A DNA stretch of 64,000 nucleotides. Source: a bacterium UBP15_UBA6099. Its GTDB lineage: Bacteria > UBP15 > UBA6099. Positions 1 to 64,000 of the stretch are shown piece by piece. The notes under the pieces are model-generated. The model did not search any database and was not told the origin of the DNA. It saw nothing but the letters and a program-made list of their open reading frames with translations. Where the stretch lies: positions 19,096 to 83,095 of the forward strand of contig DIWT01000004.1 of NCBI GenBank assembly GCA_002435745.1, written 5' to 3'. Position 1 is the stretch's first letter; each line of letters starts with the position of its first letter. A program made the position numbers and the translations under genes.

Positions 1-84
1 TCTGAGCTATATAACGAAGATCGAAATAACGGCTCCGAGAAGAATATATAAAGGTTGCCCCTGATTTTGAACCCGAATCCGTCA

Positions 85-274
85 TTTCATCGTTACCAAG
101 GCCCCCTTGGTAACGCGATAACTGAAAGCTCCGCTTTCACCACTTTTCTTTCCAGTTCATTTTCTCAGGGTTCCCGACGTCCAGTCGTTATAATGATACG
201 CGCATGAGCGATAAAATACGGAAGCAGAGCTTCCTGAACTTTCCGTTACCAAGGGGACCTTGGTAACGATGAAA
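85..274. repeat. Inverted pair of ~54-nt repeat units, each centred on a palindrome CGTTACCAAGG-N3-CCTTGGTAACG (REP/MITE-like)
   Basis: Unit A is 85-138 and unit B is 221-274. The reverse complement of A aligns to B: the inner 31 nt (CGTTACCAAGGnnnCCTTGGTAACGATGAAA) differ at one loop position, and the outer flank is roughly 70% identical by eye. Each core (91-115 and 244-268) can form an 11-bp stem with a 3-nt loop. Confidence 0.6.
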
Positions 275-366
275 GAAATGCCTTTATTTCCATTGACAGC
301 TTATTCAGGTTTATCGGATTTCTTTTAATGTTTGAAGGCGGTTTTGTATGACTTTTCAAAAAGGGG

Positions 367-795
367 TCAGATGTATTTCGATATTTTCTGTTTCAGTTCT
401 GTAAAGTCCGATTTTTTGACTACGTATTCTTCTGCGGCCCAAGACTGGAAGTCCTGTTTGAAGGTGTGATAGGCGGTGAGGAGGATGACGGGGAGGTCTT
501 TCTTTTTCTGCTTGATGGCGCTGAGGACGGCAAGGCCGTCGATTTCCGGCATTTTGATGTCGAGCAGGACGATGTTGACGCCGTAAGACATCTCTTCGAG
601 GGTGTCTAGGGCTTCGCGCCCGCCCTCGCACACGATTACCTGATGTCCGTCGTCCTCAAGCTCAAGCTTGAGCAGGTCCCGTATCTGCGGCTTGTCGTCC
701 ACAATCATTATTTTTTTCACGGCAATCACCGCATATATTATACCCCGAAAACGCTTCAGAGCGCGACCGGACTCGAAAAAAACCGCCGCCGTCAC
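367..795 (-). CDS. Single-domain response regulator (CheY-like receiver)
   Basis: Receiver-domain pattern: MIVDDKPQIRDLL...VLLDIKMPEIDGL...PVILLTAY...KK. The GTG at 795 overlaps the upstream stop as GTGA. An alternative ATG at 708 sits directly before IVDD, so the start is uncertain. Confidence 0.85.
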   Translation of the reverse strand: MTAAVFFESGRALKRFRGIIYAVIAVKKIMIVDDKPQIRDLLKLELEDDGHQVIVCEGGREALDTLEEMSYGVNIVLLDIKMPEIDGLAVLSAIKQKKKDLPVILLTAYHTFKQDFQSWAAEEYVVKKSDFTELKQKISKYI

Positions 796-1034
796 ACGCA
801 GTAGCCGTTTGCCCCGTTCTCCGCGGCGGTGATGTCGTGAAGTATTTTTATGGTTTTTTCCTGAAGCCGGTAGAAATCTCCCGCGCTGAGTTTTTCGACT
901 TTACGCTCCATCCCCGGCGCGGTGACTTCGGCGACGAACGCCGCGATCGCTTTTATCTGCTCCGGCTTCAGTTTATTTTCGTCTTCCAACTGATTAAGGT
1001 GCCTGATGATGCTGGACAGAAGTTTTTCGGTCAT
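792..1034 (-). CDS. Hypothetical 80-aa protein
   Basis: I trimmed ORF 792-1127 to the ATG at 1034, which follows GGAGGATATCTCTC. It lies between the XRE regulator and the receiver gene on the same strand. No motif recognised. Confidence 0.5.
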   Translation of the reverse strand: MTEKLLSSIIRHLNQLEDENKLKPEQIKAIAAFVAEVTAPGMERKVEKLSAGDFYRLQEKTIKILHDITAAENGANGYCV

Positions 1035-1086
1035 GAGAGATATCCTCCGATATCGGGAATGTTCGGGCGATTGCGGGAGAAGGCGG

Positions 1087-1506
1087 TCAGGGTGTTTCCC
1101 GGCCCCTCGCGCGGTCAATTTCTTCAATCAACCTGCGCCTGCTTTCATCTCCCGATTTCGCGTCGCCGAGCATCCGAAGCCCTTTGGCGACTTCATCCAG
1201 AGTCCGTTGCCTTTTCCTGTTCAGTTCCCTGTATGTTTCGACCAGTTTTCGTTCGGTGGCCGAGGCGTCGAACGGCGGGCGGGACGGCTTGGCTTTCCTG
1301 TTCACCGCCATCTCGCAAAGTTCCTCCATGCCGATGTTGTATATCTGGGAAAAAAGGTAGGCCGCTTTGAGAGACAGGCCCCGCTCGTCCCGCTCGATGC
1401 GAGACAGGGTGGTTTTGTCGAGAACCCCGCCGGACGCGGCCACCACTTCTCTTATGGACAGTCCCTGATTTTCTCTCAGCTTCCTCAATGTCGCTCCTAT
1501 CGCCAT
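1087..1506 (-). CDS. XRE-family helix-turn-helix transcriptional regulator
   Basis: N-terminal HTH_3 pattern (LRKLRENQGLSIREVVAASGGVLDKTTLSRIERDERGLSL). An SD (GGAGAGGAG) precedes the ATG. Confidence 0.85.
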   Translation of the reverse strand: MAIGATLRKLRENQGLSIREVVAASGGVLDKTTLSRIERDERGLSLKAAYLFSQIYNIGMEELCEMAVNRKAKPSRPPFDASATERKLVETYRELNRKRQRTLDEVAKGLRMLGDAKSGDESRRRLIEEIDRARGRETP

Positions 1507-1830
1507 GTGTCTTCTCCTCTCCGCCCGGCGGATAAGCCGCCGTTTTTATCCCGGTTATTTGTCCCATTTTAGACCTTGTCACTGAACAGTGTTGTTAAGC
1601 GGCATCAAAGAAAAACAAACCTTAAAAATCGACAGAAGAGGTTTTTGCCTTTTCCCAAACATTTCGCATCTTTTGTTCGGTCAATGTTGAGAATACGCGG
1701 CGTTGTCGGCGAATTTTTACGAAGCCGTATTTCTTATCGACGAAGCCGGATTTATTCTTAAATAAAAATCTTTAATGAAAAGCGGATTCATAAGTTGTGT
1801 GAGCTAAGACTCGGCAATTTTTAGGCGAGG

Positions 1831-2655
1831 TTACTCGAACTGTCGAAACAGCCACGGGTTGATGTGTCCGAGCGCTGGCATTCGGGAGCGGATGGAGTCC
1901 TGAAAATCATAATCTATCTCCGCAATGATGACGCATTCGCGGTCGGCGGCGCGGGCTATTACCACGCCCCACGGATCCGCCACTAGGCTCCTGCCGTAGG
2001 TGTTGCGCTTGGGCGTGTTTTTTCCGAACTGTCCGGGAGCGACCACGTATGCGTAGTTCTCGATGGCGCGGGCGCGCAGGAGAGTTTCCCAGTGGTCTTT
2101 GCCGGTGAGCAGGGTGAAGGCCGCCGGAACGAACAACACTCGCGCCCCCTTTCGGGCCAGCAGCCGATATAACTCCGGAAACCTCAAATCGTAACAGACT
2201 GAAAGCCCGATGGGGCCGCAGGGTGTCTGCGCCACCACTGCTTCAGCTCCCGGATTTATATGTTTTGATTCATTATAAGACGCTCCGTCGCCGACCTCGA
2301 CGTCGAAGAGGTGAATCTTCCTGTACTTTGCGATGAATTCCCCGTCCGGGCCGATGACCGGGCAGCAGTTGTGAAGCCTGCCGTCCGGGGCCGCTTCCGG
2401 GACGGTTCCCGCGACCATAGTGACGCGCCGGGCGCGGCAGAAGGCTCGCAGGTCTTCCGCCGGGCCGTCTTCAAACAATGAAGGATCGGCGGGCGGTTCG
2501 CCGTCGTCTCTTATCAACAGCCAGTTCTCAGGCAGCGCGATAAGCGAAGCCCCTCTGTCCGCAGCCTCCGCCGCCAGTTCGAGGGCGCGCGCCGCGTTTC
2601 TTGCGGCGTCTCCGCCTGATGTCATTTGTATAGCCGCTACTGTGAACTTCCTCAT
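1831..2655 (-). CDS. Carbon-nitrogen hydrolase (nitrilase superfamily, omega-amidase/Nit-like)
   Basis: Glu-Lys-Cys triad contexts are present: ALPENW, YRKIHLFD and GLSVCYDLRFPE. Length is 274 aa. Confidence 0.85.
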   Translation of the reverse strand: MRKFTVAAIQMTSGGDAARNAARALELAAEAADRGASLIALPENWLLIRDDGEPPADPSLFEDGPAEDLRAFCRARRVTMVAGTVPEAAPDGRLHNCCPVIGPDGEFIAKYRKIHLFDVEVGDGASYNESKHINPGAEAVVAQTPCGPIGLSVCYDLRFPELYRLLARKGARVLFVPAAFTLLTGKDHWETLLRARAIENYAYVVAPGQFGKNTPKRNTYGRSLVADPWGVVIARAADRECVIIAEIDYDFQDSIRSRMPALGHINPWLFRQFE

Positions 2656-2864
2656 TCCTCAGAACCTTTCTCCGCAGTATGAGAGCGCGGAACGCGTCGA
2701 GGCGGAGACCGTAGAGATCGAATCATTAGAGCCGATTCTGTCGCGCCTATATGAATATCTTAATTTAACATCATTTAAAAGCCAACCGCCGCCGGGTTGG
2801 CGGGAGCGAACAGCGCAGAAAAACGCCAAAAGTGACAAAAAAAGAAACATTTTTCAATCGCCAC

Positions 2865-2892
2865 TAAAGCAAAACGCCGGGACAGCCGATGA
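2865..2892 (+). promoter_or_regulatory. Sigma-28 (FliA/SigD)-type promoter of flagellin 1
   Basis: TAAA (2865-2868), 16-nt spacer, GCCGATGA (2885-2892). This matches the known TAAA-N15-GCCGATAA consensus. It lies ~55 nt upstream of the ATG. Confidence 0.6.
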
Positions 2893-2900
2893 TATAACAC

Positions 2901-2916
2901 GGGTCACGGACGACCC
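2901..2916 (+). promoter_or_regulatory. 5'-leader hairpin presenting GGA in its loop (CsrA-type binding-site architecture)
   Basis: GGGTC-ACGGAC-GACCC: a 5-bp stem with a loop containing GGA. A second GGA lies in the SD AAGGAGGA (2931-2938). Confidence 0.5.
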
Positions 2917-2945
2917 GATGCGTTTCTTACAAGGAGGAAACCACA

Positions 2946-3773
2946 ATGTCTGTCGTAAACACCAACATTTCCGGTCTGATAGGACTGAACAATCTGAGGC
3001 TGACAAACCTCGGATTGCAGACGTCGCTTGAAAGGCTGTCGTCGGGGCTGAGAATCAATCACGCCTCGGACGACCCCAGCGGTCTTGCCATCGCCAAGGG
3101 GATGGAAGCGCAGATAGGCGGCATCCGCACCGCCGTGCAGAACGCCGAGGACGGGATCAACCTGATCCGCACCGCCGACGGCTCTCTGAGCGAGACGCAC
3201 GACATCCTGCTTAGGATGCGAGACCTCGCGGTGCGCGCGGCCAACGAAGCCACGCTCACTCCCGCGGATCTCAACAGGCTTCACAACGAGTTTGTAAGCC
3301 TGATCGCGGAGATCGACCGCAAGTCGGATGCCGTCACTTTCAACACGAAAGTTCTGTTCGACGGCACTTTCGCAGGAGGAGAGGTGCTTCAGGTCGGCCC
3401 GGACAACGGCGCTACTTTCCAACTAACCGTGTCCATTCCTGACCTTGATTCAACAGGGCTGGGGATCAACGCCGCGTCGCTGTCGCAGGTGGCAAACGCC
3501 CAAGCCGCCATCGACTCTGTCAACAGCGCCATCAACCAGATATCCGACGTGCGCGCGAACCTCGGCATACAGGAACGCCGCCTCGGCCACATCATCGACG
3601 ACCTGAAAGCGGCCGATATAAACATCTCCGCCGCCAAGAGCCGCATCTACGACGCGGACATGGCAGTCGAGATAAGCGAGTTCACCCGCCTGCAGATACT
3701 CCAGCAGAGCGGCACGGCGATACTCGCTCAGGCCAATGCGCAGCCTCAGAGCGTGCTGCAACTTCTGAAATAA
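2946..3773 (+). CDS. Flagellin (275 aa), paralogue 1
   Basis: Conserved flagellin N-terminus (LERLSSGLRINHASDDPSGLAIA) and C-terminus (DADMAVEISEFTRLQILQQSGTAILAQANAQPQSVLQLL). SD and ATG are present. Confidence 0.95.
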   Translation: MSVVNTNISGLIGLNNLRLTNLGLQTSLERLSSGLRINHASDDPSGLAIAKGMEAQIGGIRTAVQNAEDGINLIRTADGSLSETHDILLRMRDLAVRAANEATLTPADLNRLHNEFVSLIAEIDRKSDAVTFNTKVLFDGTFAGGEVLQVGPDNGATFQLTVSIPDLDSTGLGINAASLSQVANAQAAIDSVNSAINQISDVRANLGIQERRLGHIIDDLKAADINISAAKSRIYDADMAVEISEFTRLQILQQSGTAILAQANAQPQSVLQLLK

Positions 3774-3803
3774 AGATATAAGCATCTAATCGGAATTAAC
3801 TTC

Positions 3804-3838
3804 AAGCGCCTCCTTCGCAGGGGGCGCTTTTTTCTTTT
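3804..3838 (+). terminator. Rho-independent terminator after flagellin 1
   Basis: AGCGCCTCC-TTCGCA-GGGGGCGCT stem-loop followed by TTTTTTCTTTTT. Confidence 0.75.
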
Positions 3839-3901
3839 TACGCGCGCGGCAGGCCGGACGCGCATCTCTTTTTTGATCGATTGTTTATTTTGTCGCTTCG
3901 C

Positions 3902-3928
3902 TAAAGGCAGTGGCGATTTTGTCGATAT
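3902..3928 (+). promoter_or_regulatory. Sigma-28-type promoter of flagellin 2
   Basis: TAAA (3902-3905), 15-nt spacer, GTCGATAT (3921-3928). Confidence 0.6.
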
Positions 3929-3946
3929 ATAAAATGTTCGAAATGT

Positions 3947-3962
3947 CGATAATGGATTATCG
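3947..3962 (+). promoter_or_regulatory. 5'-leader hairpin with GGA loop
   Basis: CGATAA-TGGA-TTATCG: a 6-bp perfect stem with loop UGGA. The SD GGAGG is at 3974-3978. Confidence 0.5.
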
Positions 3963-3985
3963 GCGGAAAACATGGAGGTGTAATT

Positions 3986-4813
3986 ATGTCGGTAGTAAAC
4001 ACAAACATTTCCGGTCTGATAGGGCTGAACAACCTGAGGCTGACCAACCTCGGGTTGCAGACATCTTTGGAGAGGCTTTCGTCCGGGCTGAGGATAAATC
4101 ACGCGTCGGACGACCCCAGCGGACTTGCTATAGCAAAGGGCATGGAGGCGCAGATCGGCGGCATCCGCACCGCCGTGCAGAACGCCGAGGACGGGATTAA
4201 CCTGATCCGAACGGCAGACGGCTCGCTCAGCGAAACGCAGGACATCCTTTTCAGGATGCGCGACCTCGCGGTGCGAGCGGCAAACGAGGCCACGCTCACT
4301 TCGGCGGACCTGACGAGGCTCAACAACGAGTTCAACAGCCTCATGGACGAAATTGATCGCAAGTCGGACGCCGTTACGTTTAACACCAAGGGGCTGTTCG
4401 ACGGCACTTTCGCAGCAGGACAGGTCCTTCAGGTCGGCCCTGACAACGGAGCCACTTTCCAGTTGACTGTGTCCATCCCCGATCTCGACGCCGCCGGACT
4501 CGGAATCAATACGGCTTCTGTGGGAGTGGTGGCAAACGCTCAGTCGGCGATCGACTACATAAACAGCGCGATCAATCAAGTGTCCGACGTGCGCGCCAAT
4601 CTAGGCATTCAGGAACGCCGCCTCGGCCACATCATCGACGACCTGAAAGCCGCAGACATCAACATCTCCGCCGCCAAGAGCCGCATCTACGACGCGGACA
4701 TGGCAGTCGAGATAAGCGAGTTCACCCGCCTGCAGATACTGCAGCAGAGCGGCACGGCGATACTCGCTCAGGCAAACGCTCAGCCGCAGAGCGTGTTGCA
4801 ACTGCTTCAGTAG
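3986..4813 (+). CDS. Flagellin (275 aa), paralogue 2
   Basis: Same conserved termini as paralogue 1; ends LLQ instead of LLK. Confidence 0.95.
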   Translation: MSVVNTNISGLIGLNNLRLTNLGLQTSLERLSSGLRINHASDDPSGLAIAKGMEAQIGGIRTAVQNAEDGINLIRTADGSLSETQDILFRMRDLAVRAANEATLTSADLTRLNNEFNSLMDEIDRKSDAVTFNTKGLFDGTFAAGQVLQVGPDNGATFQLTVSIPDLDAAGLGINTASVGVVANAQSAIDYINSAINQVSDVRANLGIQERRLGHIIDDLKAADINISAAKSRIYDADMAVEISEFTRLQILQQSGTAILAQANAQPQSVLQLLQ

Positions 4814-4843
4814 CGCCGCCTTTCAATAAAAAGATATTTATTA

Positions 4844-4880
4844 AGCGCCTCCTTTTAAGGGGGCGCTTTTTTGCTTTTTT
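4844..4880 (+). terminator. Rho-independent terminator after flagellin 2
   Basis: AGCGCCTCC-TTTTAA-GGGGGCGCT stem-loop followed by TTTTTTGCTTTTTT. Confidence 0.75.
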
Positions 4881-4947
4881 CAAGGTTTTCTATCCGAGTC
4901 GGCGAGAAACGCGGGATGGCAGCGGCTCCTGATTTTTTCGCCGCGTA

Positions 4948-4974
4948 TAAAGTTATTTTTTTTTATGTCGATAA
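4948..4974 (+). promoter_or_regulatory. Sigma-28-type promoter of flagellin 3
   Basis: TAAA (4948-4951), 15-nt spacer, GTCGATAA (4967-4974). Confidence 0.6.
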
Positions 4975-4987
4975 AAAACATATAAAA

Positions 4988-5007
4988 GTCGATCACGGAT
5001 GATCGAC
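4988..5007 (+). promoter_or_regulatory. 5'-leader hairpin with GGA loop
   Basis: GTCGATC-ACGGAT-GATCGAC: a 7-bp perfect stem with a loop containing GGA. The SD GGAGG is at 5018-5022. Confidence 0.5.
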
Positions 5008-5029
5008 TCTACAACATGGAGGTGTAATT

Positions 5030-5857
5030 ATGTCGGTAGTAAACACAAACATTTCCGGTCTGATAGGACTGAACAATCTGAGGCTGACGAACCTCGGATT
5101 GCAGACGTCGCTTGAAAGGCTGTCGTCGGGGCTGAGAATCAATCACGCCTCAGACGACCCCAGCGGACTTGCCATCGCCAAAGGGATGGAGGCGCAGATC
5201 GGCGGCATCCGCACAGCAGTGCAGAACGCCGAGGACGGGATCAACCTGATCCGCACCGCCGACGGCTCTCTGAGCGAGACGCACGACATCCTGATGAGGA
5301 TGCGAGACCTCGCGGTGCGCGCGGCTAACGAGGCAACGCTCACATCCGCCGACCTGACGAGGCTCAACAACGAGTTCAACAGCCTCATGGCCGAGATCGA
5401 CCGCAAGTCGGACGCCGTCACGTTCAACACGAAAGTTCTGTTTGACGGCACGTTTTCCGCCGGACAGGTGCTTCAGATCGGTCCGGACAACGGAGCCACT
5501 TTCCAGTTGACCGTGCAGATTAACGACCTCGATTCCACAGGTCTCGGAATCAACACGGCTTCAGTGGGAGTGGTCGCAAACGCCCAGTCGGCGATCGACT
5601 ACATCAACAGCGCCATCAACCAGATATCCGACGTGCGCGCGAACCTCGGCATACAGGAACGCCGCCTCGGCCACATCATCGACGACCTGAAAGCGGCCGA
5701 TATAAACATCTCCGCCGCCAAGAGCCGCATCTACGACGCGGACATGGCAGTCGAGATAAGCGAGTTCACCCGCCTGCAGATACTCCAGCAGAGCGGCACG
5801 GCGATACTCGCTCAGGCAAACGCTCAGCCGCAGAGCGTGCTCCAGCTTCTTAAGTAA
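5030..5857 (+). CDS. Flagellin (275 aa), paralogue 3 (mosaic of 1 and 2)
   Basis: Same conserved termini. The central residues alternate between paralogue-1-like and paralogue-2-like blocks. Confidence 0.95.
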   Translation: MSVVNTNISGLIGLNNLRLTNLGLQTSLERLSSGLRINHASDDPSGLAIAKGMEAQIGGIRTAVQNAEDGINLIRTADGSLSETHDILMRMRDLAVRAANEATLTSADLTRLNNEFNSLMAEIDRKSDAVTFNTKVLFDGTFSAGQVLQIGPDNGATFQLTVQINDLDSTGLGINTASVGVVANAQSAIDYINSAINQISDVRANLGIQERRLGHIIDDLKAADINISAAKSRIYDADMAVEISEFTRLQILQQSGTAILAQANAQPQSVLQLLK

Positions 5858-5883
5858 CATCTCGCAAGACCTGAAATCCTGAC

Positions 5884-5920
5884 AAAAAAAAGAAACCCGC
5901 CACGGCGGGTTTCTTTTTTT
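5884..5920. terminator. Bidirectional rho-independent terminator between convergent flagellin 3 and the radical SAM gene
   Basis: AAAAAAAAGAAACCCGCC-ACGG-CGGGTTTCTTTTTTT: a GC-rich stem flanked by an A-run and a T-run. Confidence 0.8.
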
Positions 5921-5942
5921 ATGCTATGGATATTTCTCGCGG

Positions 5943-7898
5943 TTATCTTTCGTTCACTGCGAATTGAAGCCCTTTGAGACGTTTGCGGAGCGCCGCCATC
6001 TGGCGCGCGTGCGCCTCCGAACAGTTTATCTTTATGTCCGCGCCTTTGCGGGAAAGAGATTCGAGCATCCTGCCGAATGCCTCAGAATCCAGACGCGCCA
6101 AAGGCGCAAGGTTTATGTGAACAGCCTTGACGGCTATCTTCTTTTCGTTGAGCGTGTTAATCAGTCTGCGCATGGTTTTCTCTTTTACAGAGCCGCGAAG
6201 GTAAACCGAAAGCTCCGCCTCTCCGCCTCTGTTTTCGAGGAAAGCCCATGCTTTGCGGAGTTTAAGGAGGGCAGTGGCGCGGGCGGCGGAACACGCGGCG
6301 GCGGCGACCTCAGCCGGCTCCATCCTGAACCGGGTGACTATCGCTCGCGGGTTGTGGGGATGGAACTCCCTCTCGTATCTCATCCGCGCCGCGCTCGCCA
6401 TGAGCCAGACCGCCGAGTTGGCTATGAAATGCGCCGGGTTTCGCGCCCCGAACTTTTCGGCGAACATCGCCTCTATGCGTTCAGCTTTCTCTTTCATCTG
6501 TTTTTCCGGGGCGAGCCATTTAAGGGCGGTCAGCGCGTGACGGTATGCTTTGCATCTGCGAACGGCGGTTTCATATCTCGCCGCCATCATCGGGTCTCCG
6601 CTCTTGTAATGAGGGGAATTCAGCCCCTGAATCATGGCCTCGCCGACCCTGAGTATGGACGGGCCAAGCTCGCGGAACTCGCGGGCGAACGCTTCTTTAG
6701 TCGTCACCGCGCTTTCCTCCCGCGTGAAGTGCGGGTGCTTGAACCACAGCATGTGTTGCCCGTGCCATTCCTCATACGGCACGTCGTCCAGCAGTAGCCC
6801 TTGCTCCTTGTATTCGAGGTAGAGTCTAGTCTGCGGCAGGGGGCCGAGCTGCATGAACTGCGTGAAGTCCGGCTTCAGGCTTATCGCGAAATCGATGTCC
6901 TCGTTGATGCTCTCTTTGTCGTGATGTTCAAGGAAAAGGATGGACGATGCCAGCACGAATATCCCGTTCGCGCGGAGTTCGGCGATGAGCGCCTGAACGT
7001 CGATTCCTTTGGTTTTCTCGAACAGGTTCCGCTTGGACTCGACGCCTATCCACACGTAGTTGACGCCCAGCGCCATCATGTTGTCCACGCCGAACGCCGT
7101 TATCGCCTCTGCGGACGAGAAAACGCTGAAGTTGAACGGCCGGTTGTGCTCGCGCATGAGCGCCAGCAGTTCCATCGCTCTGTCTTTGTGAAGGAGAAAG
7201 TTCTCGTCCATCACGAAGAAGTCGTTTGTCTTAAGCTCGTCCGCGAGCCGCACGCACACGTCGAATATGTCTTTGCCCGTTTTCAGGAACGGGGTGTATT
7301 CCTTGTCGTAGAAGTGGGACGTGCAGCAGAACCGGCAGGCGTTCGGGCAGCCAACGCCGGGCACTAGCACCGCGCCCTGTTGCGTGAACGGAAGCCCGAG
7401 AATCCTTTTGTGGTCCGCGGCGGGCATCGCCGGGTGCTTTATCGGCGCGTTCATGTCCTCTCCCAGCAGATTCCTCAGCTTGCTGATTCCCTCTCCGGGC
7501 AGAACATGGTCGCAGTCGATCAAAGTCTCGATGTCGGGGATTCTCGAACCGTGGCCTCCGAGGATTATTTTCGTCTGCGGCGAAACCTCTCTGATTATCT
7601 CCGCCATCCTTCGCGCTTTCACGAAGTTCGGGGCGATGAAGGAAATGCCCACGTAGTCGTAGCCTTTGGCAAGCTCCTTGCGAAACTGTTTTATCGATGG
7701 GAAGTCGAGCACAGTGGTGGGAGTGGACAGGTTCTCCGCGATGAAATAGAGGCCGAAACTCCTGTGATTGTATCTGAGCGAGAAAATGCCTTGCTCGCGG
7801 GTCACCTGATTGTGGAACAGTTCGAGTTTATTTTCCTTGCGGCCATAGGCGTCGTCTACGCCGAACGGCCTGAATACCGATGTAAGCAGTAATTTCAT
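5943..7898 (-). CDS. B12-binding-domain radical SAM protein with a ~180-aa C-terminal extension (STAS-like?)
   Basis: The N-terminal region has a cobalamin-binding-like pattern (YDYVGISFIAPNF...KIILGGHG), followed by the radical SAM cluster motif GVGCPNACRFCC (CxxxCxxC). Total length is 651 aa. Confidence 0.8.
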   Translation of the reverse strand: MKLLLTSVFRPFGVDDAYGRKENKLELFHNQVTREQGIFSLRYNHRSFGLYFIAENLSTPTTVLDFPSIKQFRKELAKGYDYVGISFIAPNFVKARRMAEIIREVSPQTKIILGGHGSRIPDIETLIDCDHVLPGEGISKLRNLLGEDMNAPIKHPAMPAADHKRILGLPFTQQGAVLVPGVGCPNACRFCCTSHFYDKEYTPFLKTGKDIFDVCVRLADELKTNDFFVMDENFLLHKDRAMELLALMREHNRPFNFSVFSSAEAITAFGVDNMMALGVNYVWIGVESKRNLFEKTKGIDVQALIAELRANGIFVLASSILFLEHHDKESINEDIDFAISLKPDFTQFMQLGPLPQTRLYLEYKEQGLLLDDVPYEEWHGQHMLWFKHPHFTREESAVTTKEAFAREFRELGPSILRVGEAMIQGLNSPHYKSGDPMMAARYETAVRRCKAYRHALTALKWLAPEKQMKEKAERIEAMFAEKFGARNPAHFIANSAVWLMASAARMRYEREFHPHNPRAIVTRFRMEPAEVAAAACSAARATALLKLRKAWAFLENRGGEAELSVYLRGSVKEKTMRRLINTLNEKKIAVKAVHINLAPLARLDSEAFGRMLESLSRKGADIKINCSEAHARQMAALRKRLKGLQFAVNER

Positions 7899-8099
7899 TG
7901 TGTAACCTCATCTCCGCCGGGGACGCTGACTGCGGATGCGCGTCCGCCGAGTGTCATAATGATAGCGCCTGTGACACGAATGTCCATAGAAAAGAATAAT
8001 GGTTTATGGGCTTTGTAGCTTCTGAACAAAAAGACAATAGTGAAAATACAATTCTGCGTTATTAAGATGGGAACAACAGGAAAACAATATTTCTCACCA

Positions 8100-8128
8100 T
8101 TGACAATAAGTGAATTTGGCATTAATAT
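8100..8128 (+). promoter_or_regulatory. Candidate sigma-70-type promoter of the island cassette
   Basis: TTGACA (8100-8105), 17-nt spacer, TAATAT (8123-8128). It lies ~40 nt upstream of the first island ORF. Confidence 0.4.
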
Positions 8129-8168
8129 TGGCACCTAATCTGAATCAGGCTTTTCATACCCAGCCGCG

Positions 8169-8750
8169 ATGGGGAGTGTAGTTTTGAAAAAATATTCTAA
8201 AGAAAAATATGGCAATACGTTGCTTCAAATCGAAGTGTTTATACCAAAGAGATTGACAAATCTAGGTAAGCTTGTCGAACTTCTTGAAAACATGCTTGAT
8301 TTCAGAAGAGCGAAAGAAGATCTGATTTGTCGAGCAAATGAAATATTTGAGCAGACAGAATGGGGCAATGAAGGAATAAAGAATATAAAACAGGCTAAAA
8401 ATAGAATTAAACAGATAGAAAAATGCATTCATGGATATTCTATTTATGAGGTTGACGGGGCTTTCGAGACTTCATGCGACATGAAGACCAGCAAAATAAG
8501 AAAATCGGATGTGAGGATTTGTGAAGAAAGAACAATGGTTGTTAGAATGCTTGCATACGCCGATCCAACCGAGGAGGAAAAGAAGGATAACGTTGATTTT
8601 TTCAATACGAGAAGCGTTGTCGACGCGCTTTTAGTTGCAAATGAATATTTGGCATTTAAGATCGCAAGCGATGTTGCTGAGGAGGATGAGATTTGGGTAA
8701 CAGCAAGTAAAGTATGGTCAAGTATCTGGAAAAAACATAGCGATGACTAA
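8169..8750 (+). CDS. Hypothetical protein (193 aa), first gene of the AT-rich island
   Basis: This is the only long ORF in the interval, and its codon usage matches the island. No motif recognised. An alternative TTG start at 8184 lies 7 nt after GGGGAG. Confidence 0.55.
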   Translation: MGSVVLKKYSKEKYGNTLLQIEVFIPKRLTNLGKLVELLENMLDFRRAKEDLICRANEIFEQTEWGNEGIKNIKQAKNRIKQIEKCIHGYSIYEVDGAFETSCDMKTSKIRKSDVRICEERTMVVRMLAYADPTEEEKKDNVDFFNTRSVVDALLVANEYLAFKIASDVAEEDEIWVTASKVWSSIWKKHSDD

Positions 8751-8931
8751 AATACTGGAGATTGGAGAGTATGACATAAATTGAATAGTGGGCGGCGCAT
8801 GGCTGATTTCACAATGGATTTAGTATCATTCGGAATAATTTAAAGACATTGACAAAGAATCGATTAATGTCTTAAATTTTAAGACAGAATAAATGTATGA
8901 AAAATGAAATATAATATAATGGGGGGCTAAA

Positions 8932-9078
8932 ATGTTTGAGGACGATAAGGGATTGATTAACAATAATGAAATCGAAAATGATACACTGGAATTGGAATGG
9001 GAAGTTGCTGTTCCAGTTGATAGGTCAAGAGTAAGCCACATGTATTGTTTTAAAAACTGTTCCGTTAACTCTAATTAG
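8932..9078 (+). CDS. Candidate RiPP precursor peptide (48 aa), not in the supplied ORF track
   Basis: The ATG is preceded by GGGGGG with a 5-nt spacer. Translation: MFEDDKGLINNNEIENDTLELEWEVAVPVDRSRVSHMYCFKNCSVNSN. It has an acidic N-terminal half and a C-terminal CxxxC. It sits 111 nt upstream of the RRE-rSAM-SPASM gene on the same strand. Confidence 0.55.
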   Translation: MFEDDKGLINNNEIENDTLELEWEVAVPVDRSRVSHMYCFKNCSVNSN

Positions 9079-9189
9079 AATGGTTAGGGAGAACATCAAA
9101 CTGAAATCTTCTTGAAGGAGTGATATACTTTTTTCGAATTTAAATATGAAGGAAAAGAAGTAGCAAAACAGACAGTTAGAACAACTTTA

Positions 9190-10503
9190 TTGTTACATCA
9201 CTCTTATGCTGTTCCTCAAAATGTATCAGTTGTTAGAAAAGACGATGTTATTTTGGTAATTAATCCACAAACAGCTAATTGGCTGGTGCTAAACGATATT
9301 GAATTAGAAGTATATTTTTTGCTCGCAGAAGGAATAACAATAAAAAAGGTCATAGAGAAGATTTCTAAAAAAAGCAACTGTAATCAACATGCCTCTTCAA
9401 TTGTCAAAAGATTTCTTGCTCAATCGGAAGCTAAACAATTCAACAAAACTGTTGGGACTGTGTTCGCAGATTCATTTGGGATGTATGTTTTTCTAACATT
9501 TGACTGCAATCTGAAGTGTAGTCACTGTTTTCTATACGATAAACCACGACTCGGAGATCCTCTTGAAATTGAACAATGGAAAAGAATACTCATTGATTTT
9601 CAGCTTGCCGGAGGAGAAAAGATAACATTATCTGGAGGGGAACCGACACTTTTTGATTCCTTTGCAGATATCCTTGTTTTTGCACATGGCATTGGATTGA
9701 AAGTGACATTATTGACAAATGGCATGATTTTGCATTCGGAACTACTAGAATTATATTCTAACAATGTAGATGAACTCCAGATTAGCCTCGATGGACCGGA
9801 AGAGATTAGTCACGAGATGATAAGGGGAAAGGGAACTTACTTTAAGACATACTCAAACATAAAAAAAGCGTTAGACAAGGGCGTTATGGTTACTATTGCC
9901 ATGACGCCAACTTTTGAGACATTTCCATTTTTCGAAGAGCATTTTGTTCGATTTGCGAAATCTTTACTTAATGAATACTCAAATGTAAATGTTAAATTGA
10001 CACAAAAGCTTCTTCGATCAAAAATGTCGATTTATTCGGATACGGATATGAATAAATATTACGCAAAAGGAAATAGACTGATTAATAATCTTTATGAGGA
10101 TTATTCCATCAATGCGTTTTATTTAGACCACCCTGTGAATACAATACGACGCAATTGTGGTTATGGCGAGATATCAGTTATTCCAGACGGAACCGTGTAT
10201 TTATGTAGTAGGATTTGTGATTTGAAACCAGTTGCAAATTTAAAGGAATTAAAAATGGTAAACGTGATACAAATTGCACGAGAGGAGAAAGAGAGGGCTT
10301 CAGTGGAGAATATCATCCCATGTCAGCATTGTTGTTTAAGGTATATCTGTTCTGGTGGTTGCAGAATAGACGACATCCCTGATTTTTGTAATGGACAATT
10401 GACTGTAGATTGTCCTGAAGAAAGGAAGCAACAAATATTTGACATGATGATAGAATCAAACAATATGTATTTCAATATAGAGTATAAACCAAATAATGAA
10501 TGA
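9190..10503 (+). CDS. Radical SAM/SPASM peptide-maturase-like enzyme with a PqqD-like (RRE) N-terminal domain
   Basis: CxxxCxxC motif (FDCNLKCSHCF) and GGEPTL. C-terminal auxiliary-cluster cysteines are present (CGYGEISVIPDGTVYLC...PCQHCCLRYICSGGC). The N-terminal ~90 aa fit the PqqD/RRE pattern (VILVINPQTANWLVLNDIELEVYFLL..GITIKKVIEKI). The start is TTG; there is no in-frame ATG upstream. Confidence 0.8.
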   Translation: MLHHSYAVPQNVSVVRKDDVILVINPQTANWLVLNDIELEVYFLLAEGITIKKVIEKISKKSNCNQHASSIVKRFLAQSEAKQFNKTVGTVFADSFGMYVFLTFDCNLKCSHCFLYDKPRLGDPLEIEQWKRILIDFQLAGGEKITLSGGEPTLFDSFADILVFAHGIGLKVTLLTNGMILHSELLELYSNNVDELQISLDGPEEISHEMIRGKGTYFKTYSNIKKALDKGVMVTIAMTPTFETFPFFEEHFVRFAKSLLNEYSNVNVKLTQKLLRSKMSIYSDTDMNKYYAKGNRLINNLYEDYSINAFYLDHPVNTIRRNCGYGEISVIPDGTVYLCSRICDLKPVANLKELKMVNVIQIAREEKERASVENIIPCQHCCLRYICSGGCRIDDIPDFCNGQLTVDCPEERKQQIFDMMIESNNMYFNIEYKPNNE

Positions 10504-12898
10504 AGAACATAAACATAAAAGCATATTAATTATATTTATAAATTGGGCTCATCAGCCTAGGATCAGGATAGTCCAGCGAACATATGCTGCTAGAAACAGC
10601 CCCTCTCCCAATGCAATAAAAGATATTGATCATATCAATCCATCATTGATTGCGCAATTTCCTGACGATCTTGACAAAAAGTTGTTGGGTTGGCTGATGG
10701 TGCCTCACAAAGCATTGCTTCCAGACCCGGTCAGGGTCAATGATATACCTGTTGGAATAATCAATGAATACATAAAGCGCAAGCGTGCCTATTATTCTCC
10801 TTCAGGAAAAAACAAATCCTTAAAAAGAATATATTCTGTAGATATTGACATCCCTAATGTTGGTGTATATTCTTGGAGTATCAATGAACGAAATCTAATT
10901 TTGAGTAGTAGTTTTATTGGCGACGATATGGTTATCATTGAGAAACATCCTATTATGATAATCTCAAGAACAGAAAACAATAATTATGTTGGTATTCCAT
11001 ACGCAAGGGTAAAACACAACGATGGTTATGTGCCTTTGTTTTCTTTTAGTAAGGAAGCGACATTAACACTGCTAAGTCAATTAATTAAATGTGCAAGATC
11101 AGAAGATTATCTTTTGTGGTATTTTCCTGACAACATGTATGAATTGTCATTATCGATTGAAACACTTATAAACGATGGTTGGGATATCGAATATGATGAC
11201 AAGAAAAGAGTTGTAAAAACGACTCGATGGAATATGAAAGCAAATGATAAAACCGATTGGTTTGAAATTGATGGAGTTGCTCAATATAATGACAGCACAT
11301 TGTCTATATCAGAAATGCTTGCGGCATTGAGAAAGAGGTCGGCTTTTGTTGCGTTAGAATCAGGGGGTATAGCGGTTCTTCCTTCAGATTGGATAAAAAA
11401 TATTATTCCAATGGAACCATATCTCTCTGCAAATATGAGAATATCCAGATCATTCGTTGGATTAATAAGTGCGTCAACAAGCATCAATTCAGAGAATAGT
11501 ATTAGTTACAAAATAGCAAGAAAACTTATCTCAGCGCAAAACAATTATGAACCGGTATTATGGGATGGTAAATGTCTGAAACCATATCAGAATTGTGCTG
11601 TAAATTGGCTTAATGAAGCATATAAACAAAACATTGGATGTCTTCTTGCGGATGAAATGGGATTGGGTAAAACCATTGTTACTCTTGCTCACCTGTCTTT
11701 ATTTAAGGGAGATCATCTTATAGTAGCTCCAGCTTCAATCATATCTAATTGGATTCATGAAATTGAAGTAAATTTACCTAACGCAATGTGGTCTCTATGG
11801 GGATCAAAAGAAGAACAATCTGATTCTTCAAGAACCAGCATATATTTAATGAGCTATCAAACCATGCTTAGAAACATAGATGCGATAACTATGAAGCGTT
11901 ATATGGTAGCAGTATTCGACGAATCACAGTATTTAAAAAACTCATTTTCGATGACGGCGAATGCAGCAAGGAAAGTTAAATGCAATCAAGCTATCGCATT
12001 AACAGGAACACCAATTGAGAATAATGTATCGGAGTTGTGGAGTCATTTGAACCTTGTTGCGCCGAATTGGCACAATAATCGAAGGAATTTTGAGACTATT
12101 TGTAGCGAAGCAACCAAGAGTGATGCCTCGTTGATTCATCTTAGAAAAGCTTTGTCTCCATTTATATTGAGAAGAACTAGAAGTGATGTTTTAAAAGATT
12201 TACCTGATTTGAATATCGAGATAATAAGATGTGAGTTGAGTGAAGACCATCTAAAGCTCTACAAAAAATGGATGATATCAGCAAGAAAGGCTTTTTCTGA
12301 CCCTGAGCATAGAACAAGAAAAAAAGGTGCGGTGTTAGAAGTGTTGTTAAGATTGAGGCAAATCTGTTGTGACCCGCTTTTGATAACACAAGACTATGAT
12401 GGTGATGTTGTTGTGTCAGGAAAAACTGAAGCAATATTAAATGCTATTATTGTGATTTCTGAATATGACAAATTATTAGTGTTTTCACAGTTTTCATCAT
12501 ATTTGGAGTTATTAAAAACCTTACTAGATAAGCATTTTGTGAATAATTTACTATTGATCGGAACTACTGGCAACAGAGATGATGTGATAAAAGAATTTAA
12601 AGAATCAGAAAACACAAATGTATTATTAGCAAGTCTTAAAGTTGGAGGCGTCGGATTGAACTTAATAGAAGCTGCTAACGTAGTATTATGTGATCCATGG
12701 TGGAATCCTGCTGCAGAGATGCAAGCATGGTCAAGAGCATATAGAATGGGGCAAAAGAAAAATGTAAATGTTATAAAATTTGTGTGTAAAAACACTATAG
12801 AAGAACGCATATTGGAGCTTCAAGAAAAAAAAGCTACACTGAATCAATTTGTGCCAGAAAAAATATCAAGCAAAGAAATTATTGAATTATTGAAATAA
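10496..12898 (+). CDS. SNF2-family ATPase/helicase (800 aa) with an uncharacterised ~350-aa N-terminal region
   Basis: SNF2_N motifs (LKPYQ, LLADEMGLGKT, DESQYLKN, ALTGTPIENN) and helicase-C motifs (SLKVGGVGLNL, DPWWNPAAEMQAWSRAYRMGQ). The ATG overlaps the rSAM stop by 8 nt (ATGAATGA). Confidence 0.9.
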   Translation: MNEEHKHKSILIIFINWAHQPRIRIVQRTYAARNSPSPNAIKDIDHINPSLIAQFPDDLDKKLLGWLMVPHKALLPDPVRVNDIPVGIINEYIKRKRAYYSPSGKNKSLKRIYSVDIDIPNVGVYSWSINERNLILSSSFIGDDMVIIEKHPIMIISRTENNNYVGIPYARVKHNDGYVPLFSFSKEATLTLLSQLIKCARSEDYLLWYFPDNMYELSLSIETLINDGWDIEYDDKKRVVKTTRWNMKANDKTDWFEIDGVAQYNDSTLSISEMLAALRKRSAFVALESGGIAVLPSDWIKNIIPMEPYLSANMRISRSFVGLISASTSINSENSISYKIARKLISAQNNYEPVLWDGKCLKPYQNCAVNWLNEAYKQNIGCLLADEMGLGKTIVTLAHLSLFKGDHLIVAPASIISNWIHEIEVNLPNAMWSLWGSKEEQSDSSRTSIYLMSYQTMLRNIDAITMKRYMVAVFDESQYLKNSFSMTANAARKVKCNQAIALTGTPIENNVSELWSHLNLVAPNWHNNRRNFETICSEATKSDASLIHLRKALSPFILRRTRSDVLKDLPDLNIEIIRCELSEDHLKLYKKWMISARKAFSDPEHRTRKKGAVLEVLLRLRQICCDPLLITQDYDGDVVVSGKTEAILNAIIVISEYDKLLVFSQFSSYLELLKTLLDKHFVNNLLLIGTTGNRDDVIKEFKESENTNVLLASLKVGGVGLNLIEAANVVLCDPWWNPAAEMQAWSRAYRMGQKKNVNVIKFVCKNTIEERILELQEKKATLNQFVPEKISSKEIIELLK

Positions 12899-12899
12899 A

Positions 12900-13475
12900 T
12901 CATAGCGGTTTGTGCCAGTTTTTGTATATGCCGCCGTAAGCGCCGGTGTCGTAGAGGTGGGCGATGACGAGGGCGACGGCGTTTTTGAATCCGGCGTCGC
13001 CGGAGATTGCGAAAGCGAGCGGGCCTGTAGCAGCGGAATAGTAATAGACTACGGACGCATGGGCGTTGTTCGGGACGGATGGGGCGGATATGACCGCCGC
13101 CGGGTCGCCGGGGAGCACGATATTGATTTTTGCTCCGAGAGCTGACGCGATGAATTTTAGCAGGTCGGGTTCGAAGCCGCGCGCGACGCCGTATTCATCC
13201 CTGAAGCACATGGGAGGGCGTTCGCAGTCCACCGCCGCGGCGATGATGCCGGAAGCGCGAGCGGCGCGCAACGTCTCGGAGTCCCCTGCGGCCAGTTCGA
13301 CATCCGCTGCGAGAACGCTTTGCACGGGGTCTCTGGCGGTGGCGGCGGGAACGGTTTCCGAGGGGACGGCGGACGGATCTTGACCCCGGGGGCATCCGGA
13401 AATCAGGACGGCAACTGCCGCCATAACCGCCAGCGCCGACGCGCGTTTCAACCTGTTGTGTTTCGGTTCTATCAT
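12900..13475 (-). CDS. Lipoprotein with a short solute-binding-protein-like domain
   Basis: Signal peptide with lipobox (VLISGC). It resembles SBP_bac_3 (GFEPDLLKFIASALG), though the domain is short. Confidence 0.55.
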   Translation of the reverse strand: MIEPKHNRLKRASALAVMAAVAVLISGCPRGQDPSAVPSETVPAATARDPVQSVLAADVELAAGDSETLRAARASGIIAAAVDCERPPMCFRDEYGVARGFEPDLLKFIASALGAKINIVLPGDPAAVISAPSVPNNAHASVVYYYSAATGPLAFAISGDAGFKNAVALVIAHLYDTGAYGGIYKNWHKPL

Positions 13476-13481
13476 ATCTTT

Positions 13482-14696
13482 TTACGGTTTTAATCCGTCG
13501 ATGATTTCCCTGAACTCGCGCAAGGAGCGGAGCGAGGCGAAATCGGCGTCCGTGCGCGCGGGCAGGTGGAAGGTTGCTGCGTCAAGTTCGAGCGAGCGGC
13601 GCAGGGCCGCGAGGGCCTCGTCGCGCTTGCCGGACACCGCCGCCGCCGCAGCCAGCGAGTACCACACCGACGCCCTGTGCGGAGCCAGCGCCAGCGCCGC
13701 CCGGTAGTTCTTTATAGCCTGCTCGTAGTCCCCTTTTTCGTTGTAGAGCATTCCGAGCATCAGGAGCGTTTCGAGCGAGCCGGGGTCGAGGGATTTTGCC
13801 CGCTCGAACGATTTAAGCGCCGACTGCGAGTCCGCTTTCAGGTAGTATGTGAACCCCAGCCAGTATTGAGCGCCCGCGTCCCCGCCTCTGGCCGACGCCA
13901 CCTTTTCGAGCCGCTCGACCGCCCGGTTGAAGTCGAACTGCCGGGTGGTGAAGTACCTGCCGAGATAGTAGTGGATGTCGCGCGCGTCCGGCTCCACCTT
14001 CAAGGCCCTGTCGAAATCGGACAGACCGGCTTCGGTCTTCTGCGAGTTGATGTTCATTATGCCGCGCCCGAAGTGCCTGAACGCGTCTTTGTTTCGGATG
14101 ACGCGCTGTGCTGCCCAGAAACCCGCAGGGGCCTTGATGGGCAGTTCGGACATCACGCCGTCAAAGATTTTCTTCTGGTATTCCGAGACGTTGGCGATTG
14201 ATGATTTGAAGTTGATGCGGGAGGTTCGCGCGGAGTCGCCGGGGGGCATGTACAGCACTCTGAACTCCGAGTTCATCGGGCCGGAGGAGAGCCGCCAGTG
14301 ACGGCCCATGACTACTAGGTCGGCGTTGGACATCCTGCCGAACTCCTTCGCGGCGGGTTTGTCTTGGTTCCATAGTTTGCGGATGTCGGCGGCGCGCAGA
14401 TACGTTTCGATGTCCGATTCCGGAACGACGCCCGCGCCCGGCAACGATTCGATTCTATATGCCAGCGAGGTGTTTATCGCGCTCGTCAGGGCGGTGTCGT
14501 CTGCGGAGAGCTTTTCCGAATAGTCAATGACCGCCACAGTGCGGTAAGTTTCAGCAGCTTTCGTCGCGGCCCCGGCGAGCACAGCGGCCGCGAAGCACAG
14601 GCAGGCTACCCGCCTCCGGAACCGCGTCGCGCGGCTGCCCGGAGCGCGCGCTCCTCGCGCGGACATCTCTTTATCTATATGCTCAGCAAAGATCAT
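13482..14696 (-). CDS. TPR-repeat protein (secreted or membrane-anchored)
   Basis: N-terminal hydrophobic segment. The C-terminal half has repeated TPR-like units (YYLGRYF, YWLGFTYYLKADSQSALKSFERA, LGMLYNEKGDYEQAIKNYRAAL). Confidence 0.75.
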   Translation of the reverse strand: MIFAEHIDKEMSARGARAPGSRATRFRRRVACLCFAAAVLAGAATKAAETYRTVAVIDYSEKLSADDTALTSAINTSLAYRIESLPGAGVVPESDIETYLRAADIRKLWNQDKPAAKEFGRMSNADLVVMGRHWRLSSGPMNSEFRVLYMPPGDSARTSRINFKSSIANVSEYQKKIFDGVMSELPIKAPAGFWAAQRVIRNKDAFRHFGRGIMNINSQKTEAGLSDFDRALKVEPDARDIHYYLGRYFTTRQFDFNRAVERLEKVASARGGDAGAQYWLGFTYYLKADSQSALKSFERAKSLDPGSLETLLMLGMLYNEKGDYEQAIKNYRAALALAPHRASVWYSLAAAAAVSGKRDEALAALRRSLELDAATFHLPARTDADFASLRSLREFREIIDGLKP

Positions 14697-14812
14697 AGGC
14701 GACCGGCCGGGCGCCGCCCGGCGTTGGCAACATTATATAAATTATCGCGCCGTATCGGATAAATGGCAACCTGAGCGGAGCGGGGCTGCGCGCTGCCTTC
14801 GGTTCGCGGGCG

Positions 14813-15646
14813 TCACACAGCCGTTTTCTCAAGCCGCTTGATTCTCTCCGCTATCGGCGGGTGGGTGGAGAACAGCCCCGCCAGCGCGCCGCCTCCGAAC
14901 GGGTTGACTATGAACATGTGCGCCGTCGCGCTGTTGCCGCCTCTTATCGGATGCCGCTTTGAGACCGCTTCGAGCTTCGCCAGCGCGGTGGCCAGCCCGC
15001 GCGGATTTCTTGTCAACCGCGCCGCCGCGTCGTCCGCCATGTACTCCCTCGATCTGGATATCGCCATTTGAATAAGCATCGCGGCTATGGGCGCGAACAC
15101 TGCCGTCGCAATGAGCGTGACGACGTTGCCCCTGTTGTCCCTGCCGCCGAATATGGCGGCCCAGCGCGCCATCGAGGCCAGCATCATTATCGCCCCCGCC
15201 ATCGCCGCCGCCAGACATGATATCAGCGTGTCCCGATTCTTTATGTGGCCTATCTCGTGGGCGATGACCCCTTCGACCTCCGCCTCGTCCAGAATGTCCA
15301 GCAGTCCCTGAGTGACCGCCACCACTCCGTTCGCCGGATTCCGCCCTGTGGCGAACGCGTTCGGAACTGGCATCGGAACCAGATACACTCGGGGCGCGGG
15401 GATGCCCGCCGCCGCCGACAGCTTCGCCACCATCGCGTTGATGCGCGGCGCGGCCTCCGGCGGCAGTTCCTTCGCGCGATACATCGCCAACACTATCCTG
15501 TCGCTGAACCAGTACATCGAAAAATTCATCGCGAGAGCCGCCACGAAAGCGAACGCCATTCCTGCCTCTCCGCCCATCAGACCCCCGACAAGCAGAAAGA
15601 ATCCGAACAGCGCCCCCATTAGAAATGTTGTTTTCAACGTGTTCAT
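14813..15646 (-). CDS. htpX: Zinc metalloprotease HtpX
   Basis: HEIGH zinc motif, four hydrophobic segments, the conserved C-terminus STHPPIAERI, and a length of 277 aa. Confidence 0.9.
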   Translation of the reverse strand: MNTLKTTFLMGALFGFFLLVGGLMGGEAGMAFAFVAALAMNFSMYWFSDRIVLAMYRAKELPPEAAPRINAMVAKLSAAAGIPAPRVYLVPMPVPNAFATGRNPANGVVAVTQGLLDILDEAEVEGVIAHEIGHIKNRDTLISCLAAAMAGAIMMLASMARWAAIFGGRDNRGNVVTLIATAVFAPIAAMLIQMAISRSREYMADDAAARLTRNPRGLATALAKLEAVSKRHPIRGGNSATAHMFIVNPFGGGALAGLFSTHPPIAERIKRLEKTAV

Positions 15647-15913
15647 ATCTTCTTCTCCTTAACTAACAATCGCGCCGACCTGATTTCCGCGCGTTGCAAC
15701 CAAACGAGCGCGCTAATTAATACTAATGAAAAACTCTCCGGCCAACAACACGCGTCGCGGCAAACAACCGTCCGCGCCTCTCGCCTCGGCTCATCCAGCG
15801 TTTATGCTCAAACGTTTTTAATGGTATGCAGCAGTTTGTGTTGACGCGTGATTTAAGTGAAGAGCGGGAGAAACATTCAGTCAGGCATATCGAACGAAAG
15901 TTCTTATCTAAAC

Positions 15914-18484
15914 TCATTTATTAATTGACATGTTATAAAAAACACGACTGTCCTCGGCGCTTAGCACAGTATCGTAAAGGCCGATGTCTTCGCCTTCGTG
16001 CTTATTGACGCCTATATAAATTAGACTGGAATCTTCGTATCGTTTAAACTTATAGACAGCGTCATTCATCAATGCGCTATTGAATACTCCAAGGCTTACC
16101 AACAACTCGAACTCTTTCATAGTCAGGCCGGTTACTTTCTTGAACAAACCCGGCTCCAGTTGCGTGATGACATCCTTCAGACATCGCTCTCGATAATCGG
16201 TCAAATACATAAAGATTGGCAAACGCGTGGCGAACTTGATAAGTTTTTCCTGAATCTGCTTCCGCAAGCTTTTGTATTCCTTTTCCTCCTCGGTGAGCTT
16301 CTTCTTTTCCTTTGTGGAAAGCTCTTTGTCATTTGCTTCCTTTCTCGCCTTTTTCACGGCTTCCGACTTGTTGATAATAGTCTCGATGTCCTGATTGAGG
16401 TTGCGAAAGCCTTCAATTCTCATTAGCGCATCCATAGCGGCTTTGTTGCTCATGAGCCGTTTCAGGGCTTCGTTATCCACATTAACCAGCAAAGCGCTTT
16501 CCCAGCGCCTCGCCAAAAGAGTTGCTGTAGTTCCACTCATCGCCATATCCAGAATGCCTGCGGCATTGATCTCTTTCATTGAACTGCCGTCATAGGCTAA
16601 CACTGGAAGAAAGTTTATAAACTCCGCCACCTTCTTTTCGGGATTGGACTCATCGACATTCAGTCGGCAACTGTAATCGGCGATCTGCCGCAAAGCTCTG
16701 TCCGGCGCGAAATCAAAGACATAGCATTCCTCTTTAATGATTTGCTCCCGATTCGGCGCTGTGTTGTCGGGATTCCTGATTGACCAAGGTGATTGCACGC
16801 GGAAAGCAGCCTGAAAATAGGTCTCGGGACTGGACGAATTCCGCAACATGAGGATGCCGGTCCACGGCCTTACCGTGACTCCTGTGGTCAGTTTGCCGCA
16901 TGACAGGGTAATTGTTTTGGTTGCTAAGGGATCGTCCATGGCCTCCTGCACGGGCGGCAAAGCGGCAACGCCAATACCGGCGTCGCTTCCCGCCGCAACG
17001 ATTACTTCGTAATCGCGATAGAACTTATTCTGTTTCTTCGCCATAAGGTTGCGCATTGCGTGACACGAGGCAACACTGGGCAGAAACCAGAAGGTGTGCG
17101 ATAAAACATTCAGTAATCGCGCATCGGAAAACGGCATCGGCGGTTTTTGAGCGCCCAGTTTCAAGTTGTCAATATTTGTTGCCGAGAATGAGCCGCGTAT
17201 CAAATCAAGCCACTTCTGCACTTCATCCGTGTACGTAAATTTCGCCTTGTTTCCCGCCCCGGTAGCGGAAAAAAAAGTGTTAAGATCGAACTCATTGAAC
17301 TCGCCCTGCATGGCGATTTCGCGTATCGAATCGGGCAGTTGATAGGTCATTAACACCATTCGAGGAAGCGCCGCGTATGGATTGTCCCCGCCTGTCCATT
17401 CCTGCTTGGCCCGCTGCTCGTCCGAATACGTCCAGTTAAAAATCTGCTCCTCGATGAATTCGCCGGACGCAATGGCCCTAAACGGCGTGCCGGATAGATA
17501 GAGATATGCATTCGTGGTAATCGGCATAATCTCTTCGTCAAAATCCTCAATGCCGGCGCCTTCTCCAAACTCGATTTCTTTCTTGTCCTCCGCCGCAAAA
17601 AGCTCTCTGGCGTTTTCGCGCCACGCGCCGTAGTGATACTCGTCAAGGATGACACAATCCCAGTTGGTCTCATGCGCCCATTCATTCTTGGTCTTGAGCC
17701 CCCCGGTGCTTTTGTTCTTGCCAAGGTGATCCTGAAAAGAACCGAAACAGACGAAAGGCTTCTTCTTGTCCGCGTCTTCGTATGATAAACCGCCCGGCGA
17801 GATAAACTGCCACCCTTTGAAATCAATATGGCATTTCAAGTCTTCTTCCCATGCGTTCTGCACTGCGGGCTTGAAGGTCAGCACAAGAACCTTGCGCCAG
17901 TCCATTTTCTTAGCGAGCTGATAGGCGGCAAAGGTTTTGCCAAAGCGCATTTTAGCGTTCCATAGAAAGCGCGGCGACTTATCCTTGTTTTCCTTTCTGA
18001 AACTCTTGAAATAAGCGACGGTCTTTTCCACCGCCGCTTCCTGTTCCGGTCGCATCTTGAAATCAAGCGAACGGTTTTCCTCGTTCATTTCACCAGTTCT
18101 CAGAGCAATGACCGCCGCTTTTACCTGTTTTGCCGAACATTTGAACCATTCCCCTTTGGGATTTTTGACGCCGATGGCTCGTAAGCGACGGTGAACATCA
18201 TGGTCGGTGAAGACCGTGCCGTCATTGCGCATTGCGAATTCTTCAAGGACGATCCGATACGGCGGTTTTCCCGGCCTCAATGTCGGATATTGCTGTTCCA
18301 CGCGCGTCCGGGCGTCCGCTAATGTATAGCCGACTTTGAGCAATCCCGCGTATTGAGGATTTGTGTCCTCGTAGGCGTAGATGGTCGGTTTGGAATCCGG
18401 CCGCTGAGGGAAGAAATTATCAGGTTTCCTCGGCATTGTTTCCCAGCTTCTTTTTAGTTTTTGCGGGCGGAAGAAAGTTGTCAC
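15914..18484 (-). CDS. GIY-YIG (T5orf172-like) nuclease domain fused to an SF2 DEAD/DEAH-box helicase (putative restriction subunit)
   Basis: The N-terminus fits the GIY-YIG/T5orf172 pattern (TIYAYED...GLLKVGYT...R..Q...HDVHRRL...GEWFKC). Walker A is MRFGKTFAA and motif II is LDEYHYG. A more likely start is the ATG at 18436. Confidence 0.75.
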   Translation of the reverse strand: MTTFFRPQKLKRSWETMPRKPDNFFPQRPDSKPTIYAYEDTNPQYAGLLKVGYTLADARTRVEQQYPTLRPGKPPYRIVLEEFAMRNDGTVFTDHDVHRRLRAIGVKNPKGEWFKCSAKQVKAAVIALRTGEMNEENRSLDFKMRPEQEAAVEKTVAYFKSFRKENKDKSPRFLWNAKMRFGKTFAAYQLAKKMDWRKVLVLTFKPAVQNAWEEDLKCHIDFKGWQFISPGGLSYEDADKKKPFVCFGSFQDHLGKNKSTGGLKTKNEWAHETNWDCVILDEYHYGAWRENARELFAAEDKKEIEFGEGAGIEDFDEEIMPITTNAYLYLSGTPFRAIASGEFIEEQIFNWTYSDEQRAKQEWTGGDNPYAALPRMVLMTYQLPDSIREIAMQGEFNEFDLNTFFSATGAGNKAKFTYTDEVQKWLDLIRGSFSATNIDNLKLGAQKPPMPFSDARLLNVLSHTFWFLPSVASCHAMRNLMAKKQNKFYRDYEVIVAAGSDAGIGVAALPPVQEAMDDPLATKTITLSCGKLTTGVTVRPWTGILMLRNSSSPETYFQAAFRVQSPWSIRNPDNTAPNREQIIKEECYVFDFAPDRALRQIADYSCRLNVDESNPEKKVAEFINFLPVLAYDGSSMKEINAAGILDMAMSGTTATLLARRWESALLVNVDNEALKRLMSNKAAMDALMRIEGFRNLNQDIETIINKSEAVKKARKEANDKELSTKEKKKLTEEEKEYKSLRKQIQEKLIKFATRLPIFMYLTDYRERCLKDVITQLEPGLFKKVTGLTMKEFELLVSLGVFNSALMNDAVYKFKRYEDSSLIYIGVNKHEGEDIGLYDTVLSAEDSRVFYNMSINK

Positions 18485-19280
18485 CGGTCACCACGCCGCG
18501 TCCGGTTTTCCGCTCCAGTTCCAGCCTCGCCTTTTTTGCGATTCTTCCGCCTTTTCTGCCCGCCTGCGCATTTTCATCCATGCCGGTTGCTTCAACGCTC
18601 TCCGCAATCTGGCGGGTGGAAAGCTCCGCTAAAGCTGTAAAAATCAGTTCCGCCTCGCTCATGTGGTCGCGTAGGTTTTGAGTTTTGAGGTCCTTTATCT
18701 GCTTGTGTTTCTTGACCGAAACCCCGCTCCATTCTTTGTGAATTATATTGGTCAGAATGGCGTATTCGTCTTCGCCTTTAATCTCGTGGTCTTTCCAGTA
18801 ATCGGTGAGTTTATTGCGGGTTTCCTGCCCCATCATCCGCTGCTGAATCCATTTTTCGCTTCTGCCGCTCTGTTGCCAGTAGTCGCGCGCCCGGTCAAGG
18901 GATCGGGCCGGATCGCTCATGTCCTGAATGCGCTCGTAACCCGCTTTGGCAAGCCATAGCTTGATGGGTTCCGCTCTGGGACTGGGAACCGACTGTATGA
19001 TTCGCAGAAGAGCCTCCGGGCCGGCCGCGTCGGTCAGGTATTTTTTCCCGTCAGCGGCTTCCATTTTCAGTTGGTGACAATTTGTCACCGACTGATTTCC
19101 CTCTTTCTTGAGGCGTTCTTTCAACTTGTTCCAGTACTTCCGGGCAGTCTGATAATCCGGCTGCTGAATCAGCGCGGCGATGATATCCACAACGGAAAAC
19201 AACCATGTTTCTGTCTTTTCATCATAAATCCTGCGGATTTTAAAGTTTTCAAAAACCGCAAGCGCCTTTTCTTCATTCAT
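18420..19280 (-). CDS. Bro-N / DinD-like (DNA-damage-inducible protein D family) protein
   Basis: The N-terminal pattern FENFKIRRIYDEKTETWLFSVVDIIAAL and the overall 286-aa layout match my recollection of this family. It overlaps both neighbouring genes. Confidence 0.55.
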   Translation of the reverse strand: MNEEKALAVFENFKIRRIYDEKTETWLFSVVDIIAALIQQPDYQTARKYWNKLKERLKKEGNQSVTNCHQLKMEAADGKKYLTDAAGPEALLRIIQSVPSPRAEPIKLWLAKAGYERIQDMSDPARSLDRARDYWQQSGRSEKWIQQRMMGQETRNKLTDYWKDHEIKGEDEYAILTNIIHKEWSGVSVKKHKQIKDLKTQNLRDHMSEAELIFTALAELSTRQIAESVEATGMDENAQAGRKGGRIAKKARLELERKTGRGVVTGDNFLPPAKTKKKLGNNAEET

Positions 19281-20781
19281 TGTTAATCTCCATCGGTCGA
19301 ACTATTAAGTCAATAAAATCAATTTCGTCGTCTGACAAACCAAAATGAGCGAAGAGTTTTTCGTCTGTCCATATTTTTGACATAGGCAGAAGAGGCACAA
19401 ATGAAAATTTGTCCTTTGTGTTGTCCTGTGTGTTTTTGCGTAAGCCCACCAGAAACCGCAGAAACTTTGTTCTAAGATATTTGTCCAGATTTTTTGCGGC
19501 GCTTTCGGTTTCATAAGCTCCAACTACAATGTAGGTCTCGGTGCAAGCGCTGGATGGAGGCGCTATAATCGGCTTGCCCATTATCATTCGTGGATAATCG
19601 CGAGCTTCACCTCCTTCCCCGTATGCCTTAGAAATTAGAACCTTCCACAAATCCAGCAACTCCATTCCATTTTTGATGTCCGATTTTTCTATCCATCCGA
19701 CAGTTTTTGTTGCATACAATTTAATGTTGCCTTTTCCAGTAGGCCGGACAAATGTCGGGAGCCCAAATGGTTTTCGACTATAGATTTGTTCACTTATTGA
19801 TGTGTATTTCTTTTCTTTTACCTTTTCGAGAATCGAAATAGCCTTATTGAATCGAACAAATGAATCAAATTGATCCAAAGAGCGCTTCATCGTATCATCC
19901 ATGCCACTCATGCGTGTAGTTACTTCACATTGACCGCTGTAATCCCGCTCCCATAAAAAATAACATACACCGCCAATCACCTTGACGCCGGGGAAAACAT
20001 CAGATGCTATTGGATAGTCAACCAAATGAGAGATTCTGCGATCCTTTAGCATTGTATCGCGAAAAACATCCAGCCCTTTCCCACCGGCAAACCATCGGGA
20101 TGGGATAATCATTGACAAATATCTCGGTTCAAGTTTTTTAGCTTGTTCGACAAAATTGTGATAAATAGGAGATGAGCCTGTGCTATCTCCAGCATCACTC
20201 AACTGATACGGTGGATTACCTATAATTACATCAAATTTCATATTGAATATCGCCTCCGGATTTTCCGTGTGAATAAATTGATAGGCATGGGTTTCGAGTT
20301 CTTCGCCCCGCTCATAGCTTTCCTGACTGGCGCCGCAGAAAACGCAGCGCCCGTTTTCCCATGTGTGCTCCACTCGCTCAAAGCGAATATTCCCTTGCGG
20401 GTCGTCGAAAGTTTCACAGACGGAGTATTTTCCATTGGCCGTTTTGGAGCAGTAAACAGAACGGCGGGAAAGCAACGCGGTCAACTCAGTTATTGCCACG
20501 CCGAAGATCTGGTTCTTGAAGATGTGGTTGATTCGAGCCTGCCTGTCCGGGATTTTTTTTTCAAGCCCCGCATCCAACCGCCTTGCGATTTCGCGCGGAA
20601 ACACACCGGACTTACAGAACGGATCGAGAAACCGGGTGTTCTTATTGCCCCAGATTTCCGGAGGCAGCAAATCCAATATTTGATTAACCAATTGCGGCGG
20701 CGTGAACACTTCGTCGCTGCTCAGATTGGCCAGACAGGTCAGCACATCCGGGTTGTAGCTATTGCCTGTCAACATCGGCAA
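19273..20781 (-). CDS. Eco57I-type N6-adenine DNA methyltransferase
   Basis: AdoMet motif LDPFCKSGVF and catalytic motif IIGNPPYQ. The downstream pattern SPIYHNFVEQA...IIPSRWFAGGKGLD is typical of this family. Confidence 0.8.
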   Translation of the reverse strand: MPMLTGNSYNPDVLTCLANLSSDEVFTPPQLVNQILDLLPPEIWGNKNTRFLDPFCKSGVFPREIARRLDAGLEKKIPDRQARINHIFKNQIFGVAITELTALLSRRSVYCSKTANGKYSVCETFDDPQGNIRFERVEHTWENGRCVFCGASQESYERGEELETHAYQFIHTENPEAIFNMKFDVIIGNPPYQLSDAGDSTGSSPIYHNFVEQAKKLEPRYLSMIIPSRWFAGGKGLDVFRDTMLKDRRISHLVDYPIASDVFPGVKVIGGVCYFLWERDYSGQCEVTTRMSGMDDTMKRSLDQFDSFVRFNKAISILEKVKEKKYTSISEQIYSRKPFGLPTFVRPTGKGNIKLYATKTVGWIEKSDIKNGMELLDLWKVLISKAYGEGGEARDYPRMIMGKPIIAPPSSACTETYIVVGAYETESAAKNLDKYLRTKFLRFLVGLRKNTQDNTKDKFSFVPLLPMSKIWTDEKLFAHFGLSDDEIDFIDLIVRPMEINNE

Positions 20782-21409
20782 CCTCCAGAAAGTGCGTTAA
20801 CGGGTACTCTTTCACAGGCTCATTTAAGTATGCCTCGTTATTCTCATCGCTGAATATCATTAGTTGGTGTTGCTTGTCTACTAGAAACGAAAGCATGAAA
20901 TCGCGCCGCTTTAGCATGCTACCGTTGACCGGCGACCATTCAGAAAATATAATCGGTCGCGGATTGTTTCCCACGGTTTTCAGATCAAGCGCGTCTCCAT
21001 GAATAATATTGCGCTCAAGGATATATTTGACCGCATTCCGACATTCATTCCTTGCGCCGAATATAAAAAGGCGCGTGTAGTTCAGATCAAAGATGTCAAA
21101 AAGCCGGTTGCGACATTCCTGAACATTATCCTTAAGAATATCAATGCCGTATATGGAGGACACGGCAAGAACAGCATTCCTCTCGTACTCCAGTTGAATC
21201 TTTTCGTATCGGAATTCAACGACGCGCAATTTCCGTTCCAGAATTTCCGACAGAAAATTGCCCGTGCCGCATGCGGGTTCAAGAAACCGGGATTCGATCC
21301 TTTCTGTTTCCTGTTTCACCAGATCAAGCATGGCGTTGACTTCTCGTTTTCCAGTCAATACCTCGCCATGATCAGCGACCCTCTTCTTGGAGACAACTTG
21401 CTTTTCCAT
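20759..21409 (-). CDS. Short methyltransferase-like protein (AdoMet-binding motifs only, no NPPY)
   Basis: HGEVLTGKREVNAMLDLV (motif X-like), EPACGTGNFL (motif I), YGIDI and HGDAL are present. No (N/D)PP(Y/F) is found in the 216 aa. The gene overlaps the downstream MTase by 23 nt. Confidence 0.55.
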   Translation of the reverse strand: MEKQVVSKKRVADHGEVLTGKREVNAMLDLVKQETERIESRFLEPACGTGNFLSEILERKLRVVEFRYEKIQLEYERNAVLAVSSIYGIDILKDNVQECRNRLFDIFDLNYTRLFIFGARNECRNAVKYILERNIIHGDALDLKTVGNNPRPIIFSEWSPVNGSMLKRRDFMLSFLVDKQHQLMIFSDENNEAYLNEPVKEYPLTHFLEVADVDRQ

Positions 21410-21590
21410 GTTCTCGCAATCACTCTATAAAGCGAATAATTTTTCTTTATCCCTGTTCTGAATGTTTCGGATACCGCACCTTAATTTATCACGCCGCAAC
21501 CGGAGCGTCAATCTATGCAATCCATCACAGCTAAAAAACTGTGTGGAGAAGGCGGATGCACGACGGTTTTTTCAGAGGATGCGCGGGGCG

Positions 21591-23939
21591 TCAGCGGGGG
21601 GCGGGGGAGAGGGAGGCGACGCAAGCGGCAAGGCAGAGGATGGAGGCGGCGTAAAGGGCTCCGAACGCGCCGAGGGTTGGGATAAGGATGGAGCCTGATA
21701 GGAGGGCGGCGGCGCACGCGCCTGCTAGGTCGGCGAAATAGAGCGAGCCTGCGGCGGAGGTTTCGAGCGCGGCTCCGGCATGCCGTCGCGCGGGCCTGAC
21801 TCTTTCGACCGCAAGCGGGAATATTGCTCCTGAGCAAAAGCCGCAGACGATGGCGAAGCCGAAGAGGGTCATGGCGGCGAATGCGGGGGATGCGGAGGAG
21901 GCCGCAGTGTAAACAGCGGGGAGGGAGGCGGTGGCGCCGCACAAGCCGAGCGCCGCCGCGCCGAGCGCCGCAGGGCCTCTTCGCAGGTCTTCGCGCCTCG
22001 CGCGCGACATCGTTCCGGCTCCCGCCGCGCATCCCGCCAGATACGCCGCGTTCACAAGCCCGAGATACTGATAGACGACGCCAAAAGATATCTGAAAGAG
22101 AAAGACGACGACGAGGACGACGATGAGGGCTGCCGCTCCGGCGGCGGCGGTTGTGAAGTGGGCGGAGGCGGCGCGGGCTGCGGGGGATTTCGCCGAGGCC
22201 GCCGCGAGAAGGGCCGCAAACATCAGAATGACGAGCGCCGCCGTCCGTCGCGCGCGGGGCGTGTTCGCGTTGCCGACCGCGTCCAGAACCGCCGCGGCGG
22301 GCATGGACTTATACATTCCAGCCGACAGTCTGTTCTTTAGGAATACGGCGTTGGGAGACAGGTCGGAGTTAGTGGCCGCGCCGGGTCTGGACGCCAGCCA
22401 ACGCGCCGCCGCCGCCGTTTTGTCCGCCGCCATGAGATGTTCCATCGGGTCGTCGCTGAACTGCATGAGAGCGGCTTCCGCGCGTCGGGGGTCGAACAGG
22501 AACGAGGCTGCTGCTGCTGTGAAGCGCTCGGAAGACAAGCCGCGGGAGTGGAACCGGGCGGCGACTTCTTCGGGCGTCGGGGCGGGAGCTCCGTCGCGGC
22601 TCATTATCAACAGCGGCTTCTGTCCGATTATGAAGAAGAAGGGGGCGCGGGCGGGTTCGACCGGCGGAGTCGCGTTGCCTTGCCGCAACTCCGGAGCCGC
22701 CGCCATGAGCGTCCCGGCGAGCAGCGCCGCCTCGTGTTCGGACATGTAATTCTCCGTGAACGGGACGGTTATGGCGAGGACTCCGTTTTCGGTCAGGCGG
22801 GACTTCATCAGGTCAAACGCCTCGCGGGTGAACATCCTGTTGAGGACTATGGTTTCGGGGGGCGCGGAGGAGATGACGATGACGTCGAATTTTTCCCTTG
22901 AGCGGGAGAGCAGGCGGCGCGGGTCTACGGCGGCCGGGAAGACGCGCGGGTCGTCGAAAACGGGCGCAAGCTCAGGAGGGGCGTGTTTGCGCCGCAGGGC
23001 GAACATCGCCGGGTCAAGCTCCGCCCACACGACGCGGTCGAGGCCGTGGTTGATAGCTTCGCGGATCGCCGTCGCGTCCACTCCTGCGAACATGGCGGAG
23101 CGAGGGGCGGGGTGTGAGAGCAGGGGGACGTGGGCCATGTATTCGCCGACGGCGACGTCCGGGGTGACGCCCGCGACGCGACCGCCCGCGTAGAAAGCTT
23201 TCTGTCCGCCGTCGTCGAGGACGGTGATGTTGCCGTAGCCGGACTCTAGGCTGTCCGCCGCCGGGCGGCCCCACGAGAGAGCGCGGAGGAAGTTTTCCGA
23301 GGGAGCGGCCCACAGGGGCGAAAGCAGCGCTGCGGCGGCGAGCGCGGACCATGCCGCAAGGCGCGCGCGCCTCTGCAACCACGAGGCTCCGATGACGGCG
23401 GACATCCCGCCTGCCATAGCCGCGCACGTCACAGGGGTCGTCGCCTGCGCTAGGATGAAACAGAACGCCAGCCCGCCTGCGACCGCTCCGCCGGTGTCCC
23501 ATGCGAACATTCTGCCCGCCGCGCCTGACATCAGCGGTCGGTCTTCCAGCGCGCTGAGCGCGGGAAACAGGAATCCGTGAACGAAACAGAGAGGCCCCAG
23601 AGTGACGAGCGCCATGAGGGCGACGATTTCTACCGGGACGGCCTCGCCGCGAAGATATCCGAACAGAGGGCCTTGGGTGCGAGCAAGAGCGATTGACGCC
23701 GGAGCGAGAGCGCCTTGAAGGATGAGAAGGAATCCGGCGGAGGAAGGGGAGGGACGCCGAGAGCGGAAGAAGAGGCCGCCCGCCGCGCTGCCCGCCGCAG
23801 CCCACGCCATCCAAGCGAACAGCGCCAGCCCTACGCTCAGCTCGTCTCCGAGACTGACGACGATAAGCTCGCGGGTCAGGGCCAGTTGCGCGACCATCGC
23901 GCAGAAACCGCTTATAGCCGCAGACAGCCGGGTTTTCAC
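21591..23939 (-). CDS. Polytopic membrane protein with an embedded spermidine-synthase-like domain
   Basis: Many hydrophobic segments surround a soluble block resembling aminopropyltransferases (GYGNITVLDDGGQKAFYAGGRV...AELDPAMF...FDVIVISS). I chose the GTG at 23939, which overlaps the upstream stop as GTGA. The ORF track extends to 24179, and an ATG at 23897 is also possible. Confidence 0.65.
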   Translation of the reverse strand: MKTRLSAAISGFCAMVAQLALTRELIVVSLGDELSVGLALFAWMAWAAAGSAAGGLFFRSRRPSPSSAGFLLILQGALAPASIALARTQGPLFGYLRGEAVPVEIVALMALVTLGPLCFVHGFLFPALSALEDRPLMSGAAGRMFAWDTGGAVAGGLAFCFILAQATTPVTCAAMAGGMSAVIGASWLQRRARLAAWSALAAAALLSPLWAAPSENFLRALSWGRPAADSLESGYGNITVLDDGGQKAFYAGGRVAGVTPDVAVGEYMAHVPLLSHPAPRSAMFAGVDATAIREAINHGLDRVVWAELDPAMFALRRKHAPPELAPVFDDPRVFPAAVDPRRLLSRSREKFDVIVISSAPPETIVLNRMFTREAFDLMKSRLTENGVLAITVPFTENYMSEHEAALLAGTLMAAAPELRQGNATPPVEPARAPFFFIIGQKPLLIMSRDGAPAPTPEEVAARFHSRGLSSERFTAAAASFLFDPRRAEAALMQFSDDPMEHLMAADKTAAAARWLASRPGAATNSDLSPNAVFLKNRLSAGMYKSMPAAAVLDAVGNANTPRARRTAALVILMFAALLAAASAKSPAARAASAHFTTAAAGAAALIVVLVVVFLFQISFGVVYQYLGLVNAAYLAGCAAGAGTMSRARREDLRRGPAALGAAALGLCGATASLPAVYTAASSASPAFAAMTLFGFAIVCGFCSGAIFPLAVERVRPARRHAGAALETSAAGSLYFADLAGACAAALLSGSILIPTLGAFGALYAASILCLAACVASLSPAPR

Positions 23940-25315
23940 GCGCCCGCGCCTCCGGGCTTTCTGCCGGCAGCGTCCGCGGCGAGATCGATGTATATCCCTA
24001 TCAGCGCCGCCGTCTTGAGCGACGTCATGAATGCGGTCGAAACCTTGAACCCGTGTGTGAGCGCGTCGAAGTTCCACGGGAACAGCCACTGGGATGCGAA
24101 TCCCGCCGCCGCGAACAAAGCGAGCCGGGGGATTCCCCTTATCTGAGTCGCGAGGGCCGCCAGCGCGGGGGCCGTCCACGACAGGAATTGCGGAGACGAG
24201 ACTTTGAATCCGACTATCGCCGCCGTCAGAATGAGCGCCGACGCGACGAGGAGGCGGCGGACGCTCTGCGCGTCAGGTTCTGGCGCTCCGGGGGCGAGCG
24301 CGGGTCTGCGTTGCAGGGCCGTAGCGTACGCTCCGTACGCGCGCGCAACGAGGAGCGCCAGCGCGAACGTGGACAGCTTCATAGCGAGGTCTGTGGCCGC
24401 GCTCTCGCCGGGAGGCCATGAAAGGTTTCCCATCGCGGGCGGAACGTTCGCTCCGGCCAGCCCCAGCGTCAGAAGGACCGCCCCGTATGCGGAATGTTTT
24501 TCGACCCCTCTAGCGGCATGGAAAACGAACGAACCCGCCACTCCGTCCGGCGACAACAACGCCGGGATGCCGAATAGAAACGCCGAAACGGCTACGAACG
24601 CCGCCGCGCCTTCGAGCGCGCCCCGCTTGTCGGATTTCAACGCGGCTTCCGCCAGAAAAAGGGGTAGCAGAACGACAGGGTATCCCTTCGCGGCGGTTGC
24701 GGCGGCGAGCAGCGCGAAAGCCGGGACGCGTTTTCCCCGCGCAAGCTCGACCATCGCCCAAGCCGAAAGGGCCATCGGAATGTAGTCAAGGGAGACCATG
24801 CCCACCGGGCCTGCCGCGATTATGACAAACGTGTACGCCGCCGCGGCGGCAATCTTTGCGCCCGGCCTCGGCCCGGCTCCCGCCATCATCTCCGCAAGCT
24901 TGAGCGCGGCCAGAAGTCCCGCGACCGACACTGCGAACATGCCGACGGCAAACACGGCGTAATAGATGTAGAGGTCTTTTGAGAACGGGGCCATCGCCCA
25001 CAGCCACGCCGCGCCGAGCGGGGGGTATTCCACAGCCACATCCCGGTACGGCAACAGCCCAGCCGCCGCCGCTTCTCCTAACTTGCGGTAGTAGTTCAGG
25101 TTGACCGACACGTGCCCCGCGAACAGCCTGCCGCCGGCGGGCGTGAAAAACAGGACGCTTATGACCGCGCAGTATCCGGCGGCGAGCGCTGTCGTTAAAA
25201 AGTCGATTTTTTCAAAACGGGCCAGATTGATTTTCATATTGAGACGCCTGCGCGGTTGCTCGCGCGGGGCAAGTTCCTCTCGAAAAAGGATATACCTAAA
25301 CGCGGCAATCTTCAA
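23936..25315 (-). CDS. Integral membrane glycosyltransferase-like protein (GT87/DUF2029-like)
   Basis: About 10 or more hydrophobic segments, plus the N-terminal loop motif LLPYRDVAVEYPPLGA typical of DUF2029. An alternative start is the ATG at 25237. Confidence 0.55.
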   Translation of the reverse strand: MKIAAFRYILFREELAPREQPRRRLNMKINLARFEKIDFLTTALAAGYCAVISVLFFTPAGGRLFAGHVSVNLNYYRKLGEAAAAGLLPYRDVAVEYPPLGAAWLWAMAPFSKDLYIYYAVFAVGMFAVSVAGLLAALKLAEMMAGAGPRPGAKIAAAAAYTFVIIAAGPVGMVSLDYIPMALSAWAMVELARGKRVPAFALLAAATAAKGYPVVLLPLFLAEAALKSDKRGALEGAAAFVAVSAFLFGIPALLSPDGVAGSFVFHAARGVEKHSAYGAVLLTLGLAGANVPPAMGNLSWPPGESAATDLAMKLSTFALALLVARAYGAYATALQRRPALAPGAPEPDAQSVRRLLVASALILTAAIVGFKVSSPQFLSWTAPALAALATQIRGIPRLALFAAAGFASQWLFPWNFDALTHGFKVSTAFMTSLKTAALIGIYIDLAADAAGRKPGGAGA

Positions 25316-25343
25316 CGCGCGGGAGCGGGGAGCGGAGCGGCGT

Positions 25344-26723
25344 TCAGCCCGCCGGGGCGGTTTTGCTCAACTCGGCCAGAATGTCGCGGCAGAAGGAGGG
25401 CAGGGTGTCGTCTCGCGCGCCCATGACGACCACGATGTCTCCGGGCCGGGCGGCGGCGGCGATGGGAGCCGCGATGTCCGCGCGGGACTGGTAAAACTTG
25501 GCGGCGGCCCCTCGCGCCTCGACCTCGCCGATGATGTCCGCTGACGATATGGACTTGTCGGCGGAACCGCCCGCGTAGAAGATTTCAGGCATGTAAAGAA
25601 TGTCTGCGCCGGGGCGCAGCATCGCCGCGAACGTGTCGACCAGCTCGTCGCGCATAAATTTCGTCGGGCCGAATCCGTGAGGCTGAAACACGATGTGGCG
25701 CGCGCCGGGCAGAGCGTCGAGAGCATCGAGCGTCGCCCGGATTTTGTCGGGATTGTGGCCGAAGTCGTCGATGACTTTTATCCCGCGCGCCTCCCCGACA
25801 AGGTCGAACCTGCGCGCTATGCCGGAGAACCATTCGACGCCGTCTCTCACCGCTTCGGCGTCCAGTCCGAAATGCCTGCCGACGGCAATCGCGGCCAGCG
25901 CGTTCGACACGTTGTGCGCGCCGGGGACTTGCAGATTGTGTTCCAAGCCGTCCACTGTGAACGAAGCGGAGAAAGGCCGCAACGATACCTGTTCGGCGAC
26001 AATGTCCGCGCCGGGTTTCAGGCCGTATGTCACTGCGTTCGAGGCGAGGCCGCGCAACGCGGACGCTTTCGGGCAGTCAGCGTTTAGAACGGCTAGCTCG
26101 CGCGCGGCGGCGACGAATTTTCCGAATATCTCAACCAATTCGTCTATGGGCTTGTGATCTTTGGTGATGTTGGAGACGATGGAGACGGCGGGGGCGTAAT
26201 TGACGATTGAGCCGTCGCTTTCGTCGCTTTCGATGACGATAATATCGGAAGCGCCCGCGCGCGCGGAGCCGGACAACCCGTCGCCGACGAAGTTTTTCAT
26301 GATGCCGCCGTTGATGATGGAAGGGTCGAGTCCGGCGCGGGTCAGCAGAGCGCCGGTCATGCCGCAGATGGTGGTTTTGCCGGACGTGCCGCCGGCGGCC
26401 ACGCCGCGTTTTTCGTTAAAAATGCCGGCTAGCGCCTGCGACCTGTGCAACGTCCGAATGCCGAGCGCTCGCGCCCGCGCCATGTCAGGCACGGTGTCTT
26501 CTATCGCGGACGACGCCACTACGAAATCGCATCCCGCCACTCCGCTTCCGTCCTGAGGAAACAGTTTTATCCCGGAGGATTTCAGCCTGTCGAATGACGC
26601 TTGGTTCAAGCCCCTGTCGTTGTTTCTGTCGGAGCCGGAAACGCCGTGTCCCTGCGCCGCGAGAGTCTGCGCGATCGGGCTCATTCCGCTGCCGCCTATG
26701 CCTATGAAAAAGTAGTTTGCCAT
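25344..26723 (-). CDS. murC: Mur ligase, MurC-type (UDP-N-acetylmuramate--L-alanine ligase-like)
   Basis: N-terminal FFIGIGGSGMSPIA...GSD, P-loop GGTSGKTTICGM, and Mur ligase middle and C-terminal domains. Length is 459 aa. Confidence 0.7.
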   Translation of the reverse strand: MANYFFIGIGGSGMSPIAQTLAAQGHGVSGSDRNNDRGLNQASFDRLKSSGIKLFPQDGSGVAGCDFVVASSAIEDTVPDMARARALGIRTLHRSQALAGIFNEKRGVAAGGTSGKTTICGMTGALLTRAGLDPSIINGGIMKNFVGDGLSGSARAGASDIIVIESDESDGSIVNYAPAVSIVSNITKDHKPIDELVEIFGKFVAAARELAVLNADCPKASALRGLASNAVTYGLKPGADIVAEQVSLRPFSASFTVDGLEHNLQVPGAHNVSNALAAIAVGRHFGLDAEAVRDGVEWFSGIARRFDLVGEARGIKVIDDFGHNPDKIRATLDALDALPGARHIVFQPHGFGPTKFMRDELVDTFAAMLRPGADILYMPEIFYAGGSADKSISSADIIGEVEARGAAAKFYQSRADIAAPIAAAARPGDIVVVMGARDDTLPSFCRDILAELSKTAPAG

Positions 26724-26872
26724 GTCGTCTCCGGGCGAAGCCGTCGGCGCTCGCCGCCGTTTCTTTCGCCGATGGATTATAACACACCGCGCGGACTCCG
26801 GAAATCGCGCGTGGACAAAGCCTTCCGCGCCGCGTTATAATTGAAAAAAGAAATCCGAAAGAGGCGCGCGGT

Positions 26873-27175
26873 GTGAAAATCGACAGGACATCGAAAGACG
26901 GAACCGTTCTCGTCAGGGTGGACGGCGACATCGATTACGATTCGTCGCGGGAGTTCGCGGACGAGCTGATGTGTTGCGTGGCGGCAAAAGAGCCGCGCGT
27001 CGAGATCGATATGTCCGGCTGCCGGTTCATCAACAGCGCCGGGCTTGGGGCGGTCGCGGCGGCGGTCGCTGTGGCGCGCGCGCGCGGCGGCGACGTCGTC
27101 CTCGCCGGCGTTTCTCCCTCCATAAGAAAACTTTTCGCAATCACAGGTCTGGACAACATCATCGAGTTTAAATGA
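26873..27175 (+). CDS. STAS-domain anti-sigma-factor antagonist
   Basis: 100 aa with a typical SpoIIAA-like pattern (VDGDIDYDSSREFADEL...IDMSGCRFINSAGLGAV...LAGVSPSIRKLFAITGLD). The start is GTG. Confidence 0.85.
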   Translation: MKIDRTSKDGTVLVRVDGDIDYDSSREFADELMCCVAAKEPRVEIDMSGCRFINSAGLGAVAAAVAVARARGGDVVLAGVSPSIRKLFAITGLDNIIEFK

Positions 27176-27206
27176 AGCGCGCCGGGCTGTCGGCGAGCGC
27201 CCGGCT

Positions 27207-28175
27207 ATGGAATCCGAGCGCCGGGTTGGGTACAATATTCGGCGTATGCGCGAGCCTGTGTATGTCGAAACATATCGAAGCGGCCTGCTGAGAGAGCGGG
27301 TCGAGTCGGCGCGCGAGATTCTCAGGGAGTGCGCGCTGTGCCCGCGCGAATGCGGGGCGGATCGGCTTGCGGGCGAGACTGGGGTATGCCGCGCGGGGGC
27401 GGAGGCGCGCGTCGCAAGTTTTAATCTCCATCATGGCGAAGAGCCGCCCATCTCCGGCTCGAGAGGCAGCGGAACGATCTTTCTATCTCACTGCAATCTC
27501 AGATGCGTGTTCTGTCAGAACTATCCGATCAGCCACATGGGCAACGGGGTTCCAGCCCCGCCGCGCGAACTTGCGGACATGATGCTGAAGCTTCAGAAAC
27601 GCGGCGCGCACAACATTAACTTCGTCACGCCGACCCACTACATGCCGCAGATAATCGAGGCGTTGGAGATAGCCGTCGGGGACGGCCTGCGACTGCCCGT
27701 TGTTTACAACTGCGGCGGATACGAGTCGGTGGAAGCCGTGCGGATGCTGGAGGGGATAGTAGACGTGTATCTTCCGGATATAAAATACAGAAGCGCGGAG
27801 CCAGCCGAAGCGCTGTCGGGCGCGCCGGACTATTTCGAGCGTGCTTGCGCGGCAGTCAAGGAGATGTTCTCTCAGGTCGGCCTGCTGGAGACGGACGAAG
27901 AAGGCGTCGCCGTTCGCGGGCTGATAATCCGGCATCTTGTGTTGCCCGGCGGGCAGGCGGGCAGCAGGGAAGTATTTGAGTTCGTCGCTCGCGAGATTTC
28001 GCCGGATGTCAGCATGAGCGTAATGAGCCAGTATTTTCCGGCGCACGAGGCTCCGCTGAACTCGGCGGTGTCCCGGCGCGTGACGGTCGCCGAATATCAG
28101 GAAGCTCTGGACGCTCTGGAAGAAACAGGATTGACGAAGGGCTGGACGCAGAGCGATCCTGATTTGGAATACTAA
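27207..28175 (+). CDS. Radical SAM protein, PflX / pyruvate-formate-lyase-activase-related
   Basis: CNLRCVFCQN (CxxxCxxC). Length is 322 aa, with a conserved N-terminal Cys pair (CALCPRECG). Confidence 0.75.
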   Translation: MESERRVGYNIRRMREPVYVETYRSGLLRERVESAREILRECALCPRECGADRLAGETGVCRAGAEARVASFNLHHGEEPPISGSRGSGTIFLSHCNLRCVFCQNYPISHMGNGVPAPPRELADMMLKLQKRGAHNINFVTPTHYMPQIIEALEIAVGDGLRLPVVYNCGGYESVEAVRMLEGIVDVYLPDIKYRSAEPAEALSGAPDYFERACAAVKEMFSQVGLLETDEEGVAVRGLIIRHLVLPGGQAGSREVFEFVAREISPDVSMSVMSQYFPAHEAPLNSAVSRRVTVAEYQEALDALEETGLTKGWTQSDPDLEY

Positions 28176-28202
28176 AAGCGCGGGCAGCGCGGAAGGTTCG
28201 GC

Positions 28203-28763
28203 ATGGAAGACATTTCGCCTCTGGCGGTTGAAATCAGGGAGATGCGGCTGGACGATCTTGACCACGTCTACTGCATCGAGACGTCCGCGTATTCCAACCC
28301 ATGGCCGTTCCAGTCATTCGTAGACGAGCTGACCCGCAACCACTGGTCGCGCTATATCGTCGCCGAGTCGGAAGGGCAGATACGGGGATACGCGGGGATG
28401 TGGCTCATCGCAGGAGAGGCCCACATCACGAACATCGCCGTGGACTTCTCGTTCAGGCGGCGCATGGTAGGCGAACAGTTGCTGTTGCGCCTCATTGAAA
28501 TCGCCCTCGCGGAGGAGTGCTTTTCGATGTTCCTCGAAGTGAGGCGTTACAACCTTCCCGCGCAGCGGCTCTATTCGCGGTACAGGTTCAAGCCTATCCG
28601 CGTGCGAGAGAAATACTATCAGGACAATCTGGAAGACGCTATAGAGCTTAGGGTTGAGGACACTGCATCGTCGGATTTCGCCGATGCCTGCCGCGCGAGG
28701 CGTGCCGCGCTGACCGCCGCTCTTGGCAAGGAAGATTTTTACGACGGCGATTCCTCTTTCTGA
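28203..28763 (+). CDS. rimI: Ribosomal-protein-alanine N-acetyltransferase (GNAT)
   Basis: RimI-like pattern: IETSAYSNPWP...ITNIAVDFSFRRRMVGEQLL...LEVRRYNLPAQRLYSRYRFKPI. Confidence 0.8.
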   Translation: MEDISPLAVEIREMRLDDLDHVYCIETSAYSNPWPFQSFVDELTRNHWSRYIVAESEGQIRGYAGMWLIAGEAHITNIAVDFSFRRRMVGEQLLLRLIEIALAEECFSMFLEVRRYNLPAQRLYSRYRFKPIRVREKYYQDNLEDAIELRVEDTASSDFADACRARRAALTAALGKEDFYDGDSSF

Positions 28764-28899
28764 CTTTCGAATATAATATCCTTAAGCTGTCGAGCGTCGA
28801 AAAAATTCGTTTTCTTGGAACTTATCGCGGCGGCGGGAAGTTAAACATTTCGACGGGCGAACAAAATTAACGCGCGAAAGCGTTTCGGGAGGAATTAAA

Positions 28900-29424
28900 A
28901 TGGCGGCGGAACTTCAATCTTCAAACTTCGACCAAGAGGTTATCAAGTCCTCGACCCCGGTGGTAGTGGATTTCAGCGCGGTGTGGTGCGGGCCTTGCAA
29001 GATGCTTGCTCCGGTGATAGACAAGCTGGCTAATGCTTACGAAGGCAAGGCTAAGGTTTTCAAGATGGACGTGGACAACTCGCGCGATATCGCCACGAAA
29101 TTCGGAATTCGGGGCGTGCCGACAGTCATATTCTTCAAGGGCGGAGCGGAGAAAGACAGAGTTGTGGGGCTGGTGCCATACGAAATGCTCGACAAAAAGC
29201 TTTCGGCTATGATTGAGACACCTGTGCCAGAAGCAATTAAATGTCCACAATGTCAATCAACACAAATAACATCCCAAGAAAAAGGATTCAGCTTGGGAAA
29301 AGCAGCTGCTGGCGGTGTTTTACTTGGTCCCGTTGGCTTATTGGGTGGAGTATTAGGAAGCAAAAAAATCAATGTTGTATGCTTAAATTGTGGGCATTCT
29401 TGGAGTCCGGACGCAAAAGAATAA
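28900..29424 (+). CDS. trxA: Thioredoxin with a C-terminal zinc-ribbon/hydrophobic extension
   Basis: Residues 1-108 are a canonical thioredoxin (WCGPCK active site). Residues ~109-174 contain CPQC...G/L-rich hydrophobic stretch...CLNCGH and are encoded by AT-rich DNA. Confidence 0.85.
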   Translation: MAAELQSSNFDQEVIKSSTPVVVDFSAVWCGPCKMLAPVIDKLANAYEGKAKVFKMDVDNSRDIATKFGIRGVPTVIFFKGGAEKDRVVGLVPYEMLDKKLSAMIETPVPEAIKCPQCQSTQITSQEKGFSLGKAAAGGVLLGPVGLLGGVLGSKKINVVCLNCGHSWSPDAKE

Positions 29425-29546
29425 GAGGAAATGCCTATAGAAGACGCAAAAACGATCTGTTGAAAGCATCTTGATGCAATAATCAAACCAGATTCGTTAA
29501 GGCGATGGAAGACAATATAGTTGCGATATAGAGATAAAGTTGTCGT

Positions 29547-29840
29547 CTATATATCTTTCAGAGGTTTTGCGCTGTTGCATATAGCGGCAATTTCAACATA
29601 TCCGTCTTTGAGCCGATAGACGATTCTGTAATTTTTAAAAATTCTTTCCCTGATATTTTTATCTTCATATTCTGACAGAGCGCGGCCGGCCAAAGGGAAA
29701 TCCGGAATAGATTCAACGATTGCAATAATGCGTTTTGCGAAAAGAGCCGCATAATATTCGGAGTCTCTGGAAATGAATTCGCAGACGTCTTCAAGATCGG
29801 CAATGGCTCCCGGCGCCCATCTTATTCTTTTGATATCCAT
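29547..29840 (-). CDS. RelE/ParE-family type II toxin
   Basis: 97 aa with a typical pattern (...IFKNYRIVYRLKDGYVEIAAICNS). It overlaps the upstream antitoxin gene by 19 nt. Confidence 0.8.
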   Translation of the reverse strand: MDIKRIRWAPGAIADLEDVCEFISRDSEYYAALFAKRIIAIVESIPDFPLAGRALSEYEDKNIRERIFKNYRIVYRLKDGYVEIAAICNSAKPLKDI

Positions 29841-30013
29841 TTTGACATCCGTTTCTTGACATCATCATGAGCAATCCCTTTACCCTCTTCCAAGTCCTTC
29901 AAGCCGGAATCAACCTTTATCCTGAAATACAACTCAGCCATAACATCGTCCAATGTCGCGTCATCCGGCAGACGCTCAATGATACTTATCATCTGTTGTT
30001 TTATTCCGACCAT
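29822..30013 (-). CDS. Type II antitoxin (small addiction-module component)
   Basis: 63 aa starting from the ATG at 30013, 8 nt after GGGGTG (the ORF track starts at the GTG at 30022). It sits immediately upstream of the toxin and overlaps it. Confidence 0.7.
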   Translation of the reverse strand: MVGIKQQMISIIERLPDDATLDDVMAELYFRIKVDSGLKDLEEGKGIAHDDVKKRMSKWISKE

Positions 30014-30141
30014 TTCAATCACCCCTTTATAAAATTATATATTATCTCTGCCGCTTCTCAAAGTGAAGTCCCGTCATGTCAAACTCGTATCTTGGAGCGC
30101 GATCAGAACTGCGATTTCACCCATAGATGTTTAGCGTTATA

Positions 30142-30170
30142 AACCCGAATCCTAATGCCGGATTCGGGTT
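30142..30170 (-). terminator. Hairpin terminator candidate downstream of relA/spoT
   Basis: AACCCGAATCC-TAATGCC-GGATTCGGGTT: an 11-bp stem beginning 4 nt after the stop. Only a short U-tract follows. Confidence 0.45.
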
Positions 30171-30174
30171 GAGG

Positions 30175-32337
30175 TTAAAGTTTTCTGCGGGCGGAGATTA
30201 CGTCAACGATGGAGGAGATGCGGGGGAGGATGCGGGAGACATCTTCGATGTCGCCGACTTCAAGGCGGATGGTGGTGAGCGCGGTGGTATCTTTCATTAT
30301 CTTGGAGGTCATTTCGACGACGTTGAGTTTGGCTTCGCTGATGACAGCGAGGATTTCCTGAAGCACGCCGACTCTGTCGATGGAGTTGATCTCGATTTCG
30401 GCGATGTAGAGGTTGCCTGAGGTCTCGCCCCATTTGACGGGGACGATGCGGTCGCCGGACTCGACGAAGGAGCGGACATTCGGGCACTGGGAGCGATGAA
30501 TGGCGAGGCCGCGCCCACGCGTGACGAAACCGACGATGGGGTCTCCGGGGGCGGGAAAACAGCATTTGGGGAACGATACCATGACGTCGGGCAGTCCCTC
30601 GACGATTACGTCCTGTTTTCTGCTTTTGCGGATTGTGGTTCTGGCGCGAGCCGCGCCGCGCGCAGCAGGCTCCTCGACCGCCAGCAGTTCGCGGTAAGCG
30701 CGTCTGTATCTTTCCATCACCGCGCCGAGGGAGATGTCTCCGCAGCCGAGCGCGGCGTGAAAGTCGTCTTCCGATTTGAAGCTGAACGATTCGAGAAAAT
30801 CCTCGATGTCGATTTTTTCCAGCAGGTCTTCGCGTTTGAGGCCCGCGCGCTGAAGCTCCCGATGGAGCATCATTCTTCCCTGAACGATGTTTTCGTCGCG
30901 GTCCTGTTTTTTGAACCAAGCGCGGATTTTGTTTCTGGCCTGAGGGCTGACGGCGAAGCGGAGCCAGTCTCGGCTGGGCGAGCCTGTTTTGGATGTGAGG
31001 ATTTCGACGACGTCGCCGTTGCGGAGCTTCTGGTCTAGGGTGGAGATGCGCCCGTTGATTTTTGCGCCTCGGCAGGTGTGTCCGACCTGCGTGTGGATGT
31101 CATACGCGAAGTCGACTGGGGTGGCCCCGGCGGGCAGCGAGATCACTTTGCCCAGCGGGGTGACGGTGTAGACGGTGGTCCCGGCGTCGACGGAGATGTC
31201 TTCGGAGCGGTTGTGGGCGGCCTGAGCGGTCTCCGACGCGGACGCCATTTTGCGCACCCATCCGACAGTGTCATCGTCCGCCTCTCTTTTTCCCTGAGCT
31301 TTTTCCTTGTACTGGAAGTGGGCGGCGACGCCGTACTCGGCCAGCATGTGCATCTCCCACGTGCGGATCTGCACTTCGACCGGCTGGTTGTTCGGCGCTA
31401 TCACCACGGTGTGGATGCTCTTGTAGCCGTTCGGCTTCGGCTCTGCGATGTAGTTGTCGAACTCGTCAGGGATGGGCGTCCACAGCATGTGCAGCAGGGC
31501 GAGGACTCGGTAGCAGTCTTCGACGGTGTTGGCGATGATGCGGACGGCGGCCAGATCGAACAGTTGGTCGAAGTCCTTGTTCTGCCGGAGCATCTTCAGG
31601 TATGTGCTGTAGAGTCTTTTAGTGCGGCCTGTGATGTGCACTTTGAGGTCGTGCTCTTTGAATATGCCGCGAAGGAGGGAGACGACGCGGTTGATGGCTT
31701 CTTCGCGCTGGGCGGCGGACTCGTCGGCCTGCCGCTTCAGCCTATTGAACTCCGCCGGGAAAAGGAACTCGAAACAGAGGTCTTCCAGTTCGGATTTGAG
31801 CTGAGACATACCGAGCCTGTGGGCGAGAGGAGTGTAAATGTCGATGGATTCCTGAGCGAAGTTGTCGCGGCCCTCTGCGGGCGCGTTTTTGAGATGCCGC
31901 ATCAGGTCGAGCCGGGAGGCGAGCTTGATCAGAAGGAGCCTGACGTCCTGAGACATGGCGACCATAAGCTCGCTGAGTTGTGTGGCGCGGGCGCGTTCCT
32001 CGGCGGAGAAATGCAGCGAGCGCATCTGGGCGAGACCGCGCGCGAGCGCGGCGGCTTCCGGGCCGACTGCGGACTGGACGCGGGCGGCTGCTTTTTCGCC
32101 CCCGATGTCCGCCGTTCCCATCAGTATCGTCGCCGCGAGCGTGTTCGCGTCCATTGAAAGAGATGTGAGCGTGAGAGCCGCTTCAAGGCAGTGTTCGAGC
32201 AGGGGTCGCCCGTCGGGGGTCGCGCGTGACGCGTAGATGTCTGCCGCCGTCTCAAAGGCGCGGTCGAGAAGGGACGCATCCGCCGAGGGGTCGTATCCGG
32301 CGAGGTTCCGTTTGATTTTGTCCAGAAGCGTTTTCAT
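30175..32337 (-). CDS. relA: Bifunctional (p)ppGpp synthetase/hydrolase RelA/SpoT homologue
   Basis: 720 aa with HD, RelA_SpoT, TGS (VYTVTPLGKVISLPAGATPVDFAYDIH) and C-terminal ACT domains. Confidence 0.92.
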   Translation of the reverse strand: MKTLLDKIKRNLAGYDPSADASLLDRAFETAADIYASRATPDGRPLLEHCLEAALTLTSLSMDANTLAATILMGTADIGGEKAAARVQSAVGPEAAALARGLAQMRSLHFSAEERARATQLSELMVAMSQDVRLLLIKLASRLDLMRHLKNAPAEGRDNFAQESIDIYTPLAHRLGMSQLKSELEDLCFEFLFPAEFNRLKRQADESAAQREEAINRVVSLLRGIFKEHDLKVHITGRTKRLYSTYLKMLRQNKDFDQLFDLAAVRIIANTVEDCYRVLALLHMLWTPIPDEFDNYIAEPKPNGYKSIHTVVIAPNNQPVEVQIRTWEMHMLAEYGVAAHFQYKEKAQGKREADDDTVGWVRKMASASETAQAAHNRSEDISVDAGTTVYTVTPLGKVISLPAGATPVDFAYDIHTQVGHTCRGAKINGRISTLDQKLRNGDVVEILTSKTGSPSRDWLRFAVSPQARNKIRAWFKKQDRDENIVQGRMMLHRELQRAGLKREDLLEKIDIEDFLESFSFKSEDDFHAALGCGDISLGAVMERYRRAYRELLAVEEPAARGAARARTTIRKSRKQDVIVEGLPDVMVSFPKCCFPAPGDPIVGFVTRGRGLAIHRSQCPNVRSFVESGDRIVPVKWGETSGNLYIAEIEINSIDRVGVLQEILAVISEAKLNVVEMTSKIMKDTTALTTIRLEVGDIEDVSRILPRISSIVDVISARRKL

Positions 32338-32413
32338 AGGTTTATTTATTAGACATTATAAAGCCTTTGGCGTTCCCGCGTCCTTAATGAAAATAATTTC
32401 GGGTCGGCGCGGA

Positions 32414-32926
32414 TCAGAAGCAGAGCAGGGAGAACGCGTCGCAGTCGCCGAGGGCGGCGCGGCCGTTGAGAGATTCAAGCTCGATGACGAAGGCGCAAGA
32501 GGCTACGGTCGCGCCCAGTTCGCGGACGAGAGCTATGGCGGCCGCGGCTGTGCCTCCGGTGGCCAAAAGGTCGTCCACAATCAGAACCCGGTCTTCCGGC
32601 CCCAGCGCGTCCTTGTGAATCTCTATGCTGTCCGTCCCGTATTCGAGAGCATATTCCTTCTTTGCGGTTTCTGCGGGAAGTTTGCCGGGCTTGCGGGCGG
32701 GAACGAACCCGGCTCCGAGGGCGAGCGCCACTGGCGCTCCGAAGATGAATCCACGCGATTCTATGCCGACGACTTTGGTGATTTTTTCATTCTTGAATTC
32801 GTCGGACAGGAGATTGACGCATTCGGCGAACGCGGCTGAGTCTTTCAGCATCGTCGTGATGTCTCTGAACATAATCCCCGGTTTCGGGAAGTCCGGGATG
32901 GCTCGGATGACTTCGGAAAGATTCAT
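32414..32926 (-). CDS. apt: Adenine phosphoribosyltransferase
   Basis: 170 aa with the PRPP-binding motif VLIVDDLLATGGTA. Confidence 0.92.
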   Translation of the reverse strand: MNLSEVIRAIPDFPKPGIMFRDITTMLKDSAAFAECVNLLSDEFKNEKITKVVGIESRGFIFGAPVALALGAGFVPARKPGKLPAETAKKEYALEYGTDSIEIHKDALGPEDRVLIVDDLLATGGTAAAAIALVRELGATVASCAFVIELESLNGRAALGDCDAFSLLCF

Positions 32927-32949
32927 GTTGCGCTCCTTTCGGCGGAGTT

Positions 32950-34701
32950 TTATTTTCTTATGTCTTTAAGATGCAGTTTCGGTTTGGGCCTGCCCCCGAA
33001 CGCGTCTTCTTTCAGGACGTAGGCGATGTCGATGCTCTCGCCCATAAGCTGGTCGGGGGACCAGTTGTTGCAGAACCTGAACCCGATGCAATCCTGAACG
33101 GAGTTGCCTTTGCCGACGCGGATTTGCAGATGGCTGTTGTCTGCGCCGACGGCGCGGCACATCAGGACTGCGACGCCGATGGAGGCGAAGACAGGTTCCG
33201 GGTTGCCGACGCCGAAGGGTTTGAGCCTGCGGCACTGGCGGATGAGCTCGAGGTTGGCCGAATTGAGGGAGAGTTCGGCGTCGATGCGAAGGTCTGACGC
33301 GGCGGCCCGGCCTTCGGCGCTCTGCGCGGCCATGCGGTTCATTTCGGCCTTGAAGGCCGGGATGTTTTTCTCGTAAATTTTCATGCCCGCCGCAAGAGCG
33401 TGCCCGCCGAAAGTTATCAGCAGATCGGAGCAGGCGGACAGGGCCTGAAACACGTCGAATCCGGGGACGCTGCGCATTGTTGCTTGGCAGACGCGGCCCA
33501 GCTCCGGGTGGGGCGATTTCATGTCTAGCGGGTTTTTCGACAGGGTGGCCAGAGCGACGGGCCGACGTCGGGTCTCCATCAGTTTCGAGGCCACAACGCC
33601 CATGATGCCGATCTGCCATGACGGGTCGAACATGACGATAAACGAGCCGCCGCCGGCGTCGTCGGACGACTTGATGGCCGCCGCCGCGCTCTCGAAGACG
33701 CGGTTTTCCTGAACCATGCGGCGTTTGTTCTGGTCGTCGAGTTTGCGGGCGAGCAGCCGGGCGCGCTCAGGGGATTTCGCCAGCAAAAGCTCGACGCCCG
33801 CGCGCGGCCTCCACACGCGGCCCGCCGCGTTTATCCGGGGAGCCAGCCCGAAACTGATGTGGTCCGTCTCCATTTCCGTCCGCTCGCCTATGCCCGCCAC
33901 TTCCAGCAGGCTGTATATGCCGAGATGTCGGCTCTTGGGCATCTTTGCCAGCCCGTAGTTTGCGAAAAACCTGTTCTCATCGACAAGCGGAACCATGTCC
34001 GCCACAGTGCCGAGCGCCACGAACTCGCCATATCTTTCCAGCATGGTTTCCATCGGGACGCCGCGTGCCTCGCCGACGGCGGCGGCCAGCTTGAATGCCA
34101 CGCCGACCCCCGCAAGCTCTCTGAAGGGGTATTGCGAGTCGGCTCGTTTGGGATTTATCACAGCCACCGCGTCCGGCAGTTGCTCCGGCGGCTCGTGGTG
34201 GTCTGTGACTATGACGTCCACCCCAAGCTCTCTGGCGAGTTGGATTTCCTTGAAGGCGGTAACTCCGGTGTCTACGGTGATGACAAGGCCGTAGCCCGCC
34301 GTGCCGGTTTTCCTGACGACGTCGGAACTGATGCCGTAGCCTTCGATGTCGCGTTCGGGGATGTAGTAGCGGACGTGGCCGCCGAGGGATTCGAGGAAGG
34401 AGACGAGCAGGGCGGTCGAGGTGATGCCGTCCACGTCGTAGTCGCCGAAAATGAGGATGCGCTCGTGATTGTCGAGCGCGCGCAGGACCCGCTCCACCGC
34501 CGGGGCCATATCGTGAAAAAGGGCGGAGGCGTGCATGTCGTCCGCCGATGGGTTCATGAAAGCGAGAGCATTATCGACGGAAGAGATGCCCCGGTTGGCG
34601 AGAGCGCGCGCCGCCGGTTCGGGCATCTCGAGCTTATTGCTCAAGTTTTTCGCGACGGCTGTGTCGGGGTCGCGAAACTGCCAGTTGTATAAAGATTTCA
34701 T
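32950..34701 (-). CDS. recJ: Single-stranded-DNA-specific exonuclease RecJ
   Basis: DHH motifs (IFGDYDVDGITS, VTDHHEP) plus the DHHA1 region. Length is 583 aa. Confidence 0.92.
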   Translation of the reverse strand: MKSLYNWQFRDPDTAVAKNLSNKLEMPEPAARALANRGISSVDNALAFMNPSADDMHASALFHDMAPAVERVLRALDNHERILIFGDYDVDGITSTALLVSFLESLGGHVRYYIPERDIEGYGISSDVVRKTGTAGYGLVITVDTGVTAFKEIQLARELGVDVIVTDHHEPPEQLPDAVAVINPKRADSQYPFRELAGVGVAFKLAAAVGEARGVPMETMLERYGEFVALGTVADMVPLVDENRFFANYGLAKMPKSRHLGIYSLLEVAGIGERTEMETDHISFGLAPRINAAGRVWRPRAGVELLLAKSPERARLLARKLDDQNKRRMVQENRVFESAAAAIKSSDDAGGGSFIVMFDPSWQIGIMGVVASKLMETRRRPVALATLSKNPLDMKSPHPELGRVCQATMRSVPGFDVFQALSACSDLLITFGGHALAAGMKIYEKNIPAFKAEMNRMAAQSAEGRAAASDLRIDAELSLNSANLELIRQCRRLKPFGVGNPEPVFASIGVAVLMCRAVGADNSHLQIRVGKGNSVQDCIGFRFCNNWSPDQLMGESIDIAYVLKEDAFGGRPKPKLHLKDIRK

Positions 34702-34930
34702 TTTGCTGCGGCTGCGCCGGGCGCTCGGCTTGGAGGCGGAGCTTCTGACTGCGGCTTGCGGGTTTCAAAGGCGGAGTCGCTCATCGATGTTTAGATGCCT
34801 TGAGCGTCGGGGGCAAAGACTTTATCGAGAGTCGGAATTCGTCCCGGCGATGGTCGTCCTTTCGATTTATATAAAAACGAATTGTAAACTTATTCAGGAG
34901 ACGCGCCCCGGGGCGCGCCCGCGCCCGGCG

Positions 34931-36277
34931 TTACCGCCTGCGCTGTTTGCCGTGCTTCTTATTGTCTTTCTTCTTTTTGTCGTCTTCCGCCGAGTCCTGA
35001 GAAGCGGTCTGGGGCGCGCGCGGGGCGGACGCCGCCGGAGCGGCTTTCTCCCGCCTTGTTTCTCTTTCCTGAACCGGGGCCGGAGCGGAGGCTTTCTTCG
35101 ACTTGCTACCGGCCGTCTGCGGCGCGCTTGCCGCTCCCTTCTTCGACTCGAACGTCTTGAACAGATACACCAGCGGAGCGGCTAGGAATATCGACGAGTA
35201 TCCGCCCGCGAACACTCCCACGCACATGCCGAGCGCGAAGTCTTTTATGCTTTGTCCGCCGAGCAGCAGGATGGCCACTATAGCCATCTGCGTCGTCAAC
35301 ATGGTGTTTATCGAACGCGCCATGGTTTCCCAAAGACTCATGTTCACCACGGCGTCGAGCGACATCTTTTTGTTTTTCCTTATGTTTTCCCTCATCCGGT
35401 CGAAGATGACTATCGTGTCGTTTATGGAGTAACCGAAAACGGTGAGGATTATCGCAACGAACGCGCTGTTCACTTCAAGCTGGAAAATCGAGTAGAAGCC
35501 GATGGTGATGATGCAGTCGTGGAGCAGGGCGATGATGCCCGCTATGGCGTACCAGAACTCGAACCTGATGGAAATGTAGATAAGCATGCACACGATCGCG
35601 ATGATGAGAGCGGTCGCGGCGTTATTGCGAAGCTCAATCCCGAACACCGGGTCCACTTTGTCCTCGCGGGTGAACTGGCGGAATCCGCCAAGCCCGTCAT
35701 AGAGGGCGGTCGCGAGTTTCTTCTGATCCTCTTTTTTATCTATTCCGTTGAATCTGAAAGACATATTATAGCGGAGCGCGTCGCCTTCTTCAGTCGGCGG
35801 GATTTCTTCCATGTCGATCAAGGTGACAGCGTCTTCCGGAAAGCCGGCTTTTTTAAGTATGTCTTTGAGTTTGGAGGCTTTTATCTGGTCCTGCATCCGG
35901 AGGAGCTTGAAGGAGGCCGGGTCGATCTCGTGGAACTCGACGTTGAAAGCGATGAGCAGGGAGCGGATTTTCTCGCCGAATGCGATGGCTTTTTGGGGGT
36001 CGGCGAACTCTTCCGTCTTGACGGTGAACTCGTAGCCGCCGGCCATTATCTGCACAGGATTGTGTTTGATGTCGAAGGGAGCCATGACTTTTTCGACGTC
36101 GGCTGTTTTCACCGGGACGCCCGTCTGGAACCAAAGTATGCGCCCGCCGGTGAAGTCGATGCCGTAGTTGAGCTTGCGGATCCCTAGGGACGCCAGCCCG
36201 GTCGTCACCAATAAAATCGCGATGGCGAACCACACGTAGCGGGTTTTTATGAAGTCTAATCTGATTCTGGTCTGCAC
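34931..36277 (-). CDS. secF: Protein translocase subunit SecF (with a Lys/Ala/Pro-rich C-terminal tail)
   Basis: SecF membrane-domain pattern (INDTIVIFDRMREN). It lies directly downstream of secD. The 70-aa tail is low-complexity. Confidence 0.9.
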   Translation of the reverse strand: MQTRIRLDFIKTRYVWFAIAILLVTTGLASLGIRKLNYGIDFTGGRILWFQTGVPVKTADVEKVMAPFDIKHNPVQIMAGGYEFTVKTEEFADPQKAIAFGEKIRSLLIAFNVEFHEIDPASFKLLRMQDQIKASKLKDILKKAGFPEDAVTLIDMEEIPPTEEGDALRYNMSFRFNGIDKKEDQKKLATALYDGLGGFRQFTREDKVDPVFGIELRNNAATALIIAIVCMLIYISIRFEFWYAIAGIIALLHDCIITIGFYSIFQLEVNSAFVAIILTVFGYSINDTIVIFDRMRENIRKNKKMSLDAVVNMSLWETMARSINTMLTTQMAIVAILLLGGQSIKDFALGMCVGVFAGGYSSIFLAAPLVYLFKTFESKKGAASAPQTAGSKSKKASAPAPVQERETRREKAAPAASAPRAPQTASQDSAEDDKKKKDNKKHGKQRRR

Positions 36278-36308
36278 TTTTTAAAGCCTCCCGTCAATCT
36301 TCGAAATG

Positions 36309-37664
36309 TCAATGAGCAGCAGCCGACCGCTGATCCTGCTTTGAGGGGCGGACGCCGTATAACGAGAGCGGCTGCAACCCTTTAGAGTTCGATGCCAGCA
36401 TGAGAAGGACGCGCGTCACTATCAGCGCCGAGAACATGCCGACCACTATGCCTAAGCTGATGGTGACGGCGAAGCCCCGGATCGGGCCTGTGCCGAACGC
36501 GTACAGGACCGCCGTGGCGATGAGCGTGGTGACGTTGCCGTCGAGAATGGCCGTGAACGCGCGGGAGAACCCGGCGTCGAGGGCGGCCTTCAGAGTTTTG
36601 CCGATACGCAACTCTTCCTTGAGCCGCTCGAATATGATTATGTTCGCGTCCACCGCCATGCCGATGGAAAGTATGAGGCCGGCGATGCCGGGCAGGGTGA
36701 GCGTGGCGTTCACCAGCGAGAGCATCCCGAACGCCACGATGACGTAAAAAACAATCGCCACGTCTGCCAGAACGCCGGGCAGTTTGTAATATAGAGGCAT
36801 GAATAAGAAGATGAGGACGACGCCGAGGATGAGGGCGTAAGAACTCTGGCGAATAGAGGCAGCGCCGAGGGTCGGCCCGACCACCCGCTTCTCAAGAACT
36901 TCCACCATCACCGGCAGCCGACCCGCGTTCAACTGGTTGACCAGCTCGCGGACCTGTTTCTCGGTGAAGTTGCCCTCGATGATGCCGGTTCCGCCGAAGA
37001 TGGCGGTCTGAATAACCGGGCAGGAAATCATCACGCCGTCGAGCGCGATGCAGAGATATTTGTCGATGTTGCGGGCGGTGAACTTGCCGAACTCGTCAGC
37101 CGCCGCCTTTTTGAACTCAAACTCGACCACCGGGCGACCGTACTTGAAGCCGACGCGCGCCGACGCTAGGTCGTCTCCAGAGAACACCACTTTCGCGTCT
37201 TCTGGCTTCTCTGTTCCGGCTTCCCAGTACTTGCCTCGGCTGTCCAAGAACTCCAGCCAAGCCATGCTGACCAGATGCCTTTCGACCTGATCGGCGTCCT
37301 GTTCGCCCGATATCTCGACCAGCACCCGGTTCGTGCCCTGCTTCTGGATAGTGATTTCGCGGACGCCGTCCGGGTCGAGCCTGTTTCGCAGAACCTCGAT
37401 AAGCCCCTGAACCTTTTCGTCCGTCAGAAGCTCGTTTTTCGGCGGCAGGGCCTGCACCAAGAAGTGCACTCCGCCCTGCAGGTCCAGTCCGAGGTTCACT
37501 GGGAACTTCTTGGACTTGACTGTCCTTTCCACCATCTCGTCCCCGACCTTGACCTTCTCGACTTTCGTCTCGATGTCCGTCAGGAAGCGGACTGTGAGCA
37601 GTCCCGCGAAAAGAAGCGCGACCGCCGCAATCAGGATAACCTGCGGTAAAAGTTTTTTCTGCAT
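36309..37664 (-). CDS. secD: Protein translocase subunit SecD
   Basis: SecD pattern (LGLDLQGGVHF, GMAVDANIIIFERLKEE). I chose the ATG at 37664, which follows GGAGTGGAAGG; the ORF track extends to 37703. Confidence 0.9.
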   Translation of the reverse strand: MQKKLLPQVILIAAVALLFAGLLTVRFLTDIETKVEKVKVGDEMVERTVKSKKFPVNLGLDLQGGVHFLVQALPPKNELLTDEKVQGLIEVLRNRLDPDGVREITIQKQGTNRVLVEISGEQDADQVERHLVSMAWLEFLDSRGKYWEAGTEKPEDAKVVFSGDDLASARVGFKYGRPVVEFEFKKAAADEFGKFTARNIDKYLCIALDGVMISCPVIQTAIFGGTGIIEGNFTEKQVRELVNQLNAGRLPVMVEVLEKRVVGPTLGAASIRQSSYALILGVVLIFLFMPLYYKLPGVLADVAIVFYVIVAFGMLSLVNATLTLPGIAGLILSIGMAVDANIIIFERLKEELRIGKTLKAALDAGFSRAFTAILDGNVTTLIATAVLYAFGTGPIRGFAVTISLGIVVGMFSALIVTRVLLMLASNSKGLQPLSLYGVRPSKQDQRSAAAH

Positions 37665-37853
37665 GCCTTCCACTCCCGGGCGGCGAGAGCCGCCGCCGCG
37701 CAATTTTTAACCCGCATTCAAGCCGGAACCGACTCTCTCCGGTTCCGCAACATCAAAGTATTCTATTTGAATTCCATCCCTATATCAACAGGAGATTTAA
37801 ATTTTGCGCATAGCAAATAAAAAAGCGGTTTCCACTATTGCGGACGCATTCAA

Positions 37854-40355
37854 TTATATATCTCCGAAAGAAACGCGGTTGATGATGTCGTCTTGGAGCG
37901 GGCGGCCGAGGTCGGTGAAATAGGCGCTGTAGCCGCTGACGCGCACGAGAAGCCCTCTGTGCGAGTCAGGGTCGAGCTGAGCGGCGCGCAGGGTTTCGTC
38001 GTCCACGACGTTGAATTGGACGTGCATTCCGCCCAGCGAGAAGTACCCTCTCAGCATCGCCTCGAATTTCCGCCGGTTCTCTTCATTTTTAAATACGCCG
38101 GGCATCAGCTTCATGTTCAGGGAACTGCCGTTTGTTATTTTCGAGTGTTCTAAAGAAGCGACGGAGCGCATGACGGCGGTCGGTCCGAGAGATTCCGCGC
38201 CGTTCACGGGCGACAGGCTGTTCGAGACGGGTTGTCCGGCGAGGCGTCCGTCCGGAGTGGCGCCAAGAAGGGAGCCGTCCAGCACGTGCATCCCATAAGA
38301 GAAAAACCCCGGTCTGAACGCGCCGCCTTTGCGGATGGATTTGTGTTTTGCGACTTCTTCGCAGAACATGGCTGCGACCTCGCGGGCCATGGCGTCCGCT
38401 TCGGGGTTGTCGGAGCCGTAGCGCGGCGTTCGGCTCGACAGAAACGCTCTCATTTTCTCGCGGCCTCTGAAATTCGTTTTCAGCGCGGCGGAGAGTTCCT
38501 TCATAGTGTATTTTTTCTCGTCGAAAACGAATTTTTTAATCGCCGTCAGCGAATCGGCGACGGTTCCAAGGCCGCGCGCGCTGATGGAAGCGTAGTTGTA
38601 TTTCGCCCCGCCTTGAGTCATGTCTTCGGCGTTCCTTATGCAGCCTTCGAGGGTGGCGGATATGAATGGATTGTGGAACCCTGCGGCGTAAACTTCGTCT
38701 TTGGCGTTCACGCAGCGGGCGATGTGAGCGACGGTGAAGCTCAACTGCCGCCGAAACGCGTCTAGAAACTGCACGAAGGAGTTGAACTTCGCCGGGTCTC
38801 CCGTGCGCGGGCCGGCGCGGCGGCCCGCCATCCTTATTCTTCCCTGTGTGAAAACCATCTCAAGAACGCCCGCCAGCGAGATGTCGTTGCCGGAGGTGCA
38901 GCCGAAAGTGTTTCCCTGAGACGTCGGCTCCACGCACCCTATTATCGCGTAGTCCCTCGCGTCTTCCGTCGAGCAGCCCAGTTCTTCCAGCATCGGGATT
39001 ATGACATCGTCGTTGAACAGAGCGAGTCCCGACGTGGCCGCGTGGACTTCCGAAATCTTCGCGAGGAATTCCGGGGGCGTCTTAGAACTGACCCGGACGG
39101 AATATGAGTTGCTCATGCCTTCAATATTTTTTACCGCGTCGAGGAATAGGAGGGAGAGTTCGTTTGAGGCGTCCTCGCCGTCCGGGCCTGCGCCGCCGAA
39201 GGTGGGGGCCATGCTGTCCGCGCCCATTTCCGACCCGGAATTTTTTCCGAAAGAGGGCAGGGGAATGAGGTTGACGCTCAATTTGACGAGGAGTTCCTCG
39301 ACGAGTTCGAGCGCGCGGGTCTCGGAGATTGCGCCGGATTCGACATCTTTTTTGTAGAAGGGAAATAGTATTTGGTCTAGCCGTCCGACGGCGCAGATGC
39401 CCGCCAGACCGTAGCTGATTCCGCACATGACCTGAGCGAGCCACAAGGATTGGACGGCCTCGTGGAACGATTCGGGCGGCAGCCACGGCGCGCGGGATGT
39501 GTGCCGGGCGATAAGCCGCAGTTCTTCTCTACGCGCCGGGTCATTCTCGTTCTCCGCCATGCGCGCGGCCAAGTCGGAATATCTTTTTGCGAACATTCGC
39601 GCCGCGTCGCAACAGATTATCGTCGCTTCGAGGAATTTCCGGCCCTCTTCCGTTACGGGCTGTTCGAGTCTGCGCGCCGCCATGTCCCGCAGCCCCTTGA
39701 ACCCGCAACGCGCAACATTGTTGTGACCGATCACAAGATGTCCCTGAGTGTCGAACACGTTGTTCACCATGTTGGGATTGTTCACGGGAAGTTCCGCCGC
39801 CGAGCGGGGCAGAGCGCGCCAGCGCCCTTTTGCGAACACGGACAGGCTTTCCGCCAGCCGGGCCGCTCCGAAGCTTCTGACGAGATCGAACAGCGCGAAC
39901 GGCGTGAAACCCGGCTTGATGATAAGGCCGTCGCGCTCGAAGAGGCGGCGCTTGCCGTCCCGGACGGTCTTTCCTCTCCAATATGGCAGAATGTCGTTCA
40001 GCAACTCTTTTTTGTCGTCGGGGTCGATGCGGTACGGCCTGTCCGGGCGGTTCAGCAGGTTCTCAATGTCCATTTCGAGCACGAGGTTCATCTCCCCGCG
40101 TTCCACGGGAAGCAGCGTTCCGACAAGCGCGCTGTTGTGGTTGCCGGCTATAAGCTCCTCGTCGAGGATGAAAACGGTTTTCTTCCGGAGCGTGTTCTCA
40201 AACGCTTTCGCCGCGCGGATGGAAGGATGTTCCCCTTCCGTCCGGCGGTAGGACTCGGTAACATATCTTGCCCGCTCGACGCAGATAGCGTACTGTTCGT
40301 CGAGAATCCTTTTTCTCAGGCGCTGAGTCCGCGATTTCTCTTCAGCAACCGCCAT
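37854..40355 (-). CDS. Glycyl radical enzyme (PFL2/glycerol-dehydratase-type family), substrate unknown
   Basis: C-terminal glycine-radical motif VRVSGYSAYF (Gly808, codon 37932-37934). The active-site loop IIGCVEPT carries Cys and Glu two residues apart. Length is 833 aa. Confidence 0.9.
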   Translation of the reverse strand: MAVAEEKSRTQRLRKRILDEQYAICVERARYVTESYRRTEGEHPSIRAAKAFENTLRKKTVFILDEELIAGNHNSALVGTLLPVERGEMNLVLEMDIENLLNRPDRPYRIDPDDKKELLNDILPYWRGKTVRDGKRRLFERDGLIIKPGFTPFALFDLVRSFGAARLAESLSVFAKGRWRALPRSAAELPVNNPNMVNNVFDTQGHLVIGHNNVARCGFKGLRDMAARRLEQPVTEEGRKFLEATIICCDAARMFAKRYSDLAARMAENENDPARREELRLIARHTSRAPWLPPESFHEAVQSLWLAQVMCGISYGLAGICAVGRLDQILFPFYKKDVESGAISETRALELVEELLVKLSVNLIPLPSFGKNSGSEMGADSMAPTFGGAGPDGEDASNELSLLFLDAVKNIEGMSNSYSVRVSSKTPPEFLAKISEVHAATSGLALFNDDVIIPMLEELGCSTEDARDYAIIGCVEPTSQGNTFGCTSGNDISLAGVLEMVFTQGRIRMAGRRAGPRTGDPAKFNSFVQFLDAFRRQLSFTVAHIARCVNAKDEVYAAGFHNPFISATLEGCIRNAEDMTQGGAKYNYASISARGLGTVADSLTAIKKFVFDEKKYTMKELSAALKTNFRGREKMRAFLSSRTPRYGSDNPEADAMAREVAAMFCEEVAKHKSIRKGGAFRPGFFSYGMHVLDGSLLGATPDGRLAGQPVSNSLSPVNGAESLGPTAVMRSVASLEHSKITNGSSLNMKLMPGVFKNEENRRKFEAMLRGYFSLGGMHVQFNVVDDETLRAAQLDPDSHRGLLVRVSGYSAYFTDLGRPLQDDIINRVSFGDI

Positions 40356-40371
40356 GGCTATGCTCCCTTTG

Positions 40372-41958
40372 TCAACATCCCTTTTCGGGGTATCCGGTTA
40401 TCTGCTGCATTTCTCTAAAAATGGGAAGTAATTGCTTGTAAATTTTAGTGTAAACCCGGTCATAGAGGGCGGCATAGAGGGCGACGTTTTCCGGCACAGG
40501 CTCGAAGATGTCGCCGGGGCGGGTCATTGCGGCTACGGCGTCGTCGAAGCTTTTGAAAAAACCGAGGCCGACTGCGGCGACGATGGCGGCTCCGAGAGCT
40601 GAAGTCTCGTGAGTGTGAGGTCTCTGCGCGGGCATCCCGAAGACGTCCGCGCATATCTGCATGGCCGAAGAGCTTTGAGAGCCGCCGCCGGACACGCGCA
40701 ACCCCGTTATTGGAATTTTATTCTTCTTCTCGGTCAGTTGCGCGCCTTCTTTCAGCGCGAACACAAGCCCTTCGAGTATGGCGCGGTAAAGGTGGGCGCG
40801 TTTGTGGAAGTCGCAGAACCCGATGACGGAGCCGCGCGCGCATCGGGCCTTGTCCGGAGCCGGCGTCCAGTACGGCTGGAGCGTCAATCCCATCGACCCC
40901 GGCGGGATGTCCTTTATCAGAGCGTCGAGAAGTTGCTCGGGGGATACCCCTTTGTCGCTCGCTTCGAGGCGCTCCTGAAGCCCGAACTCCTCTTTGAACC
41001 ATGTTATCATCCATGCGCCGCGCAGCACGGCCACTTCGGTATAGTATCGTCCCGGGACCGCCGAAGGATACGGCGGCCAGAAAGGTTTTAATTCCACATA
41101 CCTGTCGTTCATCGTGTTGATGGTGGAAATGGTTCCGAAACTTATGCAGGCGTTTTCAGGGGACACGCAACCGGCGCCGAGAATTTCGCACGCTTTGTCG
41201 TTTGCCGCGGCGATTACCGGAAGTCCTGCGGGGATCCCGGTTTCTTCAGCCGCTTTCCGCGAGATATGGCCCAGCAACCCGGTCGGCGCGATCAGATCGG
41301 GCAGTTTTTCAAGCTCGATCGGGAACAACCTGTGCTTCGGATCGAACCGTCCTGCCCACCGGCCTTTTTTGATGCTGAACGGCACATAGCCGACTATGCT
41401 GCCGCTTGAATCCACGAACTCGCCTGTCAGCTTGAGCGCGAACCATCCTGACAGGTATATGTGTTTATGGACGCGCTTCCAGATTTCCGGCTGATTCTGG
41501 CGAATCCAGTTCGATTCGCAATCGCGGATCGCGCCCTCTATGAGCTCTTCGTATTTAACCGCTTTCAGCAACGGACGGAAGACTGAAGGGATGATGTTGC
41601 CGGAGTCGGATTTGCGCTCGTCCAGCCAGACGATTGCCGGACGGAGCGGAACTCCGTTCTTATCGACGTCGATAAGCGTGTTCCGTTGAGTGGCAACCGC
41701 GACGCCTTTGATCGCTTCTTTCGATTCAATGTTCCTTTCGAGAAGCTTTTCGCAAGAGCGGCACAACATTTCCCAGAAATATTCCGGCCGTTGTTCCGCC
41801 CACCCCGGTTGCGGAGAGCAACAAAGCTCGATGGGCGTCTTCACCATGTCGCGGATATTGCCGTCGAAGTCAATCAGCGCGGCCCGTATCGATTGCGTTC
41901 CCGCGTCGATTGCGAGCGCCAGTTCCGTTTTTCCAATCCCTTTTCCAGCCATGACCAC
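40372..41958 (-). CDS. FGGY-family carbohydrate kinase, copy 1
   Basis: FGGY N- and C-terminal domains (LAIDAGTQSIRAAL, GLRVSGGGSQSSSAMQICADVFG). Length is 528 aa. Confidence 0.85.
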   Translation of the reverse strand: MVMAGKGIGKTELALAIDAGTQSIRAALIDFDGNIRDMVKTPIELCCSPQPGWAEQRPEYFWEMLCRSCEKLLERNIESKEAIKGVAVATQRNTLIDVDKNGVPLRPAIVWLDERKSDSGNIIPSVFRPLLKAVKYEELIEGAIRDCESNWIRQNQPEIWKRVHKHIYLSGWFALKLTGEFVDSSGSIVGYVPFSIKKGRWAGRFDPKHRLFPIELEKLPDLIAPTGLLGHISRKAAEETGIPAGLPVIAAANDKACEILGAGCVSPENACISFGTISTINTMNDRYVELKPFWPPYPSAVPGRYYTEVAVLRGAWMITWFKEEFGLQERLEASDKGVSPEQLLDALIKDIPPGSMGLTLQPYWTPAPDKARCARGSVIGFCDFHKRAHLYRAILEGLVFALKEGAQLTEKKNKIPITGLRVSGGGSQSSSAMQICADVFGMPAQRPHTHETSALGAAIVAAVGLGFFKSFDDAVAAMTRPGDIFEPVPENVALYAALYDRVYTKIYKQLLPIFREMQQITGYPEKGC

Positions 41959-41990
41959 GCCTTTTAGGAATGACCGCGCATCCTGCCGGG

Positions 41991-43694
41991 TCAGGTTCCG
42001 CTCTTGCCTTTCAGCGCGAGTTGCCCGCCGGGGTTCATTATGTTGTTCGGGTCGAAATGCGTTTTAAGAGCGCGGAGCGCGTCCATCTGCGTTTTTCCCA
42101 GATGCTCTTCCATCCAAGGAGACAGCAGTTTTCCGACTCCGTGATGGTGGCTCAACGAGCCTCCGTTTTCAACAATTGCGCTAACGATTTTGCTGTGAAC
42201 TTCGTTGTATTCTTCCGGTCTTTCCGGTTTCAGCACGAAAATGAAATACAGGTTGGTTCCATTCGGATAGAAATGAGACGCGTGGGTCATGCAGATTGAG
42301 CCGGGCCTGCTTTTCACGACAGCCCGAACCTCTTTGTGAAGCCGCAGCAGGTTGTCCCATGTCACGGCTGATTCCAGCGTGTCCGTCACTATGCCGAAGT
42401 CCAGAAAATCCTCCCGCATCAGCGGCTCCTTGTAGCGGGTTTTCTCCCACGCCTTCACAACCACCGCCGGAAGCTTCATCGCTCCGTTCGCGCGACACAC
42501 TTTTCCTATGCTTTTCTTCACATGTTTCGCGTATCCCTTCTCTCCCTCCACCGTTCCCATGCACACGCACCTGCTCATCGGCTTCATTACCCGAGCCGAC
42601 ATGAACTTTTCGAAATATGCGTTGTCGAACCCGTACAATTTCAGCCCCCTGTCGGTTTCCTCAGGGTCGGAAATTCTGTAAACCGCAGGCAACCCGAACT
42701 CGGACTGCATGATCTCTCTCGAAGCGTTGACAGCCGACTCCCACGATGGGAACATGAAAGCGAAATACTGCCTGTTTTCCGGCATGAAGCGGAATATTTT
42801 CATCGTGATTTCCACAAGCGCTCCGAAAGCGCCCTCGCTGCCTTTCATGATGTCGTTCAGTTTCGGGCCTGTGGCGGTCGCGGGATATTCCAGCGTTTTG
42901 AAAGTCCCCGCCGGGGTGACGTATTCCTGCGAGATCGCTAGGTGGTAGGCGTCTCCATAATACGTGGAAGCCTGCCCGGATCCGAGCGCGGCTATCCAGC
43001 CGCCGACGGACGACATCTCGAACGATTGAGGAAAATGCCCGCATGTGTATCTTCGGGCGGTCTTGAACATCTGAGGCGCGTTGTTCAGCGCCGCCTCGAA
43101 ATCAGGCCCCATCATGCCCGGTTGAACCGTCGCCGTCTGGTTCGCCTCGTTGATGTTAAGCAGCTTGTTCATGTGGGTCTTCATAACAAGCGTCACGCCG
43201 CCCTTTTCCGGCGCGATTCCCATTACCACGGAGGATCCTCCGCCATAGACGCAAATCGGTATTCTATGCTTATCGCAGTATTCGACAATGCGGCGGACGT
43301 CGTTCTTGTCTCTAGGATGAACCACCGCATCGGCGACATTCCGGGGCCTGTTCATGCGCAGATCCATCACTTCTTTCATCGTCTGCCCGTGGCTGTATTT
43401 TACGCGGTCGTAGTCGTCAGCCGACACGTTTTCAGAGCCGACAATTGCTTTAAGCGCGTTTATATGCTCGTCGTTTAAACCCGGTTTTCCGCCCAACGAG
43501 ACCTTCTCGTTTCCTTCGTTCTGTTTACGAGAAAAATATTCTTCCGTGACGCCGAATTCGGACATCATCATCTCCACAAGCTCGGCGCGAGGATGCTTGA
43601 ACTCGTTCGGCTCGCCGAACTTAAAAATGGAACGGTACGATCCCGGTTCGGGAGCCCGCTCCGTCCAATCCGGCGTGAATTTTTTTCCAGACAT
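41991..43694 (-). CDS. FAD-linked oxidase (GlcD / alkylglycerone-phosphate-synthase-like)
   Basis: FAD_binding_4 pattern (RIPICVYGGGSSVV) and C-terminal HHHGVG. The long N-terminal extension resembles AGPS-like enzymes. Length is 567 aa. Confidence 0.8.
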   Translation of the reverse strand: MSGKKFTPDWTERAPEPGSYRSIFKFGEPNEFKHPRAELVEMMMSEFGVTEEYFSRKQNEGNEKVSLGGKPGLNDEHINALKAIVGSENVSADDYDRVKYSHGQTMKEVMDLRMNRPRNVADAVVHPRDKNDVRRIVEYCDKHRIPICVYGGGSSVVMGIAPEKGGVTLVMKTHMNKLLNINEANQTATVQPGMMGPDFEAALNNAPQMFKTARRYTCGHFPQSFEMSSVGGWIAALGSGQASTYYGDAYHLAISQEYVTPAGTFKTLEYPATATGPKLNDIMKGSEGAFGALVEITMKIFRFMPENRQYFAFMFPSWESAVNASREIMQSEFGLPAVYRISDPEETDRGLKLYGFDNAYFEKFMSARVMKPMSRCVCMGTVEGEKGYAKHVKKSIGKVCRANGAMKLPAVVVKAWEKTRYKEPLMREDFLDFGIVTDTLESAVTWDNLLRLHKEVRAVVKSRPGSICMTHASHFYPNGTNLYFIFVLKPERPEEYNEVHSKIVSAIVENGGSLSHHHGVGKLLSPWMEEHLGKTQMDALRALKTHFDPNNIMNPGGQLALKGKSGT

Positions 43695-43756
43695 ATTGTC
43701 CTCCCATTTTTATCGCGCGTTTTCTGTCTTGTGTCCGTCGCCATCAACCCGCGGGC

Positions 43757-45403
43757 TTACCGCGGGATCTCGAACATTTTTTTCGCGTCCGCGACTTCCT
43801 TCGATTTGCGCGAATCGTCCCAGCAGAGTTCCTTCGCCGCCACATCCGCCACGGCGTCGACGACCGCGTCGCCCGGATCCCCCATCGTGCCAAGTCCCGT
43901 CCTGCGGAATAGGATGTCCTTCAGCGTCAGCGCCATTTCCTCCCGGATCGCGTAAACAGCCTGCGCGGCGATTTCGCCATCCGCGTTCAATGGCGTCGCA
44001 AGAGCGTTGTTCTGACGTCCTATGCTCAGCAATTTGTCGATTTCCGTTCCATAGTATTTTCCTAGACATTCAATCGTTTCATTCTTGAAATCCGCGTTGG
44101 CCGTTTTCTTCTCAGCGAGAAAAGCGTTCATATCTTTTATTTCGCATCCGGCTAGATACTGTTTGTCCGTGACGCATTTCGTTTCCTTCAAATTTAATTT
44201 CCGCGAGACCATTTTCATCACGTTTTGCGCAAGGTTGCGGCTTGTCGTATATTTGCCGCCCTCGACGGTGATCAACCCGGAAAGGCTGTCATTAGCGTTG
44301 TCGTATATCTCGTACCGCCGGGACGACTCCCGAACGGATTTCTTTTTATCTTCAAGAAGAGGGCGCAGACCGCCGTAAGCGCGCTCCACATCATCGTAGC
44401 CGATCCGCTCCTCTCCGCGCATCGCGTCGTTCGCCATTCCGATTAATTCCATTATCGCTTCTCGCGTCACCATGTAGTCGTCGGGGTTTCCCTCGTAATC
44501 CTTGTCGGTGGGGCCAATCAACGTTCTTCCTCTCCACGGGGTCATCACGAACCCGCCGCCGGAGGAAGTCACCATCGCCAACATCCCATTCAGGACGGGC
44601 TTCTTCGTTATTATGTGAATTCCTTCCGATCTCCTGATGCGACGCGATCCGCTTTCGCCTCTCGCCGCGTCCAGTATCAGGTCCGCCCAAGGCCCGCCGC
44701 AGTTGATCGTCAACTTGCTCCTCAATTCCACGTTTCTTCCGGTTGTCAGGTCTTTTACGTTCACGCCCGCGATCCGTTTTCCGTCTCCGGCTGCGGAATA
44801 AATAAATCCTTCGACTTTGCTGTAATTGGAAACGCGCGCTCCGCTTTTAACCGCCGACTTCACGAACGCCAAGGTCAGCCGCTCCGGAAAAATGCTCGCG
44901 CAGTCGTAATAAGAAAAAGCTCCTTTGAATCCGTTCCGCGGAATCGACGGTTCCATCTCCAGCGCTTTCGCCGCCGGAACCGCCTTATGGAAACCTATGC
45001 TTTTGCTCTTGTCCCAAGTGCGCCCTTTGTCGAAAGAAAGAGAATCGTACAGCATCATCCCCAGCCTTATCGCCCATGTGTGTTTAGTTATTCCCTGCTT
45101 GTAGCACGGGACCATCACCCGAATAGGATAGACTAGGTTCGGAGCGATGTTCTCCAGAGTCCGACGTTCTTTCAGAGATTCCCGCACTATGCCGAACTCA
45201 AGGTTGGCAAGATATCTGAATCCGCCGTGGATCAGCTTTGAAGTGGCTGCGGAAGTGGCGCATCCGAAATCGTTTTTCTCCAAAAGAGCCACAGACAGTC
45301 CTCTCGATGCCGCGTCATAAGCCACCGCCGCTCCGGTGATTCCTCCGCCTATCACCGCAACGTCGAACTCTCCTGTGTTTGGGTCTTCAATGAACCTTTT
45401 CAT
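43757..45403 (-). CDS. FAD-dependent glycerol-3-phosphate-dehydrogenase-like oxidoreductase
   Basis: N-terminal dinucleotide fold DVAVIGGGITGAAVAYDAASRG. It has a GlpD/GlpA-like length (548 aa) and a C-terminal domain. Confidence 0.8.
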   Translation of the reverse strand: MKRFIEDPNTGEFDVAVIGGGITGAAVAYDAASRGLSVALLEKNDFGCATSAATSKLIHGGFRYLANLEFGIVRESLKERRTLENIAPNLVYPIRVMVPCYKQGITKHTWAIRLGMMLYDSLSFDKGRTWDKSKSIGFHKAVPAAKALEMEPSIPRNGFKGAFSYYDCASIFPERLTLAFVKSAVKSGARVSNYSKVEGFIYSAAGDGKRIAGVNVKDLTTGRNVELRSKLTINCGGPWADLILDAARGESGSRRIRRSEGIHIITKKPVLNGMLAMVTSSGGGFVMTPWRGRTLIGPTDKDYEGNPDDYMVTREAIMELIGMANDAMRGEERIGYDDVERAYGGLRPLLEDKKKSVRESSRRYEIYDNANDSLSGLITVEGGKYTTSRNLAQNVMKMVSRKLNLKETKCVTDKQYLAGCEIKDMNAFLAEKKTANADFKNETIECLGKYYGTEIDKLLSIGRQNNALATPLNADGEIAAQAVYAIREEMALTLKDILFRRTGLGTMGDPGDAVVDAVADVAAKELCWDDSRKSKEVADAKKMFEIPR

Positions 45404-45424
45404 GCGCTTCGCCTCAATTCGCGA

Positions 45425-46201
45425 TTATTCCGCTTGAATATTCGCGATCGTTTTGAATAGTTCCTGCTCGGCGCGTATATACATAGCCAGAGCTTTCTGT
45501 CGGGCTTGTTCGAAGTCCTTATTCTTTATCGCGTCGAACATTTCGCGATGATAGACTTCCGTATTTCGCGCGTTCTTCTCGACGTCGTAATACAGGTAGG
45601 CGTAATCCCTCAACAGCCCGGTGAACGCGTTGAGCAGGATGACGAAAAAGGCGTTTCCGCCGGCTCTCGCGATGATGTTGTGAAATCGCCAATCCTTTTC
45701 CGCCATAGGCATTTCGCCGCTTTCGAAGACTATTTTTTCGAGGGCTTGCAGGTCTTTCTCCGATCTGTTCCGCGCGGCGAGGCTTGCCATTTCAGGCATA
45801 AGGATTATTCTCAGTTCGGAGAGATTTCTTAATATGCCGACATCCGGAGTTCCGTCCCTGATCAACAACTGTTTTGCCAGTTCCAAGCTTCCGCTTTCGA
45901 GATAATCCCTGACGTAAACGCCGTCTCCATGCCTGATTTCCACAAGTTCCATGCTTTCTAATTTGTTAAGCGCCTCGCGCAATGTGGAACGGTTCACGTT
46001 CATAGCATCAGCAAGCTCGCGCTCGGGAGGAAGCTTGGCTCCGGCGGGAATCTGTCTGGAAATAATCTTGTTCTTGAGTTGTTCGGCGATTCCCTCGTGA
46101 AGTCTGACGCGTTGAGGCGGAACGAAGAGAGAGGAGTTATTATCGCGAGTCATGATGAGACATCCCCGGCGGGCGTTTAATTGGTACGGTGGCCCGACCA
46201 A
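45425..46201 (-). CDS. GntR/FadR-family transcriptional regulator
   Basis: GntR HTH (LPPERELADAMNVNRSTLREALNKLE) plus an FCD-like C-terminal domain. An alternative start is the ATG at 46153. Confidence 0.85.
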   Translation of the reverse strand: MVGPPYQLNARRGCLIMTRDNNSSLFVPPQRVRLHEGIAEQLKNKIISRQIPAGAKLPPERELADAMNVNRSTLREALNKLESMELVEIRHGDGVYVRDYLESGSLELAKQLLIRDGTPDVGILRNLSELRIILMPEMASLAARNRSEKDLQALEKIVFESGEMPMAEKDWRFHNIIARAGGNAFFVILLNAFTGLLRDYAYLYYDVEKNARNTEVYHREMFDAIKNKDFEQARQKALAMYIRAEQELFKTIANIQAE

Positions 46202-46329
46202 TTAATCATGCGCTTTTTCTGCGGCCTTGTCAACTTTTTTAATTTGTATATTCCCGTAGGGGCGCAAAAGCGCAAGAAAGGTATCTAGCAAGACGAGTTC
46301 TTCAAGAGCATCTCGCTCTAGTTTAATCC

Positions 46330-47910
46330 TCATCCGCCTTCTTCGGGGTATCCGGTTATCTGTTGCATTTCTTTGAAAATGGGAAGCAATTGTTTGTAGA
46401 TTTTCGTGTAAACACGGTCGTAGAGGGCGGAGTACAGGGAGACGTTTTCCGGCACAGGCTCGAAGATGTCGCCGGGGCGGGTCATGGCGGCTACGGCGTC
46501 GTCGAAGCCGTTGAAAAAGCCGAGACCGACTGCGGCGTCGATGGCGGCTCCGAGAGCTGAAGTCTCGTGAGTGTGGGGTCTCTGCGCAGGCATCCCGAAC
46601 ACGTCCGCGCATATCTGCATGGCCGAAGAGCTTTGAGAGCCGCCGCCGGACACTCGCAGCCCCGTTATTGGGATTTTGTTTTTTTTCTCCGTGAGTTGAG
46701 CGCCTTCTTTCAGCGCGAACACAAGCCCTTCGAGTATGGCGCGGTAAAGGTGGGCGCGTTTGTGGAAGTCGCAGAACCCGATGACGGAGCCGCGCGCGCT
46801 TCGGTCTTTGTCGGGGGTTGGCGTCCAGTACGGCTGGAGCGTCAGCCCCATCGACCCCGGCGGGATGTCCTTTATCAGAACGTCTAGGAGTTGCTCAGGA
46901 GCGACGCCTTTTTCGCTTGCTTCGAGGCGCTCCTGAAGCCCGAACTCTTCTTTGAACCACGTTATCATCCACGCGCCGCGCTGCACCGCCACTTCGGTGT
47001 AAAAGCGTCCGGGGACTGCGGACGGATACGGAGGCCACAGAGGCTTCAACTCCACATATTTATCGTTCATCGTGTTTATTGTTGATATGGTTCCGAAGCT
47101 GACGCAGGCGTTTTCGGGGGACACGCAACCCGCGCCGAGAATCTCGCAAGCCTTGTCATTAGCCGCCGCGATGACCGGAAGCCCGGCGGGAATGCCTGTT
47201 TCTTCAGCCGCTTTCCTCGTGATATGGCCCAACAGGCCCGTCGGCTTCACGAGGGTCGGGAGTTTTTCTCGCTCGATGGGGAACAGCAGAGATTTCGGGT
47301 CGAACTTTCCGGCCCACTCGCCTTTTTTAGCGCTGAACGGCGTGTAACCGACGATGCTGCCGCTTGAGTCCGAGAACTCGCCTGTCAGCTTGAGATTGAA
47401 CCATCCTGACAGGTAGATGTGTTTGTGGACGCGCGCCCAGATTTCCGGCTGATTCTGTCGGATCCAGTTCGATTCGCAGTCCCGGACGGCTCCGTCTATG
47501 AGAGTGTGGAGGCCGAGCATTTTGAGAGGGAGGCGGAGCGCGGCAGGGAGCGCGCCTCGGGAGTCCGCCTTGCGCTCGTCGAGCCAGACTATTGCCGGGC
47601 GGAGCGGCGCGCCGTTCATGTCCACGTCTATCACTGTGTTGCGTTGCGTCGTCACCGCCACGCCCCGGATGGCGTCCTTGCTCTCTGATGTTTTCGCGAA
47701 CAGCCCGGCGCACGCGGTCCGCAGAATGTCCCAGAAGTATTCCGGGTCCTGCTCGGCCCAACCGGGCTGCGGCGAATGGCACAGGCGCATCGGCGTCTTG
47801 ACGATGTCCCTGATTTCGCCGTCGAGATCGATTAGAGCCGCCCTTATCGACTGTGTCCCGGCGTCTATCGACAGTATGAGATCGGATTTGCTCTTTTCGC
47901 TCTTTCCCAT
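46330..47910 (-). CDS. FGGY-family carbohydrate kinase, copy 2 (paralogue of 40372-41958)
   Basis: Colinear with copy 1. My manual alignment finds about 20 differences in the last ~300 residues. The N-terminal third is much more divergent. Confidence 0.85.
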   Translation of the reverse strand: MGKSEKSKSDLILSIDAGTQSIRAALIDLDGEIRDIVKTPMRLCHSPQPGWAEQDPEYFWDILRTACAGLFAKTSESKDAIRGVAVTTQRNTVIDVDMNGAPLRPAIVWLDERKADSRGALPAALRLPLKMLGLHTLIDGAVRDCESNWIRQNQPEIWARVHKHIYLSGWFNLKLTGEFSDSSGSIVGYTPFSAKKGEWAGKFDPKSLLFPIEREKLPTLVKPTGLLGHITRKAAEETGIPAGLPVIAAANDKACEILGAGCVSPENACVSFGTISTINTMNDKYVELKPLWPPYPSAVPGRFYTEVAVQRGAWMITWFKEEFGLQERLEASEKGVAPEQLLDVLIKDIPPGSMGLTLQPYWTPTPDKDRSARGSVIGFCDFHKRAHLYRAILEGLVFALKEGAQLTEKKNKIPITGLRVSGGGSQSSSAMQICADVFGMPAQRPHTHETSALGAAIDAAVGLGFFNGFDDAVAAMTRPGDIFEPVPENVSLYSALYDRVYTKIYKQLLPIFKEMQQITGYPEEGG

Positions 47911-47943
47911 GATGTGTCCTCGGTTCCCAATGGCGGATTCGGA

Positions 47944-49077
47944 TTATTTTGAGACGGTGTATGACGAGGCGGCGAGCCGCGCGCGGGTCAGCCCTGTTAT
48001 GTCAACGAAACTGTAGTGGTCCAACTGCTTGTTCCTCAACACGCCGGTGTGGGCGAAGACGATAAACTCGGTCAACGGCTGTTTCCCCGGCCACAGTTTT
48101 CTTTTAACTTTAAATAGAGCGTGGGAATCTCTGATTTCGCAGACCACTGAAGAAACGTCCTCCGTCGGAATGCCGTCCCGGTTGATTATGACCGCGCACG
48201 GCTGAGCGATCCCCGAAACCGAATAGCCGAGGGGCAGCAGCCGGACGAGAGCGCCGTCGAGCGGCAGTCCCTGTTCGGGGTCGGGCGCGGAGGACGCTGG
48301 GTTCATCACAGTAACCGCGTACTGGTTGAGCGCGATGGGGGTCAGGCTTCCGGTCGAGATTTCACCTTGCACCGTGATGTCGAAATAAAGCCAGTTGGAG
48401 TCGTATCCCATGCGGAAGTCGAGGATGTCGAAGTCCTCGCCCGCTCTTGAAGGCGGGTCGTCCACCGGCGTCTCTTCTTCGCCAAGAGCGAACATGCAGC
48501 CTCTGGGCCGCCTGTTTTCGAGGCATTCGGCGAAGGGCCGCTTGGCAAACTCGTCGCAGTCCTGTTTGAAGTAGGCGGCGGAGGGCGGCCACGAGGACTG
48601 AGCGCACGCAAGGTCAGCCAGAGTTCCGCTCTTTTCATTCCGCGCCCGGAATGCGGTTAAGACTTTCGCGCCCGCGGACCTGCCGGGAAGGGACGCTAAC
48701 ATCCGCCCGCGTTCTTTCGCCGGGGCCAGTTCCGAAACGTCCCAAGTTTTGCCGCCGTTGGCGCTGTGAAAAACGCTCGCGGAATCCATCTTGAGCGGGA
48801 CGGCGGACACGTGGGCGAATGTCGCGCCGAGGATGGCGGGTTTCTTGGGAGCGGGCGGAGACGGGTCGAACTCAGGCGTCGTGGCGGAGGGCAGGGGGAT
48901 GTCTTTTAAAAACAATATGTGCCTGTGTTTCAACTGGGAGGGGATGAGAACGACCGCGTCTGGGTCAAAGTCGCCGGCAGCCGGGGGCGTCTGCGCGGTC
49001 AGGGGCGCGCATATAATAACGGACAGAATGAAGGAGGCTATCGCCACTGTCGATTTTTGGCGTTTTTTTTCAGGCAT
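47944..49077 (-). CDS. Secreted hypothetical protein (377 aa)
   Basis: N-terminal signal peptide (VAIASFILSVIICAPLTAQ). This is the only long ORF with non-shadow composition here. No motif recognised. Confidence 0.6.
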   Translation of the reverse strand: MPEKKRQKSTVAIASFILSVIICAPLTAQTPPAAGDFDPDAVVLIPSQLKHRHILFLKDIPLPSATTPEFDPSPPAPKKPAILGATFAHVSAVPLKMDSASVFHSANGGKTWDVSELAPAKERGRMLASLPGRSAGAKVLTAFRARNEKSGTLADLACAQSSWPPSAAYFKQDCDEFAKRPFAECLENRRPRGCMFALGEEETPVDDPPSRAGEDFDILDFRMGYDSNWLYFDITVQGEISTGSLTPIALNQYAVTVMNPASSAPDPEQGLPLDGALVRLLPLGYSVSGIAQPCAVIINRDGIPTEDVSSVVCEIRDSHALFKVKRKLWPGKQPLTEFIVFAHTGVLRNKQLDHYSFVDITGLTRARLAASSYTVSK

Positions 49078-49122
49078 GTTTGTTAAAGTCCTTTCTTTGC
49101 CGGCTTCCGCGCTGTCCCGGTC

Positions 49123-50556
49123 TCACAACAAGGATTTTCCATCAACGCCGGGCGTTTCAAACCCCATGATTTTGCCGATTGTCGGAACGATGTCCACGAT
49201 GCTCGCGCCGCGGACGGTGGAGTCCGGAATGCCGGGGCCTGAGACCGCGAACGGGACCGCGGAGTCCAATATATGAAGCCCGCCGTGCTCGCCCGCTTTC
49301 GGTTTGTCCCCGAAGTAATAACCTTTTCGGCAATCGAGAAGAACCATCATGTCGCCGCAACGGGAGCAGTTCACGCCTTTTAGTCGGCGGACTGCGTCGG
49401 GATACTCAGATTCCTTGCCGGAGAAGAAGTTTTCGAGGGAAACGAGGGAGCCGCCGGAGAATACTTCGTAGTCCGCGCCGAAGCCGCGTCTTACGAGAAC
49501 GATGTCGACGAATGGCATCTGACCATTTTTTAATTTCTCGAAAGCGGCGGCGGCGGGGAGCGTGTCGCGCTCGAAGTCCGGCTCGTCCGCCCAGCGCCCT
49601 GTTTGCCTGTTCTTAAGGTGAACCTGAGCCGTGAACGCCTCCGTGCATATCACCGCGGTGTCCGCGTCGCGCACCGTTTTTTTGTCGAACAGATCGAACC
49701 CGCCGCCGGGAACGCCCTTCATAACTTCCGCCAGCATTTCGTTGGTTGCGATGTGGGTCTTCTCTCGCACGGTCTTGGCTTGGCAGTGATCCGCCGCCAG
49801 CAGAAAATGGAATTCTTCGAGCGGCCGGTTTTTTTCAAGCTCGGCGATGAACAGCCCGAAAAGCGGATCCACGATTGAGCGGTAGTAGTCGTTCTGAGTG
49901 TCCGGGCCGTGTTCGTGGCTGCTGTTGTCGTGGCCGGAGATGTAGAACACCGTCAGGTCGGGCAGCGGGTTCTTCCGCATGTCCCGGAAGAGGTGTTTGA
50001 ACGTCGCCTTGTCCCAATGTTTGTTATGGACAAGCTCTTCGTGGCAGAGCGCGAAAAGAATCATCTCCGGCCGGGTCGGCTTAATCCATTTGCCAACGCC
50101 CCGGCTTATCTGATTGAACACCTGCCATGAATCCAGCCCGGCGGCGGCGGCGAACTGGTAAACTGTTTTGATGTCGGCGGCCATGTCGTTGTTCGCGTAT
50201 TGGAGCTGGGGCCGTTGCGGCAGGATTATTGTGGGCCAGCCGACAAGGCCGAACCCGTAGACCCCGGCGGCGGTGGCCGCCGTAGTGTACCTCCGGTACA
50301 TCAGCGGGTCGCTGTGGCGGTCAAACCAACTGTTGCCTATGATGCCGTGCCTGCCGGGGAACACGCCCGTGAACATCGAGGGCTGGCAGGAGAGGGTGAC
50401 GGCGGGGAAGACGGCGGACGCTGTTTCCGCCCTCAGCCCGGTCCCGGCTATCCGGGACGTGTTGGTCGTCTTGTCGTCGAGCGCCGCGTACAGCACATCG
50501 GGATGAATCCCGTCGATGTCTATCATTATTAATTGTTTGCGCGAGTTGTCTGTCAT
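49123..50556 (-). CDS. Alkaline-phosphatase-superfamily protein (nucleotide pyrophosphatase/phosphodiesterase-like)
   Basis: MIDIDGIHPDVL near the N-terminus, then GHDNSSHEHGP and GEHGG, as in type I phosphodiesterase/AlkP-core metal sites. Confidence 0.7.
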   Translation of the reverse strand: MTDNSRKQLIMIDIDGIHPDVLYAALDDKTTNTSRIAGTGLRAETASAVFPAVTLSCQPSMFTGVFPGRHGIIGNSWFDRHSDPLMYRRYTTAATAAGVYGFGLVGWPTIILPQRPQLQYANNDMAADIKTVYQFAAAAGLDSWQVFNQISRGVGKWIKPTRPEMILFALCHEELVHNKHWDKATFKHLFRDMRKNPLPDLTVFYISGHDNSSHEHGPDTQNDYYRSIVDPLFGLFIAELEKNRPLEEFHFLLAADHCQAKTVREKTHIATNEMLAEVMKGVPGGGFDLFDKKTVRDADTAVICTEAFTAQVHLKNRQTGRWADEPDFERDTLPAAAAFEKLKNGQMPFVDIVLVRRGFGADYEVFSGGSLVSLENFFSGKESEYPDAVRRLKGVNCSRCGDMMVLLDCRKGYYFGDKPKAGEHGGLHILDSAVPFAVSGPGIPDSTVRGASIVDIVPTIGKIMGFETPGVDGKSLL

Positions 50557-50596
50557 TGTTCCCCCGTTCGGCGTTGTGCGGCGAGCGCGCCGCCTA

Positions 50597-51166
50597 TTAG
50601 AACCCTCGTTTTATGGATGAATCAGGCATCGAACGCCTGACGGAATCCTCGGCGTTCTCTCCTGCGTTAGCCGGATGCAGGTCCCAGTATGCGACGGCTC
50701 CGCCTTTAAGATTGAATACGTAGTTGAAGCCCGCTTTCCTCATTCTGGCCGCCGGTTCAACGCTCTCGTCTCCCTTTTCAGACACCACGATGTAATCCGC
50801 GTTCGGGTCCATGTCGGAAAGAGCCTCGTCAAGCTCGTCGTCGGGAATGTTTATCGAGTCCGGGATGAGCGGCGCGCCGCTCCAGATATCATCCGGGTCC
50901 CTGATGTCGATGATCACCGCGCCTCTGGAGACCATGCCTTCCACTTCTTCGGCGCGCACTGAATACACCGCGCGACCGACGACCTCTTTAGGCTTCCTGT
51001 CGTCCGCGTCATCTTTGTAATCGCCGGAATCGCGCTCGGACTCCGAATTGGCGGAAGCTGGAGCCTGTGGTTTCGCGCCTCTGCTGCAACCCGGCGCGAA
51101 CGCCCCGGCGGTCAGAAGCAATGCCAACGCCAAAGCCGGCAATGCCATGCGCTTCTTTGTGTTCAT
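50597..51166 (-). CDS. Rhodanese-domain lipoprotein
   Basis: I trimmed the ORF to the ATG at 51166, which follows GGAGGTGGCCG. It has a lipobox (AFAPGC) and a C-terminal rhodanese-like block (AVIIDIRDPDDIW...IPD..L...YIVVSEKGDES...AGF.NVFNLKGG). Confidence 0.7.
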   Translation of the reverse strand: MNTKKRMALPALALALLLTAGAFAPGCSRGAKPQAPASANSESERDSGDYKDDADDRKPKEVVGRAVYSVRAEEVEGMVSRGAVIIDIRDPDDIWSGAPLIPDSINIPDDELDEALSDMDPNADYIVVSEKGDESVEPAARMRKAGFNYVFNLKGGAVAYWDLHPANAGENAEDSVRRSMPDSSIKRGF

Positions 51167-51582
51167 CGGCCACCTCCGGTTATTGACACATTGTAACTGT
51201 GCGGGGCCAAACAAGCAAAGGGGCGGAGACGGGAACCGAGCGAAAAAAGTCGACACTGAAGGCAATCTCGGACCGCACCAGCGCGTCGCGGGCAACCAAG
51301 CAATTATTCGACATAACAAAACAGACATAATCGGCGCGGTCGGCGCGCATGGTTTTTCATGCGGGCGCAACAAATGTTGCAGTCGGAGCGATGGGCGCGC
51401 AAACGCTAAATAACGCAACATAAAATATGTTTCTACAAATATCGGTTAAATCAAGGCGCTTTTTAGGATAGAAACCGCGCCCGGCGGAAGAGCCGATTTG
51501 TGGGCTGAAATCACTTTTGGTAAAAAATGTTGCAAATTGTCGGATGCTATATTAGATTAAAATACTATAGATAGAGAGGCTC

Positions 51583-52500
51583 ATGGATTTAGCGATAGTA
51601 GGAACAATGGCTCTGGACACAGTGGAGACGCCCTTCGGGAATGTGAAGGACGCGTTGGGCGGCTCCGGATCGTACGCGGGATGCGCGGCGAGTTTTTTCG
51701 CCCGTCCGGGGCTTGTGGGCGTGGTGGGGGAGGACTTCCCCGATGAGCATCTGGCGGCTCTGAGGTCTCGCGGAATAGACACATCCGGGGTCGAGCGCGC
51801 TCCCGGCGGCACTTTCAGATGGGGCGGACGCTATGAGACCGACGTCAACGTGAGAGCCACTCTCTTCACCGAGCTTAACGCTCTGGAGAAATTCGACCCC
51901 AAGTTGCCGGATGATTATAAAAAAACAAAATATCTTTTTCTGGCGAATATCGAGCCGGGACTTCAGAACAAAGTTCTGGACCAGTGCGGTTCGCTGGAAT
52001 TCACGATACTGGACACGATGAATTTCTGGATAGAAGGATACAGGGCGGAACTGGACAGGGCGCTGAAGAGGGTGGACGCGGTGATGCTCAACGACGAAGA
52101 GGCGAGGATGCTCACCGGGCGCGGAAACCTGAGGGCGGCGGCTGCCGCCGCTCTGGAGATGGGCCCCCGGATTGTGGTGGTGAAAAAAGGCGAGCACGGC
52201 GCGATGATGTTCACAAAAAGCAGCCACTTCGCGCTTCCGGGATACCCGCTGGAGACATTGAAGGACCCGACGGGAGCCGGGGACTCGTTCGCGGGCGGCT
52301 TCATAGGCTACGTGGCCTCGCGCGGCTCGGCGGACGAAGAGACGCTCCGGCAGGCGATGGTCGCCGGAACAGCAACTGCTTCCTACTGTTGCGAGGACTT
52401 CAGCATAGACAGATTCAGGACGTTGAACATATCGGATGTAGCCGCGAGAGCGGCGTCGGTGGGCGAAGCCGTGAGGTTTTCCCCGCTCGAATGGAAATGA
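51583..52500 (+). CDS. PfkB-family sugar/nucleoside kinase (possibly adenosine kinase, given the ahcY neighbour)
   Basis: PfkB signature DPTGAGDSFAGGF and N-terminal GGSGSYA. Length is 305 aa. Confidence 0.8.
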   Translation: MDLAIVGTMALDTVETPFGNVKDALGGSGSYAGCAASFFARPGLVGVVGEDFPDEHLAALRSRGIDTSGVERAPGGTFRWGGRYETDVNVRATLFTELNALEKFDPKLPDDYKKTKYLFLANIEPGLQNKVLDQCGSLEFTILDTMNFWIEGYRAELDRALKRVDAVMLNDEEARMLTGRGNLRAAAAAALEMGPRIVVVKKGEHGAMMFTKSSHFALPGYPLETLKDPTGAGDSFAGGFIGYVASRGSADEETLRQAMVAGTATASYCCEDFSIDRFRTLNISDVAARAASVGEAVRFSPLEWK

Positions 52501-52505
52501 AATAA

Positions 52506-53840
<1,335 letters not shown>

Positions 53841-53883
53841 GACATCCGCATAAGACAGCCCGAGAGACGGCGGGAGGAACGCT

Positions 53884-56049
53884 TTGGAGATAAGAGATTA
53901 TTGGGCGATTATATGGAAGCGGAAATTCATCGTCTTCCTGTGCGTCATCGGCGTGGCGTTGATCGGCTTCCTGTACACTTTCATTTACCTGAAACCCGTA
54001 TATAGCGCCACCGCCAGAATACTCGTCGACCAGCCTAGCAGGGTTCTTCTCATAACGTCTCCGACGCCCAACATGCAGTCCCCGATGAGCGTAGAGACGC
54101 AGCGAAAACTGCTCAAGAGCAGGGCGGTGGCCGAGCGCGCCGCCGAGAAGCTCAACTGGCCCCCGGAAAAAGCCATCGAGCTTGTCAACAGGGTGATGGA
54201 CAAGAGCGACGAGGACACCGGAATAATCTATGTGACGATAGAGGGCGGAAATCCCTCCGAATGCTCGAGCGTCGCCAACGCATACGCCCGCGCTTTCGAG
54301 GACTTCAGCAAGGACCTCTCCGAAAAGTCTTACCGCGAGACGCTCGAATTCATCAAACAGCAACTGGATCACGCGCGCGAAGGCTTAGAAGAGAAAGAAA
54401 AGAACATCTTCGATTTCAACCTGCAGAACGGCGTCGTCATGCTCGACGAAACGGCGATTCAGAAAAACAAGAATATAGCCGATTTCGAGACGGAGCGAAT
54501 CATGGCGGACATAGAGGTCAGGCTTCTCGAGACCCAGTCCGCAGGCGTGAGGTCCGCCTTGAGGGACAAGACTCTGCTGGTGGCGCAGAATGTGGAATCG
54601 CTCGCTGAAACGACCCAGTTCACTTCCGGCGACTCGACAAGCGTCACCTCAATGCTGATGAACCTCAAAATGGAGAAGGAATCGAAGCTCAAGAAGTATA
54701 AACCGGAGCATCCCGCCATAAAAGAGATTGACGACAGAATCTCGGTGCTCGAAAAACAACTGGACAAGCACGCGGCCGACCTTATAAACAACAGGGTCAT
54801 ATCGCCCTCGAAATACGTCAAGGAACAGGAAGCCCTAGAGGAGTTGAACTCCCGGATGCAGTTGGCGAGAGTTAGGTCCGCCAACCTCGAATCCAACATA
54901 AACAAGCTGAAAGCCGAGCAGCGTGACTACCCGCAGTTGCAGTATGAGCTGAGCCGGCTCATCAGGGAAAAGCAGATAGCCGAGGAGTTGTTCATGATGC
55001 TGTACGAGCAGCATCAGAGGATAATGATCGAGGAAGTCCGCAAAGACGTAAAAGTGAGAGTGTTCGACGAAGCTGAAACGCCCAACAGGCCGATTAGGCC
55101 GAACAGGGCCAAGAACATGGCGGTGGCTCTCATGTTCGGCCTGCTGTCAGGCATCGGGCTTGCCTTCATCCTCGAAGAGATGGAAGAGACCGTCCGCACC
55201 AGCGACGACGTCAAGACCTATCTGAACCTGCCCGTGCTAGGCTCGATACCTTACAGCGCTGAAACCATAAACAAGCTCATCACCGACGTGCCGTTGAAGT
55301 CGCCCATAGCCGAGGCATACAGGCGGCTTAGCTTCTTCACCCAGTTGTTCTGCTTGGATCCGCCTGTTAAAACCCTGCTGGTGACAAGCTCGAAATCGGA
55401 CGAGGGGAAATCCACGACTATGGCCAACTTGGCCATATCGATGGCGCAGGAAGGCACGAAAGTGCTTATGATCGACACCGACCTGCGCCGCCCCATGCTG
55501 CACAGAATGTTCGGGGTCGACAACTCGCTCGGATTAAGCTCGATACTCACAGGAGAACTGGAAGCCGAGATAGCCGTCAGCGACCTGTCCGTGAGCGGAA
55601 GGCTCCCCAAAGAGTCGTTCATGGACGTCGTGGTCGACCGCCTGATTCAGCCGGTGGGCATCAAAGGCCTGAGCATGATACCTTCCGGCCCGCTGCCCGC
55701 GAACTCGATTGAGCTGCTGCGCTCCGAGCGCATGCTTCAGTTCCTGCGGTGCGTCGAGAGAAAAGCCGACATCGTGCTGTTCGACAGCCCGCCCTCCATC
55801 CACGTCATCGACTCGGTGGTCATGGCGCAGATGCTAGACGGTGTGCTGCTTGTCATTAACTCCGGACGAATCAACCGGGACGAAGCGGTTCAGGTCAAAT
55901 ACATGATAGAGAGCACGAAGACACCCATAATCGGCGTGGCCCTCAACAACATCGAGGCCTCAAGCCCGGATTATTATTACTATTATTATTACGGCGGCTA
56001 CGGCTACGGAAGCCGGCAGAGGCAGAAGAGAGTGAAGCTCAAACGCTAG
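53884..56049 (+). CDS. Polysaccharide co-polymerase / bacterial tyrosine autokinase (Wzc/GumC-like)
   Basis: Wzz-like N-terminus with a TM segment, then a long coiled coil and a second TM. The P-loop kinase domain carries TSSKSDEGKST and DTDLRRP. The C-terminal Tyr cluster is DYYYYYYYGGYGYG. The start is TTG after GGGAGG. Confidence 0.88.
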   Translation: MEIRDYWAIIWKRKFIVFLCVIGVALIGFLYTFIYLKPVYSATARILVDQPSRVLLITSPTPNMQSPMSVETQRKLLKSRAVAERAAEKLNWPPEKAIELVNRVMDKSDEDTGIIYVTIEGGNPSECSSVANAYARAFEDFSKDLSEKSYRETLEFIKQQLDHAREGLEEKEKNIFDFNLQNGVVMLDETAIQKNKNIADFETERIMADIEVRLLETQSAGVRSALRDKTLLVAQNVESLAETTQFTSGDSTSVTSMLMNLKMEKESKLKKYKPEHPAIKEIDDRISVLEKQLDKHAADLINNRVISPSKYVKEQEALEELNSRMQLARVRSANLESNINKLKAEQRDYPQLQYELSRLIREKQIAEELFMMLYEQHQRIMIEEVRKDVKVRVFDEAETPNRPIRPNRAKNMAVALMFGLLSGIGLAFILEEMEETVRTSDDVKTYLNLPVLGSIPYSAETINKLITDVPLKSPIAEAYRRLSFFTQLFCLDPPVKTLLVTSSKSDEGKSTTMANLAISMAQEGTKVLMIDTDLRRPMLHRMFGVDNSLGLSSILTGELEAEIAVSDLSVSGRLPKESFMDVVVDRLIQPVGIKGLSMIPSGPLPANSIELLRSERMLQFLRCVERKADIVLFDSPPSIHVIDSVVMAQMLDGVLLVINSGRINRDEAVQVKYMIESTKTPIIGVALNNIEASSPDYYYYYYYGGYGYGSRQRQKRVKLKR

Positions 56050-56067
56050 AGGGAAAAGGCGGCGCCG

Positions 56068-56949
56068 ATGCTTGAGCGGTTCGTAAGAGGAATCATCGAA
56101 AAAGAGGGAAAGAAATCCGTCGTCGACTTGCCTGTCGACGAGATTTCGGTCAACCCGTATCAGCCCAGAAGAACGTTCGATCCCGACAAGCTCGACGAGC
56201 TTGCCAAGTCCATCCGGGAACAGGGCGTGTTGCAGCCGGTGATAGCGCGCAAGTTCGGCGGCGGATACGAGCTTGTCGCCGGAGAGCGCAGGCTTCGCGC
56301 CTGCAAGCTGATAGGCCTTAAAACCATCCCCGCGATTGTCAGGCAGCTCGACGATCAGGACATGATCGAGATTGCCTTCATAGAGAACCTCCAGCGCGAG
56401 CAGCTCGACGATGTCGAAACCGCCGAGGCGGTCGGCAAGATGGCCGCGGCGGGCGGCGATATAAAAGCCGTCGCCGAGCGCATAGGCCGCGACGTCGATT
56501 CGGTCAAAGCCAAGCTCTGGATGCTCAAGCTGCCCCAAGTCGTCAAAAAAGCGGTCGTCTCCAAGCTTATAACCGTCGAACACGCGAGGCTCCTTTCTGA
56601 GATAGTCGGAGAGAAAAAACAGATGGAGGCCCTCGAAAAAATTTACCGGGAAAAATTGACGGTGGAGCAGACGCGCGAACTGGTAAGCTCCCTGCCTGAA
56701 TATATGAAGGCAAAACGCGGCTTCGAGAAGCCGCGCGGAAAAACTTACAGGTACTCCAAGGAGAGTTTGGGCAGGGCCGCTGCCTGCGTCGACATGATAA
56801 GACAGTTGGTGGGCGAGTTCCGCGACGCGGGCGTGAGAGTGGAGGTCAGCGAGCTTGTAACAGGCAAATCCGTCAATGTTAGGCTGTCTTTTCCTCTGGA
56901 GCGCGAAGAGTCCGGCCCTCAGCCCCGCGCGGAGGCTACAGGCGAATAA
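56068..56949 (+). CDS. ParB/Spo0J-like nuclease-domain protein
   Basis: ParB N-terminal domain boxes (ISVNPYQPRR, LAKSIREQGVLQPVI, VAGERRLRACK, IENLQRE). Confidence 0.85.
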   Translation: MLERFVRGIIEKEGKKSVVDLPVDEISVNPYQPRRTFDPDKLDELAKSIREQGVLQPVIARKFGGGYELVAGERRLRACKLIGLKTIPAIVRQLDDQDMIEIAFIENLQREQLDDVETAEAVGKMAAAGGDIKAVAERIGRDVDSVKAKLWMLKLPQVVKKAVVSKLITVEHARLLSEIVGEKKQMEALEKIYREKLTVEQTRELVSSLPEYMKAKRGFEKPRGKTYRYSKESLGRAAACVDMIRQLVGEFRDAGVRVEVSELVTGKSVNVRLSFPLEREESGPQPRAEATGE

Positions 56950-56952
56950 TCG

Positions 56953-58383
56953 ATGAACGCTCAGTCGCGCGACATGGTTTCCCCTAGGCACGCGTTCATC
57001 TTGGCCGCGATTATCGTGGCTTCAGTCGTCCTTAATTCTTTATTCGGATTTATCGATCCGGAATCGAGCCTGAAAGTCTCAAAATTCGTCGTCGGCTCAT
57101 ATTACGCCGGCGGCGCTCTTCTAACCCTTATCGCCATCCTCAATTTCGAGCTGGCGGTCCTAATTCTGATTTTCTTATCCCCGCTTGCCGGCTACACCTT
57201 GCCGGGCTTGAAGTTCTTCTTCACTCTGTCCGATATGTATTTGGTGATTCTTGTTTTTCTTATGTTAGTCCGTTCAAACCTCCGGCGTGAGCGCGGCGTT
57301 CCTTCTACCCACCTGAACAGAATAATTTTCATTTTCGTAGCTATCACCGTGTTATCCATGATGAACAGCAGAGACATGTCGAGCGGGTTCGCAAATCTGG
57401 CGCAGACTCTGGAATTCTTCGTCTTTGCTTATTTCCTGATTGTCGTCGCGGTTTACAAACGGGGCGTGCTTGACGCGATTATTTACGCGATTGTGATTGT
57501 CAGCGCCCTCGTGTCGATACAAGGGATACTTCAGTATTTCCAACTCGGCGGCGGCGACACGAGGATATTCGGCGCTCTGGGGCATTTCAACGCCACCGGC
57601 TCATATCTGGCGATGAACTTGGTCTTCACTTTCAATCTGGCTTTGGCCCAGAAGGATCTCAAAACGAAATACTTCTACTATGCGATAATAATACTGAACA
57701 CCGCCGCTCTTCTTATGACATTCTCGCGCGGAGCGTGGATCGCCACAATATTAGGCATAGTGTTGTCTGCGCAGATTCGAGGAATGATACAGTTCATCAG
57801 GGCGTTCGCGCTCATAGTAGTGGCGATAACGGTTCTGGCCGTAGCCGCGCCTCCCCGCTACATAGGAAGGCTTTACTCGGCTCCCCGCGTGGCTGACGAG
57901 GCTTCTCTCAGTCGCCTCCGCCAGTATGAAATCGCCACGGACACTATCTCCACGTATCCTCTGCTCGGCGTCGGGCTTGGCAGCAATCTCGAATATGTCA
58001 CTCTGGTCTACAATGAGCCTCACAACAGCGAGATTCACAATCTTTTCCTTCATGTCGGCAGCGAGAGGGGCGTCCCGGCGATGATAGCGCTATGCGCGAT
58101 CTTCGTGTCTTTCTTCGTTAATATCGTCCGCCGCATCGGCCGCACGACAGACCCTTTCTTTTACTCTTTTTACATCGCCCTGTTCGCCGCCGTCGTGGCG
58201 TTTGCGACTGTGAATATGTTTGCCTATCAGCTTATCCGCGGGCTTGGCATTCCGTTCGCCATATTTCTGGCGCTTTTCCCGGCGGCGACCTATATAGAAG
58301 ACAACACGCCGGCGGAGACTGAATGGGCGGGAATGCTTTCGTCCCTCGACCTGAAGCGACACCATATAGAAATGGGAATCTGA
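56953..58383 (+). CDS. O-antigen ligase/polymerase-family membrane protein (Wzy_C-like)
   Basis: About 10-12 hydrophobic segments with a large loop containing SRGAW...; typical of the O-antigen ligase family. It lies in an EPS context. Confidence 0.75.
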   Translation: MNAQSRDMVSPRHAFILAAIIVASVVLNSLFGFIDPESSLKVSKFVVGSYYAGGALLTLIAILNFELAVLILIFLSPLAGYTLPGLKFFFTLSDMYLVILVFLMLVRSNLRRERGVPSTHLNRIIFIFVAITVLSMMNSRDMSSGFANLAQTLEFFVFAYFLIVVAVYKRGVLDAIIYAIVIVSALVSIQGILQYFQLGGGDTRIFGALGHFNATGSYLAMNLVFTFNLALAQKDLKTKYFYYAIIILNTAALLMTFSRGAWIATILGIVLSAQIRGMIQFIRAFALIVVAITVLAVAAPPRYIGRLYSAPRVADEASLSRLRQYEIATDTISTYPLLGVGLGSNLEYVTLVYNEPHNSEIHNLFLHVGSERGVPAMIALCAIFVSFFVNIVRRIGRTTDPFFYSFYIALFAAVVAFATVNMFAYQLIRGLGIPFAIFLALFPAATYIEDNTPAETEWAGMLSSLDLKRHHIEMGI

Positions 58384-58386
58384 CCC

Positions 58387-59547
58387 GTGGCCCCAGCCGC
58401 CGTTCTCTACGTCGTCTGCGATTCAGACCTTTACGGCACGCAGAGGAACATTCTCAGCGCGGCGCGACGTCTGGACCCCGCCCGCCACATGCCTCTGGTC
58501 GCCTCGCCTCCGCGAGGACGTTTCACCGACGCTCTCAGGGCCGAAAGAATACCCCACTTCCCCGTGCCTCTCGCCAACCTCAGAGACGCCTCGTCCGTCG
58601 CCGCCCTGAGAAACATCATTGCGACCGAAAACGTCGCCATCGTCCATGCCCATCTCGGAATAAGCGCGTTCCTGTCGCTTGCGGCAGCGCGGCTTTCCGG
58701 CAACCCTCCAGTCGTCGCCACCCGCCACTTCATCGAGGATAGATACGCGACAATATCCAACCCCGCCCTTAAACGGCTTTACACCCGGATATATGCCCGC
58801 ATGAACAAGCGGTTCGCGCGCGTCATATTCGTGTCGGAGGCCGTTCGCTCAGCCATCGAGCGGCGCGAAGGCGCGCTCGGAGAGCGAGGCGTAGTCATCC
58901 CGAACGGAATAGACATACTGCGAGGGCCTTTCAAAGAGGAGCTTCTGCCAGAAGACTCGGAGCGGATACGCGACAGGTTCGGCGTCCCTCCCGGAAGATT
59001 CCTTGTCTCCACGCTCTCGCGTCTGGCGCCGGAGAAAGGGCTGGACACACTTCTCGAAACCGCCGCCGTCCTCGAACGCGCGTTCCCGGGACGCTTCCAC
59101 TTCATAGTCGCGGGCGAAGGCCCGCTGAGAGAGTCTCTGCCGTCCGCCGCCGCCGCCCTGAACGTTTCAGCTAGCGTGACGCTCGCCGGATACGTCGACA
59201 ACCCCGGAGAACTGCTGGCCGCGTCGGACGCTTTCGTGTTGTGCTCCCGCGCCGAGCCGTTCGGAATAGCCCTGCTGGAGGCTATGGCTGCGGGGCTGCC
59301 TTGCGTCGCCGCCGGCGCGGGCGGCCCGCTCGAAATCATCTCCGACAACGACAGCGGCCTGTTCTTCGCGCCGGGCGATGCGCGGGGATTGGCCTCGCGA
59401 CTGCTCGATATCGAAGCCGACCTTTCGTTGCGCGAGCGTTTGGTGCGCGGCGCCCGCGCCCGCGTCGTCAACTTCGACGAACGCTCTCTCTCCTTGCTCC
59501 TCGCCTCCGTTTATGACGATGCGCTCGCCCTCGGCAAACGCCGGTAA
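58387..59547 (+). CDS. Glycosyltransferase family 4 (GT-B)
   Basis: C-terminal EX7E-type motif region (RAEPFGIALLEAMAAGLPCVA). The start is GTG, 3 nt after the upstream stop. Confidence 0.85.
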   Translation: MAPAAVLYVVCDSDLYGTQRNILSAARRLDPARHMPLVASPPRGRFTDALRAERIPHFPVPLANLRDASSVAALRNIIATENVAIVHAHLGISAFLSLAAARLSGNPPVVATRHFIEDRYATISNPALKRLYTRIYARMNKRFARVIFVSEAVRSAIERREGALGERGVVIPNGIDILRGPFKEELLPEDSERIRDRFGVPPGRFLVSTLSRLAPEKGLDTLLETAAVLERAFPGRFHFIVAGEGPLRESLPSAAAALNVSASVTLAGYVDNPGELLAASDAFVLCSRAEPFGIALLEAMAAGLPCVAAGAGGPLEIISDNDSGLFFAPGDARGLASRLLDIEADLSLRERLVRGARARVVNFDERSLSLLLASVYDDALALGKRR

Positions 59548-59717
59548 TCCATTATAAAACAGGCTTGATTGTCGTTTTTTTCTGCTAACGATTTATTTGT
59601 GTTGCCATAAAGCAATGGTTTTTGAATCTGCGCGCGCTATCGGCGAATCAGGCTTACAGCGTCATATATACGAAGAACTAAATGAAAGCTCCCATTTGCT
59701 ATTTTGGTGAAAAGCAT

Positions 59718-59746
59718 CATGCGCAAAAGAAAAAGTTTTGCGCATG
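59718..59746. terminator. Perfect 11-bp-stem hairpin between convergent genes (possible bidirectional terminator)
   Basis: CATGCGCAAAA-GAAAAAG-TTTTGCGCATG lies in a 289-nt AT-rich gap between the GT4 (+) and methyltransferase (-) genes. U-tracts are weak. Confidence 0.35.
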
Positions 59747-59836
59747 GCACACTTGGCAGTGGGTAGAATCATCTAATAGCATGTATAATATCATTTGTGA
59801 TTTTATACGGTAGTATTACTAAAGCAAGCAGATGTT

Positions 59837-60862
59837 CTAGCCCTTTTTCACAAAAACGATCTGGACGCCGTGCGCCCATGAGACAAGTCTGAACGTTCTG
59901 TGAAGCGCTTCGATGAACACGAGGCAGGCGAGCAGAATCGGATGCCTGTCGAAAAACATGCTGCCGCTGAAGACAGACGCCGGGATAATCTCTGCCGGAG
60001 CTAGGCCAGCTTCCGCGCCCGCCTTAAGGTATCCTTTCAGATTCATTTCGGATATGTGGCCGTAACCGTGTTCCGGCTTGTCGGTCTTGCCGATGCCCGG
60101 TTTTGTGCCGCCGTCGTAATACTTTTTCTCAAGTTTTCCGAACGAAACGGCGCTCAGGATTTTTGAGGCCGTCTTGAAAAGGCTGTTCTTGAGGGGAGAG
60201 GTGAACACGATTTTGCCGCCGGGCTTCAGCGTCCGCGCGGTCTCTCTCAAAGCGGCGGCGAGGTCTTGGCTGTGTTCGAGAACGTCAGAGCAGAGAATGA
60301 TGTGGAAAGAGCCGTCCTCGAATACAAGCCCGGCGTCGACATCGCCCTCTGAAAACTCGCAGTTGTCGTATCCCGGTATCGCGTCGCTGAAAGCCGTGGC
60401 GAACTCAAGGGCCTTAGGGTCTATGTCGATTCCGGCGAAGTGGATGTCGTTCCCGCCGCCGTGCCGGGCGTTGAGCATGAAGATATGGTTTCCATACGCG
60501 CAACCGACGTCCAGAACCCGGATTTCTTTTGTTCCTGCCGTCCTGAGCCTTTCAATCTCTTCTTTCACAATTCTGAATATGTTGGCGTTCCTTTCCCTGT
60601 CCATCCAGACGGTGAGCAGGGAGATTTCGCGCTCGTGCTGATGCGCCACCTTGTTTTCGAGCGAGGGCCGGAACTTCTCTCCCTCTCTTAATAACAGTTT
60701 TCTGTAAAGGCCGTCCATTAAGAATCTGTCCCGGACGCGGTATTGCGGCGAAAACGCGCCGCGAGCGTAGAATCCGCGAAAGTCTGATTCACTATCATAT
60801 TCTACAAAGAAAACCGGCGAAGGCAAATCCGGGGGTGGCGGCGGGGGGCGGTTGCTTATCAA
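59837..60862 (-). CDS. Class I SAM-dependent methyltransferase
   Basis: Motif I VLDVGCAYGNH and post-I/II acidic residues (AGIDID). Length is 341 aa. Confidence 0.8.
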   Translation of the reverse strand: MISNRPPPPPPDLPSPVFFVEYDSESDFRGFYARGAFSPQYRVRDRFLMDGLYRKLLLREGEKFRPSLENKVAHQHEREISLLTVWMDRERNANIFRIVKEEIERLRTAGTKEIRVLDVGCAYGNHIFMLNARHGGGNDIHFAGIDIDPKALEFATAFSDAIPGYDNCEFSEGDVDAGLVFEDGSFHIILCSDVLEHSQDLAAALRETARTLKPGGKIVFTSPLKNSLFKTASKILSAVSFGKLEKKYYDGGTKPGIGKTDKPEHGYGHISEMNLKGYLKAGAEAGLAPAEIIPASVFSGSMFFDRHPILLACLVFIEALHRTFRLVSWAHGVQIVFVKKG

Positions 60863-60976
60863 TCATTGCGTGTAAAAAAGGTTGCTTTTTTGCGTCTTGA
60901 TGCGCGCTCTCGGGGCGACGGATAATCAAGACGCGAAAGCTGAAAACACAAATCTTAACAACGGAGGACTCGAAGG

Positions 60977-62119
60977 ATGAAGATTGACGTGAGGGTTGCG
61001 CGCGTTTTTGCGACTGCGGCGCTCATTGCGGCGGTCGCGGCGCAGTTTGCCGGAGCGCAAAAGGCTCCGCAAGGAGCGAAGGGCGGCAAGGCCGAAGACG
61101 CGAACGTGATGATTGTTTATTCTGGAAAGCATTTTGCGTCCGCCGACCCGATGAGCGCCGTGTCAGGCTCGTCGTTGCCGACGAAAAGGCAGGTTGAAAG
61201 CGAAACGAAAGAGCCCTCGCTCGAAGATAGGATGTCCGGCCTCGAAAGCAGGATGGACGACATACAGAAGGATTTAAGAAAGATATCCATATTGATAAGC
61301 GGGTTCGCGGGCGACTACCCGGTGTTCAAGACGGAGACTGCCGGCAAGCTTGAAAGGATTTCCGCGCAGGTGGGCTCGTTCCAAAAAGACGTGTCGGACG
61401 TTGAAAAAGCAAAGGCGGCGGCTCTCGATGCCGCCGCGAAGATGGAGGCGATGCGAGGCGAGGCGCTTATTCTGGCGGAGGATATCAAGACGAGCCGGAA
61501 TTATTTGAGCGAGAGGTACGAGGAACTGCGCTTCGTGGAAGAGAACATAGGAAAGGTTGCGGAGGACGCTGGAAATAAAAAGCAACAAATAGACCAGAGA
61601 TACGACGCTTTTAAAGAGTATTCGGAAAAGCTTAACGACAGGACGTCGATGCTGGCGGACATGGCGATGCGCGCCGCCGGAAACGCTCAGAGCCAAGCCG
61701 TCGCCGCCGAGCGAAAAGCGGAAAACGCGCAGAAAACAATCGTGGATACCGCTAAGACTGCGGCAGGAGAAAAGTATTCGGAGGAATACCCCGATCTTTC
61801 CGATAGGATTCGAGAAATGGTCGACAAGCGCACCGATGTGGTTTTTGATGAATCAATGAAGACAGCCAAAGATGTGGTGGTATCCGGAATAGAGGCTGCT
61901 GTTAGTCATACGATGATGTGTCTCGGTATAGTAGCGATTATGGTAACCTTTGTCGCGACAGTAGTAACAGTGTATTTCAGCAAAAGGCTCAATTTTGAGA
62001 CCGAAATAAGCAAAAGCGACTCGAAAAAAAGACGCGACGCGGACGACGAGACCGCGCCGCTGCTGCCCGAAAAGGCGGCGACAAAGCCTCCTGAGCCAGA
62101 GGATAAAACGGCAAGCTGA
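60977..62119 (+). CDS. Hypothetical coiled-coil protein with an N-terminal signal peptide and a C-terminal TM anchor
   Basis: An SD (GGAGGA) precedes the ATG. It has a signal-like N-terminus, a long heptad-rich E/K/A region, a hydrophobic MMCLGIVAIMVTFVATVVTVYF segment and a charged tail. Confidence 0.6.
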   Translation: MKIDVRVARVFATAALIAAVAAQFAGAQKAPQGAKGGKAEDANVMIVYSGKHFASADPMSAVSGSSLPTKRQVESETKEPSLEDRMSGLESRMDDIQKDLRKISILISGFAGDYPVFKTETAGKLERISAQVGSFQKDVSDVEKAKAAALDAAAKMEAMRGEALILAEDIKTSRNYLSERYEELRFVEENIGKVAEDAGNKKQQIDQRYDAFKEYSEKLNDRTSMLADMAMRAAGNAQSQAVAAERKAENAQKTIVDTAKTAAGEKYSEEYPDLSDRIREMVDKRTDVVFDESMKTAKDVVVSGIEAAVSHTMMCLGIVAIMVTFVATVVTVYFSKRLNFETEISKSDSKKRRDADDETAPLLPEKAATKPPEPEDKTAS

Positions 62120-62229
62120 CAATCTGCGGAATGAACAAAGATGGAAGGGGAAGATTGTGTGAGCGGCATATGATTTGCTTTCAGTCGCCGCGAGGCGGGC
62201 GTTGAAAAAACAAAACGGGGAGGGCGATT

Positions 62230-62565
62230 ATGCAAGAACAGGGGTTTATGAGCGTGGATCAGGCAAAAAGCGTCGCAATTTCATTCCTAGGTCAGTTCGG
62301 AAGCTCGGTTTCGGAAAGCGACAGTATAGATTGGAACATTGTTTTTAAGAATAAACTGGCATCTTCGGGCTGGAACCGCGAACAGGTTCTCGGGTGGGCG
62401 TTGATGATTCTAAACGGGATTGTGAACACGGAGATGGGTTCCCAGCCGGGCATCTGGCACATGGAAGAGAATAAATGGTTCCGGTATTTTGCGACGTGGG
62501 TAAGTTCCGGAGAGCAGTCCAACAGCTTTGAAAACTTCGTCGCATTTTTGAGATGGGCGGTGTGA
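62230..62565 (+). CDS. Hypothetical protein (111 aa)
   Basis: An ORF with ordinary amino-acid composition, co-directional with and abutting the next gene. No motif recognised. Confidence 0.45.
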   Translation: MQEQGFMSVDQAKSVAISFLGQFGSSVSESDSIDWNIVFKNKLASSGWNREQVLGWALMILNGIVNTEMGSQPGIWHMEENKWFRYFATWVSSGEQSNSFENFVAFLRWAV

Positions 62566-62567
62566 CA

Positions 62568-63974
62568 ATGCAAAAATACAACGGAGCAGTCGCGGCGGCG
62601 GTTCTAGCATTGTCACTGGTCATGTCTTGCGCGGCGGCGGCGGGGCAAGAGGGCGGAAACCGGACGGCAAAAAGCGAAATAGCCGCATCGGCCAATGCGG
62701 AGGAAACCCGTCCTGTTTGCGATCCGGGAAAACTCGCGATATCTAAGACTCTGGAATACAGCTATACGATGAAAAAGTTTTTGGCGACCGTGGAGTTTGG
62801 CGAGAATTACGTGGATAAAGACAAGACGCCAAGCGATGTTCAACCTGTAGCGACGGAGAAAGACCCGATGCTTTGCGTGGGAGAAAAAGACAAGGAATGT
62901 GTGGAAATCACGCCACTTGAATGTAATTTCAGAATTGTAAAGGAGGGAAAAAAGGTCGAGGCAGCCGACGCGAACACCGGAATGGAGAAGTTTGAGATTC
63001 AATGCTCATACGATGCCCGAAAGGTGGAAGCGGCGAAGCGGCTATCCGCAGAAATAAAGCTGACCACTCCGCCCGGAACGTTCGTGTGCTCAGGCCAACC
63101 GATATCCGAAGAAATTGTTTTCACTCTGGAAGACAAGGGAAAGTTGCTTGAAAAACTTTTCAGGGCGGGGCCGAAGATTGGAGTTGAAAATCTCGAAGTG
63201 GCGCCATCCGCGAGTTCGGACGAGTCAGGCAAAGACGGTTTTTACATCAAGTTCGATTTCACGACGACTCCGGCGGGAATGAAGCATAAATATTCGGAAG
63301 ATGGGCAGGGCATGACAACGCAATATTGGTCCGCAAAGATGTCCGGCAAATTCGCCACGAACGAAGCCGACTATTTCGACGCCCTGAAGTTCGAGGGCGC
63401 GTGGGTGGCGGAGAGATCGAGCTGGGGCGAGGGGAACTTGCTCGCGGACCGCTCATTCTCGGTGTACGCGCGGCCTGAGACTACATCGGACGGGGACGAC
63501 ACGGATTTCAACTGCGGTTTGAGGTTGGCGGGAGTTCCCCGCGTCGCAATCCGAACCGGCAACAGAATGAACTTCCAGCCGTATCCCTACGCGCAACTGA
63601 GTTTCGAGTCGGTCAATCCCGTGAAGCGCAAGACAGGCGACGAGCCGGAGGCGTACGAACGCGTCACCGGCGCTCTGCGGTGGGATATTTATCTGACCAA
63701 CGATTCTCTTCTTTCGTTCGACGGCAGATTGGACCGGAACTTCGGCGCGGGCGAAGCGCCGCGTTGGACCCGTCTGGTTGATTTGAAAGTGATGATCGCG
63801 GATGACATCGCAGACGGCGCGGGAGGGACGAAGCGGAAGTGGACGCCTTTCATCAAGTACACAGTCGGCAAGGACGGCCCGAAGAGCGAATTCATTCAAA
63901 AAACCATGCTCGGAGTCTTGTTCGGCATTTCTGACACCGGCAAAACGACGCCCGCAAAACCCAAATCGGATTAG
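62568..63974 (+). CDS. Hypothetical secreted protein / lipoprotein (about 468 aa)
   Basis: The ATG at 62568 lies 2 nt after the upstream stop (the ORF track starts at 62553, in frame). The signal peptide has a lipobox-like LVMSC. No motif recognised. Confidence 0.6.
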   Translation: MQKYNGAVAAAVLALSLVMSCAAAAGQEGGNRTAKSEIAASANAEETRPVCDPGKLAISKTLEYSYTMKKFLATVEFGENYVDKDKTPSDVQPVATEKDPMLCVGEKDKECVEITPLECNFRIVKEGKKVEAADANTGMEKFEIQCSYDARKVEAAKRLSAEIKLTTPPGTFVCSGQPISEEIVFTLEDKGKLLEKLFRAGPKIGVENLEVAPSASSDESGKDGFYIKFDFTTTPAGMKHKYSEDGQGMTTQYWSAKMSGKFATNEADYFDALKFEGAWVAERSSWGEGNLLADRSFSVYARPETTSDGDDTDFNCGLRLAGVPRVAIRTGNRMNFQPYPYAQLSFESVNPVKRKTGDEPEAYERVTGALRWDIYLTNDSLLSFDGRLDRNFGAGEAPRWTRLVDLKVMIADDIADGAGGTKRKWTPFIKYTVGKDGPKSEFIQKTMLGVLFGISDTGKTTPAKPKSD

Positions 63975-64000
63975 AAGAAGAAGCGGTCGCGGCAAAGCAA

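Follow-up and report, generated by a model that had tools for sequence, protein, structure and literature searches.

Type ISP restriction-modification (R-M) enzymes move along DNA by ATP-driven translocation, and cleavage occurs when converging enzymes collide. The HsdR subunit is built from an N-terminal nuclease, an SF2 motor and a C-terminal helical region. Type III systems combine a Res subunit, which carries a C-terminal PD-(D/E)xK nuclease, with Mod, a methyltransferase of the beta class whose recognition domain is central. Accessory genes coding for DUF1016, RhuM and DinD-like proteins are embedded between the core genes of Type I systems (PMC9881135). In 2009, Morgan et al. drew attention to a class consisting of a methyltransferase, a helicase and a GIY-YIG protein, on separate chains or fused, which they flagged as uncharacterised and predicted to be R-M-like with modification of one strand (PMC2731913). 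In Vibrio crassostreae a region with yeeA/yeeB and RADAR contributes to phage immunity, and a later paper reports a rise in phage sensitivity there upon deletion of dnmA and yeeB (PMC9973331). For the dnmA-yeeB-yeeC cluster of Bacillus subtilis, neither restriction nor phage defence nor a transformation barrier was observed under the tested conditions (PMC9973331). T5orf172 has been placed within the GIY-YIG superfamily, and Gp88, a T5orf172 protein of phage ICP1, has been described as an origin-directed nuclease (PMC8263062).

Here we analysed a stretch of 64,000 nucleotides from the bacterium UBP15_UBA6099, referred to as the window. Scanning it for ORFs and GC content, we found a block of ~5.7 kb with low G+C and four minus-strand genes with overlapping ends, which we call A, B, C and D (Table 1). 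The overlaps amount to 17-23, 8 and 17 nt along A-B-C-D, and all four ORFs are intact and of full length. The GC content ranges from 0.40 to 0.53 per 500-nt window within the block and from 0.62 to 0.68 beyond it; overall, the island reaches 0.478 and its flanks 0.615 and 0.645. One flank is htpX (Peptidase_M48), the other a GC-rich ORF of 862 aa with a Spermine_synth domain. Both the gene layout and the compositional contrast agree with the initial annotation. We consider it likely that the island codes for a three-component ATP-dependent R-M system, made up of A, B and D, together with one unrelated cargo gene, C.

The edges of the island were obtained from two independent comparisons. A copy in another genome (L001) is 97% identical at the nucleotide level across 15848-21529 and lies between unrelated flanks, and the comparison with L114 and its relatives, which share the flanks and differ in content, placed the synteny breaks at 15823/15824 and 21532/21533. 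The edges are thus 15824/15848 and 21529/21532. In close relatives of the host, the same site carries a different cassette with Pycsar-like cyclases. Because of the nearly identical copy in an unrelated context and the other cassette at this site, the island is horizontally acquired, as had been supposed before. Neither an integrase nor another evident mobility gene was found in the unit. A candidate promoter, whose sequence is kept between the window and L001, lies within the unit ~74 nt upstream of A. The unit has this promoter candidate of its own and apparently landed recently in an intergenic hotspot between a membrane-protein gene and htpX.

Table 1. Position of the island and its features in the window
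Feature	Position	Strand	Evidence
Island (mobile unit), whole operon	15824..21532	-	Two independent comparisons and GC
Sigma-70-like promoter candidate, TTGACG-17-TAAATT with TG	21483..21511	-	Consensus scan only
A, 216-aa SAM-binding methyltransferase-like protein	20759..21409	-	Pfam, PADLOC, PHROG, hhalign
B, Eco57I-family gamma-class predicted N6-adenine DNA methyltransferase with C-terminal target-recognition domain	19273..20781	-	Pfam, motifs, PADLOC
B, target-recognition domain (~residues 281-460)	19402..19941	-	Hypervariable among loci
C, 286-aa Bro-N domain protein, optional cargo	18420..19280	-	Pfam, PADLOC, PHROG
D, candidate restriction subunit of 840 aa (GIY-YIG nuclease, SF2 motor, C-terminal region with helices)	15914..18436	-	Pfam, conservation
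D, N-terminal T5orf172/GIY-YIG nuclease domain	18110..18379	-	Pfam, conserved residues, AF2
D, SF2 helicase-like ATPase motor	16487..18061	-	ResIII, invariant motifs, Foldseek
D, C-terminal helical, Lys/Glu-rich region	15917..16486	-	Conservation, predicted helices

Within the operon, D shows the strongest conservation, with 77-88% identity over more than 15 bacterial phyla and Archaea. Two start positions come into consideration, 18484 (an ORF of 856 aa) and 18436; since an exact database match has 840 aa, we assign the start to ATG 18436. The N-terminal part belongs to the T5orf172 branch of the GIY-YIG superfamily. The Pfam family T5orf172 scores 37 bits over residues 36-125 of the 856-aa ORF (cut-off 20; E=5.2e-9), and MUG113 scores 27.4 bits (cut-off 22.3; 5.2e-6). 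Among 35 sequences with identities as low as 30%, the GIY-YIG residues Y20, K34, G36 and E96 are invariant and R45 is present in at least 90%. AF2 predicted strands at 18-24, 33-38 and 60-67 and helices at 42-49, 78-87 and 102-114 for this part, in the order beta-beta-alpha-beta-alpha-alpha (pLDDT ~70-87), in a model that is poor as a whole (mean 55). The following part is an SF2 motor of the ResIII type (Pfam ResIII 4.3e-8, residues 142-298 of the 856-aa ORF), in which motifs I (GK167T), II (D265E266YH268), III (SG316T) and VI (Q542..F545R546) are invariant down to ~30% identity. With the low-confidence model, the top Foldseek matches were all SF2 motors, of the Snf2/RapA/XPB/ZorD type. The D profile matched only RapA and XPB in the PDB, both weakly, and no solved structure with a detectable sequence relationship was found. 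The C-terminal region is highly conserved, Lys/Glu-rich and predicted to be helical. The three-part composition of D previously read from the sequence holds.

The mode of action of D can be proposed from its domains. As the restriction subunit, D would be unable to locate targets alone and would be recruited by B at unmethylated sites, where the SF2 motor would translocate on or remodel DNA in an ATP-driven manner and the GIY-YIG nuclease would cut or nick it. Residues 728-833 of D match residues 778-878 of P0261, a relative in which D and B are fused, and in P0261 this segment leads directly into the methyltransferase. This suggests that the helical C-terminal region is a coupler or a docking module for B or A. 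In two decayed loci (L003 and L017) D is present without A and B, a tolerance that fits a nuclease relying on the methyltransferase for targeting.

B starts either at TTG 20781 (502 aa) or at ATG 20775 (500 aa), the latter being the choice of the gene callers and the probable start. It shows the features of the gamma class of the Eco57I family, namely the Pfam match to Eco57I (E=2.9e-40), the motif order X-I-II-IV with an invariant NPPY (N187-Y190 in the 500-aa numbering) and a hypervariable C-terminal part. The mean pairwise identity of residues 281-460 is 38% (22-90%) compared to 71% for residues 1-280. Moreover, B matches PADLOC MTase_II (4e-50) and contains a cysteine cluster (C109/C120/C144/C147). 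B is therefore a predicted N6-adenine methyltransferase, and the initial proposal of an R-M-type operon pairing such an Eco57I-type enzyme with a putative GIY-YIG(T5orf172)-helicase nuclease is supported. The variable C-terminal domain would read a short DNA site, and methylation of adenine at N6 would mark the host DNA. Since B has a single recognition domain, the site is probably asymmetric, and modification of one strand is to be expected.

A contains the motifs X, I, II and III and has no recognition domain. NPPY was not found in A; at the expected position there is an invariant PIVFSEWSP. The protein matches Pfam MmeI_Mtase slightly under the cut-off (6.5e-6), PADLOC MTase_II (1.8e-9) and the PHROG DNA methyltransferase family (8.5e-14), and hhalign relates it to the N-terminus of B with a probability of 96% (E=4e-9). 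More than 8000 homologs exist, all of ~215-250 aa. We found A in 57 of the 59 evaluable loci, and it also adjoins fused forms. A would be an obligatory third subunit, a truncated and probably catalytically inactive SAM-binding paralog of the N-terminal half of a methyltransferase. Its most likely role is to assist B structurally or in regulation, be it as partner in a pseudo-dimer or as a sensor of SAM or the methylation state that licenses methylation or restriction. With FSEW deeply conserved at the position of motif IV, A may have some catalytic or base-binding activity.

Of 80 genome loci, nearly all keep the order A-B-D, and a cultured Sphingopyxis strain has the three genes together on a plasmid. 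The linkage extends to fusions. Single D-B chains of 1190-1460 aa contain T5orf172, ResIII and Eco57I; in P0261, 35% identity to D is followed by 30% identity to B, and the gene upstream encodes an ortholog of A (37% identity, E=1e-25). A B-D fusion with an A-like neighbour is known as well, and plasmids of Enterococcus and Lactococcus carry fused forms. In a collection with one genome per species we confirmed at least 563 loci, and the family comprises 4224 clusters at 50% identity. Recurring in hundreds of genomes, the gene set is not a product of chance. The PADLOC check proposed in the initial annotation gave matches to MTase_II and PDC-S13, but it also revealed that the fused form is already modelled and labelled 'Type IIG': PDLC03626 ('REase_MTase_IIG'), a name that refers to the fused version with a helicase, matches D with 2.7e-30 and B with 1.3e-40. 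A biochemical or structural study of the A-B-D family was not found in our literature search. A-B-D represents a biochemically uncharacterised version of a familiar type of R-M system, in a family that is already annotated and very widespread, and the copy in the window is one ordinary, recently acquired member among thousands.

The island had been described as a four-component system, which would make the Bro-N protein C an integral subunit. C matches Pfam Bro-N (2.2e-6), PHROG 15286 (1e-84) and, along residues 1-281 of 286 and thus as a full-length match, the PADLOC candidate PDC-S13 (E=4.5e-116), which was mentioned in no paper found in the literature search. Its translational coupling on both sides in the window, an arrangement that recurs in several other loci, would fit an integral subunit. 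However, only 15 of 73 loci contain C, some of them just remnants of it, and ~80% lack it; B directly abuts or overlaps D in 50 of the 73. Elsewhere the slot between B and D is empty or filled by unrelated genes (YhcG/DUF1016, RhuM, AbiE-like or nucleotidyltransferase genes), and homologs of C turn up within a type I-B cas operon as well as beside a toxin-antitoxin pair, where A, B and D are all missing from the vicinity. PADLOC lists PDC-S13 as a single-gene candidate, too. An integral role of C is thus very improbable. The conserved system consists of the three genes A-B-D, and C is interchangeable, optional cargo and not a core subunit. It would be an independent hitch-hiker, co-transcribed and translationally coupled, yet dispensable for R-M.

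Two further explanations concern the activity of the core itself. B could be an orphan epigenetic methyltransferase in an R-M relic, with D and A non-functional in defence, as proposed for dnmA-yeeB-yeeC of B. subtilis. The lack of phage protection and of a transformation barrier reported for that analogous cluster (PMC9973331), as well as the existence of the decayed loci, point in this direction. A relic is nevertheless improbable, given that the four ORFs of the window are all complete, that D is better conserved than any other protein of the operon and that thousands of homologs share its nuclease and ATPase catalytic residues without variation; the recent arrival of the island, seen from the 97% identity to the copy in another genome, also speaks against long neutral decay. 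We assign a similarly small probability to a methylation-based defence without classical double-strand cleavage, in which D is mainly a translocase and causes a BREX-like replication block or nicking, or to a selfish addiction module that spreads by post-segregational killing. The nearest solved relative of B is, weakly, BREX BrxX/PglX (E=0.008), homing endonucleases often contain GIY-YIG/T5orf172 domains, a similarity to putative homing endonuclease genes has been noted for a T5orf172 protein of a phage (PMC8263062), the horizontal spread is extremely broad, and the unit has no integrase or obvious mobility gene. On the other hand, the invariance of the GIY-YIG catalytic residues speaks for cleavage of phosphodiester bonds, and beyond weak matches to the methyltransferase N-terminus no component of BREX, DISARM, MADS or Gao_RL was detected; addiction would be compatible with defence and the two are not mutually exclusive. 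We conclude that the R-M system in the window is real and probably active.

Among the described enzymes, those of Type ISP are close to the proposed three-component R-M system. The fused D+B relatives share with the Type ISP architecture (PMC4666363) the order of nuclease, SF2 ATPase, coupler-like helices, gamma-class N6-adenine methyltransferase and C-terminal recognition domain. Having a single recognition domain, these relatives would be expected to recognize an asymmetric site and to methylate one strand. By analogy, A-B-D likely uses a similar mechanism of ATP-driven translocation from the site followed by cleavage. Yet Type ISP enzymes are single polypeptides with an Mrr/PD-(D/E)xK nuclease, whereas the enzyme in the window is split into B and D, has a GIY-YIG/T5orf172 nuclease and includes the extra conserved subunit A. 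Moreover, no sequence similarity of the operon proteins to LlaBIII or LlaGI was detectable. YeeA(DnmA)-YeeB-YeeC unites the same three activities in one operon. According to the published descriptions (PMC2731913, PMC9973331), nuclease and helicase are separate there and the methyltransferase is large and MmeI-like, in contrast to the fused D, the 500-aa Eco57I-family B and the small A.

D resembles HsdR of Type I systems in its layout, and in both cases the motor and nuclease subunit is conserved and the recognition module variable. Accessory genes lie between the Type I core genes exactly as in the slot between B and D (PMC9881135). Type I systems have a separate HsdS with two recognition domains and a PD-(D/E)xK nuclease; A-B-D has no HsdS, a single recognition domain that is part of B, a GIY-YIG nuclease and an Eco57I methyltransferase. 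Type III systems such as EcoP15I pair a specificity-bearing methyltransferase with a Res-type SF2 ATPase-nuclease, like B and D with its ResIII match, and ATP dependence and asymmetric sites would be expected for A-B-D as well. Membership is contradicted by the gamma class and C-terminal recognition domain of B and by the N-terminal GIY-YIG nuclease of D. The Type IIG/IIL (MmeI-like) enzymes are set apart by the SF2 motor of D and by the location of nuclease and methyltransferase on different chains. The arrangement is not rare, and its unusualness had been overstated in view of the very large annotated family. A conceptual precedent for A is the MANTIS/Gao_RL system (bioRxiv 10.64898/2026.09.23.753747), where the methyltransferase depends on the small accessory protein MtsB for its activity and MtsD is the helicase-nuclease effector. 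The AAA+ DUF499 ATPase, the DUF3870 protein and the PLD nuclease-helicase of MANTIS are all missing from the unit in the window, and PADLOC gave no MANTIS/Gao_RL match in the operon. Concerning BREX, DISARM, MADS and MANTIS, the only matches were weak ones to PglX and mad2, in N-terminal methyltransferase motifs, and we found none of the signature components PglZ/BrxC, DrmA/B, Mad1-8 or MtsA/B/D.

A wider reading, which we regard as doubtful, is that A-B-D represents a distinct, undescribed ATP-dependent R-M architecture, resembling Type ISP but split and equipped with a GIY-YIG nuclease, in which the universal dead A would sense SAM or methylation and license the nuclease-motor. The junction of B and D would then be a dedicated, translationally coupled slot that wires the cargo to the R-M complex, and PDC-S13/Bro-N, YhcG, RhuM and AbiE would be second-line cargo, for example guards of the PrrC type triggered upon inhibition of restriction. 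If true, A-B-D would be among the defence modules most widely exchanged between bacterial phyla and Archaea.

Characterising A-B-D would extend the known ATP-dependent restriction enzymes by a motor nuclease based on GIY-YIG and would explain the conserved small methyltransferase-like subunit A. The system also offers a tractable model for the slotting of accessory defence genes into R-M operons. For annotation, the unit to be recognized is three genes plus a variable cargo. Alleles of B are probably behind many of the unassigned m6A motifs in environmental methylomes.

The four minus-strand ORFs with overlapping ends that the initial annotation had proposed were recovered at exactly the same positions (Table). 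For D, it had given the two ends 18484 and 18436; the ATG at 18436 was retained as the start and the GTG at 18484 discarded, since the exact database match is 840 aa long. All junctions overlap (by 17-23, 8 and 17 nt), which indicates a single translationally coupled operon, and a promoter-like site lies within the unit, upstream of A. The low-GC block was confirmed as well: the whole unit has a GC content of 0.478 versus 0.615 and 0.645 in the flanks, and 500-nt windows range from 0.40 to 0.53 within the island versus 0.62 to 0.68 outside. The island is flanked by htpX (Peptidase_M48) and by a GC-rich gene whose product carries a Spermine_synth domain.

Positions of the operon genes and of related features in the window and in other genomes
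Feature	Sequence	Position	Strand	Details
A, small methyltransferase-like protein	window	21409-20759	minus	216 aa
B, Eco57I-type methyltransferase	window	20781-19273	minus	502 aa from TTG; gene callers: ATG 20775, 500 aa
C, Bro-N/PDC-S13 protein	window	19280-18420	minus	286 aa
D, T5orf172/GIY-YIG and SF2 helicase protein	window	18436-15914	minus	840 aa, ATG start by exact database match
Second low-GC block	window	8006-12904		GC 0.35
Smaller GC dip	window	28900-29840		GC 0.44
Alternative cassette	L114 (GCA_022704265.1; also L113, L115, L116)	2818-7823		low GC 0.44; GAF-cyclase, two proteins without assignment, second cyclase
Shared junction pattern, island	window	15790-15850
Shared junction pattern, same island elsewhere	L001	~5810-5860
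Shared junction pattern, alternative cassette	L114	~7785-7835
C homolog	L089, Arcobacter cloacae plasmid pACLO	6007-6903		48% identity
RhuM cargo gene	L004	~8105-9154
Decayed locus	L003	7000-10000
Decayed locus	L017	6800-8100

B belongs to the Eco57I family of methyltransferases (Pfam, E=2.9e-40). Its NPPY motif is invariant among orthologs and a cluster of cysteines (C109, C120, C144, C147) is conserved. Mean pairwise identity among orthologs is 71% for residues 1-280 and 38% (range 22-90%) for residues 281-460, and the variability of the latter part is the classical signature of a putative swappable target-recognition domain. In D, a T5orf172 domain, also matched by MUG113 (both matches exceed the Pfam cut-offs), precedes a ResIII helicase domain. 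Among 35 family members, down to 30% identity, the GIY-YIG residues Y20, K34, G36 and E96 never vary, with R45 conserved at 90% or more; the helicase motifs I (GK167T), II (D265E266YH268), III (SG316T) and VI (Q542..F545R546) are invariant too. [quoted passage not shown] The full-length AF2 model of D was poor (pLDDT 55, pTM 0.39); Foldseek searches with it gave only generic SF2/Snf2-like matches and were uninformative for the C-terminal region. Sequence and profile searches of the PDB with A, B and D found no informative relatives.

A has more than 8000 homologs, and all matches listed are about 215-250 aa long. It retains the methyltransferase motifs X, I, II and III (GEVxT, EPACGTGNF, YGIDI, HGDAL), has an invariant PIVFSEWSP at the position of NPPY and is without a recognition domain. 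Profile-profile comparison (probability 96%, E=4e-9) identifies A as a paralog of the N-terminal methyltransferase half of B. The possibility that A is a truncated piece or a pseudogene, derived from B or some other methyltransferase, was rejected because homologs of this length number in the thousands and because A is conserved beside both the split and the fused forms of the system.

In a scan of one genome per species, relatives of D were confirmed at no fewer than 563 loci. The best 80 of these at least 563 loci are 77-98% identical to D and come from more than 15 bacterial phyla as well as from Archaea (Thermoplasmata, Woesearchaeota), with complete chromosomes and megabase contigs among them. 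When all four window proteins were mapped onto these 80 loci, the gene order A-B-D was found nearly everywhere and A was present in 57 of the 59 evaluable loci. In 50 of 73 loci there is a direct overlap of B with D, while C-type genes, some of them remnants, occupy the B/D junction in only 15 and other genes in 8, which argues against the four-component system proposed initially. An exhaustive representative search yielded 4224 clusters at 50% identity, some with chains of 1190-1460 aa that combine T5orf172, ResIII and Eco57I in one protein. One such D-B fusion, P0261, aligns with D 18-650 (35%) and D 728-833 and then immediately with B 5-496 (30%); upstream lies an A ortholog (37% identity, E=1e-25), IVFSEW included. 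A B-D fusion, again preceded by an A-like gene, is present in a closer relative. With the Eco57I match of B, the T5orf172 and ResIII matches of D, the A-B-D linkage and the fusions, the predicted restriction-modification (R-M) function put forward in the initial annotation is well supported.

Separate A, B and D genes are also found on a mobilizable plasmid of the cultured Sphingopyxis macrogoltabida EY-1 (plasmid 4, NZ_CP012704.1, 7962-12738), and plasmids of Enterococcus, Lactococcus and Lactiplantibacillus carry fused forms. Viral contigs rarely contain the module (22 loci in IMG/VR, 5 GenBank phage records). Two decayed loci, L003 and L017, have lost A and B and kept D intact; transposase-like ORFs stand in place of A and B in L003, and C is frameshifted in L003 and intact in L017. 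An intact D without A and B is in keeping with a nuclease that does no harm when its targeting methyltransferase is missing.

C contains a Bro-N domain and matches over its full length the PADLOC single-gene candidate PDC-S13 (E=4.5e-116), a name for which our literature search found no paper. The other genes at the B/D junction encode YhcG/DUF1016 PDDEXK nucleases, RhuM, a DUF6088 (AbiEi-like)/AbiEii pair and a DUF6036 nucleotidyltransferase; Type I R-M loci have been reported to harbour the same kinds of genes between their core genes (PMC9881135). On an Arcobacter plasmid, cas4 and cas1 of a type I-B CRISPR-Cas operon enclose a homolog of C, and another homolog adjoins a toxin-antitoxin pair. 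The C family thus embeds in several kinds of defence operon, and since it is absent from most B/D junctions, where other genes may stand instead, we regard C as promiscuous cargo and not as a subunit. The gene in front of D, whether it is cargo or not, always ends in acidic (D/N)E codons and a stop that overlap the start codon of D, and the RhuM cargo gene of locus L004 carries a duplicated B C-terminal tail at its end (IESKIRPMEANDE). Both features suggest recombination at the 3' end of B as the route by which cargo comes in, which would keep the coupling into D. The tail of C (GDNFLPP, 18462-18479) resembles the N-terminus of D (DNFFPQRP, 18404-18421; family consensus FFPPRP), and both are conserved. 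This likeness may reflect a shared short binding motif or coincidence; a duplication is unsupported, as the PADLOC PDC-S13 model spans C 1-281, tail included.

The same unit, with 97% nucleotide identity over window positions 15848-21529, lies among different genes in L001, a contig of 'bacterium ADurb.Bin236'. Close relatives of the host have flanks of 91-93% identity; in them, synteny breaks at 15823/15824 and 21532/21533, and a different 5.0-kb low-GC cassette lies between the breaks; both of its cyclases match Pycsar PycC models (1e-20 and 5e-22). These two observations bear out the horizontal acquisition proposed initially, and therefore show the island to be a discrete 5.7-kb unit in a site that behaves as a hotspot of alternating acquired, defence-like cassettes. 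A search for an empty site with the exact HtpX protein returned island-bearing contigs only; with a relative from the 90% HtpX cluster as query, a syntenic site was found, occupied by the other cassette. Across loci, module GC follows host GC only partly (r=0.69, slope 0.47), and the gap in the window is among the largest, which is consistent with a recent arrival. No tRNA was found in the window, and none occurs regularly beside the module across 42 loci. The unit itself has no integrase and no convincing terminal repeats (a 5-bp inverted match only), and its non-coding ends are not conserved across the loci compared. The right junctions of the window island, of the same island in L001 and of the alternative cassette in L114 share AATCAC, 23-24 variable bases and CA(T/C)TAAA; possible explanations are coincidence, a promoter element belonging to the gene downstream, or a recombination core.

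Two further low-GC spots were seen in the window. The second block, lower in GC than the R-M island, encodes a 193-aa protein without matches, a 437-aa radical-SAM enzyme whose viperin-like PADLOC match is confined to the radical-SAM core, and, in an overlapping frame, an SNF2 helicase of 800 aa (DpdE/ZorD-like motor). Relative to closely related genomes, the block is purely inserted and takes the place of 85 bp; it is possibly a separate defence candidate. The smaller dip contains, by eye, a thioredoxin-like 174-aa ORF and a 97-aa ORF resembling a ParE/RelE-type toxin.

The domains themselves, and the analogy with enzymes of Types ISP, I and III, lead us to infer the following mechanism. B would read a short, probably asymmetric site and methylate adenine, and at unmethylated sites it would engage D. 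D would then hydrolyse ATP to move along or remodel DNA and would cut with its GIY-YIG domain. Docking or coupling is probably the task of the helical C-terminal region of D, since this region directly precedes the methyltransferase in the fusions. A would most plausibly be a non-catalytic SAM-binding partner of B; a precedent is MANTIS, where a small protein is required for methyltransferase activity (bioRxiv 10.64898/2026.09.23.753747).

The fused D-B form shares its domain order with Type ISP enzymes and differs from them in its nuclease fold; sequence similarity to LlaBIII/LlaGI was not detectable. The A-B-D system departs from Types I, III and IIG/IIL in the features that define them. In the RM model set of PADLOC, the fused form bears the label 'Type IIG'. 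MANTIS/Gao_RL, MADS, BREX and DISARM were considered as identities and rejected. The closest published description is that of the YeeA-YeeB-YeeC class and of 'large single polypeptides' that combine a nuclease, a helicase, a methyltransferase and a recognition domain. Both were said by Morgan et al. [quoted passage not shown] The class was inactive under the conditions tested in B. subtilis, whose YeeB and YeeC are AAB66475 and AAB66476, and a contribution to phage defence has been reported for homologs from Vibrio crassostreae (PMC9973331). No published characterisation of the A-B-D family, the A subunit or the cargo slot came up in our literature search.

Overall, our data identify A-B-D as a predicted variant of ATP-dependent R-M that is widespread and catalogued yet uncharacterised, and the copy in the window is an ordinary, recently acquired member.

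Follow-up and report, generated by a model that had tools for sequence, protein, structure and literature searches.

Gene organisation

The window, that is, the whole 64,000-nt stretch of DNA analysed, carries on its minus strand a core restriction system of three genes. The first (20759..21409) encodes a 216-aa protein that resembles an MTase N-terminus, with a weak MmeI_Mtase match and motif I, and is found in nearly all related loci. It is followed by an Eco57I-type N6-adenine MTase of 500 aa (19273..20775; Pfam Eco57I, E 2.9e-40), which matches the PADLOC models MTase_II and REase_MTase_IIG PDLC03626, the latter at positions 1010-1320. The third gene (15914..18436) encodes an 840-aa protein in which Pfam recognises a T5orf172 (GIY-YIG-like) nuclease and a ResIII helicase; this T5orf172-helicase matches positions 152-801 of PDLC03626, and its homologues are 84-88% identical.

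Between the MTase and the helicase, on the same strand, lies an ATG ORF of 286 aa (18420..19280), a gene of the DinD/PDC-S13 family with a Bro-N domain and a DdrC-like C-terminal bundle. Its ATG (19280-19278) is located inside the 3' end of the MTase ORF by 8 nt, with the MTase stop at 19273-19275; the overlap (19273..19280) reads ATGAATGA and the whole junction AACAATGAATGA, and the MTase codons ...RPME provide an SD-like GGAG ahead of the ATG. At the other end, the stop codon (18422-18420) lies 17 nt past the helicase ATG at 18436, giving a 17-nt overlap (18420..18436). This helicase start is also used in public gene calls on identical contigs, and the N-terminus it yields lines up with those of homologues (MPRKPDNFFPQRP versus MSKEFFPQRP). 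A sequence-only reading of the locus had described the ORF, both overlaps and a charged C-terminal stretch; the ORF and overlaps are exact on the sequence, and the charged residues among the last 60 aa are 8 K, 5 R, 7 E and 2 D.

Promoter and terminator scans detected no such site on the minus strand between the gene and its neighbours; the operon is preceded by a single promoter-like site, at 21511-21483, and regional counts of such sites are not above chance. An Rfam scan matched no family. A repeat search around the gene found neither terminal inverted repeats nor long direct repeats, and only the 7-nt AACAATG, of which 4 bases are informative, is common to both window junctions.

Optional presence at the MTase/helicase junction

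The gene was present at 14 and absent from 55 of the 69 assessable loci whose helicases are 79-98% identical to that of the window. In the 55 gene-less loci, the MTase stop directly overlaps the helicase ATG (ATGAGTAA), which there occupies the slot that the start of the gene fills at 19273..19280. Mapped on the helicase NJ tree, its patchy presence requires at least 14 gains or losses. Because the gene occurs in so few of these loci and has been gained or lost so often, it is not a core component but optional cargo of the three-gene restriction system. The sequence-only reading had considered it embedded in the operon rather than independently inserted; translational embedding stands, but the contrast was a false one, since both are true of a gene that most related loci lack. 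Truncated older copies lie beside new ones in L118, L072 and L090. As well, other genes occupy the same junction, including RhuM (L149), DUF1016/YhcG (L160, L156), PDDEXK_3 (L153) and an E. coli-type DinD (L145).

The neighbourhoods of homologues were surveyed at 80 loci for the MTase-gene-helicase sandwich and at 79 loci for adjacency to R-M genes. The earlier idea that homologues are systematically sandwiched between an Eco57I-type MTase and a T5orf172-helicase was not borne out, as this arrangement was seen at only 7 of 80 loci, and 59 of 79 (~75%) had no R-M gene within 4 kb. Given this large share of close homologues, the function of the gene must also work alone. Directly adjoining R-M genes on the same strand were found at 16 of 79 loci. 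For instance, a homologue is embedded between HsdM and HsdS of a type I system (L011), between Mod and Res of type III systems (L048, L067), behind a large Eco57I/MmeI-type MTase (L020, L031, L082) or behind a TaqI_C MTase (L028). The overlaps are again 4 or 8 nt in all of these except L067, which has an upstream gap of 15 nt. Cas3 or Cas1 also neighbour homologues, a cas4-gene-cas1 order occurs in Arcobacter pACLO, and the very diverse settings include non-defence contexts. Homologues are strongly enriched within type I, type III and IIG-like R-M operons and within cas operons.

Family membership and conservation

The Bro-N/DinD-like identity proposed earlier was confirmed. Pfam Bro-N (PF02498) matches aa 15-112 at 28.6 bits, above the gathering cut-off of 25.6, and the PADLOC PDC-S13 model PDLC04920 matches the protein over its full length (aa 1-281 of 286, E 4.5e-116). 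The gene product also matches PHROG 15286, while an NCBIfam search gave no match. More than 8000 homologues were collected, and they form 9185 clusters at 50% identity. E. coli DinD gave no significant BLASTP match (E 1.4), and a profile comparison was needed, in which hhalign aligned the family with the DinD C-terminal domain (probability 79%, E 1.6e-5). PDLC04920 matches E. coli DinD at aa 122-250 (E 2.2e-16), and DinD itself carries Pfam Bro-N (32.4 bits).

PDC-S13, a single-gene phage defence candidate, belongs to a set delimited by 'guilt-by-embedding' within BREX, DISARM and type I R-M systems (Payne et al., bioRxiv 10.1101/2024.01.29.577857). The listed parts of the supplements to that work hold no row for PDC-S13, Bro-N or DinD, and our literature search found no paper mentioning PDC-S13 and none linking DdrC with DinD. 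Among longer family members, no fusion to an R-M domain was detected, only sporadic unrelated ones (LMW phosphatase, HTH_3, acyltransferase). The family is rare on plasmids and occurs in 4 small records out of 50,697 phage records; with no more than these four tiny matches, a prophage or phage origin was rejected.

Close homologues are 73-87% identical across more than 20 phyla, versus 54-63% for the adjacent MTase in most loci. With dN of 0.09-0.18 against dS above 1.3 or saturated, dN/dS is well below 0.1, and the gene product is under extreme purifying selection. Such a degree of conservation, unusual for defence-island genes, fits a universal ligand, such as a DNA structure or RecA, and points to an interaction with RecA or with some universal feature of broken DNA.

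Predicted fold and likeness to DdrC

The protein consists of an N-terminal Bro-N/winged-helix domain (aa 15-112; 18945..19238, minus strand), a C-terminal helical bundle (aa 139-259; 18504..18866, minus strand) whose homologues are the C-terminal domain of E. coli DinD and, probably, that of Deinococcus DdrC, and a disordered, charged tail (aa 260-286; 18423..18503, minus strand; pLDDT 51-65), which is variable in the family alignment and bears the new overlapping helicase start. In a Foldseek search of the PDB with the AlphaFold2 model (pLDDT 91.7), all six matches at E <=0.001 were DdrC chains from three entries (E 3.7e-7 to 7e-5, over 228-258 columns), and the model matches the two-domain DdrC fold, winged-helix N-terminal domain and C-terminal helical bundle alike. 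The predicted fold of the gene product is therefore DdrC-like. Compared with the Deinococcus radiodurans structures (PDB 7udi, 8u0g, 7qvb; N-terminal domain 8u1j), it has in common an N-terminal beta-hairpin with a winged helix, a long linker helix and the C-terminal bundle, as well as the C-terminal motifs W-x3-R, R, K/R-x2-K/R-G-x-K, R-D and E-L.

At the sequence level, the two proteins are only 14-16% identical. The family profile reaches DdrC marginally and in the C-terminal domain only (E 1.4e-3); a PDB search with the single sequence gave no match, nor did one with a profile built only from the N-terminal domain recover DdrC. By alignment, the DNA-contact residues R164 and K170 of DdrC correspond to K193 and K199, and the clasp residue R120 aligns with the invariant R148. 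DdrC R127 aligns with R155, so that the contact residue R128 is offset by one position, and the contact residue R142 is not conserved, aligning with D171. The invariant R16 and R93 lie near the positions of DdrC R14 and R81, which is a matter of placement and not of residue-level structural alignment.

Possible function

According to previous studies, DdrC forms an asymmetric, domain-swapped homodimer, which detects DNA nicks or double-strand ends in pairs and keeps hold of them, and it was regarded as restricted to Deinococcus (PMC11347143, PMC9303277). In E. coli, the SOS-inducible DinD inhibits RecA filaments (Uranga et al. 2011, as cited in PMC4457935). On balance, we consider it probable that the window gene is DdrC-like optional cargo, co-translated with R-M enzymes, that binds DNA structure and acts on nuclease-made breaks. 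The gene appears to have been inserted repeatedly, in independent events, where the stop of a modification gene meets the start of a restriction gene; there it would capture the ATG overlapping the MTase stop, while its variable tail would give the nuclease gene a new overlapping ATG; it would therefore be made in step with the R-M enzymes. The product may bind DNA by its structure (breaks, ends or perhaps hairpins) and not by its sequence, may act on breaks made by the neighbouring nucleases and would have no part in the choice of restriction targets. Most likely, it would limit damage to the host chromosome, e.g., during establishment of a mobile R-M cassette; alternatively, it might restrain RecA-dependent processing of broken DNA, as reported for E. 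coli DinD. As to the direction of the effect, self-DNA protection or restriction enhancement, we can only infer. That the family is found embedded in R-M and cas operons time and again favours a sensor or accessory role.

It is rather doubtful that the gene is an autonomous second-line anti-phage gene, i.e., a PrrC-like guard or abortive-infection module lodged in R-M operons and triggered by phage DNA, phage proteins or anti-restriction factors. Membership of PDC-S13, a class predicted from defence-system embedding, is consistent with such a role, as are the paradigm of PrrC among R-M-embedded effectors, with RhuM and DOC in the same niche (PMC3710099), the other embedded candidates at the same junction and the solitary occurrence of most homologues. 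However, the protein has no recognisable effector or toxin domain, the DdrC-like fold covering its whole length; sensors of phage proteins usually diversify, whereas this product is among the most conserved of its locus; and E. coli DinD, whose activity is directed at RecA, belongs to the SOS genes and is not known to serve in defence.

The coding sequence also contains a palindrome of 27-29 nt (19067..19095; codons 63-71, QSVTNCHQL), which is maintained by covariation in 94 homologues, its arms co-varying even where amino acids change as a result. Remnant copies and isolated palindromes, with breaks at the palindrome 3' edge, were found in L016, L064, L068, L090, L118, L072, L149 and L108/L110, nested gene copies are present in L118, and the two junctions share short direct repeats (AACAATG in the window, 13 nt in L143). 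The palindrome might be a cis-acting recombination or regulatory element within a protein-coding gene. All of these features, together with the frequent gains or losses, would also be expected of a selfish cassette that spreads, replacing itself, through recombination at the palindrome and at duplicated ATGAGTAA-type junctions, using R-M operons as safe mobile landing sites without aiding restriction. We regard this as improbable: no recombinase, transposase or nuclease domain is found in the protein or consistently beside the gene, saturated dS between copies indicates ancient rather than recent spread, strong purifying selection along the entire protein speaks for a role in the cell, and template-switch repair can also maintain perfect palindromes without a role in mobility.

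The least tenable explanation, very improbable in our view, is that of the sequence-only reading, in which the Bro-N protein is an integral R-M subunit, standing in for a classical specificity subunit or C protein in DNA recognition or operon regulation. In its favour are the tight coupling of translation to both neighbours, the DNA-binding Bro-N fold and a PADLOC type I specificity-subunit model (PDLC03083, 717 positions) whose first 267 positions match E. coli DinD, hinting at DinD-HsdS fusions. Against it, the gene is missing from most closely related systems, is more conserved across phyla than the MTase (the reverse of a specificity determinant), has no Pfam Methylase_S or HTH_3 domain, stays the same whether it lies in a type I, type III or IIG-like R-M operon, in a cas operon or outside defence loci, and window-type fusion proteins lack R-M domains. 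C proteins are small Xre-type HTH proteins of ~80-100 aa, differing from this 286-aa product in fold as well as in size. The view that the window gene encodes a novel type of specificity or regulatory subunit is not upheld. A split homing endonuclease of Bro-N and T5orf172 (cf. ICP1 gp88, PMC8263062) was rejected because the gene is optional beside the helicase and equally embedded in type I and III systems.

Extending the DdrC-like cargo reading, one might speculate, quite tentatively, that DdrC is a divergent branch of a pan-bacterial DinD/Bro-N superfamily (~9000 clusters at 50% identity) typically located at stop/start junctions of DNA-cutting immune operons (R-M of types I, III and IIG-like, T5orf172-helicase systems, type I CRISPR-Cas), whose proteins would be break or hairpin sensors coupling restriction to DNA-damage handling, with the palindrome as a recombination or regulatory site for cassette exchange.

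Comparison with known systems

The gene adds one more case to a catalogued, uncharacterised class, PDC-S13, whose members are likewise embedded in the same orientation within multi-gene defence systems. While that class was drawn from BREX, DISARM and type I R-M, the present contexts also include T5orf172-helicase R-M, type III, IIG-like and cas operons, and the base-exact translational coupling preserved in at least four R-M architectures and in cas operons goes beyond it. The palindrome, the DdrC link and the embedding pattern are three directly testable results beyond that class.

Optional, same-orientation genes between R-M genes are also known from PrrC/RloC, RhuM, Fic/DOC and DUF1016/YhcG (R-M-embedded genes including PrrC: PMC3710099, PMC9881135). 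Unlike PrrC and RloC, which combine an ABC ATPase with a HEPN nuclease effector, the gene product has no enzymatic domain, and its conservation far exceeds that of typical embedded effectors. Phage Bro-N/KilA-N antirepressor-type proteins share the N-terminal Bro-N fold, but the C-terminal domain here is not KilAC/ANT, and structural matches in BFVD are weak (E 1e-6 to 1e-3, TM <=0.33).

E. coli DinD (b3645) resembles the gene product in its Bro-N N-terminus, homologous C-terminal domain, similar length (274 aa) and a palindrome at equivalent codons. Both are filed under PDC-S13, though under different models (PDLC04919 for DinD, PDLC04920 here), and dinD is a stand-alone, LexA-regulated gene whereas the window gene is operon-embedded. 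Finally, DdrC is a radiation-induced protein of ~231 aa, while the 286-aa gene product belongs to a family spread over more than 20 phyla and found in defence operons. The likeness in fold and C-terminal motifs, which includes E. coli DinD, offers a candidate mechanism for a family of thousands and a possible evolutionary origin for DdrC, which was reported to have no homologues outside Deinococcus.

Gene organization and junctions

The 286-aa gene starts with ATG and occupies 18420..19280 on the minus strand, between an Eco57I-type methyltransferase (MTase) gene (19273..20775, minus strand) and a helicase gene. The sequence-only reading had described this ORF with overlapping junctions, and that observation was confirmed: its ATG lies inside the 3' end of the upstream MTase gene with an 8-nt overlap (...CCG ATG GAG ATT AAC AATGAATGA), while its stop lies beyond the ATG at 18436 of the 840-aa T5orf172 (GIY-YIG-like) and ResIII helicase protein, giving a 17-nt overlap. 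Public gene calls from identical metagenomic contigs place the boundaries identically. The proposed N-terminal Bro-N likeness also holds, with the Pfam Bro-N model matching aa 15-112 at 28.6 bits against a gathering score of 25.6, as does the charged C-terminus, K, R and E being abundant among the last 60 residues. No promoter- or terminator-like site was found on the minus strand between the gene and its neighbours, and the sole promoter-like site 5' of the operon is at 21511-21483, ahead of the first gene, site counts in this region being not above chance. The four-gene island has a G+C content of 45-51%, compared with 62-65% in its flanks.

As well, the window contains a 35% G+C island at about 8000-13000, in a genome of roughly 60% G+C. 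Within it, at 9190-12898 (plus strand), a radical-SAM protein with viperin-like PADLOC matches (pVip, E 3e-22) is encoded, and the stop of its gene reaches into the start of the gene for an 800-aa SNF2 helicase matching the DpdE and ZorD models (E 2e-89). The pair may represent a further defence module.

Genomic contexts of homologues

The 286-aa protein has more than 8000 close homologues, and 9185 clusters were obtained at 50% identity (E <=1e-3). A one-genome-per-species scan returned at least 565 matches, the best 80 of which, at 73-85% identity, span more than 20 phyla. Their neighbours are diverse: 540 neighbouring proteins fell into 484 BLAST clusters, and 128 Pfam families were found upstream and 168 downstream. 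The sequence-only reading had asked whether homologues are systematically sandwiched between MTase and helicase, and had itself named mostly prophage or unrelated contexts as evidence against its proposal; only 7 of the 80 homologue loci show the MTase-gene-helicase order, which speaks against a systematic association.

Even so, the gene's link to DNA-cutting defence systems is clearly non-random. A restriction-modification (R-M) gene lies within 4 kb in 20 of 79 homologue loci and directly adjoins on the same strand in 16 of them. Of the 13 loci in which the gene start has a 4- or 8-nt overlap, the 12 that were annotated are all R-M or R-M-derived; the 13th, L008, has a 62-aa ORF upstream. 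The arrangements among the surveyed loci (L numbers) include HsdM-gene-HsdS (L011), Mod-gene-Res (L048, and L067, but there with a 15-nt upstream gap and overlap at the downstream junction only), a large Eco57I/MmeI-type MTase followed by the gene and a PsyrA-like protein (L020, L031 and L082), and a TaqI_C MTase with an overlapping gene (L028). A recurrent trio of large Eco57I/MmeI-type MTase, DinD-like gene and 155-aa DprA/PsyrA-like protein, joined by 1-8-nt overlaps, was seen in L014, L020, L031 and L082.

Cas3 and Cas1 genes adjoin the gene in a few genome loci, and on the Arcobacter cloacae plasmid pACLO a family member (L167:5007-5903) separates cas4 from cas1 in a type I-B CRISPR-Cas operon. 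The order ruvA-gene-ruvB occurs in three PVC (Planctomycetota-Verrucomicrobiota-Chlamydiota) bacteria; in L007, L012 and L083, from Verrucomicrobiota and Kiritimatiellota-like MAGs, the gene between ruvA and ruvB is twice accompanied by a 120-aa 23S-rRNA-IVP/bAvd-like protein. Phage genomes almost lack the gene (4 small records among 50,697), and on plasmids it is rare. On plasmids L172 (Thiothrix pTfr153) and L169 (Chlorohelix), E. coli-type and window-type genes both come after parA/parB partition genes.

An optional gene at an insertion hotspot

Homologues of the helicase are very numerous and strongly conserved (84-88% identity among the best 120). In a reverse survey, all four window proteins were mapped onto 80 metagenomic loci with helicases 79-98% identical to that of the window. 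The 286-aa gene was missing from 55 of the 69 loci with enough upstream sequence. In nearly all gene-less loci, the MTase ends in ...RPME(x)NNE* and the helicase ATG lies within AACAATGAGTAA, with an 8-nt overlap between MTase stop and helicase start and the helicase N-terminus MSKEFFPQRP; this ATG occupies exactly the slot taken by the ATG of the 286-aa gene in the window. The window helicase has a different N-terminus (MPRKPDNFFPQRP), and its ATG is inside the variable tail of the inserted gene. The distribution of the gene over a neighbour-joining tree of 87 helicases requires at least 14 changes.

Other genes are found at the same MTase/helicase junction, including those for a RhuM protein (L149:4949-5992), full or truncated DUF1016/YhcG (L160, 4721-5998; L156, 5481-5996; L090), a PDDEXK_3 'GxxExxY' protein (L153:3275-3766) and an E. 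coli-type DinD (L145:764-1609), while in L118, L072 and L090 an N-terminal remnant of an older gene copy is followed by a complete copy of another subtype. From the absences, the other genes at this junction and the remnants, it follows that the junction is a hotspot where different accessory genes insert and that the 286-aa gene is optional cargo there, the core system being made up of the 216-aa MTase-like protein together with the MTase and the helicase.

The similarity of the 216-aa protein (20759-21409, minus strand) to MTases is confined to their N-terminal, motif I region (weak MmeI_Mtase match; MAD2-like). Its gene is conserved in first position in almost every related system and overlaps the beginning of the full-length MTase gene; the protein could be one piece of a split MTase or a regulatory component. 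The T5orf172-ResIII helicase (15914-18436, minus strand; loci L085-L164) keeps 79-88% identity across many phyla. Both helicase and MTase match one fused PADLOC type IIG model, PDLC03626, so the window carries a split form of a fused enzyme. In L018 and L123 (Hydrogenedentes-like), the MTase is deleted: a 34-aa first-gene remnant runs straight into the DinD-like gene, the helicase that comes next is intact, and what is left is a nuclease-helicase without its MTase.

Sequence constraint and an embedded palindrome

Compared with ten homologues from different contexts, the 286-aa gene has a dN of 0.09-0.18 and a dS from 1.3 to saturated, and the 73-87% identity across phyla is therefore the product of very strong purifying selection and not of recent transfer. 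Helicase identity in these loci is 79-88% (98% in the near-identical L085), whereas the MTase is just 54-63% identical in most loci. The constraint on the 286-aa protein is typical of proteins reading universal ligands.

Codons 63-71 (QSVTNCHQL) of the gene contain a 27-nt near-perfect palindrome at 19067-19095, CAGTCGGTGACAA-A-TTGTCACCAACTG. Across 94 distinct homologous segments it is kept by covariation that includes amino-acid changes, with the codon pairs Val GTG/His CAC, Val GTT/Asn AAC, Val GTA/Tyr TAC, Ala GCT/Ser AGC, Ser TCG/Arg CGA, Thr ACG/Arg CGT and Leu CTG/Gln CAG, and a second subtype (ELSTICRQL) has a different palindrome that is again perfect. Paired cells make up 92% of the 12-pair stem versus 81.9 +/- 0.6 in shuffles, both-sided changes occur in 7 pairs, and double-change cells number 116 versus 36 +/- 4.3 when shuffled (reached in 0 of 500 shuffles); the covariation score is 0.294 versus 0.119, and pairing in slid controls does not exceed 41.5%. 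All 94 sequences have Watson-Crick pairs at the seven inner positions, with no G.U intermediates, which suggests a DNA-level palindrome, or one upheld by template switching, rather than a typical RNA helix. The palindrome folds well as single-stranded DNA on either strand (z -4.5 and -6.6), and an Rfam search of the region matched no family. Palindromes also exist at the equivalent codons of E. coli-type DinD genes, the arms being 10 bp long in L145 and 7 bp in E. coli K-12.

Remnant copies and isolated palindromes outside intact genes were found in 8 of 73 cases, with breakpoints at the palindrome 3' edge. For instance, L016 has a palindrome/remnant 15 nt upstream of a complete gene, and L149 has the order MTase stop, MNKE, palindrome, RhuM gene (loci of the palindrome observation: L016, L064, L068, L090, L118, L072, L149, L108/L110, L145 and L165, the last being E. 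coli K-12 dinD). The palindrome could be a recombination site for cassette exchange, a cruciform/supercoiling-sensitive element or an mRNA feature.

Predicted structure

A confident AlphaFold2 model of the 286-aa protein was built on the 48-sequence family alignment (pLDDT 91.7, pTM 0.76). In it, the N-terminal domain combines a beta-hairpin with a winged helix and is followed by a long helix, a C-terminal bundle of helices and a disordered tail. The model's only significant Foldseek matches in the PDB are three entries for Deinococcus radiodurans DdrC (7udi, 8u0g and 7qvb; E 3.7e-7 to 7e-5, probability 1.0, 228-258 aligned columns), and the family profile also reaches the DdrC C-terminal domain by sequence (E 1.4e-3). 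In the profile alignment, the invariant or near-invariant family residues W144, R148, R155, K193, K196, R204-D205 and E211 align with DdrC W116, R120, R127, R164, R167, R173-D174 and E180, and K199 of the window protein aligns with K170. R164 and K170 belong to the four C-terminal residues through which DdrC contacts DNA, and R120 is in its 'holding clasp' (PMC11347143). The predicted fold is DdrC-like, and part of the DNA-contact surface appears to be conserved. Previous studies describe DdrC as a homodimer that engages single- or double-strand breaks in pairs, compacts DNA containing nicks and circularises linear molecules, and they state that no homologues can be identified outside Deinococcus (PMC11347143, PMC9303277). 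Our literature search found no paper linking DdrC with DinD.

Proposed role and relation to known systems

The 286-aa gene has been repeatedly and seamlessly inserted at modification/restriction junctions, so that it is co-translated with the enzymes. We propose that its product would bind DNA structures such as nicks, ends and possibly hairpins, acting on breaks made by the nuclease encoded next to it. One possibility is that it keeps damage to the host chromosome low, an advantage for R-M cassettes moving between hosts; alternatively, it may restrain RecA-dependent processing of broken DNA, as has been reported for E. coli DinD (Uranga et al. 2011, cited in PMC4457935). Set against this break-binding role, the gene could be an autonomous, PrrC-like second-line defence gene, or else a selfish recombination cassette. 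Least likely is the core recognition or regulatory subunit suggested by the sequence-only reading, since the gene is absent from 55 of 69 related helicase loci and, whereas a specificity subunit would be expected to be the variable component, its product belongs to the least variable ones; a role as a specificity, regulatory or integral subunit is therefore unsupported. The connection to DdrC and the covarying palindrome deserve to be followed up.

The PADLOC PDC-S13 model PDLC04920 matches the 286-aa protein from one end to the other (E 4.5e-116). PDC denotes untested 'phage defence candidates', a set nominated by 'guilt-by-embedding' within BREX, DISARM and type I R-M (bioRxiv 10.1101/2024.01.29.577857). 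A sister PDC-S13 model matches the whole of E. coli K-12 DinD (E 2.4e-121), whose C-terminal domain is also matched by the model of the window protein (E 2.2e-16). Another PADLOC model, PDLC03083 ('type I specificity subunit', 717 positions), matches E. coli DinD (L165:2761-3585) over its first 267 positions (E 3e-114), which would imply the existence of DinD-HsdS fusion proteins. Pairwise BLASTP between the 286-aa protein and E. coli DinD was not significant; the two share the Bro-N domain, and a window-family profile of 48 sequences aligns with DinD residues 142-248 (hhalign E 1.6e-5), so that, as a statement on architecture and distant homology, the label 'Bro-N/DinD-like' is correct. The 286-aa gene is a new instance of a known, uncharacterised class, the PDC-S13/DinD genes embedded in defence operons.

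Follow-up and report, generated by a model that had tools for sequence, protein, structure and literature searches.

We analyzed a window of 64,000 nucleotides from the bacterium UBP15_UBA6099 (GCA_002435745.1, DIWT01000004.1:19096-83095). All five minus-strand ORFs that a previous interpretation made from the sequence alone (hereafter, the sequence-only reading) had placed here were found, with gaps of 21, 62, 32, and 16 nt that reproduce its range of 16–62 nt. They encode a GntR-type regulator, a GlpD-like dehydrogenase, an FAD flavoprotein, an FGGY kinase, and a glycyl radical enzyme (GRE). The co-directional minus-strand string comprises nine genes and continues upstream of GntR with gaps of 33–128 nt. 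The genes of this upstream part, encoding a second FGGY kinase, a 377-aa protein, a phosphodiesterase, and a rhodanese-domain protein, had been missed in that reading. The coordinates are summarized in Table 1. The GRE gene is probably co-transcribed with the preceding FGGY gene, because the two are separated by 16 nt. The 377-aa protein matched no Pfam family or other family and was conserved only within the lineage of the window. Other gene callers start GntR at approximately 46153, giving a protein of 242 aa. The GC content falls and the GC skew switches sign over 42–46 kb.

Table 1 Features of the GRE locus and of the window.
Feature	Position	Strand	Remarks
PflX-type radical SAM protein	27207..28175	+	examined as candidate trans activase
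Promoter-like site ahead of secD	37788-37760		consensus match only
Short hairpin then T-run	37824..37836	-	18 nt past GRE stop codon; terminator-like; consensus match only
GRE, 833 aa, PFL2 type	37854..40355	-	PFL-like and Gly_radical domains
FGGY kinase copy 1, cassette type	40372..41958	-	FGGY_N and FGGY_C; ends 16 nt before GRE start
AGPS-family FAD flavoprotein	41991..43694	-	FAD_binding_4 and FAD-oxidase_C
GlpD-like FAD dehydrogenase	43757..45403	-	DAO and DAO_C
GntR/FCD regulator of cassette	45425..46201	-	GntR and FCD
Promoter-like site	46205..46233	-	TTGACA / 17 nt spacer / CATGAT; upstream of GntR ATG; consensus match only
FGGY kinase copy 2, paralog of copy 1	46330..47910	-	just upstream of GntR
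377-aa protein, putative N-terminal signal sequence	47944..49077	-	signal judged by eye
Type I phosphodiesterase / alkaline-phosphatase-superfamily protein	49123..50556	-	upstream part of nine-gene string
Rhodanese-domain protein	50597..51421	-	first gene of nine-gene string

The GRE matched PF02901 (E = 4e-160) and PF01228 (E = 3e-29), and its AF2 model (pLDDT 89.4, pTM 0.91) aligned with solved GREs at a TMq of 0.85–0.88 in Foldseek. It has the features of the superfamily, namely a PFL-like barrel, a C-terminal glycine radical domain, the RVxG[FY] loop, and a catalytic Cys. Both motifs picked out by the sequence-only reading were present in the translation, as IIGCVEP (C474, E476) and RVSGYSAYF (radical glycine G808). 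Among 33 aligned members of the clade described below, the G loop and the Cys-loop cysteine were both invariant. The Cys-x-Glu loop was likewise correctly recognized (C474-V475-E476); this element is a feature of the 1,2-eliminase and isomerase classes of GREs (PMC13450708). The earlier description of the GRE as uncharacterised also holds, as the protein scored below every NCBIfam equivalog cut-off (591 bits against 678 for TIGR01774; 530, 523, 512, 455, and 460 bits for the HpsG, HpfG, HypD, CutC, and PflD models, with cut-offs of 1000–1109). Its identity to any characterised GRE was 37% or less, the best solved relative being glycerol dehydratase (37%).

Source annotations call such proteins 'formate C-acetyltransferase', 'Benzylsuccinate synthase alpha subunit', or 'pyruvate formate lyase family protein'. 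One paper on Asgard archaea interprets pflD-annotated genes as pyruvate formate-lyase (PFL), and another interprets Asgard PFL-like GREs as Ass/Bss. It is extremely unlikely that these names can be taken literally and that the GRE is a PFL (formate C-acetyltransferase) or a benzyl/alkylsuccinate synthase. Two adjacent cysteines are required in PFL (PMC13450708), whereas the loop of the GRE reads G473-C474-V475-E476, and TIGR01255, which has a cut-off of 994 bits, gave a score of 114. The X-succinate synthases were the lowest-scoring PFL-like matches (approximately 250 bits; TM-score 0.80–0.83, 25% identity), and the neighbor analyses detected no conserved small-subunit gene beside the GRE. Genomes of Freyarchaeia and Atabeyarchaeia carry members of the clade, which need not be the pflD-annotated genes of the Asgard paper.

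The GRE falls within a discrete clade, whose members are 45–67% identical and occur from bacteria to Asgard archaea. We collected 80 related loci from GTDB species genomes, of which 77 remained after removal of three from the lineage of the window; gene calling at the comparison loci relied on a crude ORF-picking procedure, and the contigs were often short. Clade members scored 930–1290 bits against the GRE of the window. In a sequence library reduced to 50% identity, one full-length sequence (1169 bits) stood for the whole clade; the next match scored 796 bits, and the others were approximately 40% identical. The signature VFDxQGH, GCVEP(T/S)xxG(N/D)TFGCTSGND, FRP(G/S)FFSYG, and RVSGY was found with few substitutions at almost all loci, bacterial and Asgard. 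Tight clustering with a characterised enzyme, which the sequence-only reading had named as counting against it, was not observed, the clade being discrete and the GRE at most 37% identical to such enzymes.

No conserved neighbor cluster accompanied the GRE among the 77 loci. A Pfam census of the 132 immediate neighbors returned 187 families, led by Radical_SAM (6), Response_reg (5), and OsmC (4), and no kinase family of any kind was enriched beside the GRE outside the lineage of the window. Upstream sequence of 1.7 kb or more was available at 55 loci, and no FGGY kinase preceded the GRE at any of them. Downstream sequence of 1 kb or more was available at 68, and a canonical activase followed the GRE at only three; all three are of the 310-aa type with a ferredoxin insert and lie directly downstream. 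The nearest relatives beyond the lineage (63–67% identical) were found in unrelated gene contexts. Thus, the clade GRE is normally a stand-alone gene, with no conserved neighbors and no adjacent activase.

As the sequence-only reading had reported, no activase flanks the GRE of the window, and the next gene is secD, followed by secF. We detected no canonical GRE activase in the 64-kb window using two probes, an E. coli PflA sequence and the activase encoded beside a clade member (L058). Any activation of the GRE would therefore have to occur in trans, as proposed earlier. That reading had also contrasted the missing activase with the usual adjacency of the two genes. The absence itself stands, but it is no peculiarity of this locus, being the rule in the clade.

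The PflX-type radical SAM gene pointed out earlier exists, and the window contains no other activase-like gene of the radical SAM type. It is nevertheless very doubtful that its product is the dedicated trans activase of the GRE. Its cluster motif GSGTIFLSHCNLRCVFCQN resembles the activase motif, a marginal match to the L058 activase extends over 49 aa (E = 0.012), proteins 56–67% identical to it carry the JGI family name 'putative pyruvate formate lyase activating enzyme', and its synteny with the GRE at about 9–10 kb is retained in the close relative L006. However, no homolog was found within 10 kb of the GRE at the 77 other clade loci, and the protein shows no link to the clade. The protein had no PDB relative at E ≤ 1, matched no activase model (its only NCBIfam match was NrdG2, 24 bits against 131), and was not found by the E. 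coli PflA probe. GRE-activating enzymes are recognized by similarity to known activases and by an N-terminal CxxxCxxC motif; here, that similarity was not found, and the motif lies at residue 95. Its family, with at least 8000 matches in Patescibacteria and many other groups, extends far beyond the GRE clade, in which the adjacent activases are of the canonical type. The literature and database material retrieved contained no PflX-type radical SAM protein with a demonstrated GRE partner.

We examined the other four proteins of the five-gene string, here called the cassette. The best NCBIfam model for the GlpD-like protein was the G3P dehydrogenase PRK12266 (311 bits, cut-off 360), and the protein was 54–65% identical to its cassette counterparts at loci L089-L091. 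GntR was 61% identical to the cassette GntR of L091. FGGY copy 1 matched the XylB model at 257 bits (cut-off 380), with no equivalog assigned. Both FGGY copies were about equally similar to cassette kinases elsewhere (56–71% identity), so both look cassette-type and not GRE-specific.

The 567-aa flavoprotein has a VAO-type FAD domain (PF01565 and PF02913). Its best solved relatives are the alkyl-DHAP synthases (AGPS) 2uuu (249 bits) and 4bby (180 bits), whereas D-lactate dehydrogenase reached 94 bits. Both the HHH loop (H516-H518) and the HxSHxY motif are retained: SHHHGVG and HASHFY, the latter within HxSHxYxxGxxLYF, line up with the two solved AGPS sequences and show no variation among 25 homologs, but the alignment does not extend to the N-terminal 70 residues. 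In AGPS, the residues of the HHH loop and the Tyr motif are catalytic. The protein is thus a true AGPS-family enzyme with a predicted activity; it differs from the solved AGPS in being bacterial and in having a kinase and a GlpD-like enzyme as cassette partners. Because the family assignment comes with a retained HHH loop, DHAP-ester/ether (glycerolipid) chemistry is indicated over the generic polyol catabolism assumed previously. We infer that the substrate of the cassette is a compound derived from glycerol or one of the DHAP-ester/ether (glycerolipid) type.

GntR, GlpD-like protein, flavoprotein, and FGGY kinase occur in identical order, without the GRE, at L090 and L091. Among 83 loci with a flavoprotein homolog, sequence clustering identified an adjacent GlpD-like gene in 43, FGGY in 41, and GntR in 28. 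No clade GRE was found at any of the 83, including 14 in which FGGY follows the flavoprotein gene on the same strand and 2.6 kb or more of sequence lies downstream. Only two GREs lay within 10 kb of flavoprotein homologs; both belong to other families (39% and 32% identical), and one sits behind an oppositely oriented rmlD-like gene. These four genes are a self-contained, widely conserved cassette that is separable from the GRE. By gene content alone, the cassette can be likened to the Pseudomonas aeruginosa PA3026-PA3024 operon of the GliR regulon, which holds the same trio of FAD-binding oxidoreductase, GlpD-like dehydrogenase, and FGGY kinase. That operon differs in having an AraC-type activator instead of GntR/FCD, another gene order, and no GRE, and its authors propose a route from glycerol to alkylglycerone phosphate (PMC8151288).

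Close relatives of the window contain the locus in a long and a short form. The five-gene order was matched in L005 and in the HOC MAG (HOC93146-53) and was confined to genomes with a GRE identity of about 94% or more. In sister genomes at about 93% GRE identity or more, GntR, the GlpD-like gene, and the flavoprotein gene were absent from the locus, and a single FGGY gene directly preceded the GRE. The short form was found in consecutive accessions (OQA89664-67 and HOY61794-96), and L006 (ADurb.Bin236; GRE 93% identical) reads rhodanese, phosphodiesterase, 377-aa protein, FGGY, GRE, and secD. The 16-nt gap between FGGY and the GRE was kept in both forms. FGGY copies 1 and 2 were 85% identical; at the DNA level, their 5′ halves were 55–70% identical and their 3′ thirds 85–96%. 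The 5′ two thirds of the L006 kinase gene resembled copy 2; its 3′ third, where the paralogs are 85–96% identical, was ambiguous, and its downstream flank resembled that of copy 1. Since the sister genomes have a single FGGY before the GRE, the cassette is an approximately 5.95-kb presence/absence difference between close relatives, bounded by FGGY paralogs. The event could be a deletion by recombination between the FGGY copies, or an insertion/duplication.

The best sequence and structure matches of the GRE were two B12-independent enzymes, glycerol dehydratase (Clostridium butyricum, 1r8w) and propanediol dehydratase (Roseburia inulinivorans, 5i2a/5i2g, 9rco), with phmmer E values of 1e-136 and 2e-129, respectively, and a Foldseek TMq of 0.86–0.87. 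Identity to glycerol dehydratase was 37% over 621 aa. The three proteins share the ten-stranded barrel, the Gly loop, the CxE Cys loop, and the proton-donating His164 of glycerol dehydratase, which aligns with H206. Unlike these dehydratases, the GRE is encoded without an adjacent activase, 1,3-propanediol dehydrogenase, or microcompartment gene. The archaeal PFL2/PflD of Archaeoglobus fulgidus (2f3o), of disputed function and uncharacterised like the GRE, aligned in Foldseek at a TMt of 0.93 with 31% identity; it lies outside the clade (397 bits compared with 930–1290 within) and is cited in a 2026 review as an example of unannotated GRE clades.

Pocket residues, whose inspection had been suggested earlier, were compared with those of glycerol dehydratase, using the roles given in PMC13450708. 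The CxE loop and the His counterpart are kept and the remainder is remodelled. H281/S282 are replaced by A318/G319, Y339/Q340 by A379/D380, D447 by S488, Y640 by F685, and Q636 by R681, an Arg that is invariant in the clade. Invariant acidic residues are added at E376, D380, and D491, and the sulfonate anchor Arg672 of HpsG and the sulfonate lyases aligns with G683. Identity with glycerol/propanediol dehydratase was rejected, as H281, S282, Y339, D447, and Y640 are all replaced although His164 is kept. The differing pocket points to a substrate unlike that of these dehydratases, probably larger and polar. Guided by the catalytic residues that are conserved and by the known mechanism of eliminases, we propose that an activase encoded elsewhere in the genome would install the glycyl radical at G808, which would generate a thiyl radical at C474. 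The thiyl radical would take a hydrogen atom from the carbinol carbon of the substrate, E476 would deprotonate the hydroxyl at that carbon, and H206 would protonate the vicinal leaving group, most likely a hydroxyl. The outcome would be a 1,2-elimination or isomerisation.

The sequence-only reading had joined all five genes in one anaerobic polyol or polyol-phosphate pathway. In such a pathway, GntR would be the regulator, and the kinase and the two flavoproteins would either produce the substrate of the GRE or use it up. The common strand of the five genes, the short gaps, the promoter-like site before GntR and terminator-like hairpin after the GRE, and the identical order in L005 and the HOC MAG are consistent with this, and GREs acting on sugar phosphates are known. 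We nevertheless consider it unlikely. The order is restricted to the closest relatives, sister genomes lack the three cassette genes, and the AGPS motifs indicate acyl/alkyl-DHAP chemistry rather than a free polyol. Partner synteny across genomes, expected of a dedicated GRE cluster, was seen at none of the 83 cassette loci and none of the 55 clade loci, so that the cassette recurs without the GRE and the clade without the cassette or a kinase. The sequence-only reading had itself named such a lack of conserved synteny as evidence against it.

A narrower possibility is that only the FGGY kinase and the GRE cooperate, the kinase phosphorylating a polyol or sugar and the GRE eliminating from the phosphate ester. 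The 16-nt spacing is shared by all genomes of the lineage, whether they have the long or the short form, and leaves room for such a pair there. R681 is invariant where glycerol dehydratase has Gln, and YbiW and PflD, isomerases of 1,5-anhydrohexitol-6-phosphate in the GRE isomerase class, provide a precedent for a phosphorylated carbohydrate substrate (PMC13450708). These anhydroglucitol-6-phosphate enzymes share the CxE loop with the GRE; however, PRK09983 scored 460 bits (cut-off 1109), and their PDB entries scored 347–390 bits, no better than other eliminases. Moreover, unlike in this precedent, the kinase link of the GRE is confined to one lineage, and no kinase family is enriched beside the clade elsewhere. 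Recombination between the FGGY copies, if it gave rise to the short form, would by itself have preserved the adjacency, and both kinases are about equally cassette-like. The pocket gains acidic E376, D380, and D491 with no cationic phosphate cradle, and the sulfonate-lyase anchor is Gly683. On this comparison, a functional pair would be rather improbable. The clade spans Asgard archaea to several bacterial phyla, with more than 90% of loci lacking a co-encoded canonical activase. Bolder readings, namely a clade reaction new to GREs with a non-canonical activator, for example of the PflX family, or recruitment of the GRE, in this lineage, into an anaerobic degradation of glyceryl ethers or glycerolipids by the AGPS cassette, seem to us long shots.

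We therefore favor, as the probable explanation, that the region consists of two separable units that lie side by side only in this lineage, the four-gene cassette and a stand-alone clade GRE. The FGGY-GRE linkage is lineage-specific and uninformative on the substrate of the clade. The best reading of the GRE from its sequence is a putative, uncharacterised radical 1,2-eliminase that would be activated in trans and is placed beside an unrelated cassette.

The five minus-strand ORFs that the sequence-only reading had joined into one operon were recovered by ORF coordinates, Pfam, and NCBIfam, with gaps of 21, 62, 32, and 16 nt. Translation of the terminal glycyl radical enzyme (GRE) gave both motifs named for it, IIGCVEP (C474 and E476) and RVSGYSAYF (G808). 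The five genes thus stand, and the same-strand string continues upstream through four further genes that had been overlooked: a second FGGY kinase and genes for a 377-aa protein, a phosphodiesterase, and a rhodanese-domain protein. secD and then secF lie downstream of the GRE. A promoter-like site 5' of GntR and a weak hairpin with a T-run 3' of the GRE were detected as consensus matches only. For the 377-aa protein, Pfam gave nothing even with the threshold relaxed to E 0.1; among the loci compared, it was seen in the lineage of the window alone.

Genes of the same-strand string ending in the GRE (window positions)
Feature	Position	Strand	Basis or remark
PFL-like + Gly_radical protein (GRE), 833 aa	37854-40355	minus	Pfam/NCBIfam
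FGGY kinase (copy 1)	40372-41958	minus	XylB model, 257 bits vs 380
FAD_binding_4 / FAD-oxidase_C flavoprotein	41991-43694	minus	Pfam/NCBIfam
GlpD-like DAO/DAO_C flavoprotein	43757-45403	minus	top model G3P dehydrogenase, 311 bits vs cut-off 360
GntR + FCD regulator	45425-46201	minus	Pfam/NCBIfam
Second FGGY kinase (copy 2)	46330-47910	minus	upstream extension of the same-strand string
Secreted 377-aa protein without family match	47944-49077	minus	N-terminal signal-like sequence
Alkaline-phosphatase-superfamily phosphodiesterase	49123-50556	minus	
Rhodanese-domain protein	50597-51421	minus	

We compared this arrangement with those of the closest genomes. In locus L005 (GRE 94% identical), the gene order was as in the window. 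In L006, from bacterium ADurb.Bin236 (GRE 93% identical), the rhodanese, phosphodiesterase, and 377-aa protein genes were followed by one FGGY kinase, the GRE, and secD, again with 16 nt between kinase and GRE. Consecutive accessions showed this short form in two MAGs (OQA89664-67 and HOY61794-96) and the long form, with the cassette of GntR, GlpD-like, FAD flavoprotein, and FGGY genes, in one further MAG (HOC93146-53).

The two FGGY kinases of the long form border a segment of ~5.95 kb that is missing from the sister genomes. They are 85% identical; at the DNA level, their 5' halves are 55-70% and their 3' thirds 85-96% identical, and this sharp gradient suggests a tract of gene conversion or recombination. 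In the single kinase of L006, the 5' two thirds resembled copy 2 and the 3' third was ambiguous, and the downstream flank was like that of copy 1. The two copies resembled the cassette kinases of other loci to about the same degree. Across window positions 42-46 kb, the GC skew changes sign and GC content drops to 0.51-0.55. At the indel-informative sites, a ~5.95 kb deletion by recombination between the FGGY copies and an insertion/duplication fit equally well as the origin of the short/long difference.

The best solved relative of the 567-aa FAD flavoprotein was alkyl-DHAP synthase (AGPS), at 249 bits vs 94 bits for D-lactate dehydrogenase. Its SHHHGVG and HxSHxYxxGxxLYF motifs aligned with both solved AGPS sequences and were invariant in 25 homologs, which marks it as an AGPS-family enzyme. 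Homologs 63-77% identical to it were very numerous in anaerobe metagenomes. Two cassette loci, L090 and L091, showed the order of the window (GntR, GlpD-like, flavoprotein, FGGY) with the GRE absent, and their proteins were 45-66% identical to those of the window. We then scanned metagenomes with a profile of the flavoprotein and, together with the earlier loci, obtained 83 cassette loci. By clustering, the flavoprotein was accompanied by a GlpD-like gene in 43 of them, by FGGY in 41, and by GntR in 28, many of the contigs being incomplete; flavoprotein and then FGGY on one strand, with at least 2.6 kb downstream, were found in 14. GntR, GlpD-like, AGPS-like, and FGGY genes form a separable, conserved, and widespread module of unassigned role. 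The PA3026-PA3024 operon of P. aeruginosa, which is activated by GliR, encodes the same enzyme trio (FAD-oxidoreductase/GlpD/FGGY), and its authors suggest a route from glycerol to alkylglycerone phosphate (PMC8151288).

Two metagenome contigs had a GRE of another family no more than 10 kb from the cassette (L089 1-1301 and L093 14665-17031, at a distance of 1.5-6 kb). These GREs shared 39% and 32% identity with that of the window, and no activase adjoined either in the available sequence. We rejected them as cassette partners, as they belong to other families and an rmlD-like gene on the opposite strand separates one of them from the cassette. By rough estimate rather than calculation, chance alone would put about two GREs among roughly 1000 genes.

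The homolog search for the GRE itself returned hundreds of proteins, 50-67% identical and unnamed or generically named, from Asgard archaea, Desulfobacterota, Myxococcota, Planctomycetota, Hydrogenedentota, and others. In a library clustered at 50% identity, they fell under one full-length representative (1169 bits); the next match scored 796 bits at 46% identity, and the remaining PFL2 superfamily was ~40% identical. A profile scan with one genome per GTDB species yielded 80 GRE loci, 77 of them outside the lineage of the window. The signature VFDxQGH, GCVEP(T/S)xxG(N/D)TFGCTSGND(I/V/L)S, FRP(G/S)FFSYG, and RVSGY was present in almost all 80 with occasional substitutions. Within the clade, E376, D380, T487, N490, D491, and R681 were invariant or nearly so. 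As judged from these comparisons, the clade is discrete, large, and tightly conserved across domains. To our knowledge, not one member has been studied to date. According to a 2026 review, whole clades of GREs await experimental validation, above all those that include archaea (PMC13450708).

For ~80 loci, ORFs up to 8 kb away from the clade GRE, and its four nearest genes in either direction, were clustered all-against-all. ORF clustering revealed no conserved GRE partner, giving lineage-internal clusters and scattered response regulators only, and no conserved neighbor in the 77 loci outside the lineage. A Pfam census of 132 immediate neighbors counted 187 families, each at most six times. 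The closest relatives beyond the lineage (63-67% identical) lay beside DUF2804 and TrkA-type genes, a pair of paralogous secreted-protein genes, or a GH38 mannosidase gene. In L086 (5337-6185 and 8818-9672), as also in L008, paralogs of ~283 aa lie on both sides of the GRE homolog; they match no family and begin with hydrophobic segments that resemble signals. GntR/FCD genes were the only neighbors to recur, weakly, outside the lineage, upstream of the GRE on the same strand in four loci from Desulfatibacillum, Desulfobacterales, and Thermodesulfobacteriota (L029 7410-8189; L030 222-965, directly adjoining the GRE; L031 3611-4399; L079 8429-9145); they were 24-26% identical to the window GntR.

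The DUF2804 gene of L085 (8816-9835) is directly upstream of a 67%-identical GRE homolog, and PA3342 (DUF2804) of P. aeruginosa is co-regulated with the FAD-oxidoreductase/GlpD/FGGY trio (PMC8151288). A link between GRE and cassette through DUF2804 was rejected, since neither the other GRE loci nor any of the 83 cassette loci contained the family; its position in L085 is probably a coincidence.

A GRE of this clade was found in none of the 83 cassette loci, and no FGGY kinase preceded the GRE in any of the 55 clade loci with enough upstream sequence, so recurrence of the five-gene synteny was not borne out. The sequence-only reading had been right in its observations, in an uncharacterized GRE with an eliminase-type loop, and in activation in trans; its five-gene polyol pathway was not supported, as the cassette occurs elsewhere without the GRE and the GRE without the cassette. 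At this locus, a stand-alone GRE and a conserved AGPS-type cassette, carried by some close relatives and missing from others, lie side by side in this lineage only. The 16-nt FGGY-GRE spacing, kept in long and short forms, speaks for a kinase and a GRE that are paired in this lineage alone, a reading that we nevertheless regard as improbable. Because the juxtaposition is lineage-specific, the neighbors are unfit for guessing the GRE substrate. A literature search found nothing joining glycyl radical enzyme, FGGY, and dehydratase.

No canonical GRE activase was found in the 64-kb window with two probes, the E. coli PflA sequence and a clade-adjacent activase, which agrees with the reported lack of a flanking activase and with activation in trans. 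In three loci only (L055, L058, and L076), the GRE was directly followed by an activase of the canonical type (310 aa, with a ferredoxin insert), and even there the two lay among housekeeping genes; thus, lacking an activase next door is typical of the clade as a whole rather than peculiar to this locus. The PflX-type radical SAM protein at 27207-28175, earlier named as a candidate activase, belongs to a family with at least 8000 matches (JGI name 'putative pyruvate formate lyase activating enzyme') that is found even in Patescibacteria. It had a sub-threshold NrdG2 match only in NCBIfam, no PDB relative at E <= 1, and similarity to a clade-linked activase in a stretch of only 49 residues that surrounds the cluster motif (E 0.012). 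No other clade locus had a homolog of it at up to 10 kb from the GRE, and its role as partner of the GRE is unsupported. The literature search found nothing on PflX radical SAM proteins.

Elsewhere in the window, relA/spoT and a thioredoxin gene enclose a gene for a ParE toxin, itself preceded by a small ORF (L001 20343-20809, window ~29.5-30 kb), and three tandem genes encode 275-aa flagellins (2946-3773, 3986-4813, and 5030-5857). A low-GC island at 8000-12900 (GC 0.35 vs ~0.57 around) carries genes for a 437-aa radical SAM/Fer4_12 protein (9190-10503) and a SNF2-family helicase (10496-12898), is followed by a T5orf172 + ResIII protein gene (15914-18484), and is a candidate for a mobile element or a defence island.

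The top sequence and fold matches of the GRE were B12-independent glycerol dehydratase and 1,2-propanediol dehydratase. Identity to glycerol dehydratase, the best solved relative, was 37% over 621 residues, characterized eliminases and isomerases scored roughly equally, and all NCBIfam equivalog cut-offs were missed widely. The structure search left the eliminases indistinguishable (all TMq 0.85-0.88). The alignment was read with residue roles from the 2026 review (PMC13450708). Cys433, Glu435, and His164 of glycerol dehydratase are kept as C474, E476, and H206, whereas H281/S282, Y339/Q340, D447, Y640, and Q636 are changed to A318/G319, A379/D380, S488, F685, and R681. HpsG anchors a sulfonate through Arg672, whereas the window GRE has G683 there. 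From the kept, changed, and invariant residues, we infer that the thiyl radical would abstract H from the carbinol carbon of the substrate, E476 would deprotonate, and a vicinal leaving group would be lost with acid assistance through H206. The substrate may be larger and more polar than glycerol.

PFL requires two adjacent cysteines (PMC13450708). The window GRE was rejected as a pyruvate formate-lyase by its G-C-V-E loop and a PFL model score of 114 bits vs the cut-off of 994, and the Cys-x-Glu loop excludes this assignment for the clade. Source labels on its members include formate C-acetyltransferase, pyruvate formate-lyase family protein, and 'Benzylsuccinate synthase alpha subunit', and in published Asgard reconstructions, GREs that are PFL-like or annotated as pflD have been interpreted as PFL or Ass/Bss. 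Metabolic models that assign formate production or hydrocarbon activation to this clade would need revisiting. The clade, widespread, tightly conserved, hardly ever beside an activase, and routinely mis-annotated, is a more interesting object than the locus.
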